Below, piece by piece: positions 1-64,000 of a stretch of 64,000 nucleotides of DNA. The notes beneath the pieces are model-generated. The model ran no database searches. It saw nothing but the letters and a program-made list of their open reading frames with translations, and was not told the origin of the DNA. The stretch covers positions 2,806 to 66,805 of the forward strand of contig JAZSQJ010000038.1 in NCBI GenBank assembly GCA_045537905.1, written 5' to 3'. Position 1 is the stretch's first letter. Every line of letters starts with the position of its first letter. Both the position numbers and the translations under genes were made by a program. This DNA comes from Eubacteriales bacterium. Its GTDB lineage: Bacteria > Bacillota > Clostridia > Oscillospirales > CAG-382.

Positions 1-399
1 TCATTGGGACTGATGTCGTTATTAAAATACAACGGAAAAGAATATGACGGAAAAACACTAATGCTTGGAAGTTTAACTATATCCGGAGAGTTTTTTTGCG
101 GGGCAGAGTATTTCTCGGGGGAGTATGCTTTTAAGGTTAGTTATCGAACAGTAGCTCCGGGGATTATTTTGTACGATTTTGATATTGTAGAGTATGAAAA
201 ACCGTTGACTCAAAGAGAACCGGTCGAGGAAGCTGTGAAAAATCCGACAGCAAACTATAGTTTTAATTTTAATCTAACACCCGATATAGGTACGAATATA
301 TTTGGTGTAGTAGTTGTTTTGGCAACGAGCGCAATTGCGTTGATATTCGGTACTGCGTCCGCTGCGGCTGCTGCCGCTGGTTTTGCAATGGCGGCTTAA
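1..399 (+). CDS. Partial CDS (5' end outside window); hypothetical protein with hydrophobic Ala/Gly-rich C-terminal helix
   Basis: Frame is open from base 1 (track ORF 4..399, TAA 397..399). The C-terminus NIFGVVVVLATSAIALIFGTASAAAAAAGFAMAA looks like a membrane anchor. No family recognised. It lies just upstream of the RHS cassettes. Confidence 0.45.
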   Translation, partial: SLGLMSLLKYNGKEYDGKTLMLGSLTISGEFFCGAEYFSGEYAFKVSYRTVAPGIILYDFDIVEYEKPLTQREPVEEAVKNPTANYSFNFNLTPDIGTNIFGVVVVLATSAIALIFGTASAAAAAAGFAMAA

Positions 400-416
400 T
401 GTTTGGAGGATAACAA

Positions 417-1130
417 ATGGCAATAAAACATTATTTGAAACCGACTGAGGAATTTGTAAAAGAAAATTTTTACGATCGTTTAATACAGAAAGGCTTTGTT
501 CCTTTTAAGAAAAGCTGTTTGCAGTGGGCAAAATTTGTCCACGACGACGTGTTGGCACTTATATGCTTTAATGTTGAAACCCTGGGGGATTTTGACCTTT
601 TTTATGGTGCTACAACAACTGTACAAAACTTGCCCTTTGGTTTAACTCCTCATAATACTTATGTGCGCTATACTAATGAAATGCTTTGGGCGAACAAAGA
701 ACTGCCCAAATACAAAGCACCTTTGTCCCAGCCTCGTACATACGGGATAAAGCTGCAAAGTATAAGTGAACAGCTTGAAAAAATTGTTTTTCCTGCCTTT
801 GATAAAGAAATTACACCAAAAGATGTAGTCTCTTTATCCAGATACATTCCCTATATCTCTTGCTATGAGTATTTGTACGGAGATTTTGAAAAGTTTGAAA
901 ACAAAATTAAAGAAATAGCAAATGACGAAGACAGAAAAAGACGCATTTTGGAAGAGTATAGAAATCTTGAGTTTATAGAACGCCGTTGCCCTTGGAGTGA
1001 AATGGTAATTTACAATAGTGTTTTGGCTTATATAAATCAAGATTACAGTATTTTGGAAAAGCATATCCAGCGTTGCAAGGAATTTAACCTTAAACTGCTT
1101 AAGAAAAACATACCAATGCTGTTCGAATAA
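417..1130 (+). CDS. Hypothetical cytoplasmic protein (possible immunity-type gene; guess from position only)
   Basis: 237-aa ORF with GGAGGA RBS at 405..410, 6 nt before the ATG. No signal peptide, TM segment or known motif seen. The cassette-boundary repeat follows directly. Confidence 0.55.
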   Translation: MAIKHYLKPTEEFVKENFYDRLIQKGFVPFKKSCLQWAKFVHDDVLALICFNVETLGDFDLFYGATTTVQNLPFGLTPHNTYVRYTNEMLWANKELPKYKAPLSQPRTYGIKLQSISEQLEKIVFPAFDKEITPKDVVSLSRYIPYISCYEYLYGDFEKFENKIKEIANDEDRKRRILEEYRNLEFIERRCPWSEMVIYNSVLAYINQDYSILEKHIQRCKEFNLKLLKKNIPMLFE

Positions 1131-1291
1131 TTAGCATAAGCATAACCAAACAATAACAGGAGGACGGGATTTGCGTCCCGTCCCTTGGGGGACAAGCTGT
1201 TGTGATGCCCTTGTGGCGACTTGCTTACAAGCTATAACGGCACGGCTATTACCTACGATGCAATAGGCACCCCCCTCAAGTGGCGTAACGC
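1129..1291 (+). repeat. RHS cassette-boundary repeat, copy 1 (non-coding unit with hairpin plus conserved 5' end of cassette)
   Basis: AATTAGCAT...GGACGGGAtttgcgTCCCGTCC (hairpin 1162..1183)...GGACAAGCTGTTGTGATgCCCTTG.GGCGA.TTGCTTACAAGCTATAACGGCAC recurs at 3680..3827 with few mismatches. Confidence 0.85.
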
Positions 1292-2483
1292 CACGGCGAT
1301 AGAGTGGCAAGGCAGGAATTTGACCCTGTTTTCAAATTCCAACGGTGAGATATATAATTACACCTATAATGCCGACGGCATACGTACGCAGAAGAACGTT
1401 TTTAATGCAAACGGTGATTTTACCGGCTCTACCGAGTATATCTACGACGGCACTAAGCTGATAGCGGAAAGCAGAAGCGGTGACTGGCTATACTACTTCT
1501 ACGACGCAAACGGTGCAGTCACGGGTATGTCCTATAACGGCACTCTGTACTACTATCGCAAAAACCTACAGGGCGATATAACAGGCATCTACAACGCCTA
1601 CGGCACCTTGGTCGTAGAGTACGAATACACCCCTTACGGTGCTATACTTAGCACCACAGGCTCTATGGCAAGCACCATCGGTTCTGTAAACCCCTTCCGT
1701 TACAGAGGCTACTACTACGACTCCGAAACAGGCTTCTACTATCTCATAACAAGATACTACGACCCCGTTGTTGGTAGGTTCCTTAACGCTGATGCTCTTG
1801 TCTCCACCGGTCAAGGTGTTCTCGGCAACAATATGTTTGCTTATTGTTTGAATAATCCAATTAACGGAGCAGATGCTTTTGGGTTATGCTCTACGGCTTC
1901 CGGTATAAAGTCTTGTTTGCAAGGCGGATGCGACTGTTCTCATAACCATTGTACTGCTGAATATATTATTATGAAACATTTCGTTGAGCCAAATACTCAG
2001 TGGATTGAAATACAGGATTATATTCGTGAGCATAATAGAACTATGTTGTCGTCTGTGGTGTTTGAATTGAGATTTGATGCAATTATGTTTTTAGCTAAAT
2101 CATACGATGCAGGACACACTTTATTTGTAACATGGGGATCAAGGGATGAAGACCCTGACTTCACCTACGGTCCGCACATATATGGATGGGCTTTCGATTT
2201 CCAGTTTTGGGATGAAATGTATTATGATGATATAACTTCCGGAGATTTTAATGCCGAATATTTTCATAATAATGTTATTTATCAGACATATAACGTAGAT
2301 GATCCTCGTTGGGACATCGTCGGTCCTATAGGCGAAAGCTGCGGTCTTGTGTGGGGGAGAACATTGTGTCAGATAGGTGCCTTTTTAATTGATGATGATC
2401 CCTGTCATTTTCAAATTAGTGGTTTTTGGATATTAAGAGAGCAACTATACGGAATTGGAAATTGGCGAAATATTAAGGTGTAA
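1221..2483 (+). CDS. Orphan RHS-core + C-terminal toxin cassette 1 (toxin domain resembles LAS/M15 D-Ala-D-Ala-type zinc peptidases)
   Basis: RHS/YD core sequence (YNADGIRTQK, YYYRKNLQGDITGIY, PFRYRGYYYDSETGFYYLITRYYDPVVGRFLNAD) ends in the core-terminal motif NNPINGADAFGL (to nt 1886). The C-terminal domain has PHIYGWAFD (H 2175..2177, D 2196..2198) and DPCHF (H 2406..2408). The ORF opens right after a stop at 1203..1205. TTG is merely the first possible start, there is no RBS and no N-terminal RHS shell, so the cassette is probably silent. Confidence 0.8.
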   Translation: MLTSYNGTAITYDAIGTPLKWRNATAIEWQGRNLTLFSNSNGEIYNYTYNADGIRTQKNVFNANGDFTGSTEYIYDGTKLIAESRSGDWLYYFYDANGAVTGMSYNGTLYYYRKNLQGDITGIYNAYGTLVVEYEYTPYGAILSTTGSMASTIGSVNPFRYRGYYYDSETGFYYLITRYYDPVVGRFLNADALVSTGQGVLGNNMFAYCLNNPINGADAFGLCSTASGIKSCLQGGCDCSHNHCTAEYIIMKHFVEPNTQWIEIQDYIREHNRTMLSSVVFELRFDAIMFLAKSYDAGHTLFVTWGSRDEDPDFTYGPHIYGWAFDFQFWDEMYYDDITSGDFNAEYFHNNVIYQTYNVDDPRWDIVGPIGESCGLVWGRTLCQIGAFLIDDDPCHFQISGFWILREQLYGIGNWRNIKV

Positions 2484-2501
2484 ATAAAGGAGACGTGTGG
2501 T

Positions 2502-3668
2502 ATGAAAAGATGCATAGGACTATTATTACTACTGGCAATTATCGTTTCTTTAGGCTCTTGTACCGCTGAAACCGACAATGTCGGTTCGTCAGAACAAAGC
2601 CTTCACTCCTCTTACGTTTCAGCCGAAAACGAAAAGATAGGCAAGTTCGGTGGCGAGTATACCTTTGATTATCACTATGCCCAAACGCCTGACAACTTCT
2701 TTTACGTAAAGGCATCTATCGGCGGCGATAAAGACGACGGAGTGGTACGCGTTTCAAAGTCTGACTTTGCCGACAAAGCCATGATAGTATCAAAGGCGGC
2801 TTTTGGAGTGGCAGAGGGTGACCGTTTGTATGCCGACGTTGTAGGCGTTACCTCGAAATGGCTGTACGTGGCTGTATCAAACGCTTCGGGCTCAGATGAT
2901 GTATATGGACTTTCCCACGACGGCAGCACAAAAGAAAAGCTGCTTGAAAACGTAAAGTCTGTGTATTTCCACATGGGAAGCGGGAGTCTTTATTTTACGC
3001 AAAACGATGAGGACGGCATAGGGCATCTGTATTCTTTAGACCTTATAACCGATGTGACAACGGAAGTTGATACGGGTGAATATACTGTTAGCGGTCTTCG
3101 TTGGTGTAGGCTAAAGGGCGATAGAATAGGATTCCTTAATTATCCCAACAGCATTATTGTTGATGCCGACGGCAAGATAGACGTGATGCAGACAATACCC
3201 TCCGATGAAATGGCGGAAAAATGCTCCGGCAGAGACGAATCACTTAAAGAAAAGGTAGAGGGCTTTGTAGAGGATGGGCGTGAGCTTGTGAGTTATGCCG
3301 AGTGTGGCGATTATATCTATTACATAGATAAAGGCACAGATGGCAAGACTACTGTGCTTAACCGCATAGACGCGGACGGAACGGATAAAGCCGTGCTCAA
3401 AGAAAACACCGAGGTTATTGAGTTGTATTCTTATGAAGGTGTGCTGTACGGAGATATTACCGATGGCGATGTTGCTTACTTGGTTAAGGTAAGTAATAGC
3501 GGCGAGGTTACACATACCGAAGCTGTCACAGGCGTTGGACAATGGGGCAATATCAAGATAGAAGATGGATTGTTTATCAGGACGTATGAAGTAGTTCCTC
3601 ACAACCCTTCTCTCGTTTACGTTTATAATCCACAAACAGGACAGGTAGTTATGAGGAGTATTAGCTAA
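2502..3668 (+). CDS. Lipoprotein with beta-propeller-like repeats (DUF5050-like, tentative); putative extracytoplasmic immunity protein for cassette 1
   Basis: Signal peptide with lipobox (MKRCIGLLLLLAIIVSLGS|C) and AAGGAG RBS upstream. Has recurring motifs of the type LYSLDLITD and YIYYIDKGTDGKTTVLNRIDADGTDKAVL. Lies immediately downstream of the toxin cassette. Confidence 0.75.
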   Translation: MKRCIGLLLLLAIIVSLGSCTAETDNVGSSEQSLHSSYVSAENEKIGKFGGEYTFDYHYAQTPDNFFYVKASIGGDKDDGVVRVSKSDFADKAMIVSKAAFGVAEGDRLYADVVGVTSKWLYVAVSNASGSDDVYGLSHDGSTKEKLLENVKSVYFHMGSGSLYFTQNDEDGIGHLYSLDLITDVTTEVDTGEYTVSGLRWCRLKGDRIGFLNYPNSIIVDADGKIDVMQTIPSDEMAEKCSGRDESLKEKVEGFVEDGRELVSYAECGDYIYYIDKGTDGKTTVLNRIDADGTDKAVLKENTEVIELYSYEGVLYGDITDGDVAYLVKVSNSGEVTHTEAVTGVGQWGNIKIEDGLFIRTYEVVPHNPSLVYVYNPQTGQVVMRSIS

Positions 3669-3679
3669 AAAGGCTTTAT

Positions 3680-3827
3680 AATTAGCATCACAACAGGGGA
3701 CGGGATTTGCGTCCCGTCCTCTAGTGGACAAGCTGTTGTGATACCCTTGGGGCGATTTGCTTACAAGCTATAACGGCACTGCTATTACCTATGATGCAAT
3801 AGGTAATCCTCTAAAGTGGCGTAATGC
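3680..3827 (+). repeat. RHS cassette-boundary repeat, copy 2
   Basis: Same unit as 1129..1291, including the identical hairpin GGACGGGAtttgcgTCCCGTCC at 3698..3719 and the conserved cassette 5' end. Confidence 0.85.
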
Positions 3828-4914
3828 TCAGATGATAGAGTGGTACGGCAGGCAAATGACCCTGTTTGCAAATACCAACGGCTATATTACGTCCTACGTT
3901 TACAACTCTGACGGTATACGTACGCAAAAGCTACACTACGATGAAACCGCAGAGCATGTAGGTACTACCAAGTATACCCTTGACGGTAACAAGATAGTAG
4001 CGGAAAACCGCCTTGGAACGAACATATATTATACCTATGACGACAAAGGCGCCATAATGGGTATGGTATACGGCGGCTACAGCTACGTGTTCTCCAAAAA
4101 CCTACAGGGTGACGTTATAGGCATCTATAACGAAAACAGACAGCTTGTCGCAAAGTATGAATACAGCGCTTTCGGTGAGATAACTGCTATTACCGATGCA
4201 AATGGTAATGATGTTTCTGCTAACGCATCACATATCGCCAATGTTAATCCTTTTAGATATCGTGGCTACTACTACGATACCGATACAGGCTTCTACTATC
4301 TGCAATCCCGCTATTATGACCCTGTTGTTGGTAGGTTCCTTAACGCTGATGCGTATGTTTCCACGGGACAAGGCATTCTCGGCAACAATATGTTTGCTTA
4401 TTGTTTGAACAATCCAGTCAATATGATTGACATTGACGGTCAAGATCCTATTCCACAGTGGGCAATCAGAATAATTCAAGGAGATGGAACGGAAGAGGAT
4501 TATAAAAAGGCTTTGTCTGTTAACGCAGATGCTTGGGAAGGTGGCGCAAGAATATCGGTAGATAGGGCGATCGAAATTGCATACAGCAAGTATAATCAAA
4601 TGCGACAAGATTATATGGCTAATACTCCAAAATGCTACCATGGACTTTTTCCGACCGTTGAAGAAACGGTAGCGAGATGCCGTGTTGAACGAGCTTTTGA
4701 GTACTGGCGTACTAAATTGAAAGAATCAGACTTTAGTGTGTTAACAACTGCAAAGGCGGCTGTTAGCATAGGCACGGGGATGTACAACATAGGAAAAGGT
4801 ACAGGTTTGCTTTTAACTCCGGAGCCAACGATGGTTACCAAGGCAAAAGGAATATATTATATTGTTTCTGGAGTTATACGAATGGTGAAAGGAATAGCTC
4901 AAGCAATTGAATAG
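3757..4914 (+). CDS. Orphan RHS-core + C-terminal toxin cassette 2 (toxin domain of unknown family with Gly-rich hydrophobic tail)
   Basis: The N-terminus LTSYNGTAITYDAIGNPLKWRNA is near-identical to cassette 1. Same RHS core (PFRYRGYYYDTDTGFYYLQSRYYDPVVGRFLNAD), ending NNPVNMIDIDGQ (to nt 4443). The 157-aa C-terminal domain is unrelated to cassette 1 and ends AAVSIGTGMYNIGKGTGLLLTPEP..GIYYIVSGVIRMVKGIAQAIE. No RBS before the TTG. Confidence 0.8.
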   Translation: MLTSYNGTAITYDAIGNPLKWRNAQMIEWYGRQMTLFANTNGYITSYVYNSDGIRTQKLHYDETAEHVGTTKYTLDGNKIVAENRLGTNIYYTYDDKGAIMGMVYGGYSYVFSKNLQGDVIGIYNENRQLVAKYEYSAFGEITAITDANGNDVSANASHIANVNPFRYRGYYYDTDTGFYYLQSRYYDPVVGRFLNADAYVSTGQGILGNNMFAYCLNNPVNMIDIDGQDPIPQWAIRIIQGDGTEEDYKKALSVNADAWEGGARISVDRAIEIAYSKYNQMRQDYMANTPKCYHGLFPTVEETVARCRVERAFEYWRTKLKESDFSVLTTAKAAVSIGTGMYNIGKGTGLLLTPEPTMVTKAKGIYYIVSGVIRMVKGIAQAIE

Positions 4915-4926
4915 AGGTGAAATCAT

Positions 4927-5088
4927 ATGAAAAAATCAGACATTATCCATTCCATTCTATTGGTACTTTCCATAGTTCTTTCTGCAATAACGATAGCGAA
5001 TAATGGTGCAGACGTTTGGGATTGGATTATTATAGTAGATTCAGGCGTTATCTTATCATTCTTGCTTTATAAACTAATGAAGCGGTGA
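4927..5088 (+). CDS. Small 2-TM membrane protein, 53 aa (not in ORF track); putative immunity protein for cassette 2
   Basis: ATG at 4927, 12 nt after the toxin stop, preceded by AGAGGTGA. Translation: MKKSDIIHSILLVLSIVLSAITIANNGADVWDWIIIVDSGVILSFLLYKLMKR. It has two hydrophobic helices, and TGA is at 5086..5088. Confidence 0.6.
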   Translation: MKKSDIIHSILLVLSIVLSAITIANNGADVWDWIIIVDSGVILSFLLYKLMKR

Positions 5089-5092
5089 TGTT

Positions 5093-5157
5093 AATTAGTC
5101 CCAAACGAACACAGGGGACGGTTCTCTGGAACACAGGGGACGGTTCTCTGTGTTCCC
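5093..5157 (+). repeat. Third, cassette-less boundary element with perfect 22-nt tandem duplication and hairpin
   Basis: Starts AATTAG..ACAGGGGACGG like the other boundary units. GAACACAGGGGACGGTTCTCTG occurs twice in tandem (5107..5128, 5129..5150). The stem GGAACACAG/CTGTGTTCC closes at 5156. Confidence 0.8.
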
Positions 5158-5211
5158 TATATTAAAAGAGCATCAAGGCTTGTCACCCTTGGGTGTAAAG
5201 GTAACTTCTTC

Positions 5212-5241
5212 TTGACAATTTTCGGGGGGGGGTGATATAAT
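5212..5241 (+). promoter_or_regulatory. Sigma-A-type promoter with G9 homopolymer in the spacer
   Basis: TTGACA (5212..5217), 18-nt spacer containing GGGGGGGGG (5224..5232), then TGaTATAAT (5233..5241). Lies 82 nt upstream of the ATG at 5324. Confidence 0.6.
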
Positions 5242-5323
5242 TTTAATAGAGGGAAAATTGTTTAACTTTTAGCTCACGGGAACTTGATTTTATGCAGTAT
5301 AATAAAAGGAAAGGGGTAGTGCT

Positions 5324-5788
5324 ATGTATAGAGCAGAAGAAGGCAGAACAGACCTGAGAAGAAAAGAGCTGTTAAGCGCTATAATTATGCTTATATCTAC
5401 TGCTGTTTTGTCGCTTTTTATCTGGGCGACGGTATCCAGATACGGAGTGAGCGTGCCTTATGTGGGCGTGTACGTTTTGTGGTTTGCCCTTAGCGTTTAT
5501 TTTACAAAAGCCTACCTGTTTTTAACGCCTCGCAAACGCTTTGGCACCGTGACTGATATAAAGGATTTCAAGGAAACTTATATTAGGAGCCACGGCGGAG
5601 CTAACGGCTTGGAAACGTATAGCGGGATGGGCGTTGTTGAATGTACCCTTGCTATCGCTTTTGATAACGGTAAGGAGGGAGACTTTGTTTTCGTTCACAA
5701 GGGCGACCTTAAAACACTTAAGGTTGGTGACCGTGTTGGAATCTTCCGTTTTCTTAGAATGCCTGTATGGGAAACCAACCCAAATTAA
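5324..5788 (+). CDS. Hypothetical membrane protein (2 TM N-terminal, small soluble C-domain)
   Basis: 154-aa ORF with AGGAAAGGGG RBS. TM segments LLSAIIMLISTAVLSLFIWATV and VGVYVLWFALSVYFTKAYLFL. No family recognised. Confidence 0.6.
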   Translation: MYRAEEGRTDLRRKELLSAIIMLISTAVLSLFIWATVSRYGVSVPYVGVYVLWFALSVYFTKAYLFLTPRKRFGTVTDIKDFKETYIRSHGGANGLETYSGMGVVECTLAIAFDNGKEGDFVFVHKGDLKTLKVGDRVGIFRFLRMPVWETNPN

Positions 5789-5905
5789 TGATGAAGCACA
5801 AACCGCCGAGGAGCTAAATGTTCCGCCCCACCTGCGGTAAATACGACACCTGCGTTATGGTTGAAAACGAAGAGGACAAATACAAAAACGTTTAATAAGC
5901 AAAAA

Positions 5906-5939
5906 AGCCGAAGCGCCTGAAACAACAGGAACTTCGGCT
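5906..5939 (+). terminator. Hairpin, probable terminator
   Basis: AGCCGAAG-cg-CCTG aaacaa CAGG-aa-CTTCGGCT. There is no clean T-run after it. Confidence 0.45.
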
Positions 5940-6173
5940 TCAGACTGCGGACTTTTAGCTTTGTAAGCGGTCTGAATGCCTTTCGTTGTAAAACGGGAGG
6001 TGTTTTTTTGTAAGAATGGATTTATCGTAAGCGATTTTTGGTTTTTGTATTTACTTGACAATTATTTTATGATAAAATAAACGCAGTACGTTTGTATAAC
6101 TACTTATATAGCATCGAAAATCGAAGATATATCCTATAAGGATTTACCTTTATAATCCAAAAGCAAAGGAGGT

Positions 6174-6728
6174 GTGGTTTTGAAAGACAATCCCAAGCCA
6201 AGCTTTATTTTAACCAATGACCAAAGGGAGTTTATAGAGAATTTGTTGACAAAAAACGAATCAGCTATAAAACATATGATTCGGAAAACTCTTGGAGATA
6301 AGCACGGGCATTTGATTGAGGAGTGTATTAGTGAGCTGTGTTTGCTTATGTGCGAAAAAATATCTGTACTTGAGGCTCATCCCAATCCGGCGGCTTGGGT
6401 TATAGTTTCTGCAAAGCTAACGGCGTTTACGGTGATAAATAACAATAAAAAGGGCGCTAACTCCTTTCCGTTAGAGCAAGCCAAGATAATCGGGCCCGAT
6501 GCAACCTTTGAAGAGGCTTTGTATAGCATTTGGCTACAAAATGGCACTCCGCAAAAGCTTTTAGATACGCTGACCAAGCGTGAAAAGCAAATATATCAGA
6601 GTTTATATATAGAAAAGAAAACTGCAGAAGCCACAGCAAGGGAGCTTGGTTTAACTCCCAGCACGGTCAGAAACGTTAAGAAAACCATAAAAGATAAGAT
6701 TTTAGATCAAATAAAGAAAAATATTTGA
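6174..6728 (+). CDS. Sigma-70 family RNA polymerase sigma factor (small, ECF-like, regions 2 and 4)
   Basis: C-terminal region-4 HTH: TKREKQIYQSLYIEKKTAEATARELGLTPSTVRNVKKTIKDKI. Region-2-like segment HPNPAAWVIVSAKLTAFTVI. GGAGGTG RBS; start is GTG 6174 or TTG 6180. Confidence 0.8.
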   Translation: MVLKDNPKPSFILTNDQREFIENLLTKNESAIKHMIRKTLGDKHGHLIEECISELCLLMCEKISVLEAHPNPAAWVIVSAKLTAFTVINNNKKGANSFPLEQAKIIGPDATFEEALYSIWLQNGTPQKLLDTLTKREKQIYQSLYIEKKTAEATARELGLTPSTVRNVKKTIKDKILDQIKKNI

Positions 6729-6746
6729 AAAAATAAAAAAATTTTC

Positions 6747-6776
6747 TAGACGTTTTCCGTGTTTTGTACATATTAA
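6747..6776 (+). promoter_or_regulatory. Promoter-like motif, copy 1 (TAGACGTTT-N12-ACA..T)
   Basis: TAGACGTTTTCCGTGTTTTGTACATATTAA lies between the sigma stop and the anti-sigma-like ATG. By my count it matches 8497..8526 at 23 of 30 positions. Confidence 0.4.
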
Positions 6777-6794
6777 TAAGTGAGGAGGGATTTA

Positions 6795-7625
6795 ATGGAT
6801 AAAAAAGAACTTGAAAACCTTACGCTTGGTGAGATAAGAGCTATGCTTGCCGCCGGCGACCTTGCTTTGCAAGACTTAGACACGGCTACCCTGGAAAAGC
6901 TTGTGGACAGTGAGACTGATATGCTTTGTTTGGGAGAGGGCGACGTTGATTTTATAAGCGAATGCGCGGAGATACTCAGTGAGAGACAAACGGACATAAT
7001 GTCTCACGAGGACTTTATGGCGATTGTTAACAAGACCTTGGAGAAACACACCGTACCTGCACGCAAGCGTTTTGGTATGAAGCGTGCCCTTATAATAGCG
7101 GCGGCTGTTGCTACGCTTATAATCGGCGGCACCGTGGTTGCCTCTGCCCTTGGGTTTAATTTGTTTGATTATATCGGCAAAATGGCTATGTCTTCCGATG
7201 GAACCAAGTATAACGAGGGCGATTACACCTTCTTCAATCAGGGCGAAGCCAGAGAATACGCAACGATAAAAGAAGCAGTAGAAAAAGAAAGCTTAAATAT
7301 TATGTATCCCGCATCCTTCCCTGAGGGTATTACGTTTGACAGCGTGAAAGTAACCAACAGTTACAGAGGCGGTAAGTGGATATTTATAGGCTCTGATAAA
7401 GACGAAGTAAATATATTAATTGAGACGGAGCTTTTGCCTACCGAGGGTGCCTTTGAGACCGAAGACCTTTATATGCACGGTGGCGTTGGATATGTTATGC
7501 ATAAACCTACAGCCTATGAATACGGAGCCTACACCAACGTTGATAACTGTGGATATACTATACAGGCAAATGAATACGAGGACTTGATTTATATAATTGA
7601 AAATATGGAGGAGTATAAACAATGA
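6795..7625 (+). CDS. Anti-sigma-factor-like single-pass membrane protein (DUF4367-type extracellular domain, tentative)
   Basis: ATG 6795 follows GAGGAGGG RBS; the track start GTG 6780 contains that RBS. Has a cytoplasmic N-domain, one TM (ALIIAAAVATLIIGGTVVASALGF) and an extracytoplasmic C-domain. Lies directly downstream of the sigma gene. Confidence 0.65.
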   Translation: MDKKELENLTLGEIRAMLAAGDLALQDLDTATLEKLVDSETDMLCLGEGDVDFISECAEILSERQTDIMSHEDFMAIVNKTLEKHTVPARKRFGMKRALIIAAAVATLIIGGTVVASALGFNLFDYIGKMAMSSDGTKYNEGDYTFFNQGEAREYATIKEAVEKESLNIMYPASFPEGITFDSVKVTNSYRGGKWIFIGSDKDEVNILIETELLPTEGAFETEDLYMHGGVGYVMHKPTAYEYGAYTNVDNCGYTIQANEYEDLIYIIENMEEYKQ

Positions 7626-8026
7626 AGAGAATAGTTAACGTTTTATTATGTGTGATTTTACTTATGACGGCAGGCTTTGCCGTTTCTGCCACAGGTGATA
7701 ACGGCGTTTATAATTATGAGATAAACGGTGAAGAATACACGGTTAGCTTTGAGGATGAAAGCCTTTCTGCCGATACCAAGCAAATTATTGCAGAAAGCCT
7801 TGTGGGACTTAGAGACGGTTCCGCACAGACCTACGGCTTGGGCTGCACCCTTTTCGGCCACGACTATATTACAAAGCAGGTTTCGGTTATTCATCATAAG
7901 GTAAGAACTATTGTGCCCAGATGCGATTTGAAACTATACAATGTTACTATTTGCGAGGACTGCGATTATATCAAGTCACAAACTCTTTATTCTACTAATT
8001 CGATTGACTGCTGCCCCAAGGACTAA
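7622..8026 (+). CDS. Secreted Cys-rich hypothetical protein
   Basis: ATGA overlap with the upstream gene. Signal peptide MKRIVNVLLCVILLMTAGFAVSA. Eight Cys in the mature part. Confidence 0.6.
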   Translation: MKRIVNVLLCVILLMTAGFAVSATGDNGVYNYEINGEEYTVSFEDESLSADTKQIIAESLVGLRDGSAQTYGLGCTLFGHDYITKQVSVIHHKVRTIVPRCDLKLYNVTICEDCDYIKSQTLYSTNSIDCCPKD

Positions 8027-8051
8027 TTGAAATACATAATGCGAGGATACT

Positions 8052-8432
8052 ATGAAGCTTAAGACTGCTTTTTTACTGCTTCTTGTTGCCGCCCTTTGCT
8101 TTACCGCCTGCGGCGGTGAGGCAAAACGCCCTACCGATTACCCAAACACCACCTGGAGATGCGATGATGGCAACATCACCTTTTCCGTCAGTGCCGACGG
8201 CAAGGTAGAAAACGCCTCTCTCGTGGGCGCAAAAGGCGATGCAGTAAAGCTAAGCGTAGTTTTTTCCGACGTTGCGGAGAAAACAGCTTCCTTTTACAGC
8301 GAGGACGGAAAAGAGCTTTACTTTTCCGGAAGCTGTGTGTTTGAAAAGGATTCTTTTACCCTTACGGTAAAGGATATCTATAACAACAGCTTTTCTCACC
8401 TGCCGCCTATGCTCATTTTTTCAAGCAAATAA
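8052..8432 (+). CDS. Hypothetical lipoprotein
   Basis: Signal peptide with lipobox (LLLLVAALCFTA|C); 126 aa. Confidence 0.6.
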   Translation: MKLKTAFLLLLVAALCFTACGGEAKRPTDYPNTTWRCDDGNITFSVSADGKVENASLVGAKGDAVKLSVVFSDVAEKTASFYSEDGKELYFSGSCVFEKDSFTLTVKDIYNNSFSHLPPMLIFSSK

Positions 8433-8496
8433 TTTCAAAATCCACCACCTCCCTCCTCAAAGTTGTAAACAAATTGTAAACACGATAAAATTTATT

Positions 8497-8526
8497 TAGA
8501 CGTTTCCCCCTTTTTATACACTTATA
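8497..8526 (+). promoter_or_regulatory. Promoter-like motif, copy 2
   Basis: TAGACGTTTCCCCCTTTTTATACACTTATA lies about 230 nt upstream of the subtilase gene. It is preceded by the direct repeat TTGTAAACA (8463..8471 and 8475..8483). Confidence 0.4.
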
Positions 8527-8758
8527 GGGTGAAGACCGAAAAAATGCCGTGTTGTAAAGGAATCGGTTTTTCAAAAATCGGTTCCTTTTCGCTTATTTTC
8601 GGCAAAAATCTATAAGGGGTGCGGATGCAATGAAAATGTTAAAAATTCAAAACAAGGGATGGTTTTGCAAGAGTTGAGTAAAGATGCTGCTACAACGGCG
8701 GCACTTAAACTGAGTTAGGAAAAATAAGTGTTTATTTGTTATTTTAGGAGGCGTATGT

Positions 8759-10957
8759 ATGTATATCAAGAACAAACTTTTTAGCAAGACATTTGCTCTA
8801 TTGCTTTGTATCGTTTTTGCTTTTTCCTGTACAACATCACACAGCATTAACGCAAGCAGTACAGATTTGGAGCAAGACTGGCGTAGCAAAATTGATGAGG
8901 AGCTTTGGGCAGTAATGCAAACAAAAGCTGACGACGATTTAATTTCTGTGTACCTTTGGCTTGATGACGGTGCAACTTGGGAAAAGTTCGAAAAAATCAT
9001 GTGCGAAGAAAAGAATATGGATCCTGCAGTATATGAGGACAGAGACAGATTTAATGCCGAAATTGTACCAAGTTTAGCTATGTCTTTCCAAAACGACGAA
9101 ATAAAAGATATTACAAAATCGGGAATCGACATTAACAAAAGTCTTGAGGACAAAATATATAATGTTAACAACAAATACCGAGAAACAAAATTAAAAGTTC
9201 TTAAGCAAGTTTTTACCCAATCAAATGAAGAATTTTTAGACTTATATGTTGATACTATTAACAGAAAAGTAGAATATAAAGGTAAAGTAACTGCTACACT
9301 TGTAGTGGATGCGACAAAAAAAGAAATTGTTGAATATGCGAAACTTAAAGAGGTTAACGACATTTCATTTAATGCACCTGCGGAATTAGTAGAGGCGGAA
9401 GATCCTGCTTTGTATCAAATTCACGCAGACACAGTAACAGGCACAAAAAGCTCTCGTTATAACGACGGAACAGGTTACAAGGGGCAAAATGTAAAAATAG
9501 GTATAATCGAACCAGGGGTTTACGATGCAACCCATCCGCAATTGCTCAATCTTCCTGAAGAAAGGTTACGCATTTTGGATAACGCAGGTGACAACGGAGC
9601 TCCGTTAAACAAAGGAGTAAGCCTCCATGCAACAAAAGTGACAAGCTTAATCGTTGGACAACCTATTACTATAGGCGGAAAAACATATGAGGGAATAGTT
9701 CCTATGGCATCTGTGATTTTAACGCCCATATCCAGCTCCAAGACCTTGTACAATGCAATACTTTCATTAACAGAAGAAGGGTGTTCGGTGATAAACATTA
9801 GCGCAGGTTATCGTGTAGAGAGTGATGCAGCAAAATATTCGTACATAGACCGAGAAGTTGACAGAATTCTAGCTTCCAACGATGTAGTGGTTGTCAATGC
9901 GGCAGGTAATATCCGCAATTATCCAGATTCAAACGAATTAGATCCTAATACGATAAATTTAATAAGTCCCAGCAAGGCGTTGAATGTTATATGTGTCGGC
10001 AACGCTTATACTAAAAATTCTGCTACAAGCACCTTGCCTTCACCGTATAAAATGCTAAGCGGGTCAAGTTATATTGAAGCCGACTATGTTCCGAACAAAC
10101 CCGACATTTCTGCTCCCGGTTGTAATATTTCCTATGTAACTTCAAGCCTTACTATCAGCCCAAGTCACGGGACGAGCCTATCCGCACCGAACGTTACCGG
10201 CGTTGTGGCACAAATGTTTGAGGCTAATCCAGATATAACTCCCCAAGAAGCAAAAAATATACTGTTAGCCAGTGCGGATTACAGCAAAATCAATCCCGAC
10301 AGAGACGATACTGAACACTACTATTGTGTTGATGATGTGAACATTGGTAGTTACCTAAGAGAAGTAAGCGGTGCGGGCTTAGTTAACGCAGCAAGGGCGG
10401 TAAACGCTGCGAAAAATCTAGGCTCCGGTACACAACTTTTCAATTTAACCGAAAGCAATTCCGTTGTTGAAATGACACTGGGACAATTGAATCAAGGCGA
10501 AAGAGTTCGAATTTTGATGACATTTTACAAAACTCGTGATAGTCTTATCACATCGGTAAACGATTTTGATAATGTTGACCTTTCACTTTTGAAAACTTCG
10601 TCTTATTCTGTAATAAGCTCTTCTGCCTCTCCCGTCAATAATATAGAAATTATTGAGTATACTGTACCAAGCGGAGAAACAGGAAATTATCATTACAAGC
10701 TGAATGCAAGCAGGATTGTTTCGGCAAGTATTCCTGTTTGTGTAACTTGGATCAAGTGGAGGCCGGGCGACGCAAACCTTAATGGTGTTACCAATAATTT
10801 AGATGCAGGTTTTATATTACAATATGATTCAGGCGTTGTCGAACTAACTCCCGAGCAATTTTTCATTGCCGATGTAAACAAAGACGGTAAAGTTAATAAT
10901 ATTGATTCTACATTGGTTTTGCAATACGATTCGGGTTTAGATATCACACTTCAATAA
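8759..10957 (+). CDS. Secreted subtilisin-like (S8) serine protease with N-terminal prodomain-like module and C-terminal dockerin
   Basis: Signal peptide present. Subtilase blocks: VKIGIIEPGVYDATHPQL (Asp block, but with Glu at 9509..9511), HATKVTSLIVG (His 9626..9628), NAAGN, and GTSLSAPNVTGVVAQ (Ser 10175..10177). Dockerin F-hand repeats: GDANLNGVTNNLDAGFILQYDSG and DVNKDGKVNNIDSTLVLQYDSG. Confidence 0.9.
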   Translation: MYIKNKLFSKTFALLLCIVFAFSCTTSHSINASSTDLEQDWRSKIDEELWAVMQTKADDDLISVYLWLDDGATWEKFEKIMCEEKNMDPAVYEDRDRFNAEIVPSLAMSFQNDEIKDITKSGIDINKSLEDKIYNVNNKYRETKLKVLKQVFTQSNEEFLDLYVDTINRKVEYKGKVTATLVVDATKKEIVEYAKLKEVNDISFNAPAELVEAEDPALYQIHADTVTGTKSSRYNDGTGYKGQNVKIGIIEPGVYDATHPQLLNLPEERLRILDNAGDNGAPLNKGVSLHATKVTSLIVGQPITIGGKTYEGIVPMASVILTPISSSKTLYNAILSLTEEGCSVINISAGYRVESDAAKYSYIDREVDRILASNDVVVVNAAGNIRNYPDSNELDPNTINLISPSKALNVICVGNAYTKNSATSTLPSPYKMLSGSSYIEADYVPNKPDISAPGCNISYVTSSLTISPSHGTSLSAPNVTGVVAQMFEANPDITPQEAKNILLASADYSKINPDRDDTEHYYCVDDVNIGSYLREVSGAGLVNAARAVNAAKNLGSGTQLFNLTESNSVVEMTLGQLNQGERVRILMTFYKTRDSLITSVNDFDNVDLSLLKTSSYSVISSSASPVNNIEIIEYTVPSGETGNYHYKLNASRIVSASIPVCVTWIKWRPGDANLNGVTNNLDAGFILQYDSGVVELTPEQFFIADVNKDGKVNNIDSTLVLQYDSGLDITLQ

Positions 10958-10989
10958 TATTTTTCTTGCACACGAAGGAGGAAACGATA

Positions 10990-11787
10990 ATGAAAAGAAT
11001 TATAGCTATTTTAACAACCGTATTTATACTTATAGGCATTTGGGTTTTACCCACCACCGCTACAGACACAGCACCGTGGAGCGACAAGATCGAGGCAGAG
11101 CTTCTGGAAAAAATGGAGTCTATGACTGAGGACGAATTGGTATCTATTTATATTTGGCGCAACGGAGGGGAATATGAAGCCATAACACGCGTTTTGCGTG
11201 AAGACTATAATATGGACCCTGCCGTGTACGAGGATAGCAACGCTTTCAAAGCTCAAGTTGCTCCCGCCATAGAAGAGGCTGTACGCATCGAGCTTGCAGG
11301 TCAAGGCTTGTCGGAAGAGGATATAAACACGAAAATCGACGAAGAAATATACAAGGAAAAGGAGAACTACAGAGCTACAAAGCTTCTTGTCTATAAGTCG
11401 ATCTATAAAGAATCAAACGATAAATTCTTGGCTACCTATGTTGATACCGAAAACCGCAGGGTCGAGTATGTAGGCGCAGTTACAGGTACTATTATATTGG
11501 ATGCCACAAAGGAAGAAATAATAAAATACGCCAACGCCGAAACAGTGACTGATATATCTTGGAATCTCGGCGGCAGGTTAGATGAAGGCATCTCCGGTGA
11601 CGAGGTGTTCGTGGGCGATGTAAACGGCGACGGAGAGGTTAATAATCTCGACGCTTCTACCGTGCTCAAATACGATGCGGCTATAATAGACGGTATAGAT
11701 ACCGATTTGGCAGATTATAACGGCGACGGAGCTGTTAATAACCTTGATGCTGCTGCTATACTTAAATACGATGCAGGACTGATATAA
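10990..11787 (+). CDS. Secreted protein: stand-alone copy of the subtilase N-terminal (prodomain-like) module + dockerin
   Basis: ATG 10990 after GGAGG (track start 10966 is an upstream extension). Signal peptide MKRIIAILTTVFILIGIWVL. Residues ~30-200 are paralogous to the N-terminal region of 8759..10957 (shared MDPAVYED, YR.TKL, RVEY.G..T....DATKEEI..YA). C-terminal dockerin: GDVNGDGEVNNLDASTVLKYDAA..YNGDGAVNNLDAAAILKYDAGLI. Confidence 0.85.
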   Translation: MKRIIAILTTVFILIGIWVLPTTATDTAPWSDKIEAELLEKMESMTEDELVSIYIWRNGGEYEAITRVLREDYNMDPAVYEDSNAFKAQVAPAIEEAVRIELAGQGLSEEDINTKIDEEIYKEKENYRATKLLVYKSIYKESNDKFLATYVDTENRRVEYVGAVTGTIILDATKEEIIKYANAETVTDISWNLGGRLDEGISGDEVFVGDVNGDGEVNNLDASTVLKYDAAIIDGIDTDLADYNGDGAVNNLDAAAILKYDAGLI

Positions 11788-11810
11788 GCTCTTGAAAAGG
11801 AAAAAGTATT

Positions 11811-12992
11811 ATGAAAAGAATTATAGCGATACTTTTATGCTGGCTGTTGACTGTAAACCTTGGATTTTTGTACTTTAACGGCTTGTTTATCACAAAGGCT
11901 TCCGCTGATGACGAAACGAGTGATTACAGTGAAAAAAGCATCATCGTAAAGCTTGAGACATCTATGGAAACCAATTTTGATACACAGGATTTTCCCGAGG
12001 TGGAATGTTCTGCTGTACACATTCTGAAAAAAACAATTGTTGACGGAACATATTGCTATACTCTAATTTTAGATATCTCTGAAAACTGTGATGTTGATGA
12101 AGCTATATCGGCGCTTTCGGAAAATTCTTTGGTAACAAGTGCTTCTACAAATCACTACAAAAACAACTATGAAAAGGATATTTATATGAGACTATCCGAG
12201 GAGACTGTTTATGTTTCTCTCGGTGGTAAAACTGAGCTTGCTATTGAAAGCTATGACTCGGAAGTTTACACCTCCTCGTGGAGAGGTATTGCGTTTTCCG
12301 TTGACCCGAATGTGATTGACGAAGACGCTTTTACAGAAGAGACATTTGCCCAACAGGGGATATGGCATTTTTGGCCTCACATTGATGTTTTTGGAGAAGA
12401 AATACTGATAGACCGCCCCTCGGGACTTCAAGCAACAAAAAGTGAAAGCCATTTGTATTACGGTGAAGTAGATCTAACGAGCGACGTTTTTTACAACTAT
12501 GGATATGTAAAGGCGGCGGATGCGCTGTCACGCCTTGAAGGTATAAAAACTGTATATATTTTTGATGATTTGTTTATAGGCGGCCCTGGCGGTGCAATAG
12601 ATTATTACTTTGAAGAAATATGGCAAAGCAACAATACTGATATCGCAAGCGTGTCCACCTATGGAGGAACTACAAGTTCCTCAACAGGCGACGTTTATAA
12701 CAAAACTGCTGTAATTTCAGGCATTACAGAAGGTGAAACTTCCGTTACGGTTATACGCAAAGGTGAATACGGTTGGGTAAAACAGGTGTGCAAGGTGTGC
12801 GTTTTTGCCCCCTGCGATGTAAACGGTGACGGTATATGCAATAATTTGGATGCAACGGCGATATTAAAATACGATGCCGGAATTGATGAACTGCCCGAAG
12901 AAAGCGCCGGCGATTTCGACTTGAACGACGATGGCAAGGTTAATAACCTTGATGCTACGATGATGCTTAAATACGATGCAGGACTTATATAG
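11811..12992 (+). CDS. Secreted dockerin protein with I9-like N-terminal segment (tentative) and Ig-like (Big_2-like) domain
   Basis: Signal/TM at the N-terminus. SIIVKLETS...YTLILDISENCDVDEAISALSENSLVTSASTN resembles the inhibitor-I9 pattern. SNNTDIASVS..AVISGITEGETSVTVIRK is Big_2-like. Dockerin: CDVNGDGICNNLDATAILKYDAG..DLNDDGKVNNLDATMMLKYDAGLI. Confidence 0.8.
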   Translation: MKRIIAILLCWLLTVNLGFLYFNGLFITKASADDETSDYSEKSIIVKLETSMETNFDTQDFPEVECSAVHILKKTIVDGTYCYTLILDISENCDVDEAISALSENSLVTSASTNHYKNNYEKDIYMRLSEETVYVSLGGKTELAIESYDSEVYTSSWRGIAFSVDPNVIDEDAFTEETFAQQGIWHFWPHIDVFGEEILIDRPSGLQATKSESHLYYGEVDLTSDVFYNYGYVKAADALSRLEGIKTVYIFDDLFIGGPGGAIDYYFEEIWQSNNTDIASVSTYGGTTSSSTGDVYNKTAVISGITEGETSVTVIRKGEYGWVKQVCKVCVFAPCDVNGDGICNNLDATAILKYDAGIDELPEESAGDFDLNDDGKVNNLDATMMLKYDAGLI

Positions 12993-13041
12993 TTTAAGGA
13001 GGAAGAAATAAGCTTATTATCTGTTAAAGGAGGAAAAGATT

Positions 13042-13818
13042 ATGAAGAACATTATTAAGATTTTGATTTCCGCAATGTTGATTTTAAGCATGGCTGTATT
13101 ACCCGTGGCGGCTGTGGAAAACGAAAGTGACGACACCGCTTGGATGGAAAAGCTTAGCTCCTTCCCTGAGGGTGAGTACGAAAAAATGACCGACGGCGAC
13201 CTCAGAACGCTGGAAATATGGTTGGTTGATTCCAAGTATGTTCCTGCCGAAATCGGTGTTGTCGATTATTACGAGTCAAATATGAGCTTTTTTGAAAAGT
13301 ACGTGCCCGAGGAAAGAAGGGAAAGAGACTTCTTTGTCTCCCGCTATACCACCAATATAAGCGTAAAGGGTACGGCGGCAGAAGCTGAGTATTACTGCCG
13401 TTTGGATGAGGTTAAAAGTGTAACCGTATGTGGAGAGGCGCAGATAGTTCGCCCCGAAGTTACTGTTCCCATGCCTGCCGTATGGCGTGTAGAAATTTCC
13501 AAAACGGTAGCCGAGCTTAAAGCCGAAATGGGGAAAGAGCTTGACTGGAAGGATCCTAACGGCAATATCCTGCCGGATAACGCTTTTGTCGGCACAGGCT
13601 GTTTCGTAGTTGACGGCAACCAAAGATACAATATGTCAATTTACGGCGACATTAACGGCGACGGTGCGTTTTCTGCCATAGACTATCTCAGTCTTTCCGC
13701 ATCCATAGTGAGCAGGGAAGGTCTCAAGCCTGCCTACAGGACGGCTGCAGATGTTAATAATGACGGTGTCGTTTCTGCGGCTGACTGCCTTGCTATGAAA
13801 AATCTCCTTAGAAAATAA
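13042..13818 (+). CDS. Secreted dockerin protein with a third diverged copy of the prodomain-like module
   Basis: Signal peptide MKNIIKILISAMLILSMAVLPVAA. AWMEKL...LRTLEIWLVD...FFEKYVPEERRERDFFVSRYTTNISVKGTAAEAEYY parallels the module in 8759 and 10990. Dockerin: YGDINGDGAFSAIDYLSL..ADVNNDGVVSAADCLAMKNLL. Confidence 0.8.
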   Translation: MKNIIKILISAMLILSMAVLPVAAVENESDDTAWMEKLSSFPEGEYEKMTDGDLRTLEIWLVDSKYVPAEIGVVDYYESNMSFFEKYVPEERRERDFFVSRYTTNISVKGTAAEAEYYCRLDEVKSVTVCGEAQIVRPEVTVPMPAVWRVEISKTVAELKAEMGKELDWKDPNGNILPDNAFVGTGCFVVDGNQRYNMSIYGDINGDGAFSAIDYLSLSASIVSREGLKPAYRTAADVNNDGVVSAADCLAMKNLLRK

Positions 13819-13991
13819 TTAATTATAATTTACTCTCCCTTATTAATTGTATTCAAACGGGGGCCCCGTAGGGCACGGTAAATAAGCAGCCTGTGGAGTT
13901 TTAATCTTTTACCGTCTTTTGACGGAAGATTACCGGCAGCTATCGTGCACCGATTAGAAACAATTACTTTTGATGTCTTGAAAAACACATC

Positions 13992-14038
13992 AAGGAGCTA
14001 CCTCAAATGCAAAAACGTAGCATTTGAGGTAGCTCCTT
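13992..14038 (+). terminator. Strong hairpin terminator/insulator (19-bp perfect stem)
   Basis: AAGGAGCTACCTCAAATGC aaaaacgta GCATTTGAGGTAGCTCCTT followed by gtctttgttt. Two weaker hairpins precede it (13906..13937, 13972..13991). Confidence 0.7.
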
Positions 14039-14137
14039 GTCTTTGTTTATCGCGTGGCGACGGTTGACGGTTACAGGGCGAAGGCGTCGGTCAGACCGCC
14101 GAGGCGGGTGGTGTCTTTTTTGCTCTTAAAAAAAGTG

Positions 14138-14166
14138 TTGACAAGTGGTATTAGGTGTGTTAATAT
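14138..14166 (+). promoter_or_regulatory. Sigma-A-type promoter of the blaI/blaR1-like operon
   Basis: TTGACA (14138..14143), 17 nt, TAATAT (14161..14166), with TGt immediately upstream of the -10. Confidence 0.65.
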
Positions 14167-14174
14167 AAACTTGT

Positions 14175-14193
14175 GGTCTATAGGCGATAGACC
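14175..14193 (+). promoter_or_regulatory. Candidate operator: perfect inverted repeat just downstream of the -10
   Basis: GGTCTAT aggcg ATAGACC: 7-bp arms, 5-nt spacer, 9 nt after the -10 hexamer. Confidence 0.45.
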
Positions 14194-14215
14194 GAACGGA
14201 AAGGAGAAAAGGGTT

Positions 14216-14587
14216 ATGGAAGAAAAAAGGCTGGGCGCGGTTGAGGCACGTTTTGCCGATATCGTGTGGAATAATCAACCCTTAAGCTCGGGCAAGCTTG
14301 TGGAGCTTTGTAAAAACGAGTTGGGGTGGAAAAAATCTACCACCTATACCGTTTTGAAAAAACTTAGCCTTAGAGGAATATTTTGCAATGAAAACGGTAT
14401 AGTTAAGGCTGTCGTAACCAGAGACGAGTTTTACAGTATGCAAAGCCAGCAGTTTGTTAACGAAATGTTTGAGGGCTCGTTGCCGTCCTTTATCGCAGCG
14501 TTTACCTCCGGCAAAAAGCTGAACAAGGAGGAAAGCGAGCTTATCAAACGGATGATAGAAGAAATAAGCGGAGGCGACGATGAGTAA
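14216..14587 (+). CDS. BlaI/MecI/CopY-family winged-helix transcriptional repressor
   Basis: ATG 14216 after AAGGAGAAAAGG; the track ORF start 14054 runs through the promoter and was rejected. EARFADIVWNNQPLSSGKLVELCKNELGWKKSTTYTVLKKLSLRGI matches the Penicillinase_R pattern. Overlaps the downstream M56 gene by 8 nt. Confidence 0.85.
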   Translation: MEEKRLGAVEARFADIVWNNQPLSSGKLVELCKNELGWKKSTTYTVLKKLSLRGIFCNENGIVKAVVTRDEFYSMQSQQFVNEMFEGSLPSFIAAFTSGKKLNKEESELIKRMIEEISGGDDE

Positions 14588-16766
14588 TATATTTGAAACA
14601 ATATTGAGAATGAGCATCTCTGCCGCACTTGTGGTGATTGCGTTGCTTGTTTTCAGACCCATTCTTAAAAAACTCCCCGGTGGTCTGTGCTCACTTTTAT
14701 GGGTTATGGTCGCCGTGCGGCTTTTGTGCCCCGTTTTGGCGGAAAGCCCGTACAGCCTTATGCCCGATAGCGTTACGCTTGCGGAAACCGTCACAAAGAC
14801 GCCTGCTTACGAAGCGCCGTTAACTGTGCCGCCGTTACAAGTGCAGTTGCCGCAGGAAACGCCGATACCAAGCCCCTCGGAGCCGGCATTGGAGAACGTA
14901 ACCACAGCACCTAAGAGGATACAGCCCCTCGCACTGGGCGGAAGTATATGGCTGGCAGGCACGGCTATTATGCTTGGGTACTTTATCGTAAGCTATCTGC
15001 GCTTAAAAAAGCGTGTGGCGGCAAACGTAAAAACAGGCGAAAGGCTTTATATCTGCGACAACATATCCTCTCCGTTTATAATGGGGATTTCTTCACCAAA
15101 AATCTATCTGCCCTCATATATAAACGAGAGTTACAGAGACGTGATAGTTGCCCACGAGCGTGCACATATTGCCAGATGTGACCATTTACAAAAAGCTTTG
15201 GGCTACTTTATACTGTCTTTGCATTGGTTTAACCCCTTCGTGTGGTGCGCATACACCCTTTTCTGTAAGGATATAGAGAGGGCGTGTGACGAAAGAGTAA
15301 TAAACGGCAAAACGAACGAATACAAAAAGCTTTACGCAGAAACGCTTCTGTACTTCTGCACGGATAAAGGCAGTCTTGCACCCTGCAGAGTTGCTTTCGG
15401 TGAAATAGATGCAAAGCAACGTATATCCAAGGTTATCAAATACAAAAAAGCAAGCCTTTGGGTTGTGTTGGCAGGGGTATTGATAGGCGCCGTTATTGCC
15501 CTTTGCCTGCTGACAAACCCCGAAAGCGAGCCTGACGCTTTGCCTTCCTCCTCTCAAAGCGACAGCAGCGAGAACGAAAGCAAGACAGAGGATAGCGTAG
15601 CCAATGGAAGCTATGAGGCTGACGAGAGCACTGAGGCAAGCACCTCCGAAGAAAGCTCCGATCCGGACGAGAGCACCGAGGTAAGCGCACCCCAAGACAC
15701 CTCTCAAGATAATCCTCGGGACACCCCCCAAGACAAACCCACGGATACACCGTCCGTACCGACCCCCAAGGAGCACCTTTCGTTGCAGAGCACACGCATC
15801 ACTCCTGAAGGGATATACCCGAATGATGATTGCCGAAACTACGGAAAAAACGACCGCATCCCTGTTTACATACAGGTGTACGACAAGGAGCGAGCAGTAC
15901 GTTACCCCACTGCCAGCCATTACATAAGGGAAGCAGCCCTGACAGTATGGCTTTGTGACAGCAAGGGCAACAAAATAGACTACGTAAACACCAACAGCAA
16001 CGGGCTTGCAAGGTTTGAGGTTTTCGAGGGGAGTTATACCGTACACTTTGGCGGTACGGACACCTATGCCGCTTATACCACCGACGTATTTGAGGCAAAG
16101 CATCCGCTTATATCCCTCTACAGCTCACCGATAAGGATGTTTGTAGCTACCTATAAAAAGGCAAGCTTTGCACCTTGCACCGTTACCGTGCTGGATGCAG
16201 ATACAAGCAAGCCTGTAAGGAACGTACACGTAACAAGGTACAAGTACAAGGACAGCGGATTTTACACAGACGCAAACGGAAAAGTAACTTTGCCGCCGCT
16301 TATAGAACACAACGGAGAAGGCGAAAAAACTTGCGGACTAAGCTTTACCTGCCAAGGGTATATAAGCCAAAGCCTTGAGGTGGATGTGTTTGAAAGCAAC
16401 ATCACCGTAAGACTTTCCAGAGTAAAGGAGCACCCCTACACCGTAAGGATAGTAGATGCCGATACAGGCGAGGGTGTAGAGGGCGTATGGCTTATTCTTT
16501 CCGATTACGCCGACACAAGCAAGGTATACACGGCGGTATCGGGCAAGGACGGCTACGTTAGCGGTATGAAAACCAGCAACGAGCTTGCACTTTTCCCTCA
16601 GGTAAACCTGTACTATTCTGCCGAGGGCATTCCCTACGAGCTTAGAACTGAGAAGGGCAAGGGTATCTACACACGACTTTCTATTGTCCTGAACGAGGGC
16701 AGTAACGAATACACCGTTTATTTGAAAACGGACGAGAAAAACCAAACGGTAACGCTGTTTTGGTAG
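14580..16766 (+). CDS. BlaR1/MecR1-like M56 membrane metalloprotease; C-terminal sensor replaced by acidic low-complexity linker and CarboxypepD_reg-like repeats
   Basis: N-terminal TM helices and HEXXH (VAHERAHIARCDH, 15153..15167). S/E/D/T/P-rich stretch (~aa 320-400). Repeated beta-sandwich-like segments (CTVTVLDADTSKPVRNVHVT, YTVRIVDADTGEGVEGVWLIL). No penicillin-binding S-x-x-K domain seen. Confidence 0.85.
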   Translation: MSNIFETILRMSISAALVVIALLVFRPILKKLPGGLCSLLWVMVAVRLLCPVLAESPYSLMPDSVTLAETVTKTPAYEAPLTVPPLQVQLPQETPIPSPSEPALENVTTAPKRIQPLALGGSIWLAGTAIMLGYFIVSYLRLKKRVAANVKTGERLYICDNISSPFIMGISSPKIYLPSYINESYRDVIVAHERAHIARCDHLQKALGYFILSLHWFNPFVWCAYTLFCKDIERACDERVINGKTNEYKKLYAETLLYFCTDKGSLAPCRVAFGEIDAKQRISKVIKYKKASLWVVLAGVLIGAVIALCLLTNPESEPDALPSSSQSDSSENESKTEDSVANGSYEADESTEASTSEESSDPDESTEVSAPQDTSQDNPRDTPQDKPTDTPSVPTPKEHLSLQSTRITPEGIYPNDDCRNYGKNDRIPVYIQVYDKERAVRYPTASHYIREAALTVWLCDSKGNKIDYVNTNSNGLARFEVFEGSYTVHFGGTDTYAAYTTDVFEAKHPLISLYSSPIRMFVATYKKASFAPCTVTVLDADTSKPVRNVHVTRYKYKDSGFYTDANGKVTLPPLIEHNGEGEKTCGLSFTCQGYISQSLEVDVFESNITVRLSRVKEHPYTVRIVDADTGEGVEGVWLILSDYADTSKVYTAVSGKDGYVSGMKTSNELALFPQVNLYYSAEGIPYELRTEKGKGIYTRLSIVLNEGSNEYTVYLKTDEKNQTVTLFW

Positions 16767-16778
16767 GAGGGCTTTTTA

Positions 16779-18854
16779 ATGAAAAAAATAACATCTTTTA
16801 TACTTGCGGCGTTGATGTGCCTTGGCTGCCTTGCCGCATTTTCCCAAGCGGCAAGTGCTTACGATTGGGGCTGGATAAGCAGCGTTGTAAAATGGAATCT
16901 GTACGATAACGGCTTGCTTAACTTTTCAGGCACCGGGCTGGCATACTTCGGCTACTACGGGGTACAAAGCCAATACTTTGAAAAAATAACGGAGATAACC
17001 TTAAGCGAGGGTATTACGGGCATAATCTTCGAAGGCGAAAATATGCCCAACCTTACTAAAATAACCCTGTCCTCCACCTGTACACGGGTGGACGGCACCC
17101 CCTATAACAGCTCCAAGCTGGAAAAATATGTGGTTCCCTCGGGCAACATCGCATACAAGTCGAAGGACGGCGTGCTGTATGAGCGCTGCAAGAAAGAAAA
17201 CGGCACCTACAGCAGCACCTACAGCTTAAAGCACTATCCTGCAGGCAAAACTGCGGAAAAATACACTATGGAAAGCAACACAACCGCCACAGGTGACCAT
17301 TCCTTCCGCAACAACAAGCACTTAAAGCAGCTTGTGTTTGCCGACACGGTAACCGCCATAGGCACCTCCGCCTTGGAGGGCTGTACAGCGCTTGCTAAGG
17401 TAGAGCTTCCCTTGTCTTTGGAAACAATGGGTGACCACGCCTTTATGGGCTGCAGCGCCTTGACCTCTGTGGCAATAATGGGGCGCATCAACAGGCTGGG
17501 CAGAGGTGCGTTTATGGACTGTACCGCACTTACAACCGTAAGCTTTCCCGCAACTCTGCAGCATTTGAACAGCGGCTGCTTTGCAAGCTGCATTTCTATT
17601 AAAAAGCTGGACCTTAAAAACATAAAAAGCATAGGCATAAACGGGCTATACGACTGTAGGTCGCTGGAGGAGCTTCATATCCCTGCAGGGCTTGCCTTTC
17701 ATTCCGATTACGAGGACGGCGATGCCACCTTGTACGATGCTTTTTTAGGAAACAACTACAAGCTTAAAAGCATAAGCGTGGACAGTGCAAATCCACACTA
17801 TTCCGCAACGGACGGAGTGCTGTATTCCAAGGACAAAAAGACCCTCTATTCCTATCCCGCGGGTAGACCTGATAAGGAATACACTATGCTAAGCACCACC
17901 GAGGAAATCCACGACCGTGCGTTTTCCGGTGCAAAAAATCTGGAAACCTTGAACTTTTACGGCAACAGAATACACAGATATGTATTTGAGGGCTGTGACT
18001 CAATAAAAAAGCTGGTTATAAAGGGCAGACAGATACCTTTTTCCGCAGAGTTTACCTTGCCCAATCTGGAAACGCTGGTGCTTCCCGATACCCTTAGCGG
18101 TACCTTTGTACTGGATTCGTTCTTTTATTGCCCCAAGCTGCCTGCGGAGATAGTTTTGCCCTCGGGCGTTCTGTGCGTGCAGCACGTGGACTTTGGCACG
18201 CCTTCCTCTTCCCCTATCAAAACAGTTTACATCTTCAAAACAAAAGAGGTTTTTGAAAACGGCGAGACTGTCAGCCACACTTGGCACTGTATGAAAAACT
18301 ACAAGGAGGAGCTGTCACGTGTAGGTATAGACCTTATAAGGCTGGACGAAAGCGGTAAATGCGGCGAAAACGCCGAATTTACGCTGGATAAAAACGGAAG
18401 GCTGGTTATTACCGGCACAGGCACCGTAGACAGCTTTCCTTGGAGCGAATATCCCCAATTTATAAAAGAAGTAGTGGTAAGCGAAGGAATAAGCGGCATA
18501 GGAGCAAACGCTTTTGCCGACTGTGCTATGGAAATGATTGTTCTGCCTTCTACGCTTACAGAGATAGGGGAGTCTGCTTTTAAGGGGTGTGATAGCCTTA
18601 AGACTGTGATAGACTATACCGTATCTCTCACCGTAGCAGAGGATAATGCTCCTATTGAATCCGCCCAACACGTACGCATGGAAAAGGGTGATGTAAACGA
18701 GGATGGCAAAATCAACAACCTCGACGCCGCAACGGTGCTTAAATATGACGCAGGCATAATACAAACCTTTACTAAAGGCGACGTGAACGGTGACGGCAAA
18801 ATCAACAACCTTGACGCAACTTTAATACTTAAATACGATGCAGGCTTAATATAG
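16779..18854 (+). CDS. Secreted BspA-type leucine-rich-repeat protein with C-terminal dockerin
   Basis: Signal peptide present. LRR_5-type repeats (IGTSALEGCTALAKVELPLSLETMGDHAFMGCSALTSVAI etc.). Dockerin: GDVNEDGKINNLDAATVLKYDAG..GDVNGDGKINNLDATLILKYDAGLI. Confidence 0.9.
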   Translation: MKKITSFILAALMCLGCLAAFSQAASAYDWGWISSVVKWNLYDNGLLNFSGTGLAYFGYYGVQSQYFEKITEITLSEGITGIIFEGENMPNLTKITLSSTCTRVDGTPYNSSKLEKYVVPSGNIAYKSKDGVLYERCKKENGTYSSTYSLKHYPAGKTAEKYTMESNTTATGDHSFRNNKHLKQLVFADTVTAIGTSALEGCTALAKVELPLSLETMGDHAFMGCSALTSVAIMGRINRLGRGAFMDCTALTTVSFPATLQHLNSGCFASCISIKKLDLKNIKSIGINGLYDCRSLEELHIPAGLAFHSDYEDGDATLYDAFLGNNYKLKSISVDSANPHYSATDGVLYSKDKKTLYSYPAGRPDKEYTMLSTTEEIHDRAFSGAKNLETLNFYGNRIHRYVFEGCDSIKKLVIKGRQIPFSAEFTLPNLETLVLPDTLSGTFVLDSFFYCPKLPAEIVLPSGVLCVQHVDFGTPSSSPIKTVYIFKTKEVFENGETVSHTWHCMKNYKEELSRVGIDLIRLDESGKCGENAEFTLDKNGRLVITGTGTVDSFPWSEYPQFIKEVVVSEGISGIGANAFADCAMEMIVLPSTLTEIGESAFKGCDSLKTVIDYTVSLTVAEDNAPIESAQHVRMEKGDVNEDGKINNLDAATVLKYDAGIIQTFTKGDVNGDGKINNLDATLILKYDAGLI

Positions 18855-18908
18855 TCTGATTAAAAAATAACGTTTACACATTTTCGATAGACAGGAGGTT
18901 ACGTAATA

Positions 18909-20975
18909 ATGAAGAGGATTTTTACTATAGCTATATCCTTATTGCTTGCGGCTTGTTTTACCCTTACGCCTGCTTTTGCAGAGGGGGCTTTAAGCATAGC
19001 CGAGGAAACCGACAACACCGCATCCGGTGATGTCAACGGTGATGGCGTTAGTGATAACAGGGATGCTGCTACGGTGCTTAAATACGATGCAGGGCTTATT
19101 AACGAAGATGACCTTGCACTTTCCGAGGGCGACATAAATGCAGACGGTATTACTAATAACATAGACGCCTCCCATATACTAAAGTATGATGCAGGCTTGG
19201 TAAGCGAATACAAATACTGTATCCCTACTATGGACAATCTTTCCTTTACCATTAACAGCACCCACACCGCATATACCGTGGGTTGCAGTGGAGGGCTTTA
19301 TGATGTGATTCCGTTGGTTGTATTCCCCTCAACGTACAACGGGCTTCCCGTTACCAGAGTTGGCGGCGTTGCAAGAAACGTAAAAGAAATATATATACCC
19401 GAAGGCGTTCTTGTCATAAACGACGATGCATTCAGGGAAAGTGATACTTTGGAAAAAATTAATATCCCCTCCAGCGTATTGTATATAGGTTCCAGGGTGC
19501 TTTATAACGTACCCAAGCTTAAGACGCTTGATTTCCGTGCAAGTAACCTGCTTGAATGCAAAGCAGACTTTTCTATGTTGCCCAGTGCGGTAAGAAGCAC
19601 CTATAACGGCGTGGATTATTTGGGCAACGCAAACAACAAATACCTGTACGCTGCCTACGCCTGCGATATAAAGGAGGCGGTGCTTCATCCCAATACCAAG
19701 GTTATAGGCTATCAAGCCTTCTCTTTTTCCTGGCTCACCCTTGAGACTGTAAAATTCAACAAGGGCTTAAGGGCTATATGCTCACACGCCTTCCAGGGCT
19801 GTGGCTTGATCAAAGATATAAACCTGCCCGAGGGACTTGTAAGCGTTATGGGCGGTGCCTTCAGCCACGCCGAGGAGGCTACCGTATCCCTCCCCAGCAG
19901 TGTTATGTACTTGGGTGTAGACCCGTTTAGCTCTACCTGTTATACCCGCTACAACGGATTTGATTATTTAGGTAACGAAAAAAATCCTTACCACGCACTC
20001 ATGCGCTTTAACATCCTTGATGCAACGGATGATTCAAAGCTTCATAAGGACACCAAGATAATTGCCGAGCTGGCTTGCTCGGCTACCAGCGGCCCTGTAA
20101 ATCTGCCTGAGGGGCTTTTGGTTATCGGCGGCGGTGCTTTTTCAAGCTATACCGTTACCTCCGGCAGTATAGCTATCCCCTCTACGGTTATATACATCGG
20201 CGGTTCGGCGTTTAACGGATGTAACTCCCGAGAGGACGTGGTTTTACCCAAAGGGCTCAAGCACCTGGGGGCTAACGCCTTTAACGGCTCTACGATAACC
20301 GGTATTGATATACGCTCAAATATAAAGTACATCTCCAAAGACGCTTTTGCAAATACCACTGCGCTTAAGAGAATAACGCTTCCCAAGGGGCTACGCTCCA
20401 TTGGTGACGGCGCTTTCAAGATAGACTATTCGGACGGATACCTTGCCAAGCAAATAACGATACCCGAGGGTGTTGAATACATAGGTAAAGAAGCCTTTGG
20501 ACGCAGATTCTACGAAAAAGGTGCCGCAGACACCCCCCTCGTTATACCCGACAGCGTTAAGGAGATGGGGATAGGTGCGTTTAACCTGATGGCTTACTAC
20601 GGCACCGACCAGGGCAACAAAGAAATAAAGCTCAGCGCCTCCTGCAAGGTTATTCCTCTTAACGCCTTTGAAGGTCACTCCATCACAAGCCTTACCGTTC
20701 CCGAGGGCGTCATTTCCATAGAGCAGGGTGCTTTTGAGGATAATATCTATCTTGAAAAGATATACGTTGGAAAATCCTTAAAGAAGCTGGGATGCGTAGC
20801 CTTTGCAAGGTGCAAAGAGCTTAAGGATATTTATTACAGCGGCACCAAGGCGGACTGGAACGCCATAGAAAAGTTTGACCAAGGCAACACCGGGTCTGAG
20901 TGGAATGCGTATTGTTCCGAAATAACGGTACACTGCGCTGACGGCAACTTAATAGTTCCCGCTTGGCAACAATAG
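18909..20975 (+). CDS. Secreted BspA-type leucine-rich-repeat protein with N-terminal dockerin
   Basis: Signal peptide present. The dockerin follows it directly (GDVNGDGVSDNRDAATVLKYDAG..GDINADGITNNIDASHILKYDAGLV, ~19026..19205), then LRR_5 repeats continue to the C-terminus. Confidence 0.9.
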   Translation: MKRIFTIAISLLLAACFTLTPAFAEGALSIAEETDNTASGDVNGDGVSDNRDAATVLKYDAGLINEDDLALSEGDINADGITNNIDASHILKYDAGLVSEYKYCIPTMDNLSFTINSTHTAYTVGCSGGLYDVIPLVVFPSTYNGLPVTRVGGVARNVKEIYIPEGVLVINDDAFRESDTLEKINIPSSVLYIGSRVLYNVPKLKTLDFRASNLLECKADFSMLPSAVRSTYNGVDYLGNANNKYLYAAYACDIKEAVLHPNTKVIGYQAFSFSWLTLETVKFNKGLRAICSHAFQGCGLIKDINLPEGLVSVMGGAFSHAEEATVSLPSSVMYLGVDPFSSTCYTRYNGFDYLGNEKNPYHALMRFNILDATDDSKLHKDTKIIAELACSATSGPVNLPEGLLVIGGGAFSSYTVTSGSIAIPSTVIYIGGSAFNGCNSREDVVLPKGLKHLGANAFNGSTITGIDIRSNIKYISKDAFANTTALKRITLPKGLRSIGDGAFKIDYSDGYLAKQITIPEGVEYIGKEAFGRRFYEKGAADTPLVIPDSVKEMGIGAFNLMAYYGTDQGNKEIKLSASCKVIPLNAFEGHSITSLTVPEGVISIEQGAFEDNIYLEKIYVGKSLKKLGCVAFARCKELKDIYYSGTKADWNAIEKFDQGNTGSEWNAYCSEITVHCADGNLIVPAWQQ

Positions 20976-21125
20976 CGCTGTTTAATAAAAACCGTTGGAG
21001 AGGAAAAAGTACAGACAAGACGAACCGAGGCGAAAACTGTAATACCACCCCACAAAAATACATTTTTTGCGGGTACCCCGATAGTACTGCGAGCCGAGGT
21101 TCGTTTTGAACTAAAAAACAAATAT

Positions 21126-21168
21126 AATGCAGAAAATTCAGGGAAATTTTCCCTGAATTTTCTGCATT
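21126..21168. terminator. 43-nt perfect palindrome; probable terminator or protein-binding site
   Basis: AATGCAGAAAATTCAGGGAAA t TTTCCCTGAATTTTCTGCATT. There is no T-run on the plus side. The A-run upstream would read as a T-run on the minus strand. Confidence 0.45.
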
Positions 21169-21363
21169 AGTATGAGTATATTTTATTCTTTTTCGTGCTC
21201 TGTGCCTTTGTCAGCGGTCTGAGGTTCCGCTTACAGGCACGAGGGGGTTATAAGGCAAAACGGCGCCGCCTTAAATGATAAGGACGTTTTTAGTTAAAAT
21301 GCCGAAAAATTGTATATATACGCTCGTTTAGGCACTATTTATAGAATTTAATTACAAAAAAGC

Positions 21364-21377
21364 TGTGCATTTGCACA
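21364..21377. promoter_or_regulatory. Candidate operator TGTGCA-tt-TGCACA upstream of the giant-protein promoter
   Basis: Perfect inverted repeat 17 nt upstream of the -35. A third TGTGCA half-site lies at 21405..21410 inside the promoter spacer. Confidence 0.35.
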
Positions 21378-21394
21378 AAAAACACGAAAAAGTA

Positions 21395-21423
21395 TTGACC
21401 TTTTTGTGCAAATGGAGTATAAT
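21395..21423 (+). promoter_or_regulatory. Sigma-A-type promoter of the giant surface-protein gene
   Basis: TTGACC (21395..21400), 17 nt, TATAAT (21418..21423). Confidence 0.6.
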
Positions 21424-21488
21424 TAATCTGTTAAAGTATCAACAATGGTATAGCTGTCTCATCCTTTAGGGGAATGGAGGAATATATA

Positions 21489-24400
21489 ATGAAAAAAACG
21501 AGATTTACTGCAATATTTTTGTGCCTTACAACGCTGTTTGCACTCTTTACAGGGGGCGTTTATGCACAAAACGGCGAAAGCGTATATATTGAAGAAACCA
21601 CCCTCGTAATAAAGGACGGCAAGGTCATAAGCGGCGACAAAAGCCTTATCGACAGCGGGATTGTTGTTATAGGTGACGACGCTTCGGAGGGAGCTCCCTC
21701 CGCCGACGAGGTGCTTTCCGCCGATACGGAGGATGGCTCTGCCCAAGCTTCCCCCACCGAAGATAGCTTTACGGAAGAAACAGAAGAAGCCGATAAGGAA
21801 AGTGCAAGAGCCCCCGTAAAGGATAACTCTGCCGTTGTGGGTGCCGTAGACAAGGATGAAGCTGACAATGCTGCTGATACAATCGTTACCCCTCCCGACA
21901 TCGCCCCTAATGCGATCAATCCCGATGTGCCCACTATAAGTGCGAAGGATTATAGATATCTTGGGGCAGGAAACTATTGCTTGGGTTATGATACGGATAT
22001 ACTAAGCGATTTCGGCACGCTTTATTGGAGCCCGCTTTTGCTTGCCGAGGTGCAGATGGTCAAGCATCCTGAAGATCCCAATTTGGCAATGATTAATTAT
22101 CAAACAACAGATTATTATTCCGGCGACGGCGGCCCTGTCACAATATGCAGGGATAGGCAAACTGGTTATACCGGTATGATGTTTGACGTTGAGGCGAACA
22201 AAACTTTTAAGCTTACAGGCACCAGCACTAATAAAATTACCGTTTCCGCAAAATCTAACGCCCGGTCAAGTACGATCAGTTTAAGCACTGTCAATGCTTC
22301 TGTCCCTATGTTTCGTGTTAAGGGTACGAATGCTGTTTTGGAGATGAATTACGTCATAATTCAAGACTCAAGAAGCTCTGGTAACGGTGCGGGTATTTAT
22401 GTTGGTGCAAGCGGCCACGCAAAGTTGACTAACTGTACTATAAACGATTGCGACACTACGGCAAACGGCGGTGCTATATACGTTGAAAACGGTGGCAGAC
22501 TTACGTTAAACGCCGTTACGATACAAAATTGCAACGCTGCAAACGGCGGTGCTATATATTTAGCAGGCAGTGCAACTCTTAGCTTTACCAACGTAAAAAT
22601 AATAAAAAACAGTGCTACTAACGGCGGCGGTATGTATATTAACAACGGCTTTTCCGCCACCGTCAGTGATACAGACGACCTTGTTATAGGCGGCTCCGAT
22701 GCCAATAAAAACACCGCCACCAAGGGCGGCGGCGTATACGTTAATTCCGGTACCGTTACCTTAAACAACGTTCAGGTGACCTACAACACCGCCAGCGTTG
22801 AAAATGGAAGCGGCGGCGGTATGTATATAGCCGGCGGTAACGTTACGGTAAACGGCTCGTCAAAGATAAATAATAATACCGCCTATAATCACGGCGGCGC
22901 CATACGTGTTGCCGGCGGCAGCTTAACCGTTTCCGGCAACAGTCAGGTGAATAACAATAAGTTAGAACAATATGTTGAGCCTGCAACTGTAAATCTTTCC
23001 TCCGGAGCAAAGTACAAAGGCGTCGGGAACATTTTTACAAGTAATGGTTATGGCGAAAATGGTACATGGACGTCGTATCATACCAACGGTCGTTTGGTTG
23101 ATGGGAATGCAAAGTTTTACGCAAGTACGTGTGTATATTTCGGACAAGGATCTAACACTGCATATATTGTTTTTGACTACGGCGAAAACAAACCTATTAC
23201 TCTTACCAGCATTAAGATTTACATGTTTAATGGTAACGGTGTAAACAAAGCTATGTCTACAAGCATTTATTATCCAAATAGTATCGTTGCGTATTTAAGC
23301 GATTCAGAAGTTTATAGCAGTGTTACAGACAATGATAAGGTAGGCAATTTTACTCCTAACAATAGCACCGAAACAACGCTCGGCAGTGAAGGATTAAGCA
23401 ATTATTTTTTGAATCGCAAGGAATACACGTTAACCTCGTCAAGCGATAAAAGCGGCCGATATCTAATTTTGAAATTTAACAAGAACACAAGTTGGTTATT
23501 TTGCTCAGATATTGAAATCAATGGCTATTATACGCCCAAACCTGTTGCTGCTACCACCTACGGCGGCGGTATATACAACGAGGGACAGGCGACTGTCAGC
23601 AACGGTACCGTAAGTGCCAACACCGCTACCTACGGCGGCGGCGTATACAATACGGGCTCCCTTGGCATATCCGGCGGTACCATCGGTAGCAACGTTAATT
23701 CTACTCAAGGCGGCGGCGTATACAATACGGGCAGCGTTACCATGTCCGGAGGTACCATAAGCAATAATACCGTAACAGCCCACGGCGGGGGAGTAAGAAT
23801 AGACGACGGCGCTTCCTTCGTTATGACAGGCGGTACCATAAGCGGTAACAAGGCAGGCACGGGCGGATACGGCGGCGCTATTCACAGCGGTACGGGCGCA
23901 GTCTTTAGTATGTCCGACGGCACTATAAGTGGCAACCAGGCGAATGTCGGCGCAGGTATAGCGACCGGCGGCAGTACCATTACCTTGTCCGGCGGTACCG
24001 TAACCGGCAATACCGCAACCCTCAACGGCGGCGGCGTGTATCTTAATACCAACAGCCACGTAACCCTAAGCGGCGCTACCGTTAGTTCAAATACCGCAAA
24101 CAGCACCACGGAAGGCGGCGGCGGCTTTTGGGTTCACGGCGGCACTCTGACTGTAAGCAGCGGAACCGTAACGGGTAACACGGGCTTTATGGGCGGCGGT
24201 ATATATGCCGTTGAAAATAACGCTGTAAGAGGCACTTTGGAAATAACCGGCGGCACTATCAGTAATAACAACGCAACCTGTGGCGGCGACGGCGGTGGCG
24301 GCGGTATATACGCAAGGCAAAGCGACGTTACCATTGGCGCAAAGGGCTCTACAGTGGGTCCCGCTATAACAGGCAACGGCGGTAACAGAGGTAGCCTTAG

Positions 24401-27400
24401 CACGGCGGCGTATGACGGCGGTGCAATTTACTGCACCGGCTCTGATATAACTATAAACAGTGGCGAAATTACCAACAACCGAGGTGCTCATAGTGCCCTG
24501 TATTTTGTCGGTACCGTGCAAGCTACGATGAACGGCGGTAAAATAAGCAACAATTCTGACGGCGGAGTGTTTCTTAACGGCGTTAACGTTGATTTTATAA
24601 TGAACGGCGGCGAAATATCAGGTAACACCTTAGGTAAAACAGGGTTATCCCACGGCAGTCAAAACTATGGCGGTGCGGGTATTTGTTCCTACAACGGCGC
24701 AGACGTAACAATAAACGGCGGTAAAATCTCGGGTAACACAAATTATAAAAGCAGTGATATCACAACAGAGGATTTTGATTCCATCAAAAACGGCGGCGGC
24801 ATCGCTATGATAAGAAAAACCACAAGTAATCCCGTTGGCATCCTTGCCGTAACCGGCGGCGAGATAAGCGGTAACGAATCGGTTAACGGCAACGGCGGCG
24901 GCATTTACGTGGAGGAGGGCGGCACCCTTAATATCAATGCGGCGGCAGGTAAGACTGCAACCGTCAGCGGTAACGAGGCTGTATTCGGCGGCGGTGTTTA
25001 TATAAACGGCACGGGTGCTGATACCAAGCTTTATATAAACGGTGCGGGCGTAAGCGGGAACAGTGCGACTGCAGGCGGCGGTGGCGGTATATATATGTAC
25101 AGCTGTAAGGGTATAGATACTACTGCCATTACCGTAACCAACTCCGTTTTTGACGATAACCACGCCAAAGGAGAAGGCTATGACGGCGGCGGCATTTATT
25201 GCTCTTATGCTGACCTTGATCTGTCTAACTCTGTGATAAGCGACAACACTGCTACAGAGGGCAAGGGCGGTAAAAACGGTGGCGGTGTTTATTTCGATAG
25301 AGAATACACGCTGACTGTTAACGGTTGTCAATTCAACGGCAACCAAGCCTACGGCTGGGGTGGCGGTATGTATTTGTGTAATAAGGCAGAAGGCACGGTA
25401 AGAGATTGCACCTTTGACGGAAACGTTGCCCGCCAATTCGGCGGTGCTATACTCGTTTATAACACGGTGGATCTAAGCGTAAGCAACTCTTACTTCGGCA
25501 ATAACAAGGCGTATATCGAGGGCGAAACCACTGAAACAGGCGGAAGCGGCGGTGCTATCGGTATTACGGATGATCCGGGTAGAAAAAGCACCTTAACCCT
25601 TTCTGATAGCTATATAGGCTACTTGCCGGTGCAGACTGCTTCCGGAGACGGTTCTCTGACTGTGGCTCCAAACGAAGCATATTACTGGGGCGGAGGCTTG
25701 TGCGTTAACGCTAATTGCGAGGCAACTATCAGCGGAAACCTTTACGTTTGCAACAACGAAGCGGGCAACAACGGCGGTGGTATGTTCTTTGCCAACGGTT
25801 CAACGATAAGCTTCGGTACCGGCACTTACACCGTAAGCAATAACAGTGCCGAGCAAGACGGAGGCGGCATATGGACAGCTACCGATTTAACGGTTTCCAA
25901 TCTTACCTTGGAAGGCAATAACGCAGCTCGCAACGGCGGCGGTATGTATGTAAGCGGTGATACAAATGCGGATATTTCATATACAAGCTTTGACAGCAAC
26001 CAAGCCACAAACGGCAGCGGCGGCGGTCTTGCTACAGCTGATACCGCAAGCGCTACCGCAGAGTACACCTTATTTGGCAAAAACCAAGCCGCAAACGGCG
26101 GCGGCGTTGCCGTATTGGGAGCAAGCTCCGTAGAGCTTATAAACAGCAAAGTGGGCTGTTTGCTGAAGGCGGATGCTGAGGATTTGGATGACGTAGATCC
26201 GGCTCCTAATTGTGCAACCACGCAAGGCGGCGGCATCTTCGTTGCGGAAGGAAGCACGGTAAGCTTTCACGGCAACGTACCTGTTTGCAATAACAGAGCA
26301 GGCTATGATGCAGGCTACATCCTCGTTTCAAACGGCGCAAAGGGCGGCGGTATGTACTTTGCTGCAGGCTCAACCGTTGTTTTTGGCGAGAGTGCTACGG
26401 ATATCGTTACAGTCAGCGATAATGTTGCCACAGAAGGCGGCGGCGGTATCTACACCGCGCAGAGCTTTGACGTTTACAACCTTATTATGACAAATAACAA
26501 AGCCGCAAGCGGCGGCGGTGTATACGTTGATAACGCCACCGTTAATATTGACAATACTGGCAGAGGCGAGACCTATCAGATAAGCCATAATGAGGCAACT
26601 AACGGCAACGGCGGCGGTATTCTCGTTACGGGTGAAAACGGCAGTCTTACCTTTAAGAACGGCTACGTGAAAGGTAACACGGCAAACGGCAGCTTTAACG
26701 GCGGAACTGCAAAGGTTGCATCTACTGAGGTGAACGGTACGGGTGGCGGCGTTGCCGTATTTGACGGCGGTAGCTTTGCGCTTACGGGCGGTGCCATCTA
26801 CGGTAACACTGCAAGCGTTGCAGGCAACGACGTCTTTGCCAACGGACTGGACACCAAGCTTACGCTTCCCGCTCCCAACGCTATGACCGTAAGTGACGAC
26901 AATTACAAAAACGGTCTGTGGTGGGAGGACTATATGGCAGGCGATACGAGCTATGCCAGCGGTCTTAACGGCGACAGCAGACTGGTAGACAGGTACGCAA
27001 AGCTCCCTGTTTCCGTAAGAGCTTATACCTCCACGGCAGAGGGACAGTCACCAAGCGGTCAGTATATCAATACCGACGGCGAGTTTGTAAGCATAACCTT
27101 TAACGTTAAAAAATACACCACGGGTAGTATTACCATAACGGCACCAACGGTTGCCGATAAATCACAGCTCTTTGTGTTTACCCTCGAGGGAGAGAGCAAT
27201 TACGGCGATAATATAAGCCTCAGCGTAAGCCTGGGACAGGGCGAGACTGTAACCGTTGCAGAGCTTCTTCCCGGTAACTACACCGTAAGCTTTGAGGGGG
27301 GCTGGTCCTGGCGTTACAGCCTGACAAGCACCAACCTGGACGGCGTAAGCAAGGGCACCGCAAAGTCCGTGGCGGTAACTATAGTGGGCGAGAACGTGGG

Positions 27401-27545
27401 CGAGGTTCACCGTGTTGTATACGGAGCATCCGTCTCCAACAACAAGTGGCTTACCCATAACACCGACGCAACTGCAAACGTTCCGACTCTTACCGCTGTG
27501 GCAGCCTTTGATATGGCGGAGGCAAAACGGGCGTACGTGCTGTAA
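21489..27545 (+). CDS. Giant (2018 aa) secreted parallel-beta-helix protein with polymorphic-membrane-protein-type GGxIY repeats, an inserted discoidin/galactose-binding-like domain and a C-terminal prealbumin/Cna-B-like domain
   Basis: ATG 21489 after GGAGG. Signal peptide MKKTRFTAIFLCLTTLFALFTGGVYA. Dozens of GGAIY/GGGVY/GGGMY/GGGIY units spaced ~20-30 aa apart. The non-repeat insert ~22989..23530 (..RLVDGNAKFYA..AYIVFDYGENKPITLTSIKIYMF..RYLILKFNKNTSWLFCSDIEINGY) is F5/8-C-like. The C-terminus reads GSITITAPTV..LLPGNYTVSFEGGWSWRY. No LPXTG motif or dockerin seen. Confidence 0.85.
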   Translation: MKKTRFTAIFLCLTTLFALFTGGVYAQNGESVYIEETTLVIKDGKVISGDKSLIDSGIVVIGDDASEGAPSADEVLSADTEDGSAQASPTEDSFTEETEEADKESARAPVKDNSAVVGAVDKDEADNAADTIVTPPDIAPNAINPDVPTISAKDYRYLGAGNYCLGYDTDILSDFGTLYWSPLLLAEVQMVKHPEDPNLAMINYQTTDYYSGDGGPVTICRDRQTGYTGMMFDVEANKTFKLTGTSTNKITVSAKSNARSSTISLSTVNASVPMFRVKGTNAVLEMNYVIIQDSRSSGNGAGIYVGASGHAKLTNCTINDCDTTANGGAIYVENGGRLTLNAVTIQNCNAANGGAIYLAGSATLSFTNVKIIKNSATNGGGMYINNGFSATVSDTDDLVIGGSDANKNTATKGGGVYVNSGTVTLNNVQVTYNTASVENGSGGGMYIAGGNVTVNGSSKINNNTAYNHGGAIRVAGGSLTVSGNSQVNNNKLEQYVEPATVNLSSGAKYKGVGNIFTSNGYGENGTWTSYHTNGRLVDGNAKFYASTCVYFGQGSNTAYIVFDYGENKPITLTSIKIYMFNGNGVNKAMSTSIYYPNSIVAYLSDSEVYSSVTDNDKVGNFTPNNSTETTLGSEGLSNYFLNRKEYTLTSSSDKSGRYLILKFNKNTSWLFCSDIEINGYYTPKPVAATTYGGGIYNEGQATVSNGTVSANTATYGGGVYNTGSLGISGGTIGSNVNSTQGGGVYNTGSVTMSGGTISNNTVTAHGGGVRIDDGASFVMTGGTISGNKAGTGGYGGAIHSGTGAVFSMSDGTISGNQANVGAGIATGGSTITLSGGTVTGNTATLNGGGVYLNTNSHVTLSGATVSSNTANSTTEGGGGFWVHGGTLTVSSGTVTGNTGFMGGGIYAVENNAVRGTLEITGGTISNNNATCGGDGGGGGIYARQSDVTIGAKGSTVGPAITGNGGNRGSLSTAAYDGGAIYCTGSDITINSGEITNNRGAHSALYFVGTVQATMNGGKISNNSDGGVFLNGVNVDFIMNGGEISGNTLGKTGLSHGSQNYGGAGICSYNGADVTINGGKISGNTNYKSSDITTEDFDSIKNGGGIAMIRKTTSNPVGILAVTGGEISGNESVNGNGGGIYVEEGGTLNINAAAGKTATVSGNEAVFGGGVYINGTGADTKLYINGAGVSGNSATAGGGGGIYMYSCKGIDTTAITVTNSVFDDNHAKGEGYDGGGIYCSYADLDLSNSVISDNTATEGKGGKNGGGVYFDREYTLTVNGCQFNGNQAYGWGGGMYLCNKAEGTVRDCTFDGNVARQFGGAILVYNTVDLSVSNSYFGNNKAYIEGETTETGGSGGAIGITDDPGRKSTLTLSDSYIGYLPVQTASGDGSLTVAPNEAYYWGGGLCVNANCEATISGNLYVCNNEAGNNGGGMFFANGSTISFGTGTYTVSNNSAEQDGGGIWTATDLTVSNLTLEGNNAARNGGGMYVSGDTNADISYTSFDSNQATNGSGGGLATADTASATAEYTLFGKNQAANGGGVAVLGASSVELINSKVGCLLKADAEDLDDVDPAPNCATTQGGGIFVAEGSTVSFHGNVPVCNNRAGYDAGYILVSNGAKGGGMYFAAGSTVVFGESATDIVTVSDNVATEGGGGIYTAQSFDVYNLIMTNNKAASGGGVYVDNATVNIDNTGRGETYQISHNEATNGNGGGILVTGENGSLTFKNGYVKGNTANGSFNGGTAKVASTEVNGTGGGVAVFDGGSFALTGGAIYGNTASVAGNDVFANGLDTKLTLPAPNAMTVSDDNYKNGLWWEDYMAGDTSYASGLNGDSRLVDRYAKLPVSVRAYTSTAEGQSPSGQYINTDGEFVSITFNVKKYTTGSITITAPTVADKSQLFVFTLEGESNYGDNISLSVSLGQGETVTVAELLPGNYTVSFEGGWSWRYSLTSTNLDGVSKGTAKSVAVTIVGENVGEVHRVVYGASVSNNKWLTHNTDATANVPTLTAVAAFDMAEAKRAYVL

Positions 27546-27600
27546 TAAAAGTTAATAAATAAAGGCACCGTTTCATTATAACGAAGCCTTAAACACAACA

Positions 27601-27644
27601 AACCACCCTCGAATAAGACTTAAAACGCTTATTCGAGGGTGGTT
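27601..27644. terminator. Bidirectional hairpin terminator between convergent genes
   Basis: AACCACCCTCGAATAAG (10-nt loop) CTTATTCGAGGGTGGTT, a 17-bp perfect stem. Confidence 0.75.
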
Positions 27645-27651
27645 TTGATGT

Positions 27652-28608
27652 CTATTTAATTTTGTTGTATGCCTCCCGCAGATCCATTATAACTATGTCG
27701 TCAAGTATATCGTCAAGCTCTATAGCTTTCTTGGACTTAAAAAAATCTATGGTGAAAACGTAGCGGTTAAAAATGAAGTTGATATATTTTATACCGTTGC
27801 CGTCATTTTCGTCCACGTATACCTCTACGTCGATATACTCATCGGTTATTTGGTTGTACATTTTAACCGTTTGTATGTTTTCGGACTTAAAATCCCGTCC
27901 CATTGCCGCCCAACAATCGGAAATGGTGCCAAGGGTTGCTTGGTAGTGTTTATTATACTCTGACAAGCGGGCAACGTGCATACTTACTGTTACGTCTTCG
28001 AGATTGTAACGGATACCATACCAAACTCCGCCATTTTCTTCCGTCCAGTCGTCGCCTACGGGTTTAGAACAATCAACGCCGTTGTTCTGCACGTTCATCG
28101 AGCGTCCCCGTATTCTTATCGTATAAAAGTCGGTTTCGGTAAAAGGCTTATGAAACAGTTCGGCATCAAACAACTCGTAAATGCTTACTTCCTCGCCTCC
28201 ATACGTGGAGGGGGTTTTCAAATCGCTTGTTCCGTCCAGCCACTTTTCAAGCTCCGAAAAGGGTATCCTTGCAGTTTCAGCTACAGGGGTAAAATCTGCA
28301 AAATATTCGTAATTGTATTCAAAATCAAAATACGCCAGTGCGTCCTCTTTTGTAAAATCAAGGCCGGCATCCTCGGAGGACACGGGCTCTTCTGTCGTTT
28401 CGGCACCTTCAAGGCTGCCGTCCTCCTCGTCGGGTAGAGAGGCGGAAGAGGCATCTTCGTTGCTTGAGCTCCCTTCCGAGGAGCCTTGCTCTTGACTTGC
28501 TATAGCCTCCTCAGACGTATTCGGCTTGTCTGTGTTTTTGTTGCCGCACCCCGCACAAAGGGACAAAACCGTGCTGAGTGTAAGCAAAAACAATAAGTAT
28601 TTTTTCAT
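27652..28608 (-). CDS. Hypothetical lipoprotein with acidic Ser/Glu-rich linker
   Basis: Start chosen at internal Met (MKKYLLFLLTLSTVLSLCAG|C lipobox) after AAGGAGGAAAA. The track start 28674 adds 22 aa with no RBS. Confidence 0.7.
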   Translation of the reverse strand: MKKYLLFLLTLSTVLSLCAGCGNKNTDKPNTSEEAIASQEQGSSEGSSSNEDASSASLPDEEDGSLEGAETTEEPVSSEDAGLDFTKEDALAYFDFEYNYEYFADFTPVAETARIPFSELEKWLDGTSDLKTPSTYGGEEVSIYELFDAELFHKPFTETDFYTIRIRGRSMNVQNNGVDCSKPVGDDWTEENGGVWYGIRYNLEDVTVSMHVARLSEYNKHYQATLGTISDCWAAMGRDFKSENIQTVKMYNQITDEYIDVEVYVDENDGNGIKYINFIFNRYVFTIDFFKSKKAIELDDILDDIVIMDLREAYNKIK

Positions 28609-28802
28609 TTTTTCCTCCTTATTGACCTTTTTAGGTATGGCAAAATAAAGAAAAAAGCCATTCTTGTTACACATATTATACGGCTAAAGCTTTGTTTTTT
28701 GTACAATTATTTTGCTTTTTTCAAAAGTTTGGCGTTTTTTACAAAACAAAAAGACTCTTTTTGTTTGTAATTAACAAGAACCGTGGTTTTTTCCGTAATG
28801 GA

Positions 28803-28831
28803 TTGAAAATGCTTGGGCTTCGTGTTATAGT
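28803..28831 (+). promoter_or_regulatory. Sigma-A-type promoter
   Basis: TTGAAA (28803..28808), 17 nt, TGtTATAGT (28823..28831). Confidence 0.5.
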
Positions 28832-28861
28832 AGGGAAAAGACGATAAAAAGGGTGTTGATT

Positions 28862-29746
28862 ATGAAGCTTTACGCACCGTCCTACTACAAAAGCTTTGTA
28901 TGCATTGCGGACAAATGCGAGCATAGCTGCTGTATCGGTTGGGAAATAGATATAGACGGCGGAACCTTAGAAAAATACAAAGGCCTTAAAACCGGCTACG
29001 GCACTGCCATAACGGAAAGCGTGTCTACGGAGGGCAATCCCCATTTCAGGCTTTGCGCAGGTGACAGATGCCCCCATCTTGACGAAAATGGGCTGTGCAA
29101 AATCATACTGAACCTGGGGGAGGACTGGCTTTGCGGTATTTGCCGTGAGCACCCACGCTTTTATAACTACACAGGTCTTGCCGAGGTGGGTCTGGGTATG
29201 TCCTGCAGGGAGGCGGCAAGGCTTATACTGTCCTCCCCGGATTACGACGTGTTTGAGGAGATAGGCGAGCTTGACGCTGCTGAGGACGCTTTCTTGTTTG
29301 ACGGACGGGCAGAACGGGAAAGAGTATACAAAATATTAAAGGACAAAAGCACGGACTATAAATCCGTACTTGAGAGGATATATCGGGAATACGGCATAGA
29401 GCAGGGAGACGATAGGGAATGGCTTGCAGTGATAGAGTCCCTTGAATATCTGGACGACACCCACAAGGAGCTGTTTATGAGCTATTCCTCGGCAAAGCGT
29501 CCCTCTGTCGGGGAGGAGTATCTGGAAAGAGCCTTGGCGTATTTCGTCTACCGACACTGTACCGAGGCATACGATAAGGAGGATTTTTGTGTACGCCTTG
29601 CTTTTTGTCTGTTGCTGGAGCGGCTTTTGGCGTCGCTGATGTGCTACCGCGGGGCAGAGACCTTGGAGAAGGTTGCGGTTTTGGCAAGCATAGTCTCGGA
29701 GGAAATAGAGTATTCCGAGGACAACACCGAGGCGTTGATGCTTTGA
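28862..29746 (+). CDS. FliB-family Cys-cluster protein (flagellin lysine-N-methylase-like)
   Basis: YYKSFVCIADKCEHSCCIGWEIDIDGGTLEKYKGL...CPHLDENGLCKIILNLGEDWLCGICREHPRF follows the FliB pattern F.C.G..C...CC.GW.I.LD....KY ... CP.LDE..LC......G...L...C..FPR. Confidence 0.7.
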   Translation: MKLYAPSYYKSFVCIADKCEHSCCIGWEIDIDGGTLEKYKGLKTGYGTAITESVSTEGNPHFRLCAGDRCPHLDENGLCKIILNLGEDWLCGICREHPRFYNYTGLAEVGLGMSCREAARLILSSPDYDVFEEIGELDAAEDAFLFDGRAERERVYKILKDKSTDYKSVLERIYREYGIEQGDDREWLAVIESLEYLDDTHKELFMSYSSAKRPSVGEEYLERALAYFVYRHCTEAYDKEDFCVRLAFCLLLERLLASLMCYRGAETLEKVAVLASIVSEEIEYSEDNTEALML

Positions 29747-29786
29747 TGTAATAGGGGCCGTCAGGCGAAAGACTGTCTCCGGTTGC

Positions 29787-29815
29787 TTGACAATTATTGT
29801 AGATAATAGTATAAT
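29787..29815 (+). promoter_or_regulatory. Consensus sigma-A promoter heading the ten-gene operon
   Basis: TTGACA (29787..29792), 17 nt, TATAAT (29810..29815). Lies ~300 nt upstream of the ATG at 30113. Confidence 0.6.
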
Positions 29816-30112
29816 AAACCGTGAAAAAAAGGGTTGTTTTACACTTCTATAGGATATATAATCGGTTTTTTCATAGAAAATCAGCCAAACGGGTGCGGTT
29901 TTAATTGAAACTTCAAAACAGTACGGTAAAAAGAGTCTTTTAATCAGAGCAAAAACAAAGCAAAAGGGTAAAGCGTTACAAAAAATGCAACTCGAGTATT
30001 TGTGATAAAAGCTGTGAAAAAAGGCGCTTTTTGTCTTTTTATACATATTACGGAGCGTAAGGCTTTAGAAGCCTTATATTTGAGGCTTCACGACGAAAAA
30101 GGAGGGCGGATT

Positions 30113-31357
30113 ATGAATTTTGATTTTCTAAACACAACGGATTTTGAAAGCAAATACAGGGGCGAGCTTATATCAAACGCTTTGAAATCGGAGGTGTATG
30201 CAAGAATTGACCCCGGTGCGTCTCTTGCGGCGTCCCGTATGGTGCTGGAGGCTTTGATAAAAGGCATTTTGGAGGGACACAAGGAAACAAAAAGAACGTA
30301 TGATCCTCTTTACAAAATGATTGATTTCTGTCAGGAAAAAGGGTATATTTCCGCAGAAGACCACCATAAAGTTGTAAACAGCATCAGAAAAAACGGCAAT
30401 CTGGGGCATCATATCAATTCGCTGAATCTGAGAGTGCCCACGGAGGGGAACGTAGAGCTGGCTTTTACCGTGCTTAAAGATTTGTTTGCCCTATTGAAAA
30501 GCCATTTTTCAATAGACCGTGACTTTGATGAGGACGGAGTTCCCTTTGAAGGCTATGAAGTGATAAGAAAAGTTAAAAAATCCGAGAGGGAAGTAATTGT
30601 TGGCGAGTACAATTATTTTGTAAGGGCAGCAGATGGAGACGAATACTACCTACAGCTTGTTCCACGCTTCGGTGACGAAGACGAAATGGCTTTGGTAAGA
30701 AGAAGCGAGGAGGCACGGGTTGCTATAAAGGAGTCTTTTTTTGCACCCCGTTATTACCATATAACGAACATGGACATTATAGACGCTCCCTTCAGAATAG
30801 TGCTGTATCCTGTTAAAAAGGACTCTTTTCTTCTTTCTGAAAACAAAAAGGTTTTTAGCAAAAAAGATCTTCTTGACATCGGGCTTGGTATTGTTCGTGC
30901 TTTGAAGGAGCTTAAGGAAGCTAGGCAAGGAATATATCACCGTAATATCAATCCCGGTTGCGTTGTTATAGTTCCTTTTAACGGTATGTATTACGCCGTC
31001 CCCGTAAATTTGCAGACGGCAAAAATCCAAAACAGCGACCTTACCGTTATGCCGCAAATAAACCTGAACAACAATTCTTATATCCCCGAGGACGTATGGG
31101 GAATGAAAACGGAGGATGTGTTAAGGGTGGATTGGGAAAAGGTAGAGGTCTACTCTGTAGCAAAAACCGTTCTGTACGCCTTCGATCCCAAGCTGGCAAT
31201 AGACAAAGTTCCCACGTCTAAGGCTTTGGCACAGATGAGCAGAAAGGGCTATTCCGTTGACTTTCTGGACTTTTTCAAAAACATTTTAGACGGGGATCAC
31301 AGCAACAATCCCAGCTTGGATGAAATGGAGCAGGTGTTTCTCGACGAGCTTAAATAA
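30113..31357 (+). CDS. DUF4145-like N-terminal domain fused to a degenerate protein-kinase-like domain (predicted pseudokinase)
   Basis: ATG 30113 after AAAGGAGGG; track start 30002 rejected. N-domain: ASLAASRMVLEALIKGIL...VVNSIRKNGNLGHH (DUF4145-type R..GN..H). Kinase-like C-domain: GIYHRNINPGCVVI (HRN 30938..30946 where kinases have HRD), no DFG (VPVNLQ), YIPEDV in place of APE, then VDWEKVEVYSVAKTVLYAF. Confidence 0.75.
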   Translation: MNFDFLNTTDFESKYRGELISNALKSEVYARIDPGASLAASRMVLEALIKGILEGHKETKRTYDPLYKMIDFCQEKGYISAEDHHKVVNSIRKNGNLGHHINSLNLRVPTEGNVELAFTVLKDLFALLKSHFSIDRDFDEDGVPFEGYEVIRKVKKSEREVIVGEYNYFVRAADGDEYYLQLVPRFGDEDEMALVRRSEEARVAIKESFFAPRYYHITNMDIIDAPFRIVLYPVKKDSFLLSENKKVFSKKDLLDIGLGIVRALKELKEARQGIYHRNINPGCVVIVPFNGMYYAVPVNLQTAKIQNSDLTVMPQINLNNNSYIPEDVWGMKTEDVLRVDWEKVEVYSVAKTVLYAFDPKLAIDKVPTSKALAQMSRKGYSVDFLDFFKNILDGDHSNNPSLDEMEQVFLDELK

Positions 31358-31370
31358 TCGGGAGAGAAAA

Positions 31371-32231
31371 ATGGAAAAACGCAAAACAGAAAAAATCATT
31401 TACAATAATGAGGAAACAAATACCCTTTGCAGCTTTGCCGTGGACCGGGAATACGGAGAGTGCTTTGTAAAGGTTTTCAATTACGGTAGGTTTTCCCAGC
31501 GAAAGCAACGGGAGTCTTGCCTTGCTTTGGCAAAAAGCGAGGCGAAAACGCTATGCGAGCTTTCCGAAATTTCCGCTTTGGCAGGTAAGGTACCCGCCTT
31601 GTATGAGCACTATGACAACAAAGCCAAGGGTCAGTACGTTATAGTTATGGAAAAGATGAAGGGGAAGACCTTAAGAGAGTGGATGGGCGATCACCCTGCG
31701 TCCGCTATGGATCAGAAGGGATTTTACGCCAGACGGAAAATCGTTCAGCAGATATGCGAGATAATGCGGACTATAAATAAAAGACATTCCAGGATAGTAC
31801 ACCGTGACCTGAAGCCCGAAAACGTTATTATCCGTATGGAGGATAAGCGTTGGAAGGTAGCGGTGATAGATTTTGGCTGTGCAGGTCTTAATTTTGCCAG
31901 GAAGCTGGGAACAAGAAGCTATTGCGCGCCCGAACAGCATCCAAGCTATTGTGAAAGCCTTTCAACAAATTACGGTGCGCATACCGATATATTTGCCATA
32001 GGTCAGATTTATTACGAGCTTTTGCTGGGGGAGGCACAAGCCTTTGGCGTGCATTACGTGAAAAGCAGAGGAAGGGCTGAATGGGAAAAACGGCCGTGTC
32101 TTAGCGAGGCTTTGCAGAAAATGCCCGGTGGAAAAGATATAGACAATCTTCTGAAGAGGATGACGGAATTTGACCCTGAATGCAGGAAGTATGAAATAAG
32201 CTACGACAGAATTATTTCGGTGTTGAAATAG
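31371..32231 (+). CDS. Ser/Thr protein kinase (Hanks-type catalytic core intact)
   Basis: ATG 31371 after GGGAGAGAAAA. GECFVKVF (beta-3 Lys), IVHRDLKPENVII (HRD 31800..31808), VIDFGCAG (DFG 31869..31877), GTRSYCAPEQ, DIFAIGQIYYELLLG. No canonical GxGxxG loop. Confidence 0.88.
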   Translation: MEKRKTEKIIYNNEETNTLCSFAVDREYGECFVKVFNYGRFSQRKQRESCLALAKSEAKTLCELSEISALAGKVPALYEHYDNKAKGQYVIVMEKMKGKTLREWMGDHPASAMDQKGFYARRKIVQQICEIMRTINKRHSRIVHRDLKPENVIIRMEDKRWKVAVIDFGCAGLNFARKLGTRSYCAPEQHPSYCESLSTNYGAHTDIFAIGQIYYELLLGEAQAFGVHYVKSRGRAEWEKRPCLSEALQKMPGGKDIDNLLKRMTEFDPECRKYEISYDRIISVLK

Positions 32232-32243
32232 GAGGCGTTGTGA

Positions 32244-32411
32244 ATGAGCGATAGGGTACGAAGTCTTTTTACAGACGAGGAATGGAAGCTTTTGACGGAA
32301 GCGGACGAGAGACTTTGTTATAGGGCGGAGGCGTTGCCCTTATCCGGAAATACCGACAAGGAAAGGATTTGCGAAGCTAATGAGTCTATTGCAGTTGCAA
32401 CCACAAAATAG
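32244..32411 (+). CDS. Small acidic ORF, 55 aa (not in ORF track)
   Basis: AGGAGG RBS 8 nt upstream of ATG 32244. Translation: MSDRVRSLFTDEEWKLLTEADERLCYRAEALPLSGNTDKERICEANESIAVATTK. TAG at 32409..32411. Overlaps the first candidate helicase start by 32 nt. Confidence 0.5.
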   Translation: MSDRVRSLFTDEEWKLLTEADERLCYRAEALPLSGNTDKERICEANESIAVATTK

Positions 32412-35400
32412 CTATAAGGTATTAACCACTCCGTTTGTTATATATATTACAGAAAAAATGTCCATCGACAAGGTGGATAAAGTGGTTGATGTTTTAGGAA
32501 AACGGAAGCACCTTTCTTTTTGCATAGAAAAAAACAGGAAAACAGGCGATACCAGGTGTGTTCTTACCGACCGCAAGTTTTGTATGAATCTTGCCCTTAG
32601 CTATGACAACAGAAACTTTTCCGTATGCTGGATAAGCAACGACAAACGAACTCTTGACAAGTACAATAAGCCCGGCTTGGACTTGTTTCTCGTGGAGCTA
32701 AAAGGCGGCATTAAGATTATTTATGCCAACAAAATGTATTATAACAGTGCCAAACCCGATATCTTCGGTGACGATTGGAAGATGGACCGGGCAGACTTTG
32801 ACGATGTTGTAAGTCGAATGGAGCGTCATTATGCCCTTGGCGGTTTTGTTGACGAAAAAGACGAAAAAAGCAAAATCAAGCTCAGAAAACCCGGCTACTT
32901 TTTTGAAGCAGAGGTTATGGCGCCTTTTAAGGCTTACACAGAAAAGGAGCGCAAGGTTGCGGAGGATAAGGCAGGCAGCGGAGATGGCGTAGGCTTTTAC
33001 AATAGTGCCTTTGCCTATCACGTCGGCAAGGGGACTACCTACGTTTTCTATTCCAACGATCCTGCCGCCAACCCGGAAAAGCCTCTTCTTAAGGAAGGGG
33101 ATATGGTTACTCTTTACGATTTGAATGATAAGCTTTGTCAAACGGGAAGGATATCGGAGATCGACGCCGACTCAGAGGAAAGCGTTAAGTTTTATATAGG
33201 CTTTCTTTTTCAGACCAACGACGTGGAGATACCAAGAAATGGCAAGATGGTTCTGGCACATAACGATACCCAGGACAAGGTTCGCGAGAGGGTAATAAGA
33301 GGCATTAGCTCCGGCAAGGTCAAAGCTCAGTATATGTACGACGTATTTGAGACCTTCAGCGGAGAGGGATATTTCACTGCCGACTACAGGGACCAACGGG
33401 AACAAAGCCCTGTGGAGCAGGGGAAGGTGCAAGCAGACCTTGCAGCTTTTCTTGACGGACTGCTGAAGGAAACGGACAAAAAAGGCGGCCCTCAGTATCC
33501 CCCAAACGAGATGCAGATGGAGGCAATAATAAAGGGCATTCTTACAAAGGATATGCTTTTGGTTCTGGGCCCTCCCGGCACGGGTAAAACCACCGTTATT
33601 ACCGCCTGGGTGGATTATTTTGTAAGGAAGGGGATGCGTGTACTAATCTCATCGCAAAATAACGCCGCCGTGGATAACGTGTTGTGCCGTGTTGGCGAGG
33701 ACGTAAACGTGGTGCGTCTGGCGGGAGACGAAAAAAAGGTTCAGGAAAACTGCCGCGGGTTTATGCCTATGCATAAGCAAAAAGATATGCAAGCGAAGTG
33801 CCAAACCAACAACGACAAAATATTGTCCCTGCTGAAAGCCGATCTGGAAGTCATAAGCCAACGCAAAAAGCGTCTGGAAGAATATTTGAGACTTATAAGC
33901 CATTGCAAGGAAAAGAAAGAGGCGTTTGAAAAGGACAGAAACCTGGTTTTATATCAAATGGACGGCGTGGTAACCTATGACGGAAAAATTAAACACTGTC
34001 TGTCTGAGATTGACCGACTGGTGGAGGAAAGAGCACATAAGCAGATTTTTATTGAGGAAAACAAAAAGAAAAACTTTTTAGTAAGGCTTTTTACCAAACG
34101 CTACGTAAAGCGTGCGACGAAGGAGCTAAAAAGCACCGAGCAGGCTTTGAGGGAAACCGTGACGGAGTACGAGGCAAGCGTAAATGGTTACAACAAGAAA
34201 GTGGAAGCGCTTAAGCTGCAGATAGAGCAGGCAAGGAAAAACGGTTACTACCGTTTATACCTGGAGTCAAGCCGTTCTCTCGAAAGCTTTGCCTCTGAGC
34301 ACATCGTTGCCCGGGACGAGGATAAAAACGTGTCTGTTATCGGCATCAGCTTAAACAGCGAGCTGGGCTCTTTGTATGAAAGCTTTGATTACAGTCCCGA
34401 TTCCACGAAGAACGAAAGCACGGCCAATAAAGAGATATCGCATCTTATTTCTTTGGAGAAATCAGCGGCGGCTTTGAAGAAAGCCGTTACAGAGTGGCAA
34501 GTGGCTATTGAGAATGGCGGTAACGAGATATTTGAGGAAATGCTTATTTCCACCTGTCAGGTTGTTGGTGCAACCTGTATCGGCATAAACTCCAACAAAA
34601 AATTTGCTGAGGTGGATTTTGACGTGGCTATCGTTGACGAGTCGGGACAGATTCAGATTCACAACGCTCTCGTTCCCCTCAGCAGAGCGCCCAAGGCGTT
34701 GATGCTGGGCGACTATAAGCAAATCCCCCCCTGTGCCAACGAGGAGGTTTTAAGCGCTTGTGAAAACGAGGGTATAGATACAAAGCTTCTTAACGAAAGC
34801 TTCTTTGAGTTTGTGTTTGAAAAGATGCGTGAAGAGGAAATCGAAAGGTTTATCGAAGAAGCGAGAGAAGGCGGAAGCGAAGACGCCGAAATAAGCGAGG
34901 AAAAAGAGCTTGCCTTAAGGCGTGAAGCCAAGGCAAAGCTGTTAGCCCCGGTTTTAACGGAATACAATCCCAAGCATTACCGCTCCTTAAGCACGGAGGA
35001 AGAAAAACGGCAGTATCTTAAAAACATGGTTGCAACTATCGTTACCGACGATAAAAGGATCGTCAACCTTAACAGCCAGTTCAGAATGCCGGGTAACATC
35101 TCCGACGTTATTTCCGAGTGGTTTTATGAAAGCAATTACTACTCAAGCTATGCTATGAGCAGATTTGCACCCGTACTGCCTAATACGGAAAAGCCTATGG
35201 TAGTAGTAAATACCGCAAATTTCAGCTCCAGGTTTGAGGGTCAACCCGATAATAAGCTGGGTTACTTCAACAAATACGAGGCAGGCTTGGTAGCGGATAT
35301 CATAGAACAGGTTATAAACAGTCTGCCCGAGGAAAACCGAAGCGAATACGTGGAAAGAATCGAAGACAAGGTAGGTGTTATATCTGCATACGGTGCCCAG

Positions 35401-35910
35401 GTGCGTATGATAAGGAAAACCTTGGGCGAGCGTAAGCTGGGCATCGGCGACAGCTCTATCAACGGTATGGTAGCGTCTCTGGACAGCTTTCAGGGTCAGG
35501 AGAGAGAGCTTATCATATACAGCTTTACCAGGAGCAAGGAGGAGACAAGCCCTCGTTCTGCCCGTGTAGGTTTTATGAAGGAGCTGCGTCGCTTGAACGT
35601 TGCCTTTACCCGAAGCAAAAAACAGCTTGTGATTATAGGCGACATAGATTACTTAAAGAAATGCCTGTATATGAAGACTGATGAGGAGGAAGGCGTTATT
35701 CCTTGCTGTACAAAGGGTCGGGACGGTATAATCACAGAGGAACAGATAAATCAGTGTGCAGAATGCCCCGTGATGGAATGCGAGCGTAAGTTTGCCCGTT
35801 TCGTCCGTTTGCTTATGCAGCACGTTGAAAACCCCCAAAGTCCTGCAGGGGACCTTATAGGGTCCGAAAACCTCGTTAAGCATCTGAAAGGAGGTACAAA
35901 GCAGTGTTAA
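32380..35910 (+). CDS. Superfamily-1 helicase, Upf1/DNA2-like (AAA_11/AAA_12 type), with ~390-aa unassigned N-terminal region and Cys-rich tail
   Basis: Walker A LVLGPPGTGKTT (33568..33594). Long coiled-coil insert. Motif II AIVDESGQ (34633..34650), then LMLGDYKQIPP, NSQFRMPGNISD, VGVISAYGAQV, SLDSFQGQERELIIYSFTRS, RRLNVAFTRSKKQLVIIGD. Tail C..CC..C..C..C at 35662..35781. Start uncertain: 32380 or ATG 32458. Confidence 0.9.
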   Translation: MSLLQLQPQNSYKVLTTPFVIYITEKMSIDKVDKVVDVLGKRKHLSFCIEKNRKTGDTRCVLTDRKFCMNLALSYDNRNFSVCWISNDKRTLDKYNKPGLDLFLVELKGGIKIIYANKMYYNSAKPDIFGDDWKMDRADFDDVVSRMERHYALGGFVDEKDEKSKIKLRKPGYFFEAEVMAPFKAYTEKERKVAEDKAGSGDGVGFYNSAFAYHVGKGTTYVFYSNDPAANPEKPLLKEGDMVTLYDLNDKLCQTGRISEIDADSEESVKFYIGFLFQTNDVEIPRNGKMVLAHNDTQDKVRERVIRGISSGKVKAQYMYDVFETFSGEGYFTADYRDQREQSPVEQGKVQADLAAFLDGLLKETDKKGGPQYPPNEMQMEAIIKGILTKDMLLVLGPPGTGKTTVITAWVDYFVRKGMRVLISSQNNAAVDNVLCRVGEDVNVVRLAGDEKKVQENCRGFMPMHKQKDMQAKCQTNNDKILSLLKADLEVISQRKKRLEEYLRLISHCKEKKEAFEKDRNLVLYQMDGVVTYDGKIKHCLSEIDRLVEERAHKQIFIEENKKKNFLVRLFTKRYVKRATKELKSTEQALRETVTEYEASVNGYNKKVEALKLQIEQARKNGYYRLYLESSRSLESFASEHIVARDEDKNVSVIGISLNSELGSLYESFDYSPDSTKNESTANKEISHLISLEKSAAALKKAVTEWQVAIENGGNEIFEEMLISTCQVVGATCIGINSNKKFAEVDFDVAIVDESGQIQIHNALVPLSRAPKALMLGDYKQIPPCANEEVLSACENEGIDTKLLNESFFEFVFEKMREEEIERFIEEAREGGSEDAEISEEKELALRREAKAKLLAPVLTEYNPKHYRSLSTEEEKRQYLKNMVATIVTDDKRIVNLNSQFRMPGNISDVISEWFYESNYYSSYAMSRFAPVLPNTEKPMVVVNTANFSSRFEGQPDNKLGYFNKYEAGLVADIIEQVINSLPEENRSEYVERIEDKVGVISAYGAQVRMIRKTLGERKLGIGDSSINGMVASLDSFQGQERELIIYSFTRSKEETSPRSARVGFMKELRRLNVAFTRSKKQLVIIGDIDYLKKCLYMKTDEEEGVIPCCTKGRDGIITEEQINQCAECPVMECERKFARFVRLLMQHVENPQSPAGDLIGSENLVKHLKGGTKQC

Positions 35911-36881
35911 AGCTTTCAAAGGAAAAGATAAGAGAACACTACCTTAGCTTTATGAAAAATCTAAGCCCCGACGTTTTTCTTAAGCCCTTGTATTTTCAAC
36001 CCTTTCAGTGTCCCGTAGCTATGACCGATGTAATGGCTATAGAACGCCAGGTTCAGGACTTCAGCGTGTTTTCGCTGTTGATTCTCCGTTTGATAGAGGC
36101 AGGCTTCAGAAAGCCGGAGCAATTGGTTTCAATTTCGGGAATGAGCAAATCAACGGTAGAATCGTTTATTGTCAGATCCGTCGTTGACGGGCAATGTGAG
36201 TTTGTTGACAAGGACGATCACGACAAGGGCGTTGTGCTTACTGCTCTGGGCTTGGAGACCTTGGAGGAAAACGAAAAACAAACCGCAAACGTCCTGGAGC
36301 CCAAGGGTTACGTTGAGTACGAAACCCCTCGCAGGCTGCATATAGAGGCTGTTACGGGGACGGTTCTCCCCGTGTATATGGAGCGGGGAATGAAGGACGC
36401 CGAGCCTGACGAGACTTTGGGAAACCATATTCTTCCCAGAGAAAGCGTGGAACGGGACGACGAGCTTCTCCGTGAGATTAAGGCCAGAATAGGGGAGTAT
36501 GTAGATACCGACCGTATAGCTTCAGGCGACGTCGTTCAGACCGTCAAATCCATAGAGTCCATACGCATTCGTTTCCGTTGGGCGTATCTTGTCAGGTTTG
36601 AGGGAATGGTCTACCCCATGATAGTTATGACGGGTAAAAAAAGCGCAGACAAGCTTAATGCGGCAAGCAAAACCAAAGGCAAGCTTGGTTTTGTTGCCAC
36701 GCCCTTGGCTGTATCCGAAACCGATAGGGCGTTTTTAGGCAGCCTGGGCGAGGAATTCAAAAGGGTGATGGTAAGAAGCGACAAAAACTTTGAGTACCTT
36801 GAAAAAAGCATCAGCTCCTTCCGCTTCGACCCTCTGCCCGTGCTTGCCTCCGAGGGGGACGATAAGGAGGACAAAGAATGA
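35904..36881 (+). CDS. Hypothetical protein with N-terminal winged-helix-like segment
   Basis: GTG 35904 lies 9 nt after AAGGAGG and overlaps the helicase stop by 7 nt. FSLLILRLIEAGFRKPEQLVSISGMSKSTVESFIVRSVVDGQCEFV..VVLTALG looks like a wHTH. The rest is unassigned. Confidence 0.7.
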   Translation: MLKLSKEKIREHYLSFMKNLSPDVFLKPLYFQPFQCPVAMTDVMAIERQVQDFSVFSLLILRLIEAGFRKPEQLVSISGMSKSTVESFIVRSVVDGQCEFVDKDDHDKGVVLTALGLETLEENEKQTANVLEPKGYVEYETPRRLHIEAVTGTVLPVYMERGMKDAEPDETLGNHILPRESVERDDELLREIKARIGEYVDTDRIASGDVVQTVKSIESIRIRFRWAYLVRFEGMVYPMIVMTGKKSADKLNAASKTKGKLGFVATPLAVSETDRAFLGSLGEEFKRVMVRSDKNFEYLEKSISSFRFDPLPVLASEGDDKEDKE

Positions 36882-37387
36882 ACGTAACCAGACAATGGAC
36901 CTGCTCCTGCCGTAGCGTAAACGGTTTGAGGCATAAAGCTTGTCCTCTGTGCGGAAAAGCTATCCCCGCCGAGGTCTGCCAAAAGGTATACAGCGAGGAA
37001 CTGGCTATGCAAAAGCAAGCCGTTGCAGACGAGCTGCGCCGCCGCCACAACCGCTTCTGGCAAAGGAACGAGGGCAAAATTCATAGGGGCGCAAAGCTTT
37101 GTCGGTTTATAAGTCTTGTTTTGGTTGCGGTATTCATAGGCTCTTTTTACGGGCACAGCAGTCAGATAAGAGCCGAGGATTTAGACAGCAGATGGAGTGC
37201 TGTTTCACAAGCCGTGGTCCAAAGGGTGGAAAGCACCGACTTTGAGACCCGAGAAGGCGAGGTAAGCATCACCCTGTTTGAACGCTTTGCTGAGCTGGAC
37301 GTTGACGGGCTGAACAAGTGCTTCAGTGAAATAATAGCCTTGTTCGAGCAAAGGATAGAGCAAATTTTTAATACAAAGGAGAATTAA
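36878..37387 (+). CDS. Zinc-ribbon + single-TM protein
   Basis: ATGA overlap with the upstream gene and AAGGAGG RBS. WTCSCRSVNGLRHKACPLCG has two Cys pairs. TM segment LCRFISLVLVAVFIGSFYG. Confidence 0.7.
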   Translation: MNVTRQWTCSCRSVNGLRHKACPLCGKAIPAEVCQKVYSEELAMQKQAVADELRRRHNRFWQRNEGKIHRGAKLCRFISLVLVAVFIGSFYGHSSQIRAEDLDSRWSAVSQAVVQRVESTDFETREGEVSITLFERFAELDVDGLNKCFSEIIALFEQRIEQIFNTKEN

Positions 37388-37394
37388 TCTGATT

Positions 37395-37784
37395 ATGTCA
37401 CCGGAAACGATTAAACTTATAATTGCATATATAGCCGTCGCTATAGGCGGACTTTCGGTATTTCTTCTGTGGGTCTACGCCATCGAAGCCCTGAAGGGCG
37501 TAGCCGTTACGGAATATCAAGTCTATAAACGCTACGTCAACGTAAGCTATGCGTTTTTTGTGTTTATTTCTGCAGTTGTATGGTTCTCTACTACCGTAGC
37601 CGACGCTTTGTTTTTCTGGTCCCTTTTGATAATGAGCGGACTTTGGCTGCTTTCGGGTTTTGTAATTTTCATACTTTCCTTTTTCGCCTCAGAGGCGAGC
37701 GGCAAACAACGTGTCCGTTCAACTCTTATACCTTGTATTATAAAAACGGTAGTATCGGCTTTGATTCTTATGTTTATCGCTTAA
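37395..37784 (+). CDS. Small 4-TM membrane protein
   Basis: 129 aa with four hydrophobic helices. AAGGAGAA lies upstream. Confidence 0.65.
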   Translation: MSPETIKLIIAYIAVAIGGLSVFLLWVYAIEALKGVAVTEYQVYKRYVNVSYAFFVFISAVVWFSTTVADALFFWSLLIMSGLWLLSGFVIFILSFFASEASGKQRVRSTLIPCIIKTVVSALILMFIA

Positions 37785-37806
37785 CCTAAAAAGGGGGGAT
37801 ATTGCA

Positions 37807-39294
37807 ATGAAAATAAATAAAAATGCGGTATTGCGGTATGCGGTTCCCTTCTGCTTTGAAGCGTCGGCAGACTACGGCGTTTTATGCAAGACCTTGGAGG
37901 CTGATAACGAAAGGTGGACTCCCGAGGCGTGGACAAACGTGGAAAGGGATACCTTTGAGTATCTTTACCGCTCCCTGTTTTATGAGAACGATAACTGCCA
38001 CATCGGTAGCGGCTGGCGATACAGCCTTGCAAAAGCTCCTTTGCACTTGCGTTATTACCCTGATGAGGAGCAGAGGGAGATATCGTACAGCTTCTCGGTT
38101 AAAACTATGGGGCTTTATATCTTTCGCACCAACGTGGGGGTCTTGTGGTACGAAATCACCCTTCCCAAAAAGAACGGGAGGGAGGAAAACAAACTGTTGG
38201 ATGCAAGCGTCCTCGTGGATTTTCAAAACCGTTTTAAGGAGCTAAACTATCGCCGCAACAAAAACTTTACGGTAGTCTCTCCCCTGGGGGAAGAAAAGAC
38301 TTTGGTAATGGGTGACGTAATCGATGGGCTGTTAAAAAGTCTTTCGTCGGATATTCACTATCTTAACGGCACCAGAGAGAGTGACGATGGCGGGGAACGG
38401 CCCGATAAAGCGCTGATATTCAATTACGTGCTTACGGAGGGGCAAGGATACGACGAGGACGAGCTGCACAGAAGCTCCTACGCTTTAGCAAACGGCTACA
38501 ATTACCGTTACCGAATGGCAAAAAGCGTGAAAGAGGACTTTATAGAGCCTTTTGACAAAGCCTGCTGGTATGCCTCCCGAGGAGGCTGTGGATATTTTGC
38601 TTACGTGGATGAAGCGGAGGATAACAGCTTTTTCAGGAGAGTACTGCCCAAGCGTATAAGGGGCGACTATTTCTTTATGTATATTCTCGTCCTTTATCAG
38701 ACCTATAGCATTCTTAACTATCTCCGTCGCCTGATGCAGTACTATCCCGCTGACCCAAAAAAGTATTTCGAGCCGGAGCAGGCAGAGGAGCTTGATATAT
38801 TTACAGCCGAAATAAACACCTTTTTGATGAAGGGAATGTATTCCTCGGTAAGTAACGTTAACCACCACAATGTTTTCTTTCAGTATTTGCAAAAGCGTCT
38901 TAGCGTTAAGGAGGATATCGAAAGCATTACGATGGGTGTAAACGCTATGGCAAAGGTGCAAAGAGTTTACAAGGAAAAGGAAGAAACACGCTTAAAAGCG
39001 GAGGAGGAAAAAAGAGAAGCCAGACACGGCAGTCAGCTTAACTTGATTCTTACCGTGATCTCCCTGCTATCTGTGTTCTCTGCCTTGGTGGATATGCACG
39101 AGTTTATGAACCGAATTGAACTAATCGGTACCGATGGCGGATACGTAAAAGGAATATGGAAGCTGCTTACCAACGGAGACGTCCTTACTTATTTACAGCT
39201 GTTTGTGGGCTTGGCAGTGATAGGCCTGTCTGTAGCCTGCGTTGTGATTTTGATAAAGAATTGCTTGGAAAACCGCAAAAGCAAGCAAAAATAA
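37807..39294 (+). CDS. 495-aa protein: large soluble domain, charged coiled coil, C-terminal two-helix membrane hairpin
   Basis: AAAGGGGGGA RBS. KVQRVYKEKEETRLKAEEEKREARHG is followed by TM1 LNLILTVISLLSVFSALV, then F-M-N (39103..39111), a ~35-aa loop, and TM2 LQLFVGLAVIGLSVACVVILI. No family recognised with confidence. Confidence 0.75.
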   Translation: MKINKNAVLRYAVPFCFEASADYGVLCKTLEADNERWTPEAWTNVERDTFEYLYRSLFYENDNCHIGSGWRYSLAKAPLHLRYYPDEEQREISYSFSVKTMGLYIFRTNVGVLWYEITLPKKNGREENKLLDASVLVDFQNRFKELNYRRNKNFTVVSPLGEEKTLVMGDVIDGLLKSLSSDIHYLNGTRESDDGGERPDKALIFNYVLTEGQGYDEDELHRSSYALANGYNYRYRMAKSVKEDFIEPFDKACWYASRGGCGYFAYVDEAEDNSFFRRVLPKRIRGDYFFMYILVLYQTYSILNYLRRLMQYYPADPKKYFEPEQAEELDIFTAEINTFLMKGMYSSVSNVNHHNVFFQYLQKRLSVKEDIESITMGVNAMAKVQRVYKEKEETRLKAEEEKREARHGSQLNLILTVISLLSVFSALVDMHEFMNRIELIGTDGGYVKGIWKLLTNGDVLTYLQLFVGLAVIGLSVACVVILIKNCLENRKSKQK

Positions 39295-39320
39295 ACACCA
39301 CTCGGAAAGGCGGTGTGAAG

Positions 39321-39761
39321 ATGAAAAGCTATAGATTTATATGCAATTGCAGTGCAGATACCTTCCGCTTTGAGCTGGGCGCCATACTTGGCTCCTATTT
39401 CGACGGCTGTTACTTTAACGGCAAGGTAGAGGAAGGCTCCTTCAACGTAAGAAAAAACAACTTCCCCGGGGGGCGTAGATTGCCTCGCCCCGATATCGTT
39501 GGAAGGTTTTACGGGGAGCAGGGCAAGACCCACGTAGAGATAAAGCTTGTTTACCGTACGTGGTATAAGCTGTTGATAGGCTTTTTATCCTGTATCCTTT
39601 TGATAGGCAGTCTGGTTAATGCCTTTACACCGGGAAAGGACAGCCTTGTTAATATAATAGCGCCTTTGATTATATGCGGGGTTATGAACCTTACGGTTGT
39701 GATAATCGCCCGTTGGCATTTACGGAAGCTGAAAAAGCTGTTAGGTGTAAAAATGTTTTAA
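39321..39761 (+). CDS. 146-aa protein, soluble N-domain + 2 TM
   Basis: ATG 39321; the track start 39156 overlaps the preceding gene and was rejected. TM segments WYKLLIGFLSCILLIGSLVNAF and IIAPLIICGVMNLTVVIIA. Confidence 0.6.
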   Translation: MKSYRFICNCSADTFRFELGAILGSYFDGCYFNGKVEEGSFNVRKNNFPGGRRLPRPDIVGRFYGEQGKTHVEIKLVYRTWYKLLIGFLSCILLIGSLVNAFTPGKDSLVNIIAPLIICGVMNLTVVIIARWHLRKLKKLLGVKMF

Positions 39762-39776
39762 TAATTGGTGGGGTAT

Positions 39777-40430
39777 ATGATTGAAAGACTCATATTTTTA
39801 AGCCTATTCACTGTAGGACTGGGTGTTTTATTTTTTATTATCGCCTTTGTTTTGATTAAGCTGAAGGCACTGAACTACCCTATGGCTATACGCCTGAAGC
39901 AAAAGCTTATAAGCTTTGTTTTGTCTGCTTTTATTTTCGGTTTATTACCGTTGCCTGTGGGGTTTATTGTATGGACGGCAGTGTTTTTCCTGTTGCGATA
40001 CCTTGTATTCAAGAAGGACAAATACGCTCTTAACACCATCTACAGGCAGTTTGAGGGAAATCTGCCCATAGTATCCACGCCAAAACAGATAATTGATGCC
40101 ATAAAAACAAAGGAAACAAGAGAAAAACCTTTGCGAGAGTACGGCTATAGCTTTTTAAGCTATGTCGACAGCACCCTTGTACCCGTTTTGTTTTGCTGTA
40201 TCGGGCTTGCAGAGCTTAACAAAACGCCCTTGCTTTTGTATATAATAGGATATTTTGCCATGGCAATATGCATCAGTCTTTTGCTTTGCAAGCTGTTTTA
40301 TAAAGTGTTTTTGAACGCACCCCAATCTCCGTCATATTTAAGTCCCCTTGGAGCAAGTATTATTGTAGCGGCTTTAGGATTGATTTATTGGTTTGTTGCG
40401 GTGTTTATTTTTTATACAACCGTAAGGTAG
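39777..40430 (+). CDS. Polytopic membrane protein (about 5-6 TM)
   Basis: ATG 39777 after GGTGGGG (alternative TTG 39765). Multiple hydrophobic helices with a ~50-aa soluble loop. Last gene before the terminator. Confidence 0.65.
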   Translation: MIERLIFLSLFTVGLGVLFFIIAFVLIKLKALNYPMAIRLKQKLISFVLSAFIFGLLPLPVGFIVWTAVFFLLRYLVFKKDKYALNTIYRQFEGNLPIVSTPKQIIDAIKTKETREKPLREYGYSFLSYVDSTLVPVLFCCIGLAELNKTPLLLYIIGYFAMAICISLLLCKLFYKVFLNAPQSPSYLSPLGASIIVAALGLIYWFVAVFIFYTTVR

Positions 40431-40502
40431 TTTACAATGAGACACCAAACGCCGACACCTACCTTGTTGATTAGTAGGGGATGGGCGGCTACGCTATACA
40501 AT

Positions 40503-40531
40503 AAAAGCCTGCGGATTTCCGCAGGCTTTTT
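40503..40531. terminator. Bidirectional intrinsic terminator
   Basis: AAAA GCCTGCGG attt CCGCAGGC TTTTT, lying between convergent genes. Confidence 0.8.
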
Positions 40532-40541
40532 GCTGATATAA

Positions 40542-42899
40542 TTACGCCTTGAGCATAGCCATCAAGGCTATATAATCTGCCGAGTTGATTACCGCGTCCA
40601 CGCTAAGGTCGGCGGCGGCGAAGGTGCATCCTACCGGCTCCGTTTTGCCTACCAGGTAGGAACGCATCGTAATGTAATCGCCTGAGCTTACTGCACCGTC
40701 ACAGCTTACGTCGCCCATTATGACAATGTCTGCGCTGTCTGTAACCGTACCGCCAAAGTCCAGGCTTTGTACGGTGCAGGCGGTGGAGATAATATCTCCC
40801 TCAGCCAGCACTGCGCCGTTTTTTACAACACGCAGGGTGTTTACGTTAGAAAAGGAAGCTATAATTTGAGAAACGCTCGTACCGATTACCGCATCCATTA
40901 TAAGCCCATCCTTAAGGCTTATGGCGGCGTTTGTGCCAAGGCTTAGCTTGTAGCTCTCCTGCAAGGGCGGGTCTGCCGTATAGCTGTTTGACAGCACGCG
41001 GATGGCGGTCTGGTTTTTGTTATCGGAAAGGGGTTGAACGACAACGTACGTATCGTTACCGTAAACCTTTATGCCCTGTACGGTAAGCATAAGGTCGGCT
41101 ATACGGTACACGGTCTTAAGGGTGGCGTTGCCGCCGTTGGTGTACAGATACTTATATATCAAGGGTAGCTGGAGCTTTGATGCAGAGCCGCCTACCATAT
41201 ACAAAAACTTGGCGTCGGTACCTACACCGTCAGCCTCAAAGCCCTGGAAGGAGCTGTTTGGCTGGCTGTTAAGGCAAAAGTGGCTTTTTACCATAGAGGC
41301 GGCGTTTTTCATAGAGTAGCTGCCGCTTGATGCGGTGATGGCGGCGTTAAGAGTGGTAGTAGTATACACCGTGTAGTAAATATCGCCCGACACAAACTGG
41401 GTGCGGACAACAAGCCTGTTATCCCCCTTGCTTGTCATTGCAACGGCAACACGCTTAACCCCCGTGCTATCCGTGGCGGTGCCTGTAGCGTTGGCGTAGG
41501 CAAGGTCGGTAATGCTTTTTGCACTAAGGGTAGCGCCGCCGTTGCCTACCGTATATTCAAGCCTTTGCAGGGTGGTAGCGTAGCTGTCACTGCCGTAAAC
41601 GGGTGCACCTCCCGTCCACAGATAGGTCTTGCCGCTTACGCTTTCGTCTACCTCAAGGCTTTCACCTATGCCTGCCCCCGTAAGCACGGCGTAGTCTGCC
41701 ACACGGGCAACGTTGCCGTTAAGCAAGCAACGGGAGATGTAGGTGTCACTGCCCGAGCGTTGACTTATATAAAGCTCTGTCATAGCCTCGTTAAAGGCAA
41801 AGCTTTGGGTAGCGTTGTTTACGGGCAGACCCTTGACGGTGTACTTGTGGTTGGCGTGGACGGTGGTTACGGCGTAATCGTCCAGGGTGTATATCTTGGT
41901 TTTGTTCTTCTTGCCGTCGCCCGTTTCGTCATCAATAAAAATACAGTAGAAGGAGCCGTTAAGCATATAAGCGCTTTCTATCTCCACCATACTCTTGTCG
42001 GGTACCGTCCAAACCTCTTTAAGGGTAATAGAGGAGGAGGTATAGCTGTATTTGTGGATGGTGGGGGTTTGCTGGTTGGAGCCCCCTGAGAAGTACAGGG
42101 TGCTTGTACCGTCCAGCCCCATCCCCTGCATAGAGCCGTTAGGCAGGTCGCCGTTGTAGCTTATCTTGGCAAGGAGGTTTGAACCCATAGTGCCCATATC
42201 CACGGCGCCGCTAGAGGCGGAGAGGGCGGCGTTAAGGGCAGAAAACTTGTAGCAGCAAAGGAACTGCTTGTAGGTGGAGCCGTTTTTGAACTTAAGCCAA
42301 AACATTATTCTGTCGCTGTTGGGGGAGGCGGAAAACGCCATACGGAATATACGGGCACCGGAGTATATAGAGCTGCCGTCAGCGGTGGCGTTTATAAAGT
42401 CGGTAAGACGCTTGGTGTCGCTGATACGGGCACCGGTGGCCTGGCTGCTGTCGGGCACATATTTGAAGCGGTAGAAGGTGCGTGCCCAGTAGGTGGTGGT
42501 ATACAAAGCATCGGTCTCGTCGGTGATGGTGTTGCCCACCACGTACACGTAAGGCTCACCCTCGTAGTCGTAGACTGCCAGTGCCTCACCGTGACCGTAG
42601 TTGGTAAGCACCACGTAGTCCAGACGGGTGGCTGTAAGTCCGTCGTCAGAGACCAGACAGCGGGAGAGATACGTGTCTGCCTTAACACGCTGGGTGGCAA
42701 ATACGTAGCGATTGCCCTCTGCATCGTTATAGAAGAAAAACTGCTGTACCGCCTTGTTGGTGCCAAGGTTTTTAAGGGTCATAACGGGGTTAGGCGTTTT
42801 CGTATGGGAGGTGTAGGCGCCTACGCTTTCCGCCGTGAAGCAAAAAGCACTAAGCAAAATTACTGCCGTAATAAATAAAGAAACAAGTCTTTTTATCAT
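40542..42899 (-). CDS. Secreted protein with two tandem ~300-aa paralogous modules and a C-terminal dockerin
   Basis: Signal peptide MIKRLVSLFITAVILLSAFCFTAESVGA. Module pairs: DTYLSRCLV/DTYISRCLL, LDYVVLTNYGHGEAL/ADYAVLTGAGIGESL, LNAALSASSGAVDM/LNAAITASSGSYSM, MQGMGLDG..LYFSGGS/FQGFEADG..LYMVGGS. Dockerin: GDVSCDGAVSSGDYITMRSYL..ADLSVDAVINSADYIALMAML. Confidence 0.85.
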   Translation of the reverse strand: MIKRLVSLFITAVILLSAFCFTAESVGAYTSHTKTPNPVMTLKNLGTNKAVQQFFFYNDAEGNRYVFATQRVKADTYLSRCLVSDDGLTATRLDYVVLTNYGHGEALAVYDYEGEPYVYVVGNTITDETDALYTTTYWARTFYRFKYVPDSSQATGARISDTKRLTDFINATADGSSIYSGARIFRMAFSASPNSDRIMFWLKFKNGSTYKQFLCCYKFSALNAALSASSGAVDMGTMGSNLLAKISYNGDLPNGSMQGMGLDGTSTLYFSGGSNQQTPTIHKYSYTSSSITLKEVWTVPDKSMVEIESAYMLNGSFYCIFIDDETGDGKKNKTKIYTLDDYAVTTVHANHKYTVKGLPVNNATQSFAFNEAMTELYISQRSGSDTYISRCLLNGNVARVADYAVLTGAGIGESLEVDESVSGKTYLWTGGAPVYGSDSYATTLQRLEYTVGNGGATLSAKSITDLAYANATGTATDSTGVKRVAVAMTSKGDNRLVVRTQFVSGDIYYTVYTTTTLNAAITASSGSYSMKNAASMVKSHFCLNSQPNSSFQGFEADGVGTDAKFLYMVGGSASKLQLPLIYKYLYTNGGNATLKTVYRIADLMLTVQGIKVYGNDTYVVVQPLSDNKNQTAIRVLSNSYTADPPLQESYKLSLGTNAAISLKDGLIMDAVIGTSVSQIIASFSNVNTLRVVKNGAVLAEGDIISTACTVQSLDFGGTVTDSADIVIMGDVSCDGAVSSGDYITMRSYLVGKTEPVGCTFAAADLSVDAVINSADYIALMAMLKA

Positions 42900-43039
42900 A
42901 TCAAAGCCCCTCTCTTGTACTGTGTAATCAGTATATCACACATTTGCCCCCATTTCAACAAAAATACAAGGTAATGTTGACGAAAACAAGGGACGGTATT
43001 TAGTGAAATAAAACAAAAGGGGGGGCTGCAGGCATCAGC

Positions 43040-43068
43040 TTGACAGAGCAGGCGCCGTGTGCTAAAAT
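43040..43068 (+). promoter_or_regulatory. Sigma-A-type promoter of the ClC gene
   Basis: TTGACA (43040..43045), 17 nt, TGcTAAAAT (43060..43068). Confidence 0.6.
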
Positions 43069-43106
43069 CAAGTAAACGCTTGAGAAACAAAAAGGAATAA
43101 ACGCTT

Positions 43107-44663
43107 ATGAAAAACAGTAAAGCCATATACGCCCTTAAGCTGGTATTTCCCATCGTTGTAATGGGTACCCTTACGGGGGCAATAACGGGGGCGGGCGTTA
43201 CACTGTACCGCTTTATCGCCCACGAGGTAATCGGTATATCCAAGGGCGCTTACGCCCTTATACAGCAAAAGCCCTACCTTTTGCTTGCTTTGTTGCCCTG
43301 CCTTTTAGCCTTTGCCTTCCTGCTTGGCTATATCTACAAAAAAACGCCTACCCTAAAGGGCGGCGGTATCAGCGGAGCCATGGGTCTTGTGGGCGGATTT
43401 TTTACCTTTAAGTGGCTGGGAAGTCTGGTGGGGACGGTGCTTTTGTCCCTTAGCAACTTTCTTATCGCCGTGCCTTTAGGCAACGAGGGGCCCAGCGTGC
43501 AGATAGGAGCCTCCATCGGCAAGGCGGCAAGCGCTCTCTTAGGTAAGAGGGGCGAGGTTTGGAGCAGATACAGCATTGCAGGCGGTGCCTGCTCGGGCTT
43601 TGCGGCGGCAACGGGTGCCCCTATGACGGGGGTTATCTTTGCGGTTGAGGAAATGCACCGCCGTCTGTCTCCTATGATACTGCTTATGTCAATAGTGTCC
43701 GTGGCGGCTTGCCGCTTGGCTACGGAGCTTCTTTGTCCCGTGTTTGGACTGAGCGTGGGGCTTTTTCCCTCCCTGTCCCTGCCTGCTCTTGACACGGCAA
43801 AGCTTTGGATGCCCCTATGCGTGGGGCTGGTTATCGGCGCTTTCAGCCTGGGCTTTCTTTACGCCTTCAGAGCTATAAGCCGTCTTTGCTCCGATACCCT
43901 TGGGAGAGTAAAGGACGGGTATAAGATTTTTGCGGTGTTTGCTGCGACCGTGGCTCTGGGGCTTTGCTCCTACTCCTTTGTGTCCACAGGGCACGAGCTG
44001 GTGACAGAGCTGCTTGCTCCCGGCTCCTTTACCCTTATGCTGATGCTGCTTTTATTGGTGCGTAGCTTCCTTACCCTTTCCGCTAACGCTACCGGACTTA
44101 CGGGGGGGATGTTCCTGCCTACCCTTGCCGTTGCCGCTACCGCTTCCTCCTTGCTGGCTCACGGTCTTATTGCCCTTGGCGCTATCGGCGGTGAGTATTA
44201 CACCCTGATAGTCGTGCTGGGTGTGGTGGCAGGTATGTCGGGCACTATGAGTATGCCTTTCACCGCCATCCTCTTTTCTCTGGAGGCACTGGGCTGCGCA
44301 GGCAACCTGCTGGCAGTCTTTGCGGCTACGGGTGTTTCCTATCTGCTGGCGGTGCTGTTCCGTGCAGAGTCTATAAACGAGCTTGCCTTGGAAAAACGGC
44401 TGGAGACGGAAAGACGGGGCAAAACGCCCGTAGATGCGGAATACGACGTGGTTATACAAAGGGACGCCTTTGCCATAGGCAAGGAGGTCAGAGACATATT
44501 CTGGCCTGCAGGTCTGTTCGTTCGTTCCGTTACCCCTGCCGCCCATAGCTCCTCCCACGCCCACGGTCTGCTGCAGGAGGGCGACACTCTCCGTGTCTGC
44601 TACCGAAGCTATGACGACGAGGCTACGAGACGGGAGCTGTTTGCCATAGTGGGCAAGCAGTAA
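43107..44663 (+). CDS. ClC-family voltage-gated chloride channel/antiporter with C-terminal TrkA-C-like domain
   Basis: ClC signature segments GNEGPSVQIGASIG, GAPMTGVIFAVEE and GGMFLPTL in a polytopic membrane protein, with a soluble ~80-aa C-terminus. Confidence 0.9.
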   Translation: MKNSKAIYALKLVFPIVVMGTLTGAITGAGVTLYRFIAHEVIGISKGAYALIQQKPYLLLALLPCLLAFAFLLGYIYKKTPTLKGGGISGAMGLVGGFFTFKWLGSLVGTVLLSLSNFLIAVPLGNEGPSVQIGASIGKAASALLGKRGEVWSRYSIAGGACSGFAAATGAPMTGVIFAVEEMHRRLSPMILLMSIVSVAACRLATELLCPVFGLSVGLFPSLSLPALDTAKLWMPLCVGLVIGAFSLGFLYAFRAISRLCSDTLGRVKDGYKIFAVFAATVALGLCSYSFVSTGHELVTELLAPGSFTLMLMLLLLVRSFLTLSANATGLTGGMFLPTLAVAATASSLLAHGLIALGAIGGEYYTLIVVLGVVAGMSGTMSMPFTAILFSLEALGCAGNLLAVFAATGVSYLLAVLFRAESINELALEKRLETERRGKTPVDAEYDVVIQRDAFAIGKEVRDIFWPAGLFVRSVTPAAHSSSHAHGLLQEGDTLRVCYRSYDDEATRRELFAIVGKQ

Positions 44664-44765
44664 ATCACCCCAAGATGGGAACTCCGACAAAACAGCTGCT
44701 GTTTCTTTACCGAAGATTTTACACGGACTGCGAAAATTCTACTATTGTTTACCTTAACGACATCG

Positions 44766-44802
44766 AAAAAATAAGCCTTCCGCCAAGAAAGGCGAAAGGC
44801 TT
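44766..44802 (-). terminator. Intrinsic terminator of hom (minus strand)
   Basis: AAGCCTTCCGCC aagaaa GGCGAAAGGCTT (one mismatch), with a T-run on the minus strand (complement of GAAAAAA at 44765..44771). Confidence 0.7.
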
Positions 44803-44814
44803 GAAAAACTAATA

Positions 44815-46014
44815 TTAAAGAACAAAATGCTCGGCAATAAGGCTTGCACCGCTTGCCGCAAGCTTAGCCTTAAGAGCGCCGTAGCTGTCCTCTTCCGTGA
44901 TGATAGCTACCTCACCGCCGTCAAGCTGGGTAACGGTACCGAGAGCAGCCGCACCCTCAAAGGCTTTAGCACGGATGTAAAGCTTAACGGGACATTCGTC
45001 CAGAGAGAGGGTAAAGCCATCCTCCGCCTTAGCGCGGGGAGCTTCGGAAACGGGGCAACGGATAGCCTGTATAACGTCGGAAACAACTGCACTGGCGGTA
45101 GGCAAGCTGCCTGCGCCTCTGCCGTAAAACACCAGCTCATCCACCATATTACCCGTAACGGAAACGGCGTTAAATACGCCAACGGTGTCAGCGATAAGGT
45201 GCCCCTTCTTTACCAGGTGGGGGGCAACCATAAGGCTTGCCCTGTCACCGCAGGCCTTGGCAACGCCAAGAAGCTTGATAGCGTAGCCTGCCTTGTCTGC
45301 GGCGGCAATGTCTGCCTCGTCTATACCTGTGATACCTCGGCAAAGAGCGGCGTTTTCGGTAGGAATATGCTTGCCAAAGGCGATACCGCCAAGGATGCAT
45401 ATTTTACGCAAGGCGTCAAGACCCTCCACGTCGGCAGAGGGGTCCCTCTCCGCATAGCCTCTCTCCTGAGCGTCCTTAAGACAGTCCTCAAAGGAGGCAC
45501 CCTCGGTAAGCATCTTGGTAAGTATATAGTTGGTCGTGCCGTTAAGTATACCTGCAATGCGGGTAACCTTATTGGCGGTAAGGCAGTTTATAAGGGGATG
45601 GATAACGGGGATACCGCCGCCAACGCTTGCCTCGTACAGATAGCAAACGCCGTTTTCCTTAGCCGCCTCAAGAAGCACGTCGCCAAACTTGGAAACAACC
45701 TCTTTATTGGAGGTAACAACGCTTTTACCGCTTTGCAGTGCCTTAAGGGAAAAATCAAAGGCAGGGTGAGCGCCGCCCATAGTCTCAACGACAACCTTTA
45801 CGCTGTCGTCCTTCAAAATCTTATCAAAGTCGGAGGTAACTATACCTTCTACCTCGTGGCCTTCAAACTTACGTAAATCAAGCACGTGGGCAACCTTAAC
45901 AAGGGGACTGCCGTCACCGCCGAGTTTAACGGAAATATCCCTTGCGTTATTCTTAAGCACCTCGTACACGCCGCTGCCAACAACGCCGAAGCCGAGTATT
46001 GCAATGTTTGTCAT
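44815..46014 (-). CDS. hom: Homoserine dehydrogenase with C-terminal ACT domain
   Basis: MTNIAILGFGVVGSGVYEVL (NAD-binding), NGTTNYILTKM, GYAERDPSADVEGLDALRKICIL. Confidence 0.93.
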   Translation of the reverse strand: MTNIAILGFGVVGSGVYEVLKNNARDISVKLGGDGSPLVKVAHVLDLRKFEGHEVEGIVTSDFDKILKDDSVKVVVETMGGAHPAFDFSLKALQSGKSVVTSNKEVVSKFGDVLLEAAKENGVCYLYEASVGGGIPVIHPLINCLTANKVTRIAGILNGTTNYILTKMLTEGASFEDCLKDAQERGYAERDPSADVEGLDALRKICILGGIAFGKHIPTENAALCRGITGIDEADIAAADKAGYAIKLLGVAKACGDRASLMVAPHLVKKGHLIADTVGVFNAVSVTGNMVDELVFYGRGAGSLPTASAVVSDVIQAIRCPVSEAPRAKAEDGFTLSLDECPVKLYIRAKAFEGAAALGTVTQLDGGEVAIITEEDSYGALKAKLAASGASLIAEHFVL

Positions 46015-46157
46015 ATTTCAACTTCCTCCAAAGCATAATCGTATATCCTATAATACCATATCAAAACCCTCATTGCAATAGTAAGTTTTGAAAAATAAGC
46101 CTGATACCGCTATTGATTTTTTTATACTGTTGGTATATAATGATAATTTAGAGAGGT

Positions 46158-48446
46158 ATGGTTATGATAGAGCTACAAAAAACGCCCCCGGCAGTAACTG
46201 AATATTTTGCTTCCAAGGCGGCGGATTTTGACAGCGCCGTTATGCTGCTTCGCACTGACAGAGGCAAGGACCTTATGCGGCGTGACGTGTGGATACTGCT
46301 TACGGAGCAGAGCCTTTACGTTGCCGAGGGTGTGGTTGCCATAAGCCGAGGCAGGCGTGGCTTCAAAAAGCAAAGCGCCGCCAGCTTTATGACGGAGGAG
46401 CTTCTCGTTTACCCCTTGGCAGACTTGAAAAAATTCCGTATGGAGTCCAAGCTGTCAGGCGGGGAGTTTATCTGCGCCCAAAAGGGCGAGCCGCTGTTGC
46501 TTTTTAACTACTCTGCTGCCTGCAGTCACGACGTAAGGCTGCTTAAGGACGCCCTCTCCCAGCTGGAAAAGAAGGGAGTGGCAGACGAGGCAAAGCTAAG
46601 GGAGCAGATAAAGGAGCTACCCTATTGTCCTAAATGCGGCAGACGCTATACGGACGAAAAGCGTAAGCTGTGCAGCTACTGTATTGACCGTGTAAGGCTT
46701 ATAAAAAAGCTAAGCTATTTCTTCATCCGTTACAAGGGCTATATGGCTATGGTTTTTCTCACCATCGCCCTTATGACGGGTATCGGTCTTATCGTGCCCC
46801 AGATTTCCTCAAAGATGTTTTATAACGAGGTGCTTACCGAGGGTGGCAGCTACTACGGCAGGATATGGTACGTGGTAGGACTTATAGTGGGTGTCCGTTT
46901 TCTGTCCCTTTTGGTCAGCACGGTAAACGGTATAATCACCGCAAGGGTGTCCACCCGTGTAAACTACGACCTTAAAAATACAATCTACAAGGCAATAAAC
47001 CGTTTGTCTCTGGGTTTCTTTTCCTCCAGACAAACGGGCGGACTTATGACCCAGATAAACAACGACGCCAACACCATATACTGGTTCTTTTGCGACGGCT
47101 TTCCTTATCTGGTAACCAACGCTATCCAGCTGGTTGGCGTTATGGTGATAATGCTGTTTACCAACGTAAGCCTTACCCTTTACACCTTTATCACCGTACC
47201 CCTGTTCTTTTTGATATACAAAACCCTGTTTGCACTGTTTGAAAGGCTTCACGCTAAGTCCTTTGCAAAACGCCGTTCTATGAACTCTCTTATATCCGAC
47301 GTGCTTAACGGTATGCGCGTGGTAAAATCCTACGCCAGGGAGGACATTGAGGTCAAGCGTTTTGACAGCCGCAGTCAGGCTATGGCAGATGCAGATACCA
47401 CGGTACAGGTAACCGCCAGTAAAACCTTCCCCTTTTTGGGCTTCCTTCTCCAGACGGGCTCCTTCGTTGTCTGGGCGGTAGGGGGCAGACAGATTATAGA
47501 GCAGGGGAATATGAGCTACGGCGACCTTATGGCTTTTTTAGCCTACGTTAGTATGGTTTACTCGCCTATCGACTTCTTTGCGGACGTGGCAAACTGGTGG
47601 ACGGAGTGTCTTAACGCTCTCCAGCGTTTGTTTGAGATCGGCGATGCAAACCCCGATATAGAGGAAAAGGAAAACGCCGTGGTTTTGGACTCTGTAAAGG
47701 GTGACGTGGAGTTTGAGGGTGTAAGCTTTGCCTACGGAGAGGGCAGAGACGTTATAAAGAACGTAAGCTTTACGGTGCCCCGGGGTACTATCCTTGGCAT
47801 AGTAGGCCACACGGGTGCGGGCAAGTCCACCCTGGCAAACCTGCTTACAAGGCTTTACGACCCCAGAGAGGGCAGTATAAAAATAGACGGCGTTGATATA
47901 AGGGAGCTTTCCCTTTCCTCCCTCCGTGGGAGCATTGCCATAGTATCCCAGGAGACCTATCTGTTCCGAGGCACTATAATGGATAACATCCGCTATGCAA
48001 GACCCTCGGCAACGGCAGAGGAGGTTATTGCCGCATCCAAGGCGGCATCCGCCCACGATTTTATTATCAAGTATCCCGATGGGTATCAGACTATGGTGGG
48101 CATCGGCAACAAGGAGCTGTCCGGCGGCGAAAAGCAAAGGGTATCCATTGCCCGCGCTCTTCTTACCAACCCCCGTATACTTATCCTTGACGAGGCAACC
48201 GCCGCTATGGACACCCAGACCGAAAGGCAGATACAAGCCGCTCTTAACGGTATAACCAAGGGGCGCACAACCATTATTATCGCTCACAGGCTTTCCACCC
48301 TCCGTGAGGCGGACAAGCTTATAGTTATAGAAAAGGGCGCCGTGGTAGAAAGCGGTACAGCCGAGGAGCTGCTCCGTGAAAAGGGCGTTTACTACAAGCT
48401 GTATAAGCTACAGGCAGAGGCGCTTAAGACCGTAGGTGTGGAATAG
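46158..48446 (+). CDS. ABC transporter, fused permease/ATPase (exporter type) with N-terminal PH-like + zinc-ribbon extension
   Basis: CPKCGRRYTDEKRKLCSYC (~46626..46685), six-TM exporter domain, Walker A GHTGAGKST, signature LSGGEKQRVSIARA, Walker B ILILDEATAAMD. Confidence 0.9.
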   Translation: MVMIELQKTPPAVTEYFASKAADFDSAVMLLRTDRGKDLMRRDVWILLTEQSLYVAEGVVAISRGRRGFKKQSAASFMTEELLVYPLADLKKFRMESKLSGGEFICAQKGEPLLLFNYSAACSHDVRLLKDALSQLEKKGVADEAKLREQIKELPYCPKCGRRYTDEKRKLCSYCIDRVRLIKKLSYFFIRYKGYMAMVFLTIALMTGIGLIVPQISSKMFYNEVLTEGGSYYGRIWYVVGLIVGVRFLSLLVSTVNGIITARVSTRVNYDLKNTIYKAINRLSLGFFSSRQTGGLMTQINNDANTIYWFFCDGFPYLVTNAIQLVGVMVIMLFTNVSLTLYTFITVPLFFLIYKTLFALFERLHAKSFAKRRSMNSLISDVLNGMRVVKSYAREDIEVKRFDSRSQAMADADTTVQVTASKTFPFLGFLLQTGSFVVWAVGGRQIIEQGNMSYGDLMAFLAYVSMVYSPIDFFADVANWWTECLNALQRLFEIGDANPDIEEKENAVVLDSVKGDVEFEGVSFAYGEGRDVIKNVSFTVPRGTILGIVGHTGAGKSTLANLLTRLYDPREGSIKIDGVDIRELSLSSLRGSIAIVSQETYLFRGTIMDNIRYARPSATAEEVIAASKAASAHDFIIKYPDGYQTMVGIGNKELSGGEKQRVSIARALLTNPRILILDEATAAMDTQTERQIQAALNGITKGRTTIIIAHRLSTLREADKLIVIEKGAVVESGTAEELLREKGVYYKLYKLQAEALKTVGVE

Positions 48447-48455
48447 GAGGACGAT

Positions 48456-49076
48456 ATGGCAAACGCTTTTATTGATTTGGTTGACATAATATATTTCACC
48501 CCTGAAAACGCCAGGTTTTACAAAACAAAAAACGGCTTTGCGGCACTAAACGCCTTTATCCCTCCCGTTAACAAGGACGACCTTGCCATAGAGGGGGAGG
48601 AGAAAAAGGGTAAAGGAGGGGCGCCCTCCGCTTCCGTTTACAAGGAGGAGGGGGACAAAAGTCCCGTATGGCAGGACCTGGGCAGGGTGCTGTTCCACCG
48701 TGCCTTCCCCTACGAGCGGCCTGAGGAGTTTATCTCCGTCCAGGACGAGGAGGGGAGAGAATACGGTATCATCAAGGCGCTGTCAGACTTTGACGGACAG
48801 GGCAGGGAGATAATAGACGAGGCACTGCGTCGTAAGTATTTTTGCCCCGAGATAAAAAAGATTAACAAGCTGGAGGAGCAGTTTGGCTACTCCTTATGGG
48901 AGGTAGAAACGGATATAGGCCCTATGGAGATGGTGCTTAAGGACACCTACGGCAGTATTATCCGCATAAGCGACACCTACCTTGTTATAGTTGACGTAAG
49001 CGGCAACAGGTATCTTTTACCCGACGTTACCGCCCTTGACAGAAAAAGCTACCGTAAAATAGAGCTATATCTATAA
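48456..49076 (+). CDS. DUF1854-like protein sandwiched between the two ABC genes
   Basis: FHRAFPYERPEEFISVQDEEGREYGIIKALSDFD fits my recollection of the DUF1854 pattern, which is typically found in this ABC-x-ABC arrangement. Confidence 0.7.
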   Translation: MANAFIDLVDIIYFTPENARFYKTKNGFAALNAFIPPVNKDDLAIEGEEKKGKGGAPSASVYKEEGDKSPVWQDLGRVLFHRAFPYERPEEFISVQDEEGREYGIIKALSDFDGQGREIIDEALRRKYFCPEIKKINKLEEQFGYSLWEVETDIGPMEMVLKDTYGSIIRISDTYLVIVDVSGNRYLLPDVTALDRKSYRKIELYL

Positions 49077-49088
49077 AAGGAAAACAAT

Positions 49089-51317
49089 ATGGGCTATTCT
49101 TTTTCAAAAAAGAACAAAAAGAATACGGATACACCCCTGTCGGAAAGCAGGCAAAAGCTGTACGGGCTTATCCCCGAGGGCGAGGAGAGGGTAGCCACCG
49201 CCTCCTATAACCTTAGCTTTGCCAACGCCGTTATTGACGGTGCAGTGGCGCTTACTAAGGACAGGCTTTACCTTTACGACAGCGAAAAGGGAGGCAGAAG
49301 CCTGCCTGTTTCCCACCTTAAGGACGTCAAGACCGTGCAGTACGTAGGCTGTATTGCCCTTGAGTACCAAGAGGACGGGGACAGTGTGGAGCTGTGCAGA
49401 AGCAGTATGACCAACGGGGAAAACCTACGCCGTCTGGTCAAGCGTGCCGCCGCCATTTACGAGGGCAGACACTTTGAGACGGGAGAGGCGGAAAAGCAAA
49501 GCCTTTGTCCCCGCTGCGGCAGACCCTACAGGGCAGGCAGCAATAACTGCGAGCGTTGCGTAGGTAAAAAGGGCCTTTACCGCCGTTTGCTTCAGTACGT
49601 AAAGCCCTACGCTTTACCTATATCCATAGCTATACTTTTGTATTTTGCCAACAGCGGACTGAGGCTTTTGTCTCCCCTGTTGCAAAAGACCCTGGTAGAC
49701 GAATACATACAATCGGGCAAGCCCTTTGCCGAGCTTGCCGCAGGCTTTTATATAATCATAACCCTTATGGTGCTGACGGCGCTGTCCGTAGTGGTGGCAA
49801 GGCTTATCCGCAGTACCATAATGATTAAGGTGGGCAACAAGGTGGCGGTCAAGCTCCGCAGTCTTGTCTTTGCCAGCGTAAACAAAATGTCCCTGGGTGA
49901 CGTCCACCGCCGTACAGCGGGTGAGCTTATAACGAGGGTCACCTCGGATACCCAGGTGCTAAAGCAGTTTTTGACAAATACCGTGCCGGAGTTGTTTCAG
50001 TTTGGCATAATGCTTGTAACCACCATCGCCATACTTTTCAGTATGAACTGGCGGCTGGGTATGTTTATCCTTCTTCCCGTGCCTCTGCTTGTTCTCTGCT
50101 TCCGTATGACAAGACGCCGTGTTCACAGGCTGTACCGCCAGCAGTGGCAGGCAAACTCTGCGGTAAACACAGTGCTGCACGACGTATTTTCGGGCATCCG
50201 CGTGGTAAAGGTTTTCGGCACCGAGGCAGAGGAGCTTAAACGCTTTGACAGGGCAGTAAAAAAGGAGGCTGATATTGCCTTCCGTAACGAGCTGGTATGG
50301 TGCCTGCTTATGCCTACGGTAGACTTCCTTATGCGTGTAGGGGAGTACGCTACCCTTATAATAGCAGGCGGTATGGTGATAGAGGGCAGCCTCAGTATGG
50401 GCAGCGTTCAGCAGCTTGTGTCCTATACGGCTATGGTTTACGAGCCTATCCGTTGGATGTCCGGCGTGCCCCGTGTGCTTACCCGTACCGCTACCTCTAT
50501 GCACAAGGTTTTTGAGATTATAGACGAGGAGCCTGACGTTAAGGATGCTCCAAACCCTATAGAAAAGCAGATAGAGGGCAACGTCAGCTTCAAGGGAGCC
50601 TTCTTTGGCTACAACAGTCTGGAGTACGTGCTTAAGGACATAAACCTTGACATCAAAAAGGGCGAGATGATAGGCATAGTGGGCAGAAGCGGCGTGGGTA
50701 AGTCCACTCTTATCAATCTGGTAATGCGTCTTTACGACCTGGACGAGGGCACCCTTCTGGTAGACGGCGTGCCTATCGGTAAGTACAGCCAAAGCTGTTT
50801 ACGCTCCCAGATAGGCGTGGTACTGCAGGAAAGCTTCCTTTTTAAGGGTACCATCAGCCAGAATATATCCTACGGCACTCCCGATGCGGACTACGACAGC
50901 ATCATCCGTGCCGCAAAATCCGGCGGAGCCCACTCCTTTATAATGAGCCGACCCGACGCTTACGACAGCGTTGTAAGCGAGCGTGGGCAAAGCCTTAGCG
51001 GCGGCGAGCGGCAGCGTGTGCAAATTGCCCGTGCTATCCTTCGCAACCCCCGCATATTGATTCTTGATGAGGCAACCTCGGCACTGGATACCGAGACCGA
51101 AAAGCAGATACAGGACGCTATTGCCGCCTTCACCAAGGACAGGACCACCATAGCCATAGCTCACCGCCTGTCAACCCTCCGCAATGCCAACCGTCTGGTG
51201 GTACTGGAAAAGGGCAGAGTAGAGGAAACGGGCAGCCATGAGGAGCTTATGAAAAAAGGCGGCAGATACTACAAGCTGGTAATGGCACAGCGAGGCATAT
51301 CCAAGCTAAGTAAATGA
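49089..51317 (+). CDS. ABC transporter, fused permease/ATPase, with N-terminal PH-like + zinc-ribbon extension
   Basis: CPRCGRPYRAGSNNCERC (~49506..49559), Walker A GRSGVGKST, LSGGERQRVQIARA, ILILDEATSALD. Confidence 0.9.
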   Translation: MGYSFSKKNKKNTDTPLSESRQKLYGLIPEGEERVATASYNLSFANAVIDGAVALTKDRLYLYDSEKGGRSLPVSHLKDVKTVQYVGCIALEYQEDGDSVELCRSSMTNGENLRRLVKRAAAIYEGRHFETGEAEKQSLCPRCGRPYRAGSNNCERCVGKKGLYRRLLQYVKPYALPISIAILLYFANSGLRLLSPLLQKTLVDEYIQSGKPFAELAAGFYIIITLMVLTALSVVVARLIRSTIMIKVGNKVAVKLRSLVFASVNKMSLGDVHRRTAGELITRVTSDTQVLKQFLTNTVPELFQFGIMLVTTIAILFSMNWRLGMFILLPVPLLVLCFRMTRRRVHRLYRQQWQANSAVNTVLHDVFSGIRVVKVFGTEAEELKRFDRAVKKEADIAFRNELVWCLLMPTVDFLMRVGEYATLIIAGGMVIEGSLSMGSVQQLVSYTAMVYEPIRWMSGVPRVLTRTATSMHKVFEIIDEEPDVKDAPNPIEKQIEGNVSFKGAFFGYNSLEYVLKDINLDIKKGEMIGIVGRSGVGKSTLINLVMRLYDLDEGTLLVDGVPIGKYSQSCLRSQIGVVLQESFLFKGTISQNISYGTPDADYDSIIRAAKSGGAHSFIMSRPDAYDSVVSERGQSLSGGERQRVQIARAILRNPRILILDEATSALDTETEKQIQDAIAAFTKDRTTIAIAHRLSTLRNANRLVVLEKGRVEETGSHEELMKKGGRYYKLVMAQRGISKLSK

Positions 51318-51342
51318 CATCCGAAAGGACGGTTATATAATT

Positions 51343-52299
51343 ATGAAGATTACAGTAATAGGCTGCGGCAGATGGGGCTCCTTTATAGCCTACTATCTGG
51401 ACCGCATCGGCAATCAGGTTACCATAGGTGCACAGCCTGACGATGCTGGGGCGCACTCCTTTGCGGAAAGCCGCACCAACGGCACGATAGTTATGCCGGA
51501 CAGGGTACGGTTTGTGTTTGACGTCAAAGAGTCGGTAGAGGAAGCAGAGATAGTCGTGTTCTCCGTCCCCTCCCAAAACCTCCGTGGGCTTTTGACCGAG
51601 CTTAAGGAGAGTATGGCGGGCAAGGGTATTATTCTTTGTATGAAGGGGCTGGAGATATCCACGGGCAAACGCCTTACTGAAGTTGTGGGCGACGTTCTGC
51701 CCGAAAACAAGGCGGCAGTCTGGGTAGGCCCCGGCCACCCTCAGGAGTTTGCCGAGGGCAAGCCTAACTGTATGGTAATAGACAGCAGCGACAGGGACTA
51801 TATGAAGCTGCTTGTAGACAGCTTTACAGGGGAGCTTATCCGTTTTTACTACGGTGAGGATCTGATAGGCAACGAGGTTGGTGCCGCTACGAAGAACGTT
51901 ATAGGTATAGCGGCAGGGCTTCTTGACGGTATAGGTCTGCCCTCCCTTAAGGGTGCCCTGATGTCCAGAGGCACAAGGGAGATAGCAAGGCTTATCGAGG
52001 CTATGGGAGGCAATCCTCTCTCCGCCTACGGGCTTTGCCACCTGGGTGACTACGAGGCAACCGTGTTCTCTAAGTTCAGCCACAACCGCTATTTTGGCGA
52101 AGCCTTTGCCAAGGGCGAAAGCTACACCCTTCTTGCGGAGGGTGCCTATACCGTGCAGGCGCTTATGCGTATCAAGGACGAGCTGGGGGTAGAGCTTCCC
52201 ATCTGTACGGCGGTAAACGATATAGTACACGGAGGAGCAGACCCCAAGGCAACCCTTAACGCCCTCTTTGCCCGCACCATTAAAACAGAGTTTGAATAA
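51343..52299 (+). CDS. gpsA: NAD(P)H-dependent glycerol-3-phosphate dehydrogenase-like protein (divergent GpsA family)
   Basis: MKITVIGCGRWGSFIAYYL (Rossmann), KGLEISTGKRL, GPGHPQEFAEGKP, NEVGAATKNVIGIAAGLLDG, HLGDYEATVFSKFSHNRYFG. Confidence 0.75.
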   Translation: MKITVIGCGRWGSFIAYYLDRIGNQVTIGAQPDDAGAHSFAESRTNGTIVMPDRVRFVFDVKESVEEAEIVVFSVPSQNLRGLLTELKESMAGKGIILCMKGLEISTGKRLTEVVGDVLPENKAAVWVGPGHPQEFAEGKPNCMVIDSSDRDYMKLLVDSFTGELIRFYYGEDLIGNEVGAATKNVIGIAAGLLDGIGLPSLKGALMSRGTREIARLIEAMGGNPLSAYGLCHLGDYEATVFSKFSHNRYFGEAFAKGESYTLLAEGAYTVQALMRIKDELGVELPICTAVNDIVHGGADPKATLNALFARTIKTEFE

Positions 52300-52326
52300 A
52301 AATAACATAAAAAGAGGTATTGCAGT

Positions 52327-53727
52327 ATGAAAAACACCGAAAAAACAATGGAAAAAATCGTTGCCCATTGCAAAAACCGCGGCTTTGTATACAGCGGCAG
52401 TGAAATCTACGGCGGTCTTGCAAACGCATGGGACTTTGGCCCTCTGGGCGTTGAGATGAAAAACAATCTCAAAAGAGCCTGGTGGCAGAAGTTCGTACAG
52501 GAAAGACCCGAGAACGTAGGTCTTGACAGTGCTATTCTTATGAACCCCAAGGTTTGGGTTGCATCCGGCCACGTTGGCGGCTTTTCTGACCCTCTTATGG
52601 ATTGCCGCGGCTGTAAAATGCGTCACCGTGCAGACAAGCTCATCGAGGAATACGTGGCAGAAACCGGCGAGGACGTAAATCCCGGTGCTATGAGCTTTGA
52701 CGATATGGCTCAGTTCATCAAGGAAAAGGGCATAACCTGCCCCCACTGCGGCAAGGCTGACTTTACCGATATAAAGAAGTTTAACCTTATGTTCAAGACC
52801 TTCCAGGGCGTTACCGAGGACAGTGCGGCAGAGATTTATCTCCGTCCCGAAACGGCTCAGGGTATCTTTGTAAACTTCAAGAACATTCAGCGTACCACCA
52901 GAAAAAAGCTTCCCTTCGGCGTTTGTCAGATAGGTAAGTCCTTCCGTAACGAAATCACCCCCGGTAACTTTATCTTCCGTATCCGTGAGTTTGAGCAGAT
53001 GGAGATGGAATTCTTCTGCAAGCCCGGTACCGACCTTGAGTGGTTTGCTTTCTGGAAGGATTACTGTGCCAACTTCCTTTACAGCCTGGGTATGGATAAG
53101 GACAACCTTAAGCTTCGTGACCACGACCCCGAGGAGCTTTGCTTCTACTCCAAGGCTACTACCGACTTCGAGTATCTGTTCCCCTTCGGCTGGGGTGAGC
53201 TTTGGGGCATCGCCGACCGTACCGACTACGACCTTACACAGCACTCCGAGCATAGCGGTGAAAGCCTTGAGTATTTCGATCCCGAAACCAACGAAAAGTA
53301 TATCCCCTACGTTATCGAGCCCTCTCTGGGTGCAGACAGAGTTATGCTTGCCTTCCTCGTTGAGTCCTATGACGAGGAGGACATCGGCACTCCTGAAAAG
53401 CCCGATATCAGAACGGTTATGCACCTGCATCCCGCAATCGCTCCCTTCAAGGCGGCAATCCTGCCCCTTTCCAAGAAGCTTTCCGACAAGGCTGCAGAGA
53501 TATACAACGAGCTTGCTAAGAGCTTCCCCGTTGATTTTGACGACACAGGCTCCATCGGTAAGCGTTACCGCCGTGAGGGCGAGATTGGTACCCCCTTCTG
53601 CATTACCTACGACTTTGAAAGCGAAGAGGACGGTTGCGTAACCGTTCGCGACCGTGACACAATGCAGCAGGTAAGGCTTCCTATCTCCGAGCTTAAGGAT
53701 TATATTGCAAAGTCTCTTGAGTTTTAG
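52327..53727 (+). CDS. glyQS: Glycine--tRNA ligase (single-chain, class II)
   Basis: [81 protein letters not shown]. The start may instead be the internal Met at MEKIV. Confidence 0.95.
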
Positions 53728-53765
53728 GCGTAATATAAAGCTATAAGTAATAGTGAAAAAGCGCA

Positions 53766-53806
53766 GAGGGCAATAAACCGTCTCGGTCTATTGCCCTCGT
53801 TTTTTT
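53766..53806 (+). terminator. Intrinsic terminator of glyQS
   Basis: GAGGGCAATA (loop) TATTGCCCTC g TTTTTTT. Confidence 0.85.
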
Positions 53807-53860
53807 ATAAGGTGTGTTAAATTGTAAAAACGCTTTCATATACGGTTAATCGCAACAGTT

Positions 53861-53888
53861 TAATCGTAGGGGCGACCATTGGTCGCCC
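53861..53888. repeat. REP-like GC hairpin with TAATCGTAG flank, copy 1
   Basis: TAATCGTAG GGGCGACC att GGTCGCCC. Confidence 0.6.
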
Positions 53889-53977
53889 GCTACATTGCAT
53901 TAAATACCTATGTTGCGGGGTACGATAAAACGAAACGGTTGCAAGGTTCATAACAAAATACGATAAAACAAGTCGGT

Positions 53978-54008
53978 TAAATCGTAGGGCGGGTGGCTTG
54001 CTCCCGCC
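53978..54008. repeat. REP-like GC hairpin with TAAATCGTAG flank, copy 2 (diverged)
   Basis: TAAATCGTAG GGCGGG tggcttgct CCCGCC. It shares the 5' flank with copy 1. TACGATAAAAC is also duplicated between them (53921.. and 53959..). Confidence 0.55.
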
Positions 54009-54202
54009 GTTGTAACAATCAAAGAAAGCACTGCAAATTATGATAAACCGTTACGTTTTATCATAATTTACGGTACCGTTCGACAAAAAAAGCAGGTTCC
54101 GTCTCATTAACGCAAAGCCTTAAACTTTGAGAATAAAAAAACAAGCACCTCCTAGCAGGTCGGGAGTGCACTGTTCGGAGGTGCTTCTGCTAAAATACTT
54201 TT

Positions 54203-54358
54203 AGTGAAGTTTTCGCCTAGGCGAAAGTGAAGTTGTTACAATAGGTAACAGTGAAGTTCGTGCTACGCACGAGTGAAGTAAAGTTTGCCCCATATACTTT
54301 GCCGTAGGCAAAACTTCACTGCCTGCAGGGCAACTTTACTTACGAAGTAAACTTCACT
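54203..54358. repeat. Array of AGTGAAGT octamers (4 forward, 2 inverted), each adjoining a short palindrome
   Basis: AGTGAAGT at 54203, 54226, 54250 and 54272; ACTTCACT at 54313 and 54351. Intervening palindromes: TTCGCCtaGGCGAA, GTTACaatagGTAAC, CGTGCtaGCACG, TTTGCC..GGCAAA, TTTACTTacGAAGTAAA. Confidence 0.8.
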
Positions 54359-54381
54359 TGCCTCATCGGGGCAAACTTAAT

Positions 54382-54415
54382 AGGGGTTGGCTCAAATTAA
54401 TTTGAGACAACCCCT
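54382..54415 (-). terminator. Hairpin terminator of the minus-strand GH73-dockerin gene
   Basis: AGGGGTTG g CTCAAATT AATTTGAG a CAACCCCT, 27 nt beyond the stop at 54443. Confidence 0.6.
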
Positions 54416-54442
54416 GCTTCTTAAATTATTAAAACAATGCTT

Positions 54443-55927
54443 TTATGCGTTTTTAGCTATGGCAATATAATCGGCGGTGGTAATACGGTTATCGCTGTTG
54501 TAATCTGCCGCCCTTCTGTACACTCGGTCGGGCAGGGAGCTGTCGTCACCTGCAAGGTACACCTTAAGAGAGATAAGGTCAGCGGTGCTGGTCTTGCCGT
54601 CGCCGTTGGTGTCGCCCTTAACCTCTACGATATAGGTAGCGCCCGAAACGGTAACTTTACAGCCCGTGCCTACGTAAGCGGTGTCGGACAAAAGGGTGCC
54701 GTCTGCAGACTTTACGGTGGCACTGACGCCGGAAAGACCGTAATAGGTATCAACAACAGCGGCGGTAGTGTAGGCCTCGATGCCCGAAAGAATGGATGTA
54801 TAGCGGTCAACCGTCCAGCCTGCCAGGTTAACGTAGCTTATGGAGTTTTTGTTTGCAAAGGTTTCAACAACGCCGTTGCCCTGGCCAAAGAGGGTAAGTC
54901 CCCCGCCCAGACCGTTAAAGGCACCGTCCTCGATAGAGGAAACGCTGTTGCCTACTACGACGGTATCAACCTTCGTCCCGTTAAAGGCGCCTGCAGAAAT
55001 GCTTTTTGCCTCGGCGGGGATAGAAGCGGTGCCGCTTACAAGGCACTTAACGTATACGCCGTCAGCTACGATACAGCCGTAGCCGCTTTTAACGGTAACG
55101 GAGCAGCTTGCACTCTTTCCCTCAGCGCTGAGGGAAAGGCTTGCGGTGCCGTCGCCTATAGCCGTTACGGTGTTGCCTGTAACGCTTACAACGGCGGTGT
55201 TACTGCTGCTTACGGTGTAGGTAGCGCTGCTTGCGGAGATATTAAGGGTGTAGGTAGCGCCCTTTTCCATATAAAGGCTTGTGGGTTTAAGGGAAACACT
55301 GCCCGTGTTGCCTACGCTTCCGTTGCCGTTGCCGAAATCGTAGTTATACTTTTCAAGGTCGTACTGCTCGATAACCTTGATAAGACAGTCGGTATAAATA
55401 GGATCTGCACAGTAGTTGTCATCAACAAGGAGCTTGCAGACAGACTTGTAATCGTAGTTACCGCGAATGTTTTCGTAGTTGGGGGATTTGTTAAACAAAG
55501 CGCTGTGGTCGTTAACGCTCTCCTGCCAGCTGGTGTAGGCACGCCAGAAGGAAAGGCTGTATTCCTTAACGTAAGCGTCGCCCTTTGTCGCCTTAAGGGA
55601 TGCCCAGCTTGCGTAAAGCACCTTTTCGTTACGGTCGTAAACCATACCGCCCCAGGTGCTGTAGGCTCTTATGCCAAACAGGTTGTTAGCCTCCTTGGCA
55701 AGGGTGCTGGTGCCCCAGCCGCTTTCCCATATAGCCTGCGCCACAGAGACGGATGCAAGTATCTTGTTGTCACGCATATCGTTGGTACACATAGGACCAA
55801 CCGTGTCAAGAAAATACTGCATCTCACTGGCAGTTGCGGCGCCTGCCGTCACGGTAGGCATCGCCGTCAACAGCGTGGCTACGGCGATAATAATCGCCAG
55901 CAGTAATGCTGTTCTCTTGGTTTTCAT
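54443..55927 (-). CDS. Secreted GH73 N-acetylglucosaminidase (peptidoglycan hydrolase) + Big_2 + LRR segment + C-terminal dockerin
   Basis: Start at internal Met (MKTKRTALLLAIIIAVATLLTAMPTVTAGA); the track start 55987 adds 20 aa. GH73 block: SVAQAIWESGWGTSTLAKEANNLFGIRAY. Big_2: NTAVVSVTGNTVTAIGDGTASLSLS. Dockerin: KGDTNGDGKTSTADLISLKVYL..ADYNSDNRITTADYIAIAKN. Confidence 0.88.
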   Translation of the reverse strand: MKTKRTALLLAIIIAVATLLTAMPTVTAGAATASEMQYFLDTVGPMCTNDMRDNKILASVSVAQAIWESGWGTSTLAKEANNLFGIRAYSTWGGMVYDRNEKVLYASWASLKATKGDAYVKEYSLSFWRAYTSWQESVNDHSALFNKSPNYENIRGNYDYKSVCKLLVDDNYCADPIYTDCLIKVIEQYDLEKYNYDFGNGNGSVGNTGSVSLKPTSLYMEKGATYTLNISASSATYTVSSSNTAVVSVTGNTVTAIGDGTASLSLSAEGKSASCSVTVKSGYGCIVADGVYVKCLVSGTASIPAEAKSISAGAFNGTKVDTVVVGNSVSSIEDGAFNGLGGGLTLFGQGNGVVETFANKNSISYVNLAGWTVDRYTSILSGIEAYTTAAVVDTYYGLSGVSATVKSADGTLLSDTAYVGTGCKVTVSGATYIVEVKGDTNGDGKTSTADLISLKVYLAGDDSSLPDRVYRRAADYNSDNRITTADYIAIAKNA

Positions 55928-55955
55928 AATAAAAAGCTCTTCCTTTCTGTACTTA

Positions 55956-56735
55956 CTATGCGGGTACGGCAGGCGTGGGTAATGCAACCCTCAGGGTAAA
56001 CCCGTCGTTCTCTCCGCTGCGATAGAAGGTGGTCTTACCCGCCTCCCTTGTTATAATAGCCCCGTAAAAGTAGTTTTCAATCAACTCAAGGGGAATATAA
56101 TAATCGTCAGTAAAAATAATATTAGAGCTAAGTCTTACGGTAGAGCCGTTGATCTCCACGGCAGAGGAGTTTTTGAACAAAGACAGGCTTTGGTCTATAT
56201 TATGGAAATACAGCGTAACCTGTTCCTTGTCCCCTGCTACGGTAAACTTGTAAAGCAGGGCAAGATCGGAGGCGGATACGTACTGAACACCGTCTATATT
56301 GGAGGCGGAGGCAGATATAGTCTCAATCGCCTTACCCTCGCTGTCGGTGATGACCAGCTTGTTTTCCAAGGCGCTGTCACCGCCTGTGTACAGGGAGTAC
56401 ACGAAAAGGGCGGTAAGCAGACAAAAGGCTACATATATAATAAGGCATAGGGAAAGACGGGCAAAAAAGGTCTCCTTCCTTTCACGGCGCAGTCTCTCCT
56501 GCATAGCTTTCCGCTTCCTTGCCGCGTCAATCTGTTCCTGAGTCGGCTTAGGCTTGGCGTTCTGCCCGTTTCCTTGTCTGTTTGGTATATCCTTGGGTCG
56601 CCTTACGCCGCCGCGCTGTGCCTCGGCAGGGCGTCTTCCTGTCGAAACGCTTCTTTTAGGGGCGACATTCTGTGCTTTTTGGGGTCTTAAACCCCTATTT
56701 GTATTATTTTCCGTGCTCAAAGCATAACACCTCAC
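55956..56735 (-). CDS. Membrane-anchored protein: basic N-terminus, one TM, stalk-like (copper-amine-oxidase-N-like) C-domain (tentative)
   Basis: R/K/Q-rich N-terminal 90 aa, TM LCLIIYVAFCLLTALFVYSLY, and a C-domain containing IDGVQYVSASDLALLYKF..YYIPLELIENYF. Start uncertain (GTG 56735 or TTG 56720). Confidence 0.6.
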   Translation of the reverse strand: MRCYALSTENNTNRGLRPQKAQNVAPKRSVSTGRRPAEAQRGGVRRPKDIPNRQGNGQNAKPKPTQEQIDAARKRKAMQERLRRERKETFFARLSLCLIIYVAFCLLTALFVYSLYTGGDSALENKLVITDSEGKAIETISASASNIDGVQYVSASDLALLYKFTVAGDKEQVTLYFHNIDQSLSLFKNSSAVEINGSTVRLSSNIIFTDDYYIPLELIENYFYGAIITREAGKTTFYRSGENDGFTLRVALPTPAVPA

Positions 56736-56871
56736 CCTATTATACCATACAAAAACTCATTTGTGAAGTAAAAATTTAACTTTTTTTCAAAAAAATTATA
56801 ATATGTAATTATAAAGGGCAAAAACGGGGGCAACACTTGAGGTAGCAAAAACTCTTTTGGAGGTGCTTTAT

Positions 56872-58980
56872 ATGGAGGGGAAATTCACCGCCCAGGCAAG
56901 GCGTGCCATAAACATAGCCTTTATGGAGGCTGCCCGTCTTGGCACCGGTTACGTAGGCACAGAGCATCTGCTTTTAGGCCTGGCGTCGGGGCAGGACAAA
57001 ACAGCCGCTCTGCTGATAGACAGCGATCTGGACGCCGATACCCTTAGGGAGGAGCTGACGGAACGCAGGCGCGGAACGGTACAGCCACGGTACGGGGAGG
57101 ATATGACGGCAAAGCTGAGACGGGTGCTGTTGAGAGGAGCAACTCTGGCAGGGGCGGAGGCTTCGGCAGACAGCCTGCATATACTATTTGCCCTGATGGC
57201 GGAGGACTGTGCGGGCAGACGCCTTGCCGAGGAGCTAGGCGACGCAGTGCACTTATACGAGGAAATGGAAAAGCTGATGTTGGAGGAGAAAATGCTGCAA
57301 CGAAACAAAACACCCCAGCGCAAACCCACACCCATCCTTGACAAAAACGGCAGCGACCTGACGGAGCGAGCCGTAAAGGGACTTCTTGACCCCGTAATAG
57401 GAAGGGAGCGTGAGGAGGAGCGTGTAATACAAATACTGTCAAGGCGTACCAAAAACAACCCCTGTCTTATCGGGGAGGCAGGCGTGGGGAAGACCGCCGT
57501 GGCAGAGTCCATAGCACTGCGTATAGCTGAGGGCAGGGTCCCCGAGGGACTTAAGGACAAGCGGCTGGTGGTGCTGGACATAGCCTCTCTGGTGGCAGGC
57601 ACTAAATACCGTGGGGAGTTTGAGGAGAAGCTACGCAGTATTATAGACGAGGTAAAGGAGGCGGGGGATATAATACTGTTTACCGACGAGCTGCACACCA
57701 TAGTGGGGGCAGGTGCGGCAGAGGGTGCGGTAGACGCCTCCAACATACTGAAGCCCTACCTTGCCAGAGGAGAGCTGCAGCTTATGGGAGCCACCACCAA
57801 AAAGGAGTACAGAAAATATATAGAAAAGGACGGTGCCTTGGAAAGACGCTTCCAGACGGTGCTGCTGGAGGAGCCTGACAAGGCGGCTTGTCTCAGTATA
57901 CTGCAGGGAATAAAGGGCAGATACGAAAGCTACCACGGCGTTGTAATACGGGACGAGGCTTTGGAAAAGGCTGTAGAGCTGGCGGATAAATATATAAGCG
58001 GCAGGTCCTTTCCCGATAAGGCGATAGACCTTATGGACGAGGCGGCGGCATACAAAAAGACGGGGGGAGGCACGGTGGTGGAGGGCACCGACGTAGAGAC
58101 GGTGCTTAAGACGGCGGCAGGCATCAGCCACTATAACAGCGCCGTGTCGGAGGAAGCCTTGGAGTCGGCAAGAAAACGTCTTTACGGCAGGGAGGCAGAG
58201 CTTGACAAAATATGTGCCGTCCTTAACCGTTGCCGTTTTGGGTTTGGCAGTGGCGGCGCTCTTTGCTCCTTCCTTATAACGGGGGAGGCAGGCGTAGGTA
58301 AAACCGCCCTTGCCAAGGAAATGGCAAGGCTTATGTTCGGCAAGGACAGCGCTTTGCTTCATATGGATATGGCAAACTATGCCGAGCCCCACAGTCTGTC
58401 CCGTCTTATAGGCACCCGAGGGGGCGAGGAGGGAGAGCTTACGGAAAGGCTACGCCGCAACCAAAGCAACGTGCTGCTGTTTGACAACGCCCATAAGGCG
58501 TGCAGCGAGGTGCTGGCTGTAATAAAGGGCATACTGGAGGAGGGCAGCCTTACCGACGGAGAGGGGCAGAGAATAAGCTGTGCAGGGTCGGTCGTGGTGG
58601 TTACCGCCACCTCTGAGCATAGGGCGGCAGGCTTTGAAGGGGGCACGGCGGTAAGCCGACGCTTCGGTCGGATTGCGGCTCTGGTGGACGGAGAGATAAA
58701 TCTGGCTCCCATAGGAAGGGAGGCAAGGCAGGAGATGGTTCGTGACTGCGTGGCAGAGCTTAAGGCAAGCCTTTTGCCTATGGGCATAAGCCTTGCCGTA
58801 GACGAGGACTATGCCCTCAGTCTGGCTGAGGAGTTTACCCATAAGGGCGGCGTAAAACGGAGGCTGTACAAGGAGGCGGCACCTTTGCTTACGGGGGATT
58901 TTGCAAAAAAGCAGGGGGAGGGGGTAATTTTTTTGCAAAATGGGGAGCAAAAATTAAAAATAAGTGCAAGAAACTGTTGA
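56872..58980 (+). CDS. ClpC/ClpA-family AAA+ ATPase with Clp_N domain and a degenerate second ATPase module
   Basis: ATG 56872 after GGAGG. Clp_N repeats (FTAQARRAINIAFMEAARLGTGYVGTEHLLLGL). D1: IGREREEERVIQILSRRTKNNPCLIGEAGVGKTAVAE and ILFTDELHTIVGAG. D2: Walker A ITGEAGVGKTALA, but Walker B reads LLFDNAHKA (D-N at 58483..58488). Confidence 0.85.
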   Translation: MEGKFTAQARRAINIAFMEAARLGTGYVGTEHLLLGLASGQDKTAALLIDSDLDADTLREELTERRRGTVQPRYGEDMTAKLRRVLLRGATLAGAEASADSLHILFALMAEDCAGRRLAEELGDAVHLYEEMEKLMLEEKMLQRNKTPQRKPTPILDKNGSDLTERAVKGLLDPVIGREREEERVIQILSRRTKNNPCLIGEAGVGKTAVAESIALRIAEGRVPEGLKDKRLVVLDIASLVAGTKYRGEFEEKLRSIIDEVKEAGDIILFTDELHTIVGAGAAEGAVDASNILKPYLARGELQLMGATTKKEYRKYIEKDGALERRFQTVLLEEPDKAACLSILQGIKGRYESYHGVVIRDEALEKAVELADKYISGRSFPDKAIDLMDEAAAYKKTGGGTVVEGTDVETVLKTAAGISHYNSAVSEEALESARKRLYGREAELDKICAVLNRCRFGFGSGGALCSFLITGEAGVGKTALAKEMARLMFGKDSALLHMDMANYAEPHSLSRLIGTRGGEEGELTERLRRNQSNVLLFDNAHKACSEVLAVIKGILEEGSLTDGEGQRISCAGSVVVVTATSEHRAAGFEGGTAVSRRFGRIAALVDGEINLAPIGREARQEMVRDCVAELKASLLPMGISLAVDEDYALSLAEEFTHKGGVKRRLYKEAAPLLTGDFAKKQGEGVIFLQNGEQKLKISARNC

Positions 58981-59005
58981 CAAAAGGGAATTAATACTGT
59001 ATAAT
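58977..59005 (+). promoter_or_regulatory. Consensus sigma-A promoter overlapping the ClpC-like stop codon
   Basis: TTGACA (58977..58982), 17 nt, TATAAT (59000..59005). Confidence 0.55.
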
Positions 59006-59007
59006 AT

Positions 59008-59046
59008 CGACCTGTAAAGCGTTTTACTTTACAGGTCGTTTTGTTG
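59008..59046 (+). terminator. Intrinsic terminator (12-bp perfect stem + T-run)
   Basis: CGACCTGTAAAG cgtttta CTTTACAGGTCG TTTTGTTG. Confidence 0.8.
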
Positions 59047-59071
59047 TAAGGCTTGAAAGCGAGGTAGCGGT

Positions 59072-59398
59072 GTGGAAGATAAAAGAGTGCAGATTTCGGC
59101 ACTGTTTGACCTTTACGGTGCCGCCCTTTCCGAAAGACAGCGTGACGTATTGCAGCTGTATTATAACGACGATTTATCGCTGGCGGAGATAGCGGAGGAC
59201 ACGGGCATAACCAGGCAGGGCGTTCGTGACGCTATCAAGAAGGCAGAAAAGGAGCTGGCGGATTTTGAGGAGCGTTTAGGCTTTCTTAAAAAAACGGAGA
59301 GACTGCGTGGCAAGGCGGAGGAGCTGGCTGCGGCAGTGGAGCCTATGGGCGACACGGCGCTGGCAAGCCTTGTGCAAGCGTTGTTAAGTGAGATATAA
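59072..59398 (+). CDS. ylxM: YlxM/p13-family putative DNA-binding protein (UPF0122)
   Basis: ALFDLYGAALSERQRDVLQLYYNDDLSLAEIAEDTGITRQGVRDAIKKAEKEL. Sits in the conserved position immediately upstream of ffh. GTG start. Confidence 0.88.
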   Translation: MEDKRVQISALFDLYGAALSERQRDVLQLYYNDDLSLAEIAEDTGITRQGVRDAIKKAEKELADFEERLGFLKKTERLRGKAEELAAAVEPMGDTALASLVQALLSEI

Positions 59399-59412
59399 CG
59401 GGGGTATAAAAA

Positions 59413-60744
59413 ATGTTTCAAAGCCTTACGGATAAACTATCTCAGGCATTTAAGAAGTTTCGTAACAAGGGCAAGCTGACCGAGGCTGACGTTAAGCTCG
59501 GTATGCGAGAGATAAAGCTGGCGCTTCTGGAAGCGGACGTAAACTTTAAGGTAGTTAAGGAGTTTATAGCCAAGGCGACCGAGCGTGCGGTAGGCAGTGA
59601 TGTGCTTGAAAGTCTTATGCCCGAGCAGCAGATAGTAAAAATAGTAAACGAGGAGCTTGTTGCACTGATGGGCTCCACTAACTCCAGGCTGGAGATAGCG
59701 TCAAAGCCTCCAACGATAGTGTTGATGTGCGGCTTGCAGGGCAGCGGTAAAACCACCCACAGCGGCAAGCTGGCTTTGATGTACAAAAAGCAGGGCAAAA
59801 GTCCCTTGCTTGTTGCCTGCGACATCTACCGTCCTGCGGCTATCAAGCAGCTGCAGGTAGTAGGCGAAAAGGCAGGGGTTAAGGTTTACGAAAAGGGCAC
59901 CCAAAGTCCTGTAAAAACAGTAAAAGAGGCTATAGCCTATGCCTACGAGTACGGTCACGATATGATTATCGTGGATACCGCAGGCCGTTTGCATATAGAC
60001 GAGGAGCTGATGGAGGAGCTTCGCCTGGTTAAGGAGGCGGCAAATCCTACGGAGACCCTGCTTGTTGTTGACGCAATGACGGGTCAGGACGCCGTTAACG
60101 TGGCAAAGAGCTTCAACGATTTGCTTGACATTACGGGCGTTATCCTCACAAAGCTTGACGGTGATACCCGCGGCGGTGCGGCGTTATCCGTTCGTCACGT
60201 AACGGGTAAGCCCATTAAGTTTATCGGTACGGGTGAAAAGCTTGATAATCTGGAGCCTTTTTATCCCGACCGTATGGCGTCCCGTATCCTTGGTATGGGC
60301 GACGTGCTTTCCCTTATCGAAAAGGCGCAAAGCGCCTACGACGATAAGAAGGCGGAGGAGCTGGAGAGGAAGTTCAGACAGTCCACCTTTACTTTGGAGG
60401 ATTATCTGGAGCAGTTCGGTCAGCTACGCAATATGGGCTCTCTTGAGCAGATAATGGCGATGATACCCGGTGTAAACACCTCTAAGCTTAAGGACGCCAA
60501 GATAGACGAAAAGGTTATGTCCCATATGGAGGCAATCATTTTGTCCATGACCCCCTATGAGCGTAACCATCCCGAGGTGCTTAACTTCTCCCGCAAGAAG
60601 CGCATTGCCGCAGGCAGCGGCAGGACCGTGGAGGAGGTAAACAGACTGCTTAAGCAGTTTGAACAGACCAAGGACATTATGAAGCGCTTCACTAAAAAAG
60701 GCAAGAAGGGAAAAATGAGACTCCCCTTTGGCATAAAACCATAA
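59413..60744 (+). CDS. ffh: Signal recognition particle protein Ffh
   Basis: [57 protein letters not shown], and a Met-rich M domain. Confidence 0.97.
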
Positions 60745-60776
60745 TTTTAATTTATATTTTTTGGAGGAACAAGAAA

Positions 60777-61019
60777 ATGGCTGTTAAGATCAGACTTAAG
60801 AGAATGGGCGCAAAGAAGGCACCTTTTTACAGAGTAGTAGTTGCTGACTCCCGTTATCCCAGAGACGGTAGATTTATCGAGGAAATCGGTTACTACAATC
60901 CTATGAAGGAGCCTGCTGAGATCGTAATCGACAACGAAAAGGCAAAGAAGTGGATATCCAACGGCGCACAGCCTACCGATACCGTTAGAAGCTTGCTCAA
61001 GAAGAACGGCGCTATATAA
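60777..61019 (+). CDS. rpsP: 30S ribosomal protein S16
   Basis: [42 protein letters not shown]. Confidence 0.97.
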
Positions 61020-61035
61020 ATAAAGGAGCTATCTG

Positions 61036-61266
61036 ATGAAGCAAACTTTGGTTGACATAGCAAAGGCGATAGTTGACGAGCCTGAGGCAGTTTCCGTTTC
61101 CGAGAAGGTAAGCGGCGACACCCACGTGCTGGAGCTTAGCGTAGCAAAGGGCGATATGGGTAAGGTTATCGGCAGACAGGGCAAAATCGCTAAATGCATA
61201 CGTGTTGTTATGCGTGCCGCTGCGGCAAAGCAGAACAAGCGTGTAATTGTTGATATAGTTTCGTAA
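61036..61266 (+). CDS. KH-domain RNA-binding protein (YlqC-like)
   Basis: GKVIGRQGKIAKCIRVVM (GxxG KH motif), in the conserved position between rpsP and rimM. Confidence 0.9.
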   Translation: MKQTLVDIAKAIVDEPEAVSVSEKVSGDTHVLELSVAKGDMGKVIGRQGKIAKCIRVVMRAAAAKQNKRVIVDIVS

Positions 61267-61270
61267 GCCT

Positions 61271-61765
61271 ATGAAAAAGTATCTGGAGGCAGGTCTGCTT
61301 GGCGCACCCCGCGGTATAAAGGGTGAGCTTAAGTTTACCTGTTGGTGCGACAGTCCCGAGTTTTTGAAGACTGTTAAGCGTTTTTACTTTGACGAAAAGG
61401 GCGAGAAAAGCCTGGCGGTAAAAATGTACTATCCCTCTATCCCCTCCGTGGTGTTTGAGGGCAGGGAGGACAGACAGAGCGCCGCTTTGCTTACGGGTAA
61501 GACCTTGTGGTTTGACAGGGATGAGATAGTACTGCCCGAGGGCGTGTATTTCAACGACGACCTTATAGGACTGCCTGTTTTCGATGCAGACAGCGGTGCC
61601 CAGCTTGGTGTGCTTGCCTCTATAGAGGAGGGTGCCCGCAGCTTTTTGTACCGTATCGAGGGCGAAACTAATTATCTTGTACCCGCTGTGGACGCGTTTA
61701 TTATAAGCCGCGACCTGCAGAAGGGTATAACTGTAAGACTTATTGAAGGGATGGAAGTAAGCTGA
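61271..61765 (+). CDS. rimM: Ribosome maturation factor RimM
   Basis: GAPRGIKGELKF N-terminal barrel motif and PRC-barrel C-domain, located between the KH protein and trmD. Confidence 0.9.
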   Translation: MKKYLEAGLLGAPRGIKGELKFTCWCDSPEFLKTVKRFYFDEKGEKSLAVKMYYPSIPSVVFEGREDRQSAALLTGKTLWFDRDEIVLPEGVYFNDDLIGLPVFDADSGAQLGVLASIEEGARSFLYRIEGETNYLVPAVDAFIISRDLQKGITVRLIEGMEVS

Positions 61766-61766
61766 T

Positions 61767-62465
61767 ATGCGTTTTGAGGTGCTTACACTTTTTCCCGAAA
61801 TGCTTACAGGCGTATTTGAAGCAAGTATAATCGGACGTGCAAGTCAGGCGGGGCTAATCAGCGTCGCCTGTACTGATATACGCTCCTATACCAAGGACAA
61901 GCACCGCCGTGTGGACGATACTCCCTACGGCGGCGGCTACGGTATGGTAATGCAGTGCCAGCCTGTGGTAGACTGCATCCGTGACGTAAAGTCAAGGCTT
62001 GAGGGCAGCACCCGTGTGGTATATATGTCTCCTCAGGGCAGGCTGTTTGACAACAAGGTGGTAAGGGAGCTGAGGCAGTACGATAACCTGGTACTGCTTT
62101 GCGGTCATTACGAGGGTATTGACGAGCGTATAATCGAGCTTGAGGTAGATGAGGAGCTTTCCGTGGGCAACTACGTCCTTACGGGGGGCGAGCTTGCCGC
62201 CGCCATAGTGGTGGACGCAGTTTCACGCACGGTGGAGGGCGTACTGCCTGATAGCGAATGTTTTGAGGATGAAAGCCTTGAGGGGGGTCTGCTGGAGTAC
62301 CCTCAGTACACACGCCCCCGTGTGTTTGAAGGACTGGAGGTACCGCCTGTGCTTCTTGGCGGCAACCATGCGGAAATTGATAAATGGCGTAAGGAGCGTT
62401 CCCTGGAGCGTACCCTTGCCAAGCGTCCCGATCTTTTGAAAAAGGATACGGATAATGAGGAATAA
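61767..62465 (+). CDS. trmD: tRNA (guanine37-N1)-methyltransferase TrmD
   Basis: MRFEVLTLFPEML, VDDTPYGGGYGMVM, LLCGHYEGIDERI, SVGNYVLTGGELAA. Confidence 0.96.
   Translation: MRFEVLTLFPEMLTGVFEASIIGRASQAGLISVACTDIRSYTKDKHRRVDDTPYGGGYGMVMQCQPVVDCIRDVKSRLEGSTRVVYMSPQGRLFDNKVVRELRQYDNLVLLCGHYEGIDERIIELEVDEELSVGNYVLTGGELAAAIVVDAVSRTVEGVLPDSECFEDESLEGGLLEYPQYTRPRVFEGLEVPPVLLGGNHAEIDKWRKERSLERTLAKRPDLLKKDTDNEE

Positions 62466-64000: not shown

Follow-up and report, generated by a model that had tools for sequence, protein, structure and literature searches.

Organization of the cassette array

The window, which is the whole 64,000-nt stretch of DNA analysed here, begins with the distal part of an RHS array, namely cassette B from its tip onward followed by cassettes C and D (1..5157; this and all features below are on the plus strand). 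Its contig, C77, reaches 2.8 kb beyond the upstream edge of the window and carries two further cassettes there. A profile search located four tandem Rhs_assc_core domains on this contig and no other in the genome; the fourth core, that of cassette A, is truncated by the contig start. The ORF of cassette B is a 431-aa frame that starts at C77:1909, 896 nt before the window, and bears the handle YPWGDLLTSYNG. The initial annotation had suggested that ORF 1..399 may be the C-terminus of a full-length gene. Because the contig upstream carries two more cassettes, this ORF is instead the tip of a third orphan, CT-B. Extending the sequence upstream thus yielded the orphan with the YPWGDLLTSYNG handle and a further core, but no full-length gene.

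Candidate immB (417..1130, 237 aa) lies 18 nt past CT-B. Junction unit 1 (1131..1205) consists of TAATTAG, a palindromic GGGGACGG-type hairpin (1162-1183), a 20-nt tail and an in-frame TGA (1203-1205). It leads into the RHS core fragment of cassette C (1206..1886), with a 5' handle (1206-1345), a 3' conserved block (1685-1864) and the end motif NNPINGADAFGL. The CT-C toxin domain (1887..2483) and candidate immC (2502..3668) complete this cassette. Junction unit 2 (3669..3741) again contains TAATTAG, a hairpin (3698-3719, extended stem 3695-3722), a tail and an in-frame TGA (3739-3741). The core fragment of cassette D (3742..4443; handle 3742-3881, 3' block 4242-4421, end NNPVNMIDIDGQ) is followed by the CT-D tip (4444..4914), 156 aa with a small-residue hydrophobic tail, and by candidate immD (4927..5088), 53 aa with two hydrophobic helices. 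The end-of-array element (5093..5157) is made of two tandem copies (5107-5128, 5129-5150) of the 5' arm and loop of a REP-like hairpin, ACAG-GGGACGGTTCT, and a closing 3' arm (5148-5157). The three complete orphan ORFs, B, C and D, are intact over 385-431 codons.

Start signals and expression

Both core frames of the window open directly after a TGA, and the first start-type codon is a TTG (1221 and 3757). No Shine-Dalgarno sequence precedes either TTG, in agreement with the earlier statement that the cassettes open right after a stop and lack a ribosome-binding site. No promoter-like site was found before the orphans; the sole perfect promoter lies past the array, at 5212-5241. With promoter, ribosome-binding site and export signal all absent from the fragments, production of the toxin tips from their position in the array is unlikely.

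For the same reasons, it is highly improbable that the cassettes are autonomous expression units, each transcribed separately and translated from TTG 1221/3757, in which the hairpin unit would act as a terminator/insulator or, as a 3' end, would stabilise the mRNA of the immunity gene before it. With z values of about -3 to -3.6 the hairpins are stable, and they lie 30-40 nt past the immunity-gene stops, but they have no trailing T-run. Stabilisation of upstream mRNA is a known effect of REP elements (reviewed in PMC3733652). Pairwise dN/dS of the core fragments is well under 1 (0.09-0.29, at dS 0.9-2.5), which points to protein-level constraint; however, such low values are equally explained by divergence while each fragment belonged to a full-length gene. 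Lacking a shell, signal peptide and export domain, such a tip would also be undeliverable.

Toxin tips and immunity genes

The four tips match different families or none, and CT-C and CT-D show no relatedness to each other (E 2.7). CT-B has a weak match to Tox-REase-9 (E 8e-4, under the Pfam cut-off), and a 2306-aa RHS gene at a related locus (L027) ends with a tip 34% identical to it. CT-D matched no family in profile searches, and its putative toxin role follows from its position. In the upstream cassette A, immA belongs to Imm-NTF2-2 (1.2e-14). The product of immB had no match in Pfam or NCBIfam, and immC and immD likewise had no family match; all three are candidate immunity genes by position only.

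CT-C is predicted to have an L-Ala-D-Glu endopeptidase-like LAS/M15C peptidoglycan-peptidase fold. Its triad H97/D104/H174 (H-x6-D...H) is invariant in eight homologues, and profile matches were obtained to 2vo9 (1.1e-5), 8q2g and 6akv. An AF2 model of moderate confidence (pLDDT 69) resembles Ply500, ChiX, LysB4 and the VanY-like LdcB, and its top Foldseek matches are LAS enzymes throughout. The fold and the H-x6-D...H zinc triad are those of the LAS/M15C endopeptidases Ply500 (2vo9), ChiX (5opz) and LysB4 (6akv). Unlike these phage and bacterial enzymes, CT-C follows an RHS core in the same protein, as the tip of an interbacterial toxin, and has a lipoprotein partner. Homologues are rare, with only about 10 among 1.8 billion representatives, all of them positioned behind RHS cores. 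The partner, immC, encodes a 388-aa predicted lipoprotein that has a signal peptide and the lipobox-like sequence LGSC. Two loci of the same genus (L022 and L115) keep the CT-C/immC pair, and a third (L021) retains immC and the handle while the CT-C toxin is deleted.

Mosaic RHS cores

Both complete cores in the window match TIGR03696 (Rhs_assc_core) above the cut-off (core C 1.3e-19, core D 1.1e-19), and they share 63% protein identity (E 2e-103). Core D is closer to core B, at 90% amino acid identity, and across the array the identity among cores ranges from 52 to 93% with a mosaic profile. The initial annotation had described two start-less ORFs that share an RHS core and then diverge fully, with long identical DNA near the core end. 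The ORFs are as described (1206/1221..2483 and 3742/3757..4914), and the identical DNA includes the 29-mer gttgttggtaggttccttaacgctgatgc (1767 and 4324) and the 32-mer ctcggcaacaatatgtttgcttattgtttgaa (1821 and 4378). Comparison of cassettes C and D, also proposed there, recovered two collinear DNA repeats, 1162-1345 vs 3698-3881 (85%) and 1685-1864 vs 4242-4421 (82%).

The longest exact run shared by C and D measures 34 nt; shuffling gives a mean of 18, and 9 of 2000 shuffles reached this length. For B and C it is also 34 nt (1/2000 shuffles), and for A and B it is 77 nt (0/2000). Exact runs of 34-77 nt indicate mosaic recombination, and the mosaic breakpoints fall within the cores. By this sequence pattern, the mosaic identity and over-long exact runs would fit recombination through the core. 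The cassettes appear to be built from diverged alleles, without recent duplication, and to have been homogenised in patches by gene conversion. Outside the two blocks of ~180 nt, DNA identity between C and D falls to only about 70%, a poor substrate for RecA-type recombination, which counts against re-arming through the core, the explanation that we favour.

A full-length gene in a relative

Neither a full-length RHS gene nor RHS shell sequence was found in the genome's own 96%-complete assembly. Contig C77 begins exactly at a 33-77-nt exact repeat within a core, and a contig break in a repeated core is a typical assembly-break signature. A genome of the same genus (G011) encodes a 2,097-aa RHS protein with a signal peptide, DUF6531 and RHS_repeat (1e-31), and this protein carries NWGDLLTNYNGTSISYDAIGNP. 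Downstream of this main RHS gene come an immunity gene and then an orphan whose start coincides with the boundary seen in the window. The last cassette in the relative adjoins the same sigma/anti-sigma genes as are present at 6174-8432 of the window, and the loci are syntenic. The initial annotation had proposed a full-length gene upstream of the window: the assembly holds none, but the syntenic locus has one with the same handle. Because the assembly has no full-length gene, it is from the relative only that we infer an upstream main gene here. Genes of roughly 1,400-2,500 aa occur in about 30 of 79 related loci, and an orphan array follows many of them.

The main RHS gene might instead have been lost, leaving the array as a bank of immunity genes against the RHS toxins of neighbours, in which toxin fragments are carried along and no tip is re-armed. 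The missing gene and shell would agree with such a loss, as would the scarcity of Rhs cores in the genus (5 of 13 genomes), the deletion of CT-C beside a retained handle and immC at L021, and the broken synteny of the own genome upstream of the relative's type of main gene, where a different insert lies beside a tRNA. Against it stand the assembly-break signature at the contig start, the intact orphan ORFs and the main gene retained at the syntenic locus of the congeneric genome, and we consider the loss unlikely.

Hairpins at the cassette junctions

The hairpin GGACGGGAtttgcgTCCCGTCC lies at 1162 and 3698 and the perfect 22-nt tandem GAACACAGGGGACGGTTCTCTG at 5107 and 5129, as annotated earlier to the base. 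Unit 1 folds as DNA at -12.7 kcal/mol (z -3.6). Counted by eye, units 1 and 2 are 88% identical between the hairpin and the opening of the core frame (1162-1220 vs 3698-3756). This exceeds the conservation of synonymous sites in the cores (pS about 0.56), and the non-coding unit could have a function of its own. Recombination with the main gene cannot use the unit as its handle, a reading that was considered and rejected, because the main gene of the relative (G011) lacks it.

The stretch 5093..5157 had been described as a third, cassette-less copy of the unit. It carries a different hairpin variant, ACAG-GGGACGGTTCT-CTGT, in which only the left half, ACAGGGGACGG, is common, and more probably closes the last cassette, as its 3' end, than opens a missing one. 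Judged by sequence, the inter-cassette unit appears to be a palindromic doublet of the GGGGACGG-core hairpin, and the element past the last cassette its single-hairpin form, which also occurs at C77:1795-1820. The own genome holds six hairpin copies, three per form, all within the RHS array. Every one of the three palindromic occurrences lies in the array, and the hairpin 12-mer is found four times, three in the array and one by chance in a coding region. The hairpins are not dispersed through this genome in many copies, and within the genus the palindromic hairpin is confined to RHS orphan junctions.

The GGGGACGG-core hairpins are members of a family of REP/TIR-like repeats that goes with RAYT-type tyrosine (HUH) transposases. 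Across 32 instances the outer stem covaries, with 82.7% of cells paired, 28 double changes and a score of 0.256; shuffled alignments scored 0.125, none of 500 reached 0.256, and slid controls gave at most 0.121. REP/REPIN-RAYT and TIRtron/TIRYT elements (Di Nocera et al. 2013, PMC3733652; Bertels and Rainey 2011) are their nearest described counterparts. They too are short palindromes built around a conserved G-rich core (GGGGACGG vs the TIRYT tag GGGGWSAS), occur as singlets, doublets and clusters, and flank an HUH tyrosine transposase gene with inverted copies. In other Clostridia the hairpins are enriched where RHS cassettes meet and lie on both sides of such genes. One is found at L030 (2290-3036), inside an RHS array and between inverted hairpin copies at 2229(+) and 3061(-); it matches NF047646 at 2.1e-22 and 79.6 bits, just below the cut-off of 80. 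A RAYT-like gene likewise lies between inverted copies in G004 (contig C106). In contrast to these systems, the own genome has six copies, all in the RHS array, and no transposase (no match to Y1, PF01797). Because such a transposase is missing, the hairpins here were most likely carried along passively or are relics that came with the junctions.

An alternative is that the GGGGACGG hairpins are working single-stranded DNA cut and join sites for a RAYT/TIRYT-type HUH transposase acting in cis or trans, so that capture, loss and shuffling of cassettes would proceed in integron fashion rather than through core crossovers. The family is present at cassette junctions in at least 15 of 79 distant RHS loci, with partial tandem copies similar to the end element recurring at L032, L073, L093 and L054. 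Its orientation is biased 28:6 to the rhs strand, and 22 of 48 exact 12-mer copies have an Rhs core no more than ~5 kb away, the arrays making up at most 1% of the DNA of these genomes. The start point of the orphans also varies by lineage: it is query residue 1 here and lies near residue 177 in L036/L074, and in L073 it is displaced upstream by about 390 residues more. Together with the RAYT-like gene inside the L030 array, these features would suit such an exchange. However, the own genome lacks a Y1 transposase, the orphan of the congeneric genome begins at the same boundary without any hairpin, and the mosaic breakpoints sit inside the cores. In another genome (G003), 36 copies, doublets included, are dispersed, with none within ~5 kb of an Rhs core and the nearest about 9 kb away, and no enzymology exists for this hairpin family. 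We regard exchange at the hairpins as quite improbable. Equally doubtful is the broader proposal that in gut and rumen Clostridia these hairpins and RAYT/TIRYT-type HUH transposases form a system of RHS cassette capture and shuffling, a single-stranded DNA analogue of the integron, with 1162-1183, 3698-3719 and 5107-5157 as footprints of an enzyme since lost. An integron-like array would have attC-type sites and a site-specific integrase beside it. The 9 kb downstream contain no recombinase-like ORF, and in the own genome, as far as it is assembled, a serine-recombinase query matched contig C71 only. We found no literature report of hairpin enrichment at toxin-cassette junctions.

Relation to known orphan systems

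We read the stretch, with a probability of roughly 0.8, as the distal part of a tandem orphan rhs-CT/immunity array of at least four cassettes (A-D), belonging to a Sec-exported, WapA-like RHS locus of uncultured Clostridia that would be re-armed by core recombination and in which the hairpins are passive. Each cassette would hold the last ~230 codons of an RHS shell up to the core motif, an unrelated tip and a cognate immunity gene. Homologous recombination between the core of the full-length gene and an orphan core would place a new tip on the expressed shell, and the immunity genes may protect against neighbours that deploy the matching tips. The initial annotation, which had proposed orphan RHS toxin/immunity cassettes, is borne out by the core domain, the unrelated tips, the absent start signals and the tandem order; as a whole its interpretation is largely right and partly supported.

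Bacillus subtilis WapA is a Sec-exported RHS/YD-repeat toxin with the partner WapI (Koskiniemi et al. 2013 PNAS). The congeneric full-length protein resembles it in its signal peptide, RHS repeats, Rhs core, polymorphic tip and downstream immunity gene. To our knowledge, WapA loci have not been described with multi-cassette orphan arrays. The array, in a Clostridia genome from gut or rumen, is of the ordinary 'spare-parts' kind, and its junction hairpins, of the type used by selfish tyrosine transposases, are the one unusual detail.

In Salmonella, orphan rhs-CT modules recombine with the main gene (PMC3967940). The orphan rhs-CT/rhsI modules of Enterobacteria (Salmonella Typhimurium LT2 STM0292; Koskiniemi et al. 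2014, PMC3967940) likewise have a partial core, no initiation or export signals, a tandem order and core homology that recombination could use. Each has its own immunity gene, for which there are candidates here, and they lie downstream of a main rhs gene, as in the congeneric genome. Here, in contrast, the host is a Gram-positive-type Clostridia member, and the main gene of its relative has a Sec signal (WapA-like) and is not of the T6SS/PAAR type. A single fixed 5' boundary is common to at least four cassettes, the cores are 52-93% identical and mosaic where the enterobacterial ones form one 95% block, recombination is putative, and REP-like hairpins mark the junctions.

Four orphan cassettes make up the array

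The source metagenome-assembled genome comprises 1.88 Mb in 89 contigs, and the window corresponds to positions 2806-66805 of contig C77. The initial annotation described two orphan RHS cassettes, here named C and D, that begin alike, share a core and then diverge, and this was borne out. ORFs 1221..2483 and 3757..4914 both open with MLTSYNGTAITYDAIG; their frames run from 1206 and 3742, directly after a TGA, and no Shine-Dalgarno sequence precedes the first TTG. Over the first ~230 residues their identity is 63% (E 2e-103), and in both the Rhs-associated core domain was recognised (TIGR03696, 1e-19). The proteins are unrelated after NNPINGADAFGL and NNPVNMIDIDGQ, respectively. The exact repeats were likewise recovered: a 29-mer at 1767 and 4324, a 32-mer at 1821 and 4378, the hairpin at 1162 and 3698, and a perfect 22-nt tandem at 5107 and 5129. 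Comparison of the two cassette copies showed that they are collinear, with 85% identity over 1162-1345 versus 3698-3881 and 82% over 1685-1864 versus 4242-4421.

Extending the contig upstream revealed that the 2.8 kb before the window hold two further cassettes. In cassette A the contig start truncates the core (C77:3-1079), and the immunity gene behind it is of the Imm-NTF2-2 family (1.2e-14). Cassette B (C77:1909-3201) encodes a 431-aa orphan starting with YPWGDLLTSYNG. ORF 1..399 had been proposed as the C-terminal end of a main gene, that is, of the full-length RHS gene whose tip would be swapped. It is instead a third orphan's tip, because it constitutes the last 132 codons of the cassette B orphan. 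ORF 417..1130 stands as a candidate immunity gene, but its partner is the cassette B orphan and not a main gene. The genome's four Rhs cores all lie on C77.

Four of the features that define an orphan module are present, and we put the probability that this locus is an orphan rhs-CT/immunity array at about 0.8. In Salmonella, orphan rhs-CT/immunity arrays were shown to re-arm the main gene (PMC3967940). The present array is of the same kind in nature and most likely in its working, here in a WapA-like, Sec-exported setting. Contact-dependent weapons diversify through orphan toxin/immunity arrays, and with this locus the picture, well studied in enterobacteria, comes to include RHS toxins exported by Sec in uncultured Clostridia of gut and rumen.

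A main gene is found in a congeneric genome

The full-length gene was initially expected upstream of the window. No such gene or RHS shell was found in this assembly: searches by tblastn with the cores and a congeneric 2,097-aa protein, and with RHS_repeat and YD-repeat models, matched the four orphans only. A 1,707-aa ORF on contig C89 was rejected as main gene, as it encodes a leucine-rich-repeat surface protein. The missing main gene does not refute the orphan-array model, because the contig begins at a repeat typical of an assembly break; the very start of C77 recurs, identical to the base, in cassette B over 77 nt and in cassette D over 33 nt. No longer contig of the same species came from an exact look-up of the protein encoded by immA, the cassette A immunity gene, or from a metagenome scan with the tip CT-A.

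The expectation did hold in a genome of the same genus, G011, where a 2,097-aa RHS ORF encodes a signal peptide, DUF6531 and RHS repeats (1e-31), with ...NWGDLLTNYNGTSISYDAIGNPSKWRNA... at residue ~1667. Downstream of this main gene follow a tip, a 276-aa gene and then an orphan opening at the same boundary as the orphans here. The other contig end of the G011 array adjoins the same sigma/anti-sigma and secreted-protein genes that we find at 6174-8432, so downstream of the array the RHS locus keeps its synteny. Upstream, synteny is broken: beyond the common tRNA, contig C79 of our genome has a different insert, so that we could not walk upstream. The C79 tRNA gene is 100% identical to the tRNA upstream of the congeneric RHS gene, and the unrelated sequence after it (C79:19290-19751, opening MRKQTDLDEIKRTAITLLH...) probably represents an element that inserted next to this gene. 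Among related loci in other Clostridia, ~30/79 carry a gene of roughly 1,400-2,500 aa, many of them followed by one to five orphans.

Core fragments are constrained mosaics

Pairs of core fragments gave dS values of 0.9-2.5 and dN/dS values of 0.09-0.29. They are old, protein-constrained alleles, neither recent duplicates nor decaying debris. Identity along the core is a mosaic. The A, B and D cores are 83-100% alike across most of the 5' part and the middle, then 74-76%, falling to 49-77% near the tip. The C core is like the others only at its two ends, 84% over the first 30 codons and about 70-80% over the last 60, with 52-70% in the middle. The longest exact runs exceeded the expectation from column shuffling for A-B (77 nt, 0/2000), B-C (34 nt, 1/2000), C-D (34 nt, 9/2000) and B-D (58 nt, 13/2000). 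Together with the mosaic, such over-long runs are the trace to be expected from crossovers within the core and from gene conversion acting patch by patch. The mosaic also fits a 3' core segment travelling together with its tip, because a 77%-identical CT-C homologue has the same core subtype.

CT-C resembles a cell-wall peptidase

Homologues of the cassette C tip are rare, about 10 among 1.8 billion representative proteins. An RHS core precedes all seven aligned full-coverage homologues, and H97, D104 and H174 are invariant. The CT-C profile matches L-Ala-D-Glu endopeptidases (2vo9 at 1.1e-5), and the only structural matches of a moderately confident model (pLDDT 69) are LAS/M15 enzymes. The protein encoded downstream of CT-C has a signal peptide and lipobox, and an extracytoplasmic immunity role would suit a cell-wall peptidase. 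With CT-C the locus contributes a peptidoglycan-peptidase tip of a rare type, partnered by a lipoprotein. Other genomes of the genus also have CT-C together with immC, and one genome of the genus has an immunity-only cassette at L021:2876-4222: here the LAS-peptidase toxin has been deleted, and the handle (the conserved core start, 51 codons) leads straight into an immC of 77% identity. CT-B shows weak likeness to Tox-REase-9 and is 34% identical to the tip of a 2,306-aa RHS gene at another locus (L027). CT-A weakly matches DUF4329, and CT-D has no family match.

Junction hairpins resemble transposase-associated repeats

Aligning the non-coding junctions revealed that ACAGGGGACGG is common to all. 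Before B, C and D it runs on as the palindrome GGGGACGGGA-tttgcg-TCCCGTCC, with a 20-nt tail that reaches the in-frame TGA; the TTG at 1221 and 3757 is 15 nt further on. The continuation is ACAG-GGGACGGTTCT-CTGT after D and at one more place, upstream of B. This second form is present in at least 15 of 79 distant RHS loci, a few hundred nt past a tip and often in partial tandem copies, as at 5107-5150. In the 32 hairpin instances compared, the core hardly varies, and the outer stem shows covariation (0.256 versus 0.125 shuffled, 0/500; slid controls <=0.121). A role as terminator was rejected, since no T-run follows the hairpin and the scan flagged it on the minus strand only. A promoter scan found none in the tail, and no Rfam family matched the hairpin units, the end-of-array element (5093..5157) or a 125-nt multi-hairpin element upstream.

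From hairpin to core-frame start (1162-1220 versus 3698-3756), C and D are 88% identical, counted by eye, with synonymous sites at about 44%. The likeliest source of this high identity is homogenisation of a block formed by the junction and the first 30 codons; the junction unit may still have a function of its own. Matches to GGGACGGTTC within RHS cores were dismissed as element copies, being codons of a conserved G-R-F, as was a fourth 12-mer at 36356, a chance match in a coding region.

At locus L030 a 249-aa HUH protein (REP-associated tyrosine transposase model, 2.1e-22) is encoded inside the RHS array, between inverted hairpin copies, and the same arrangement occurs in G004:C106. In seven other genomes, 22/48 exact hairpin copies have an Rhs core within ~5 kb. 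Genome G003 has 36 dispersed copies, arranged in inverted pairs with a spacing of about 210 nt; none of them (0/36) is within ~5 kb of the Rhs core, the nearest being about 9 kb off. Within the genus, the palindromic form is restricted to RHS orphan junctions. Our genome has three copies of each form, all within the C77 RHS array, and no Y1 transposase. In structure, and in being linked to a transposase in other genomes, the hairpins are like REP/RAYT-TIRYT elements (PMC3733652); in copy number and enzyme presence in our genome they are unlike them.

Transposase-type hairpins that recur precisely at the boundaries of cassettes, in many genomes unrelated to one another, are possibly the weightier finding: if they were active sites and not passengers, weapon cassettes would turn over by a mechanism not yet described. 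Active hairpin-directed cassette exchange would be the interesting outcome, and we regard it as quite improbable. No hairpin is present at the G011 orphan, yet it opens at this very boundary. We conclude that the junction unit is a REP/TIR-like hairpin absorbed into a repeated junction, dispensable for defining the cassette boundary and unable to serve recombination with the main gene. We found no literature linking such hairpins to Rhs cassette junctions, and the association is a new detail. Involvement of a serine recombinase was rejected, as recombinase genes lie near only 6/79 related loci and, in our genome, only on an unlinked 1.5-kb contig.

Other elements in and around the array

A multi-hairpin element of ~125 nt, closed by a 17-bp stem (TACCAGCAAGCATCGCC / GGCGATGCTTGCTGGTA), was always found next to RHS cassettes, and its copies in genomes from different families share 90-97% identity. 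The copy in our genome (C77:1495-1592) lies 1.2-1.3 kb before the window and is degenerate; the element is intact at L030:3155-3290, L094:4790-4921(-), L051:2310-2441(-) and L059:11720-11835. At L036 and L074 the element ends ...GGTACATAACAG directly before orphan cores, and at L092 it interrupts a core. Also upstream of the window, C77:1721-1861 is a small ORF with a strong RBS, starting MRKVKLIVHETYQGKRKTEDVFAA and fused to a REP-like hairpin. Its N-terminus resembles that of a small gene (L031 9020-9214) before a large serine recombinase (9198-10817) near an RHS locus, and it looks like the scar of a recombinase-bearing element inside the array.

Past the array, CACCCTTGGGTG at 5176-5190 resembles the junction-unit tail and first handle bases (TACCCTTGGGGCG), either by chance or perhaps because another cassette once stood here and was deleted. 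Right behind the array, ahead of a membrane-protein gene (5324-5788), lies a perfect TTGACA-18-TGaTATAAT promoter at 5212-5241 with a nine-G run in its spacer.

Follow-up and report, generated by a model that had tools for sequence, protein, structure and literature searches.

What function could unite ten closely spaced genes that encode two kinase-like proteins, a large helicase, and a series of membrane proteins, and do they belong to a known immune system? A sequence-only reading of the window (the whole 64,000-nucleotide stretch of DNA analysed) had proposed a defence system that carried no nuclease motif and matched no named system. Our comparisons speak against both of these points: the gene cluster, which is found in gut and rumen Clostridia, probably represents a known immune system in a form not described before, and its component families are, as had been supposed, families used in anti-phage defence (PADLOC).

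The ten open reading frames (g1 to g10) all lie on the + strand, each at its predicted coordinates, with intergenic gaps of at most 26 nt and purine-rich ribosome-binding sites upstream of nearly all starts, exactly as first described; g1 to g10 form a single, tightly packed operon. The overlaps reported for g4/g5 and g5/g6 were also found, but a third had been missed: g3 and g4 share 32 nt (g4 starts at 32380), an overlap that is also kept in homologous loci. The two ends of the operon carry the following elements:

29787..29815, + strand: sigma-70-type promoter, TTGACA-17-TATAAT
40503..40531, no strand assigned: GC-rich hairpin AAAAGCCTGCGGATTTCCGCAGGCTTTTT with an A-run on one side and a T-run on the other, read directly from the sequence

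The promoter, which had been predicted at this position, is the sole 12/12 match in 28-42 kb, where promoter-like sites overall are as numerous as in shuffled sequence. Between it and g1 lies a leader of ~290 nt, for which an Rfam search returned no match and comparison with other loci showed no conservation. The proposed terminator hairpin is present in the sequence but was not called by a consensus terminator scanner, probably because the A/T flanks were taken into the stem. Because an A-run and a T-run flank it, the hairpin could serve both convergent genes and is a probable bidirectional terminator common to the operon and the gene at 40542-42899.

Three of the genes relate the operon to a named system:

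31371..32231, + strand: g2, active-looking Ser/Thr kinase (Pfam Pkinase, 4.9e-21)
31806-31808, + strand: g2 D146 of HRD, kinase catalytic residue
31869-31871, + strand: g2 DFG, kinase motif
32380..35910, + strand: g4, Upf1/DNA2/IGHMBP2-like SF1 helicase, 1176 aa (Pfam AAA_11, 4.9e-31; AAA_12, 3.9e-38)
33586-33588, + strand: g4 Walker-A K403, SF1 helicase motif
35904..36881, + strand: g5, winged-helix protein (about residues 55-125) resembling the N-terminal part of MkoB (PADLOC MkoB)

The Pfam domains expected for these proteins and for g1 (Pkinase in g2, AAA_11/AAA_12 in g4, DUF4145 in g1) were all recovered, and D146 and K403 had been placed correctly as mutation targets. In g2, K34, E57, D146 (HRD), N151, DFG, and APE are present and the catalytic residues are invariant in seven homologues; with its motifs intact, g2 is an active-looking kinase. 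Its best and most specific match is to MkoA (kinase region 36-265, 7.2e-22), with the PD-T4-6 and mad6 kinase models at 1e-19 to 1e-21. Likeness to Stk2, PD-T4-6, BREX PglW, and MADS mad6 is confined to the Hanks kinase fold, and none of these has the combination of helicase, MkoB N-terminal region, and HEPN-pseudokinase. The helicase g4 matches MkoA at model positions 620-1082 (7.4e-93) and, among PDB structures, DNA2, IGHMBP2, Upf1, and Sen1 at 1e-27 to 1e-16; it carries the motif DESGQ at residue 753, an N-terminal part of ~370 aa without annotation, a long helical insert, and a Cys-rich tail. The match of g5 to MkoB covers positions 11-197 of 610 (1.5e-8) and recurs in all ten g5 family members searched (10/10). 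Foldseek matches of g5 were confined to wHTH proteins (MarR, Csa3), its C-terminal half matched no known fold, and its structure model is mediocre (pLDDT 68). We looked for an HxKx4D motif in g5 and found none; the PLD domain is absent, and the whole operon is free of HKD motifs.

Mokosh type I (MkoA and MkoB) consists of an STK and a helicase, plus a PLD (Millman et al. 2022). The COG1112 Upf1-like SF1 helicase g4 and the Hanks-type Ser/Thr kinase g2 correspond to the two halves of the MkoA model, and g5 to the N-terminal ~190 residues of MkoB. In contrast to Mokosh type I, kinase and helicase are here separate genes, the MkoB-like g5 has no PLD domain, and g1, g3, g6, g7, and optionally g8 are additional conserved components. 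Because g2 and g4 fall on the two MkoA halves and g5 on the N-terminal third of MkoB, these alignments make the system a relative of Mokosh type I, of shared ancestry, with a divided MkoA and without the PLD. Therefore, the cluster is related to named systems after all: PADLOC models of MkoA and MkoB match g2, g4, and g5, and CorA-like models match g8. Two fusion proteins, one joining a helicase to a g5-like domain (P0274) and the other, inside a syntenic core, joining a g5-like domain to a TM region (P0272), are in keeping with a predicted role of g5 as an adaptor between helicase and effectors. Between the kinase and the helicase lies one further small gene:

32244..32411, + strand: g3, conserved small acidic protein, 55 aa (ORF position and alignment in syntenic loci)

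Its consensus is M..IRDLFTEEEW..L...LPL, with 12 acidic and 8 basic residues, and syntenic loci have an ORF of 41-56 aa at the same position.

The second point on which the sequence-only reading had to be revised is the nuclease, which is to be sought in g1:

30113..31357, + strand: g1, HEPN(DUF4145)-pseudokinase fusion (Pfam, homologue alignment, PDB/hhalign)
30197-30472, + strand: g1 HEPN(DUF4145) domain, residues 29-120 (Pfam DUF4145)
30386-30388, + strand: g1 R92 of the R..GN...H motif
30410-30412, + strand: g1 H100 of the same motif, in which N96 is a further key residue
30938-30946, + strand: g1 HRN in place of HRD, pseudokinase
residues ~165-414, + strand: g1 pseudokinase domain (PDB kinases, hhalign)

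DUF4145 is part of the HEPN superfamily. The DUF4145 match of g1 scores 28.4 bits against a Pfam cut-off of 23.1, the HEPN call amounting to 28-30 bits by sequence with a PDB match to RAZR at E 0.05. A mutant scan showed that g1 keeps every DUF4145 family consensus residue (R42, E46, R92, G95, N96, and H100); among ten g1 homologues, N96 and H100 never vary, and conservation of R92 and G95 is at least 90%. In the RAZR structure (9Y9C), R92 and H100 align to R146 and H154. RAZR (PD-T7-4) is a zinc finger joined to a DUF4145 HEPN RNase (Nature 2026, PDB 9Y9C), in which R146 and H154 are proven catalytic residues needed for defence and ssRNA is cleaved. Judged by its conserved residues, the N-terminal domain of g1 belongs to the HEPN RNase domains and its catalytic signature is intact, and the claim that the operon lacks a nuclease was therefore wrong. 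The two proteins have the DUF4145 subfamily and the R..GN...H motif in common, but RAZR consists of one protein, has a zinc finger at its N terminus, and is activated by assembly around phage protein rings, whereas g1 lacks the zinc finger, is joined to a pseudokinase, and lies inside a helicase/kinase operon.

The C-terminal part of g1 has a kinase fold (PDB kinases, 3.5e-10; hhalign to the g2 family, 96.5%). The HRN motif and missing DFG noted at the outset were verified and are conserved: the catalytic Asp is replaced by N, S, R, or A in 8/8 homologues, which marks this part as a catalytically dead but conserved pseudokinase. A HEPN RNase (KEN in those proteins) joined to a (pseudo)kinase is also found in RNase L and Ire1, and this analogy suggests that the predicted RNase of g1 is regulated through dimerisation of the kinase domain or nucleotide binding. 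Unlike RNase L and Ire1, g1 has its HEPN domain at the N terminus, of DUF4145 rather than KEN type, and has no ankyrin or lumenal sensor domains; the likeness is most simply read as convergence. Because the domain order is reversed, activation of g1 by dimerisation is an analogy.

A lack of synteny elsewhere, named at the outset as grounds for rejecting the system, was not seen: the operon genes are syntenic in many other genomes. The core (g1, g2, g3, g4, and g5) is colinear in ~50 loci from Clostridia MAGs and genomes, although such counts overstate the number of independent observations because numerous metagenomic loci come from lineages that are almost identical. Where loci reach far enough, g5 is neighboured by g1, g2, and g4 in 32-33 of 35, and synteny extends over helicase identities of 32-56%, into distant branches.

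Taken with these data, the reading that we hold to be somewhat better than an even bet is a Mokosh-related Clostridia system in which sensing falls to the helicase, activation of the HEPN RNase to the kinase pair, and the coupling of variable effectors to g5. Mokosh itself depends on the ATP site of its helicase, a protein that has been proposed as its sensor. Here, g4 would survey RNA or other nucleic acid, detect a product of the invader, and relay this to the kinase pair, with g2 phosphorylating the g1 pseudokinase or pairing with it. Two g1 HEPN domains could then meet to form a composite active site, in the manner of RNase L, Ire1, and further HEPN RNases, and RNA cleavage would shut off translation, leading to abortive infection or growth arrest. 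Meanwhile, g5 would bind the helicase and dock a second module that varies: classical Mokosh has a PLD for this, some relatives have a TM domain fused on, and g6 and g7 would take its place here. This membrane module, which the CorA-like channel g8 may join in a minority of loci, would either depolarise the membrane or tether the complex to it, with g9 and g10 as presumed local passengers.

The membrane genes, for which TM predictions agree with the earlier assignment, are as follows:

36878..37387, + strand: g6, zinc ribbon (CxC..CxxC, residues 8-28) and one TM helix (residues 74-92), by sequence and hydropathy
37395..37784, + strand: g7, small polytopic membrane protein, ~4 TM, by hydropathy
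37807..39294, + strand: g8, membrane protein resembling the CorA associated with type III CRISPR (PADLOC)
39321..39761, + strand: g9, 146-aa protein with two C-terminal TM helices, by hydropathy
39777..40430, + strand: g10, 217-aa protein with ~5 TM helices, by hydropathy

We detected g6 in 28 of 38 loci, its zinc ribbon being kept in the syntenic ones, and g7 has counterparts in the corresponding place in 25 of 38. Family searches with g9 gave no match, and homologues of neither g9 nor g10 (whose GC of 0.39 is the operon minimum) occurred in the 25 loci that extend far enough to reveal them. Of the ten genes once taken as one set, eight (g1 to g8) thus recur elsewhere, but g9, though co-transcribed, and g10 are lineage-specific add-ons whose membership in the system is doubtful. 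The g8 protein combines an alpha/beta N-domain that is soluble with long helices and, at its C terminus, a TM hairpin (residues 410-428 and 465-483). It matches two PADLOC CorA models, both colinearly (PDLC01043, 4.5e-12; PDLC01174, 2.4e-9), as do 12 of 13 family members; its AF2 model has a pLDDT of 76.6, and Foldseek listed CorA structures weakly (E 0.1-0.3). Type III CRISPR CorA is a SAM-AMP-activated membrane effector that is toxic and requires its TM domain; it shares with g8 the soluble N-domain and C-terminal TM hairpin, but g8 is optional here: 5 of 25 loci have it, either before the core or after it. By homology, g8 is thus an optional module related to this effector. Conjugative elements, too, carry relatives of g8, in a three-gene cluster unrelated to this system.

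How far the membrane genes can carry the function alone bears on the original model, which had no nuclease and in which helicase and wHTH sense, the kinases signal by phosphorylation, and g6-g10, above all the 495-aa g8, kill by membrane disruption. Membrane proteins do lie 3′ of the g5-like gene in most loci, and the g5-TM fusion and the homology of g8 to a toxic, TM-dependent effector point the same way. However, the HEPN signature of g1 is intact and invariant or nearly so across the family, g8 is infrequent and g9 and g10 do not recur, one locus (L016) contains all five core genes but no membrane gene after them, and Pfam and PADLOC searches found no enzyme producing a ligand for a CorA-type channel. 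Since g1 has a HEPN RNase domain with RAZR-like catalytic Arg and His, the layout is possible but is not the sole reading and probably not the main one; we consider the nuclease-free model unlikely. Alternatively, and quite improbably, g6-g8 could sense an envelope event (phage adsorption, DNA injection, or membrane stress) or anchor the complex to the membrane, with the signal reaching the HEPN RNase by way of g5 and the two kinase proteins and the helicase selecting or remodelling RNA rather than sensing. Ire1-type kinase-HEPN proteins are membrane-anchored stress sensors, g6 and g7 are better kept in position than any obvious effector, and the gene order 3′ of g5 and the g5-TM fusion fit here too. 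Yet the membrane genes cannot be a universal sensor because they are absent in L016, and the requirement for the Mokosh helicase ATP site favours the helicase in that role.

A Mokosh-related immune system has also to be weighed against a lineage-restricted RNA surveillance or stress response of some Clostridia, acting on their own transcripts. Eukaryotic RNA quality control offers a parallel in its Upf1-like helicase, kinase, and endoribonuclease; no copy was found in searches of phages, plasmids, and viral contigs; and the window, like several related loci, places the operon among ordinary chromosomal genes (dockerin and LRR surface proteins, hom, ClC, and ABC transporters), with no defence island, its neighbours being unrelated, as had been stated. 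The defence-island setting considered for homologues held in part: some loci adjoin McrBC, integrase, transposase, or Card1-like genes, but most have no clear setting of this kind. Nevertheless, such a housekeeping role is very unlikely, given an extremely patchy distribution (5 of 185,579 species genomes in a pattern scan; 154 clusters among 1.84 billion representatives), flanks that differ in every lineage with DNA similarity ending at the operon, accessory genes that are modular and swappable like those of an accessory system, decayed or deleted loci (L051 and L053), the McrBC, integrase, or transposase neighbours of some copies, and nearest characterised relatives (Mokosh, RAZR, and CRISPR CorA) that are all defence components.

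The ten open reading frames previously read as one operon (g1 to g10) follow one another in the same orientation on the + strand, and the tight spacing claimed for them holds, with intergenic gaps of 3 to 26 nt and purine-rich ribosome-binding sites before almost every start. Between 28 and 42 kb, no site other than the proposed promoter matches the consensus perfectly (12/12); promoter-like sites in total equal the shuffle expectation, and only this one stands out. Both overlaps already described are present (7 nt at g4/g5 and an ATGA at g5/g6), and a third, of 32 nt at g3/g4, had gone unmentioned; because the same g3/g4 overlap recurs in homologous loci, the ATG at 32380 is supported as the start of g4. 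The earlier coordinates of the kinase Asp codon and of the Walker-A Lys codon proved correct, and the hairpin said to close the unit is plainly visible in the sequence and was missed by a consensus terminator scanner. Since it is flanked by A- and T-runs, this hairpin can serve as terminator for the operon and also for the convergent gene beyond it.

29787 to 29815, promoter, TTGACA-17-TATAAT
29816 to 30112, promoter-to-g1 leader, about 290 nt
30113 to 40430, + strand, g1 to g10
39777 to 40430, + strand, g10
40503 to 40531, hairpin AAAAGCCTGCGGATTTCCGCAGGCTTTTT
40542 to 42899, convergent gene

An Rfam scan of the whole window, leader included, gave no match, and the leader has no sequence conservation relative to the upstream regions of related loci; the idea of a riboswitch or leader RNA was therefore dropped. 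The promoter hexamer region is the only upstream part that resembles L001, the closest related locus (36 nt at 75%). The GC content of the operon (0.43 to 0.48) is slightly below that of the downstream region (0.49 to 0.53), and g10, at 0.39, is markedly lower than the other operon genes (0.42 to 0.50).

The same gene order recurs around helicase homologs of 32 to 56% identity: HEPN-pseudokinase (g1), kinase (g2), small ORF (g3), helicase (g4), g5-like protein, zinc-ribbon-TM protein (g6), and 4-TM protein (g7). It is seen in four of five GTDB loci (Lachnospira, Lachnospiraceae, Butyrivibrio, and Acetatifactor MAGs), the fifth, from a Ruminococcus MAG, having a g5 fragment only, and in 36 metagenome loci, mostly from human gut. 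Gene order is kept across deep divergence, and the distant locus L008, which retains it, is a Clostridium chromosome. Of the ten-gene set originally proposed, g1 to g8 recur in related loci, and g9 and g10 do not.

Recurrence of operon genes in related loci (counts are restricted to loci of sufficient length for the gene in question; many are close relatives and not independent)
g1: 32/35 loci
g2: 33/35 loci
g4: 33/35 loci
g6: 28/38 loci
g7: 25/38 loci
g8: 5/25 loci, upstream or downstream
g9: 0/25 loci
g10: 0/25 loci

The low GC content of g10 and the lack of homologs of g9 and g10 in related loci suggest that both genes were inserted later, between g8 and the terminator. The locus L016 has the five-gene core (g1 to g5) without a membrane gene, and in L017 the g5 of the core is fused to TM helices. 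The flanks of the operon differ as well, as DNA similarity between the window and L001 is confined to the operon. In the Lachnospiraceae branch, 15 of 25 long loci carry an extra gene of 710 to 760 aa on the same strand, immediately upstream of g1; its product has no Pfam match, and the gene is absent from the window. A CorA-like gene precedes it in L003, L012, and L040.

L003, 5582 to 7714, 710-760 aa gene
L011, 2167 to 4452, 710-760 aa gene
L012, 2238 to 4367, 710-760 aa gene
L014, 1933 to 4194, 710-760 aa gene

Some loci look decayed. In L051 (7745 to 10564), the 710-aa accessory gene runs almost straight into a partial g5, with g1 to g4 missing; L053 consists of compressed fragments, and L054 and L015 retain g5 fragments only. 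This suggests gene loss, as expected of a dispensable system.

Type I Mokosh is defined by MkoA, which combines a Ser/Thr kinase with a COG1112 RNA helicase, and by the PLD nuclease MkoB, and phage protection by Mokosh depends on the ATP site of the helicase as well as on the nuclease site. The sequence-only reading had matched the gene set to no named system; PADLOC models instead place the locus beside Mokosh type I through g2, g4, and g5, and the MkoB region matched by g5 is also matched by 10/10 of its close relatives.

PADLOC matches to Mokosh type I models
g2: MkoA PDLC03920, positions 36 to 265, E 7.2e-22
g4: MkoA PDLC03920, positions 620 to 1082, E 7.4e-93
g5: MkoB PDLC03922, positions 11 to 197 of 610, E 1.5e-8

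The domains anticipated earlier were found by Pfam scan (DUF4145 in g1, Pkinase in g2, and AAA_11/AAA_12 in g4). By its Pfam domains and its PDB matches (Upf1, DNA2, and IGHMBP2), g4 belongs to the Upf1/DNA2/IGHMBP2 group of SF1 helicases, has an intact catalytic signature, and corresponds to the COG1112 helicase part of MkoA. The g2 protein is a Hanks-type Ser/Thr kinase (Pfam 4.9e-21) in which K34 (beta3), E57 (alphaC), H144/D146/K148/N151 (HRDxKxxN), D167-F-G (DFG), and P187-E (APE) are invariant in seven homologs; a classical Gly-rich loop is not evident. With this catalytic signature intact, g2 has the sequence features of an active Hanks-type kinase. Between the two genes, g3 is real, as had been argued: an acidic ORF of 41 to 56 aa occupies the same position in syntenic loci, with the consensus M..IRDLFTEEEW..L...LPL. 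In g4, residues 1 to 370 (32380 to 33490) are without annotation, a long helical insert lies between RecA motifs, and residues ~1100 to 1176 (35680 to 35910) form a Cys-rich tail (CC...C..C....C) with weak zinc-finger matches.

The locus departs from Mokosh in two respects: (i) the kinase and helicase, one polypeptide in Mokosh type I, are separate genes here and in all related loci, and (ii) MkoB has a PLD (HKD) nuclease, whereas g5 does not. No match to Pfam PLD was found for any of the ten proteins at E<=0.1, the HxKx4D motif was not found in the operon, and PLD is missing from distant g5 relatives too. Mokosh type II is a single protein (MkoC) in which the helicase is N-terminal and the PLD C-terminal; g4 has no PLD and matches MkoC through the helicase part only (3.3e-40). 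Because its helicase, kinase, and adaptor are homologous to those of Mokosh type I, the system is not categorically new. We found no description of the gene set in the open-access library searched or among the models of PADLOC-DB v2.0.0 (2023). We are highly confident that this is a conserved system and a Mokosh relative, these parts being much firmer than the overall model below. Membership in other systems was rejected: CoCoNuT/TerY-P, which likewise has an Upf1-like helicase and a Ser/Thr kinase, is ruled out as McrBC, VWA, and PP2C are missing here, and PD-T4-6, Stk2, BREX, and MADS are ruled out as their matches reflect a generic kinase fold.

A g5-family profile searched against 1.84 billion representatives retrieved only 154 clusters, the remote ones being proteins of ~420 aa that have in common the MkoB-N region and a PF24409 winged helix. 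In the fusion P0274 (1443 aa), a g5-like domain stands at the C-terminus of an MkoA-like helicase, and in the fusion P0272 (733 aa), which belongs to a syntenic core in Natranaerofaba, it is joined to a multi-TM region. It is likely that g5 acts as an adaptor, binding the helicase and either carrying a variable module itself or recruiting one. More generally, the splitting of the parts into genes and the replacement of PLD by other modules make the MkoB-N winged-helix region the likely helicase-to-effector adaptor. The idea of a hidden nuclease fold in the C-terminal half of g5 gained no support from the AF2 model, which, at a pLDDT of only 68, has Foldseek PDB matches through the winged helix only. 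A PDB sequence search with g5 gave only chance-level matches (E about 0.6, uL30m). The g5 protein and its relatives have short acidic tails at the C-terminus, and in one homolog (P0147, 496 aa) a tail of ~150 aa consists almost wholly of Asp, Glu, and Tyr repeats.

The loss of PLD does not leave the operon without a candidate nuclease, and the earlier claim to that effect has to be withdrawn, as the N-terminus of g1 is a DUF4145/HEPN domain that keeps its catalytic signature. DUF4145 is one of the families within HEPN, a superfamily of metal-independent RNases (Anantharaman et al. 2013). Residues 29 to 120 of g1 match Pfam DUF4145 at 28.4 bits, above the curated cut-off of 23.1, the isolated domain scores 30.5 bits, and distant g1 homologs match as well (L008, 9e-5; L017, 6e-4). 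We read the family consensus by scoring point mutants of g1(1-160) against the DUF4145 HMM.

Scores of g1(1-160) and its point mutants against the DUF4145 HMM
Wild type: 30.5 bits
R42A: 24.2 bits
E46A: 25.9 bits
R92A: 25.2 bits
G95A: 24.4 bits
G95R: 28.2 bits
N96A: 24.7 bits
H100A: 24.8 bits

R92A, N96A, and H100A cost 5 to 6 bits apiece, and at position 95 G is favored over R; the family consensus is thus R...E ... R..GN...H, of which g1 keeps every signature residue. Ten g1 homologs all share N96 and H100, with R92 and G95 at least 90% conserved, and N96, H100, R42, and E46 are still invariant after the addition of two remote homologs. A PDB search with a profile of the domain found one entry, 9Y9C ("DUF4145 domain-containing protein"), in which R146 and H154 pair with R92 and H100 of g1. 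This entry is RAZR (PD-T7-4), which cleaves tRNA, rRNA, and mRNA, and whose phage defense is abolished by R146A and H154A. Because the signature residues are kept, conserved, and aligned with R146/H154 of RAZR, we predict that g1 is an active HEPN RNase with a pseudokinase joined to it.

The C-terminus of g1 has a kinase fold: a six-homolog profile finds PDB kinases down to 3.5e-10, and hhalign aligns the domain with the g2 family at 96.5%. The catalytic Asp is replaced in all eight homologs, very distant ones included (HR[N/S/R/A]), and DFG is absent from all eight, so by its motifs the domain is an ancient, conserved pseudokinase with a dead catalytic site. The architecture differs from those of its nearest counterparts. 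RAZR, of about 220 aa, has an N-terminal Cys4 zinc finger and a C-terminal DUF4145, whereas g1 has no zinc finger and carries DUF4145 N-terminally, followed by the pseudokinase. RNase L and Ire1 have a kinase or pseudokinase ahead of a C-terminal KEN/HEPN domain; the domain order of g1 is reversed and its Pfam scan gives DUF4145 and no KEN/Ribonuc_2-5A match, leaving only a common logic.

The remaining genes encode membrane proteins. An N-terminal zinc ribbon and one TM helix make up g6, and g7, g9, and g10 have four, two, and about five TM helices, respectively. The g8 protein matches both PADLOC CorA-like models, which describe type III CRISPR ancillary effectors (PDLC01043, 4.5e-12, residues 269 to 479; PDLC01174, 2.4e-9); the matches are colinear over N- and C-terminal parts, and 12 of 13 g8 relatives match these models. 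Its AF2 model (pLDDT 76.6) has an alpha/beta N-domain, long helices, and a C-terminal TM hairpin (residues 410 to 428 and 465 to 483), and Foldseek finds CorA structures weakly (2bbj, 5n77, 5jtg, and 8tmi, E 0.1 to 0.3, low TM-scores); a PDB sequence search with g8 was empty. The CRISPR CorA, a SAM-AMP-gated effector that is toxic and depends on its TM domain, is tied to cas10 and a SAM-AMP-degrading enzyme. In contrast, PADLOC, Pfam, and NCBIfam found no cas10, NrN, or lyase among the ten operon proteins, and the scanned window neighbors are surface proteins, hom, and ABC transporters. A 602-aa g8 relative (P0142) ends another three-gene cluster, after proteins of 469 aa and 1122 to 1167 aa (the latter with TPR), in L018 (4112 to 11016) and L019 (4888 to 11809), on contigs that carry a T4SS coupling protein and a primase. 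This cluster is possibly a further candidate conflict module carried by conjugative elements, and the occurrence of a g8 relative in it fits g8 being a portable module.

Taken as predictions that draw on the sequences and gene order of uncultured Clostridia of gut and rumen, these parts can be assembled into a model. The helicase would act as the sensor, as proposed for Mokosh, and the g2/g1 kinase-pseudokinase pair would turn sensing into dimerization and activation of the HEPN RNase, HEPN active sites being composite dimer sites; RNA cleavage would then arrest translation. The g5 adaptor would dock an auxiliary membrane module (g6, g7, and sometimes the CorA-like g8), which would either add membrane damage or serve to anchor or sense. 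A defense role of the system is probable, the overall model falls just on the favorable side of even, and the specific activation scheme is a tentative proposal.

A broader reading, which we consider unlikely as a joint claim, would make the system a bacterial counterpart of eukaryotic helicase-kinase-endonuclease RNA surveillance (nonsense-mediated decay and RNase L/Ire1). In nonsense-mediated decay, SMG1 phosphorylates Upf1, and endonucleolytic cleavage follows. Here, the Upf1-like helicase would stall on aberrant or foreign RNA, and the dedicated Ser/Thr kinase would switch on the HEPN-pseudokinase RNase by kinase-domain pairing. The MkoB-N-like winged-helix protein would be a universal adaptor linking one sensor to effectors that can be exchanged, a PLD in Mokosh and membrane channels here, with a CorA-type pore that would open without a nucleotide second messenger. 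If this is true, the mechanism of Mokosh itself could be tested through a split, modular version.

Mokosh is a common system, and the locus is a natural dissection of it, with the kinase, helicase, and MkoB N-terminal domain as individual genes. Mokosh was still called incompletely characterized in a 2026 review. Three predicted features of the locus surprise: a bacterial HEPN-pseudokinase stands beside an active kinase and an Upf1-like helicase, the PLD that defines Mokosh is lost, and a CorA-like protein occurs where second-messenger machinery is missing. The first has parallels in RNase L/Ire1 and nonsense-mediated decay and is relevant to the prokaryotic origins of RNA-based immunity in eukaryotes; the last, a CRISPR-type protein outside a CRISPR or second-messenger context, raises the question of channel gating.

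A search for a defense-island context gave none in the window and mostly none in four GTDB loci. Plasmids and phages (g5 tblastn) and viral contigs (pattern scan) held no copy. The window neighbors are dockerin and LRR surface proteins, a BlaR1-type peptidase, hom, ClC, and ABC exporters. Upstream, at 8759 to 27545, genes for secreted or surface proteins cluster: a dockerin-bearing subtilase, two BspA-type LRR proteins of which one has a dockerin, a further dockerin protein, a sensor resembling BlaR1/M56 peptidases, and a repeat protein of 2023 aa. Such a set suggests that the host is a Clostridium of the cellulosome type. Among related loci, the system adjoins McrBC on a conjugative-like element in L009 and an integrase, a transposase, and a Card1-like gene in L010; other loci adjoin ordinary genes. 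In L010 (4746 to 7486, - strand), a Card1-like endonuclease-domain protein (406 aa) and an AAA_2 ATPase (492 aa) are divergent from the system, and in L005 (15274 to 16870, - strand), an AAA_2 ATPase (445 aa) and a 73-aa ORF lie beside it; these may be a separate two-gene defense pair co-traveling with the system. The Cys-rich gene called FliB-like, at 28853 to 29746 just upstream of the promoter, has no Pfam match at 1e-5, and a gene near the system in L010 (3010 to 4014) has a faint FliB_C match.
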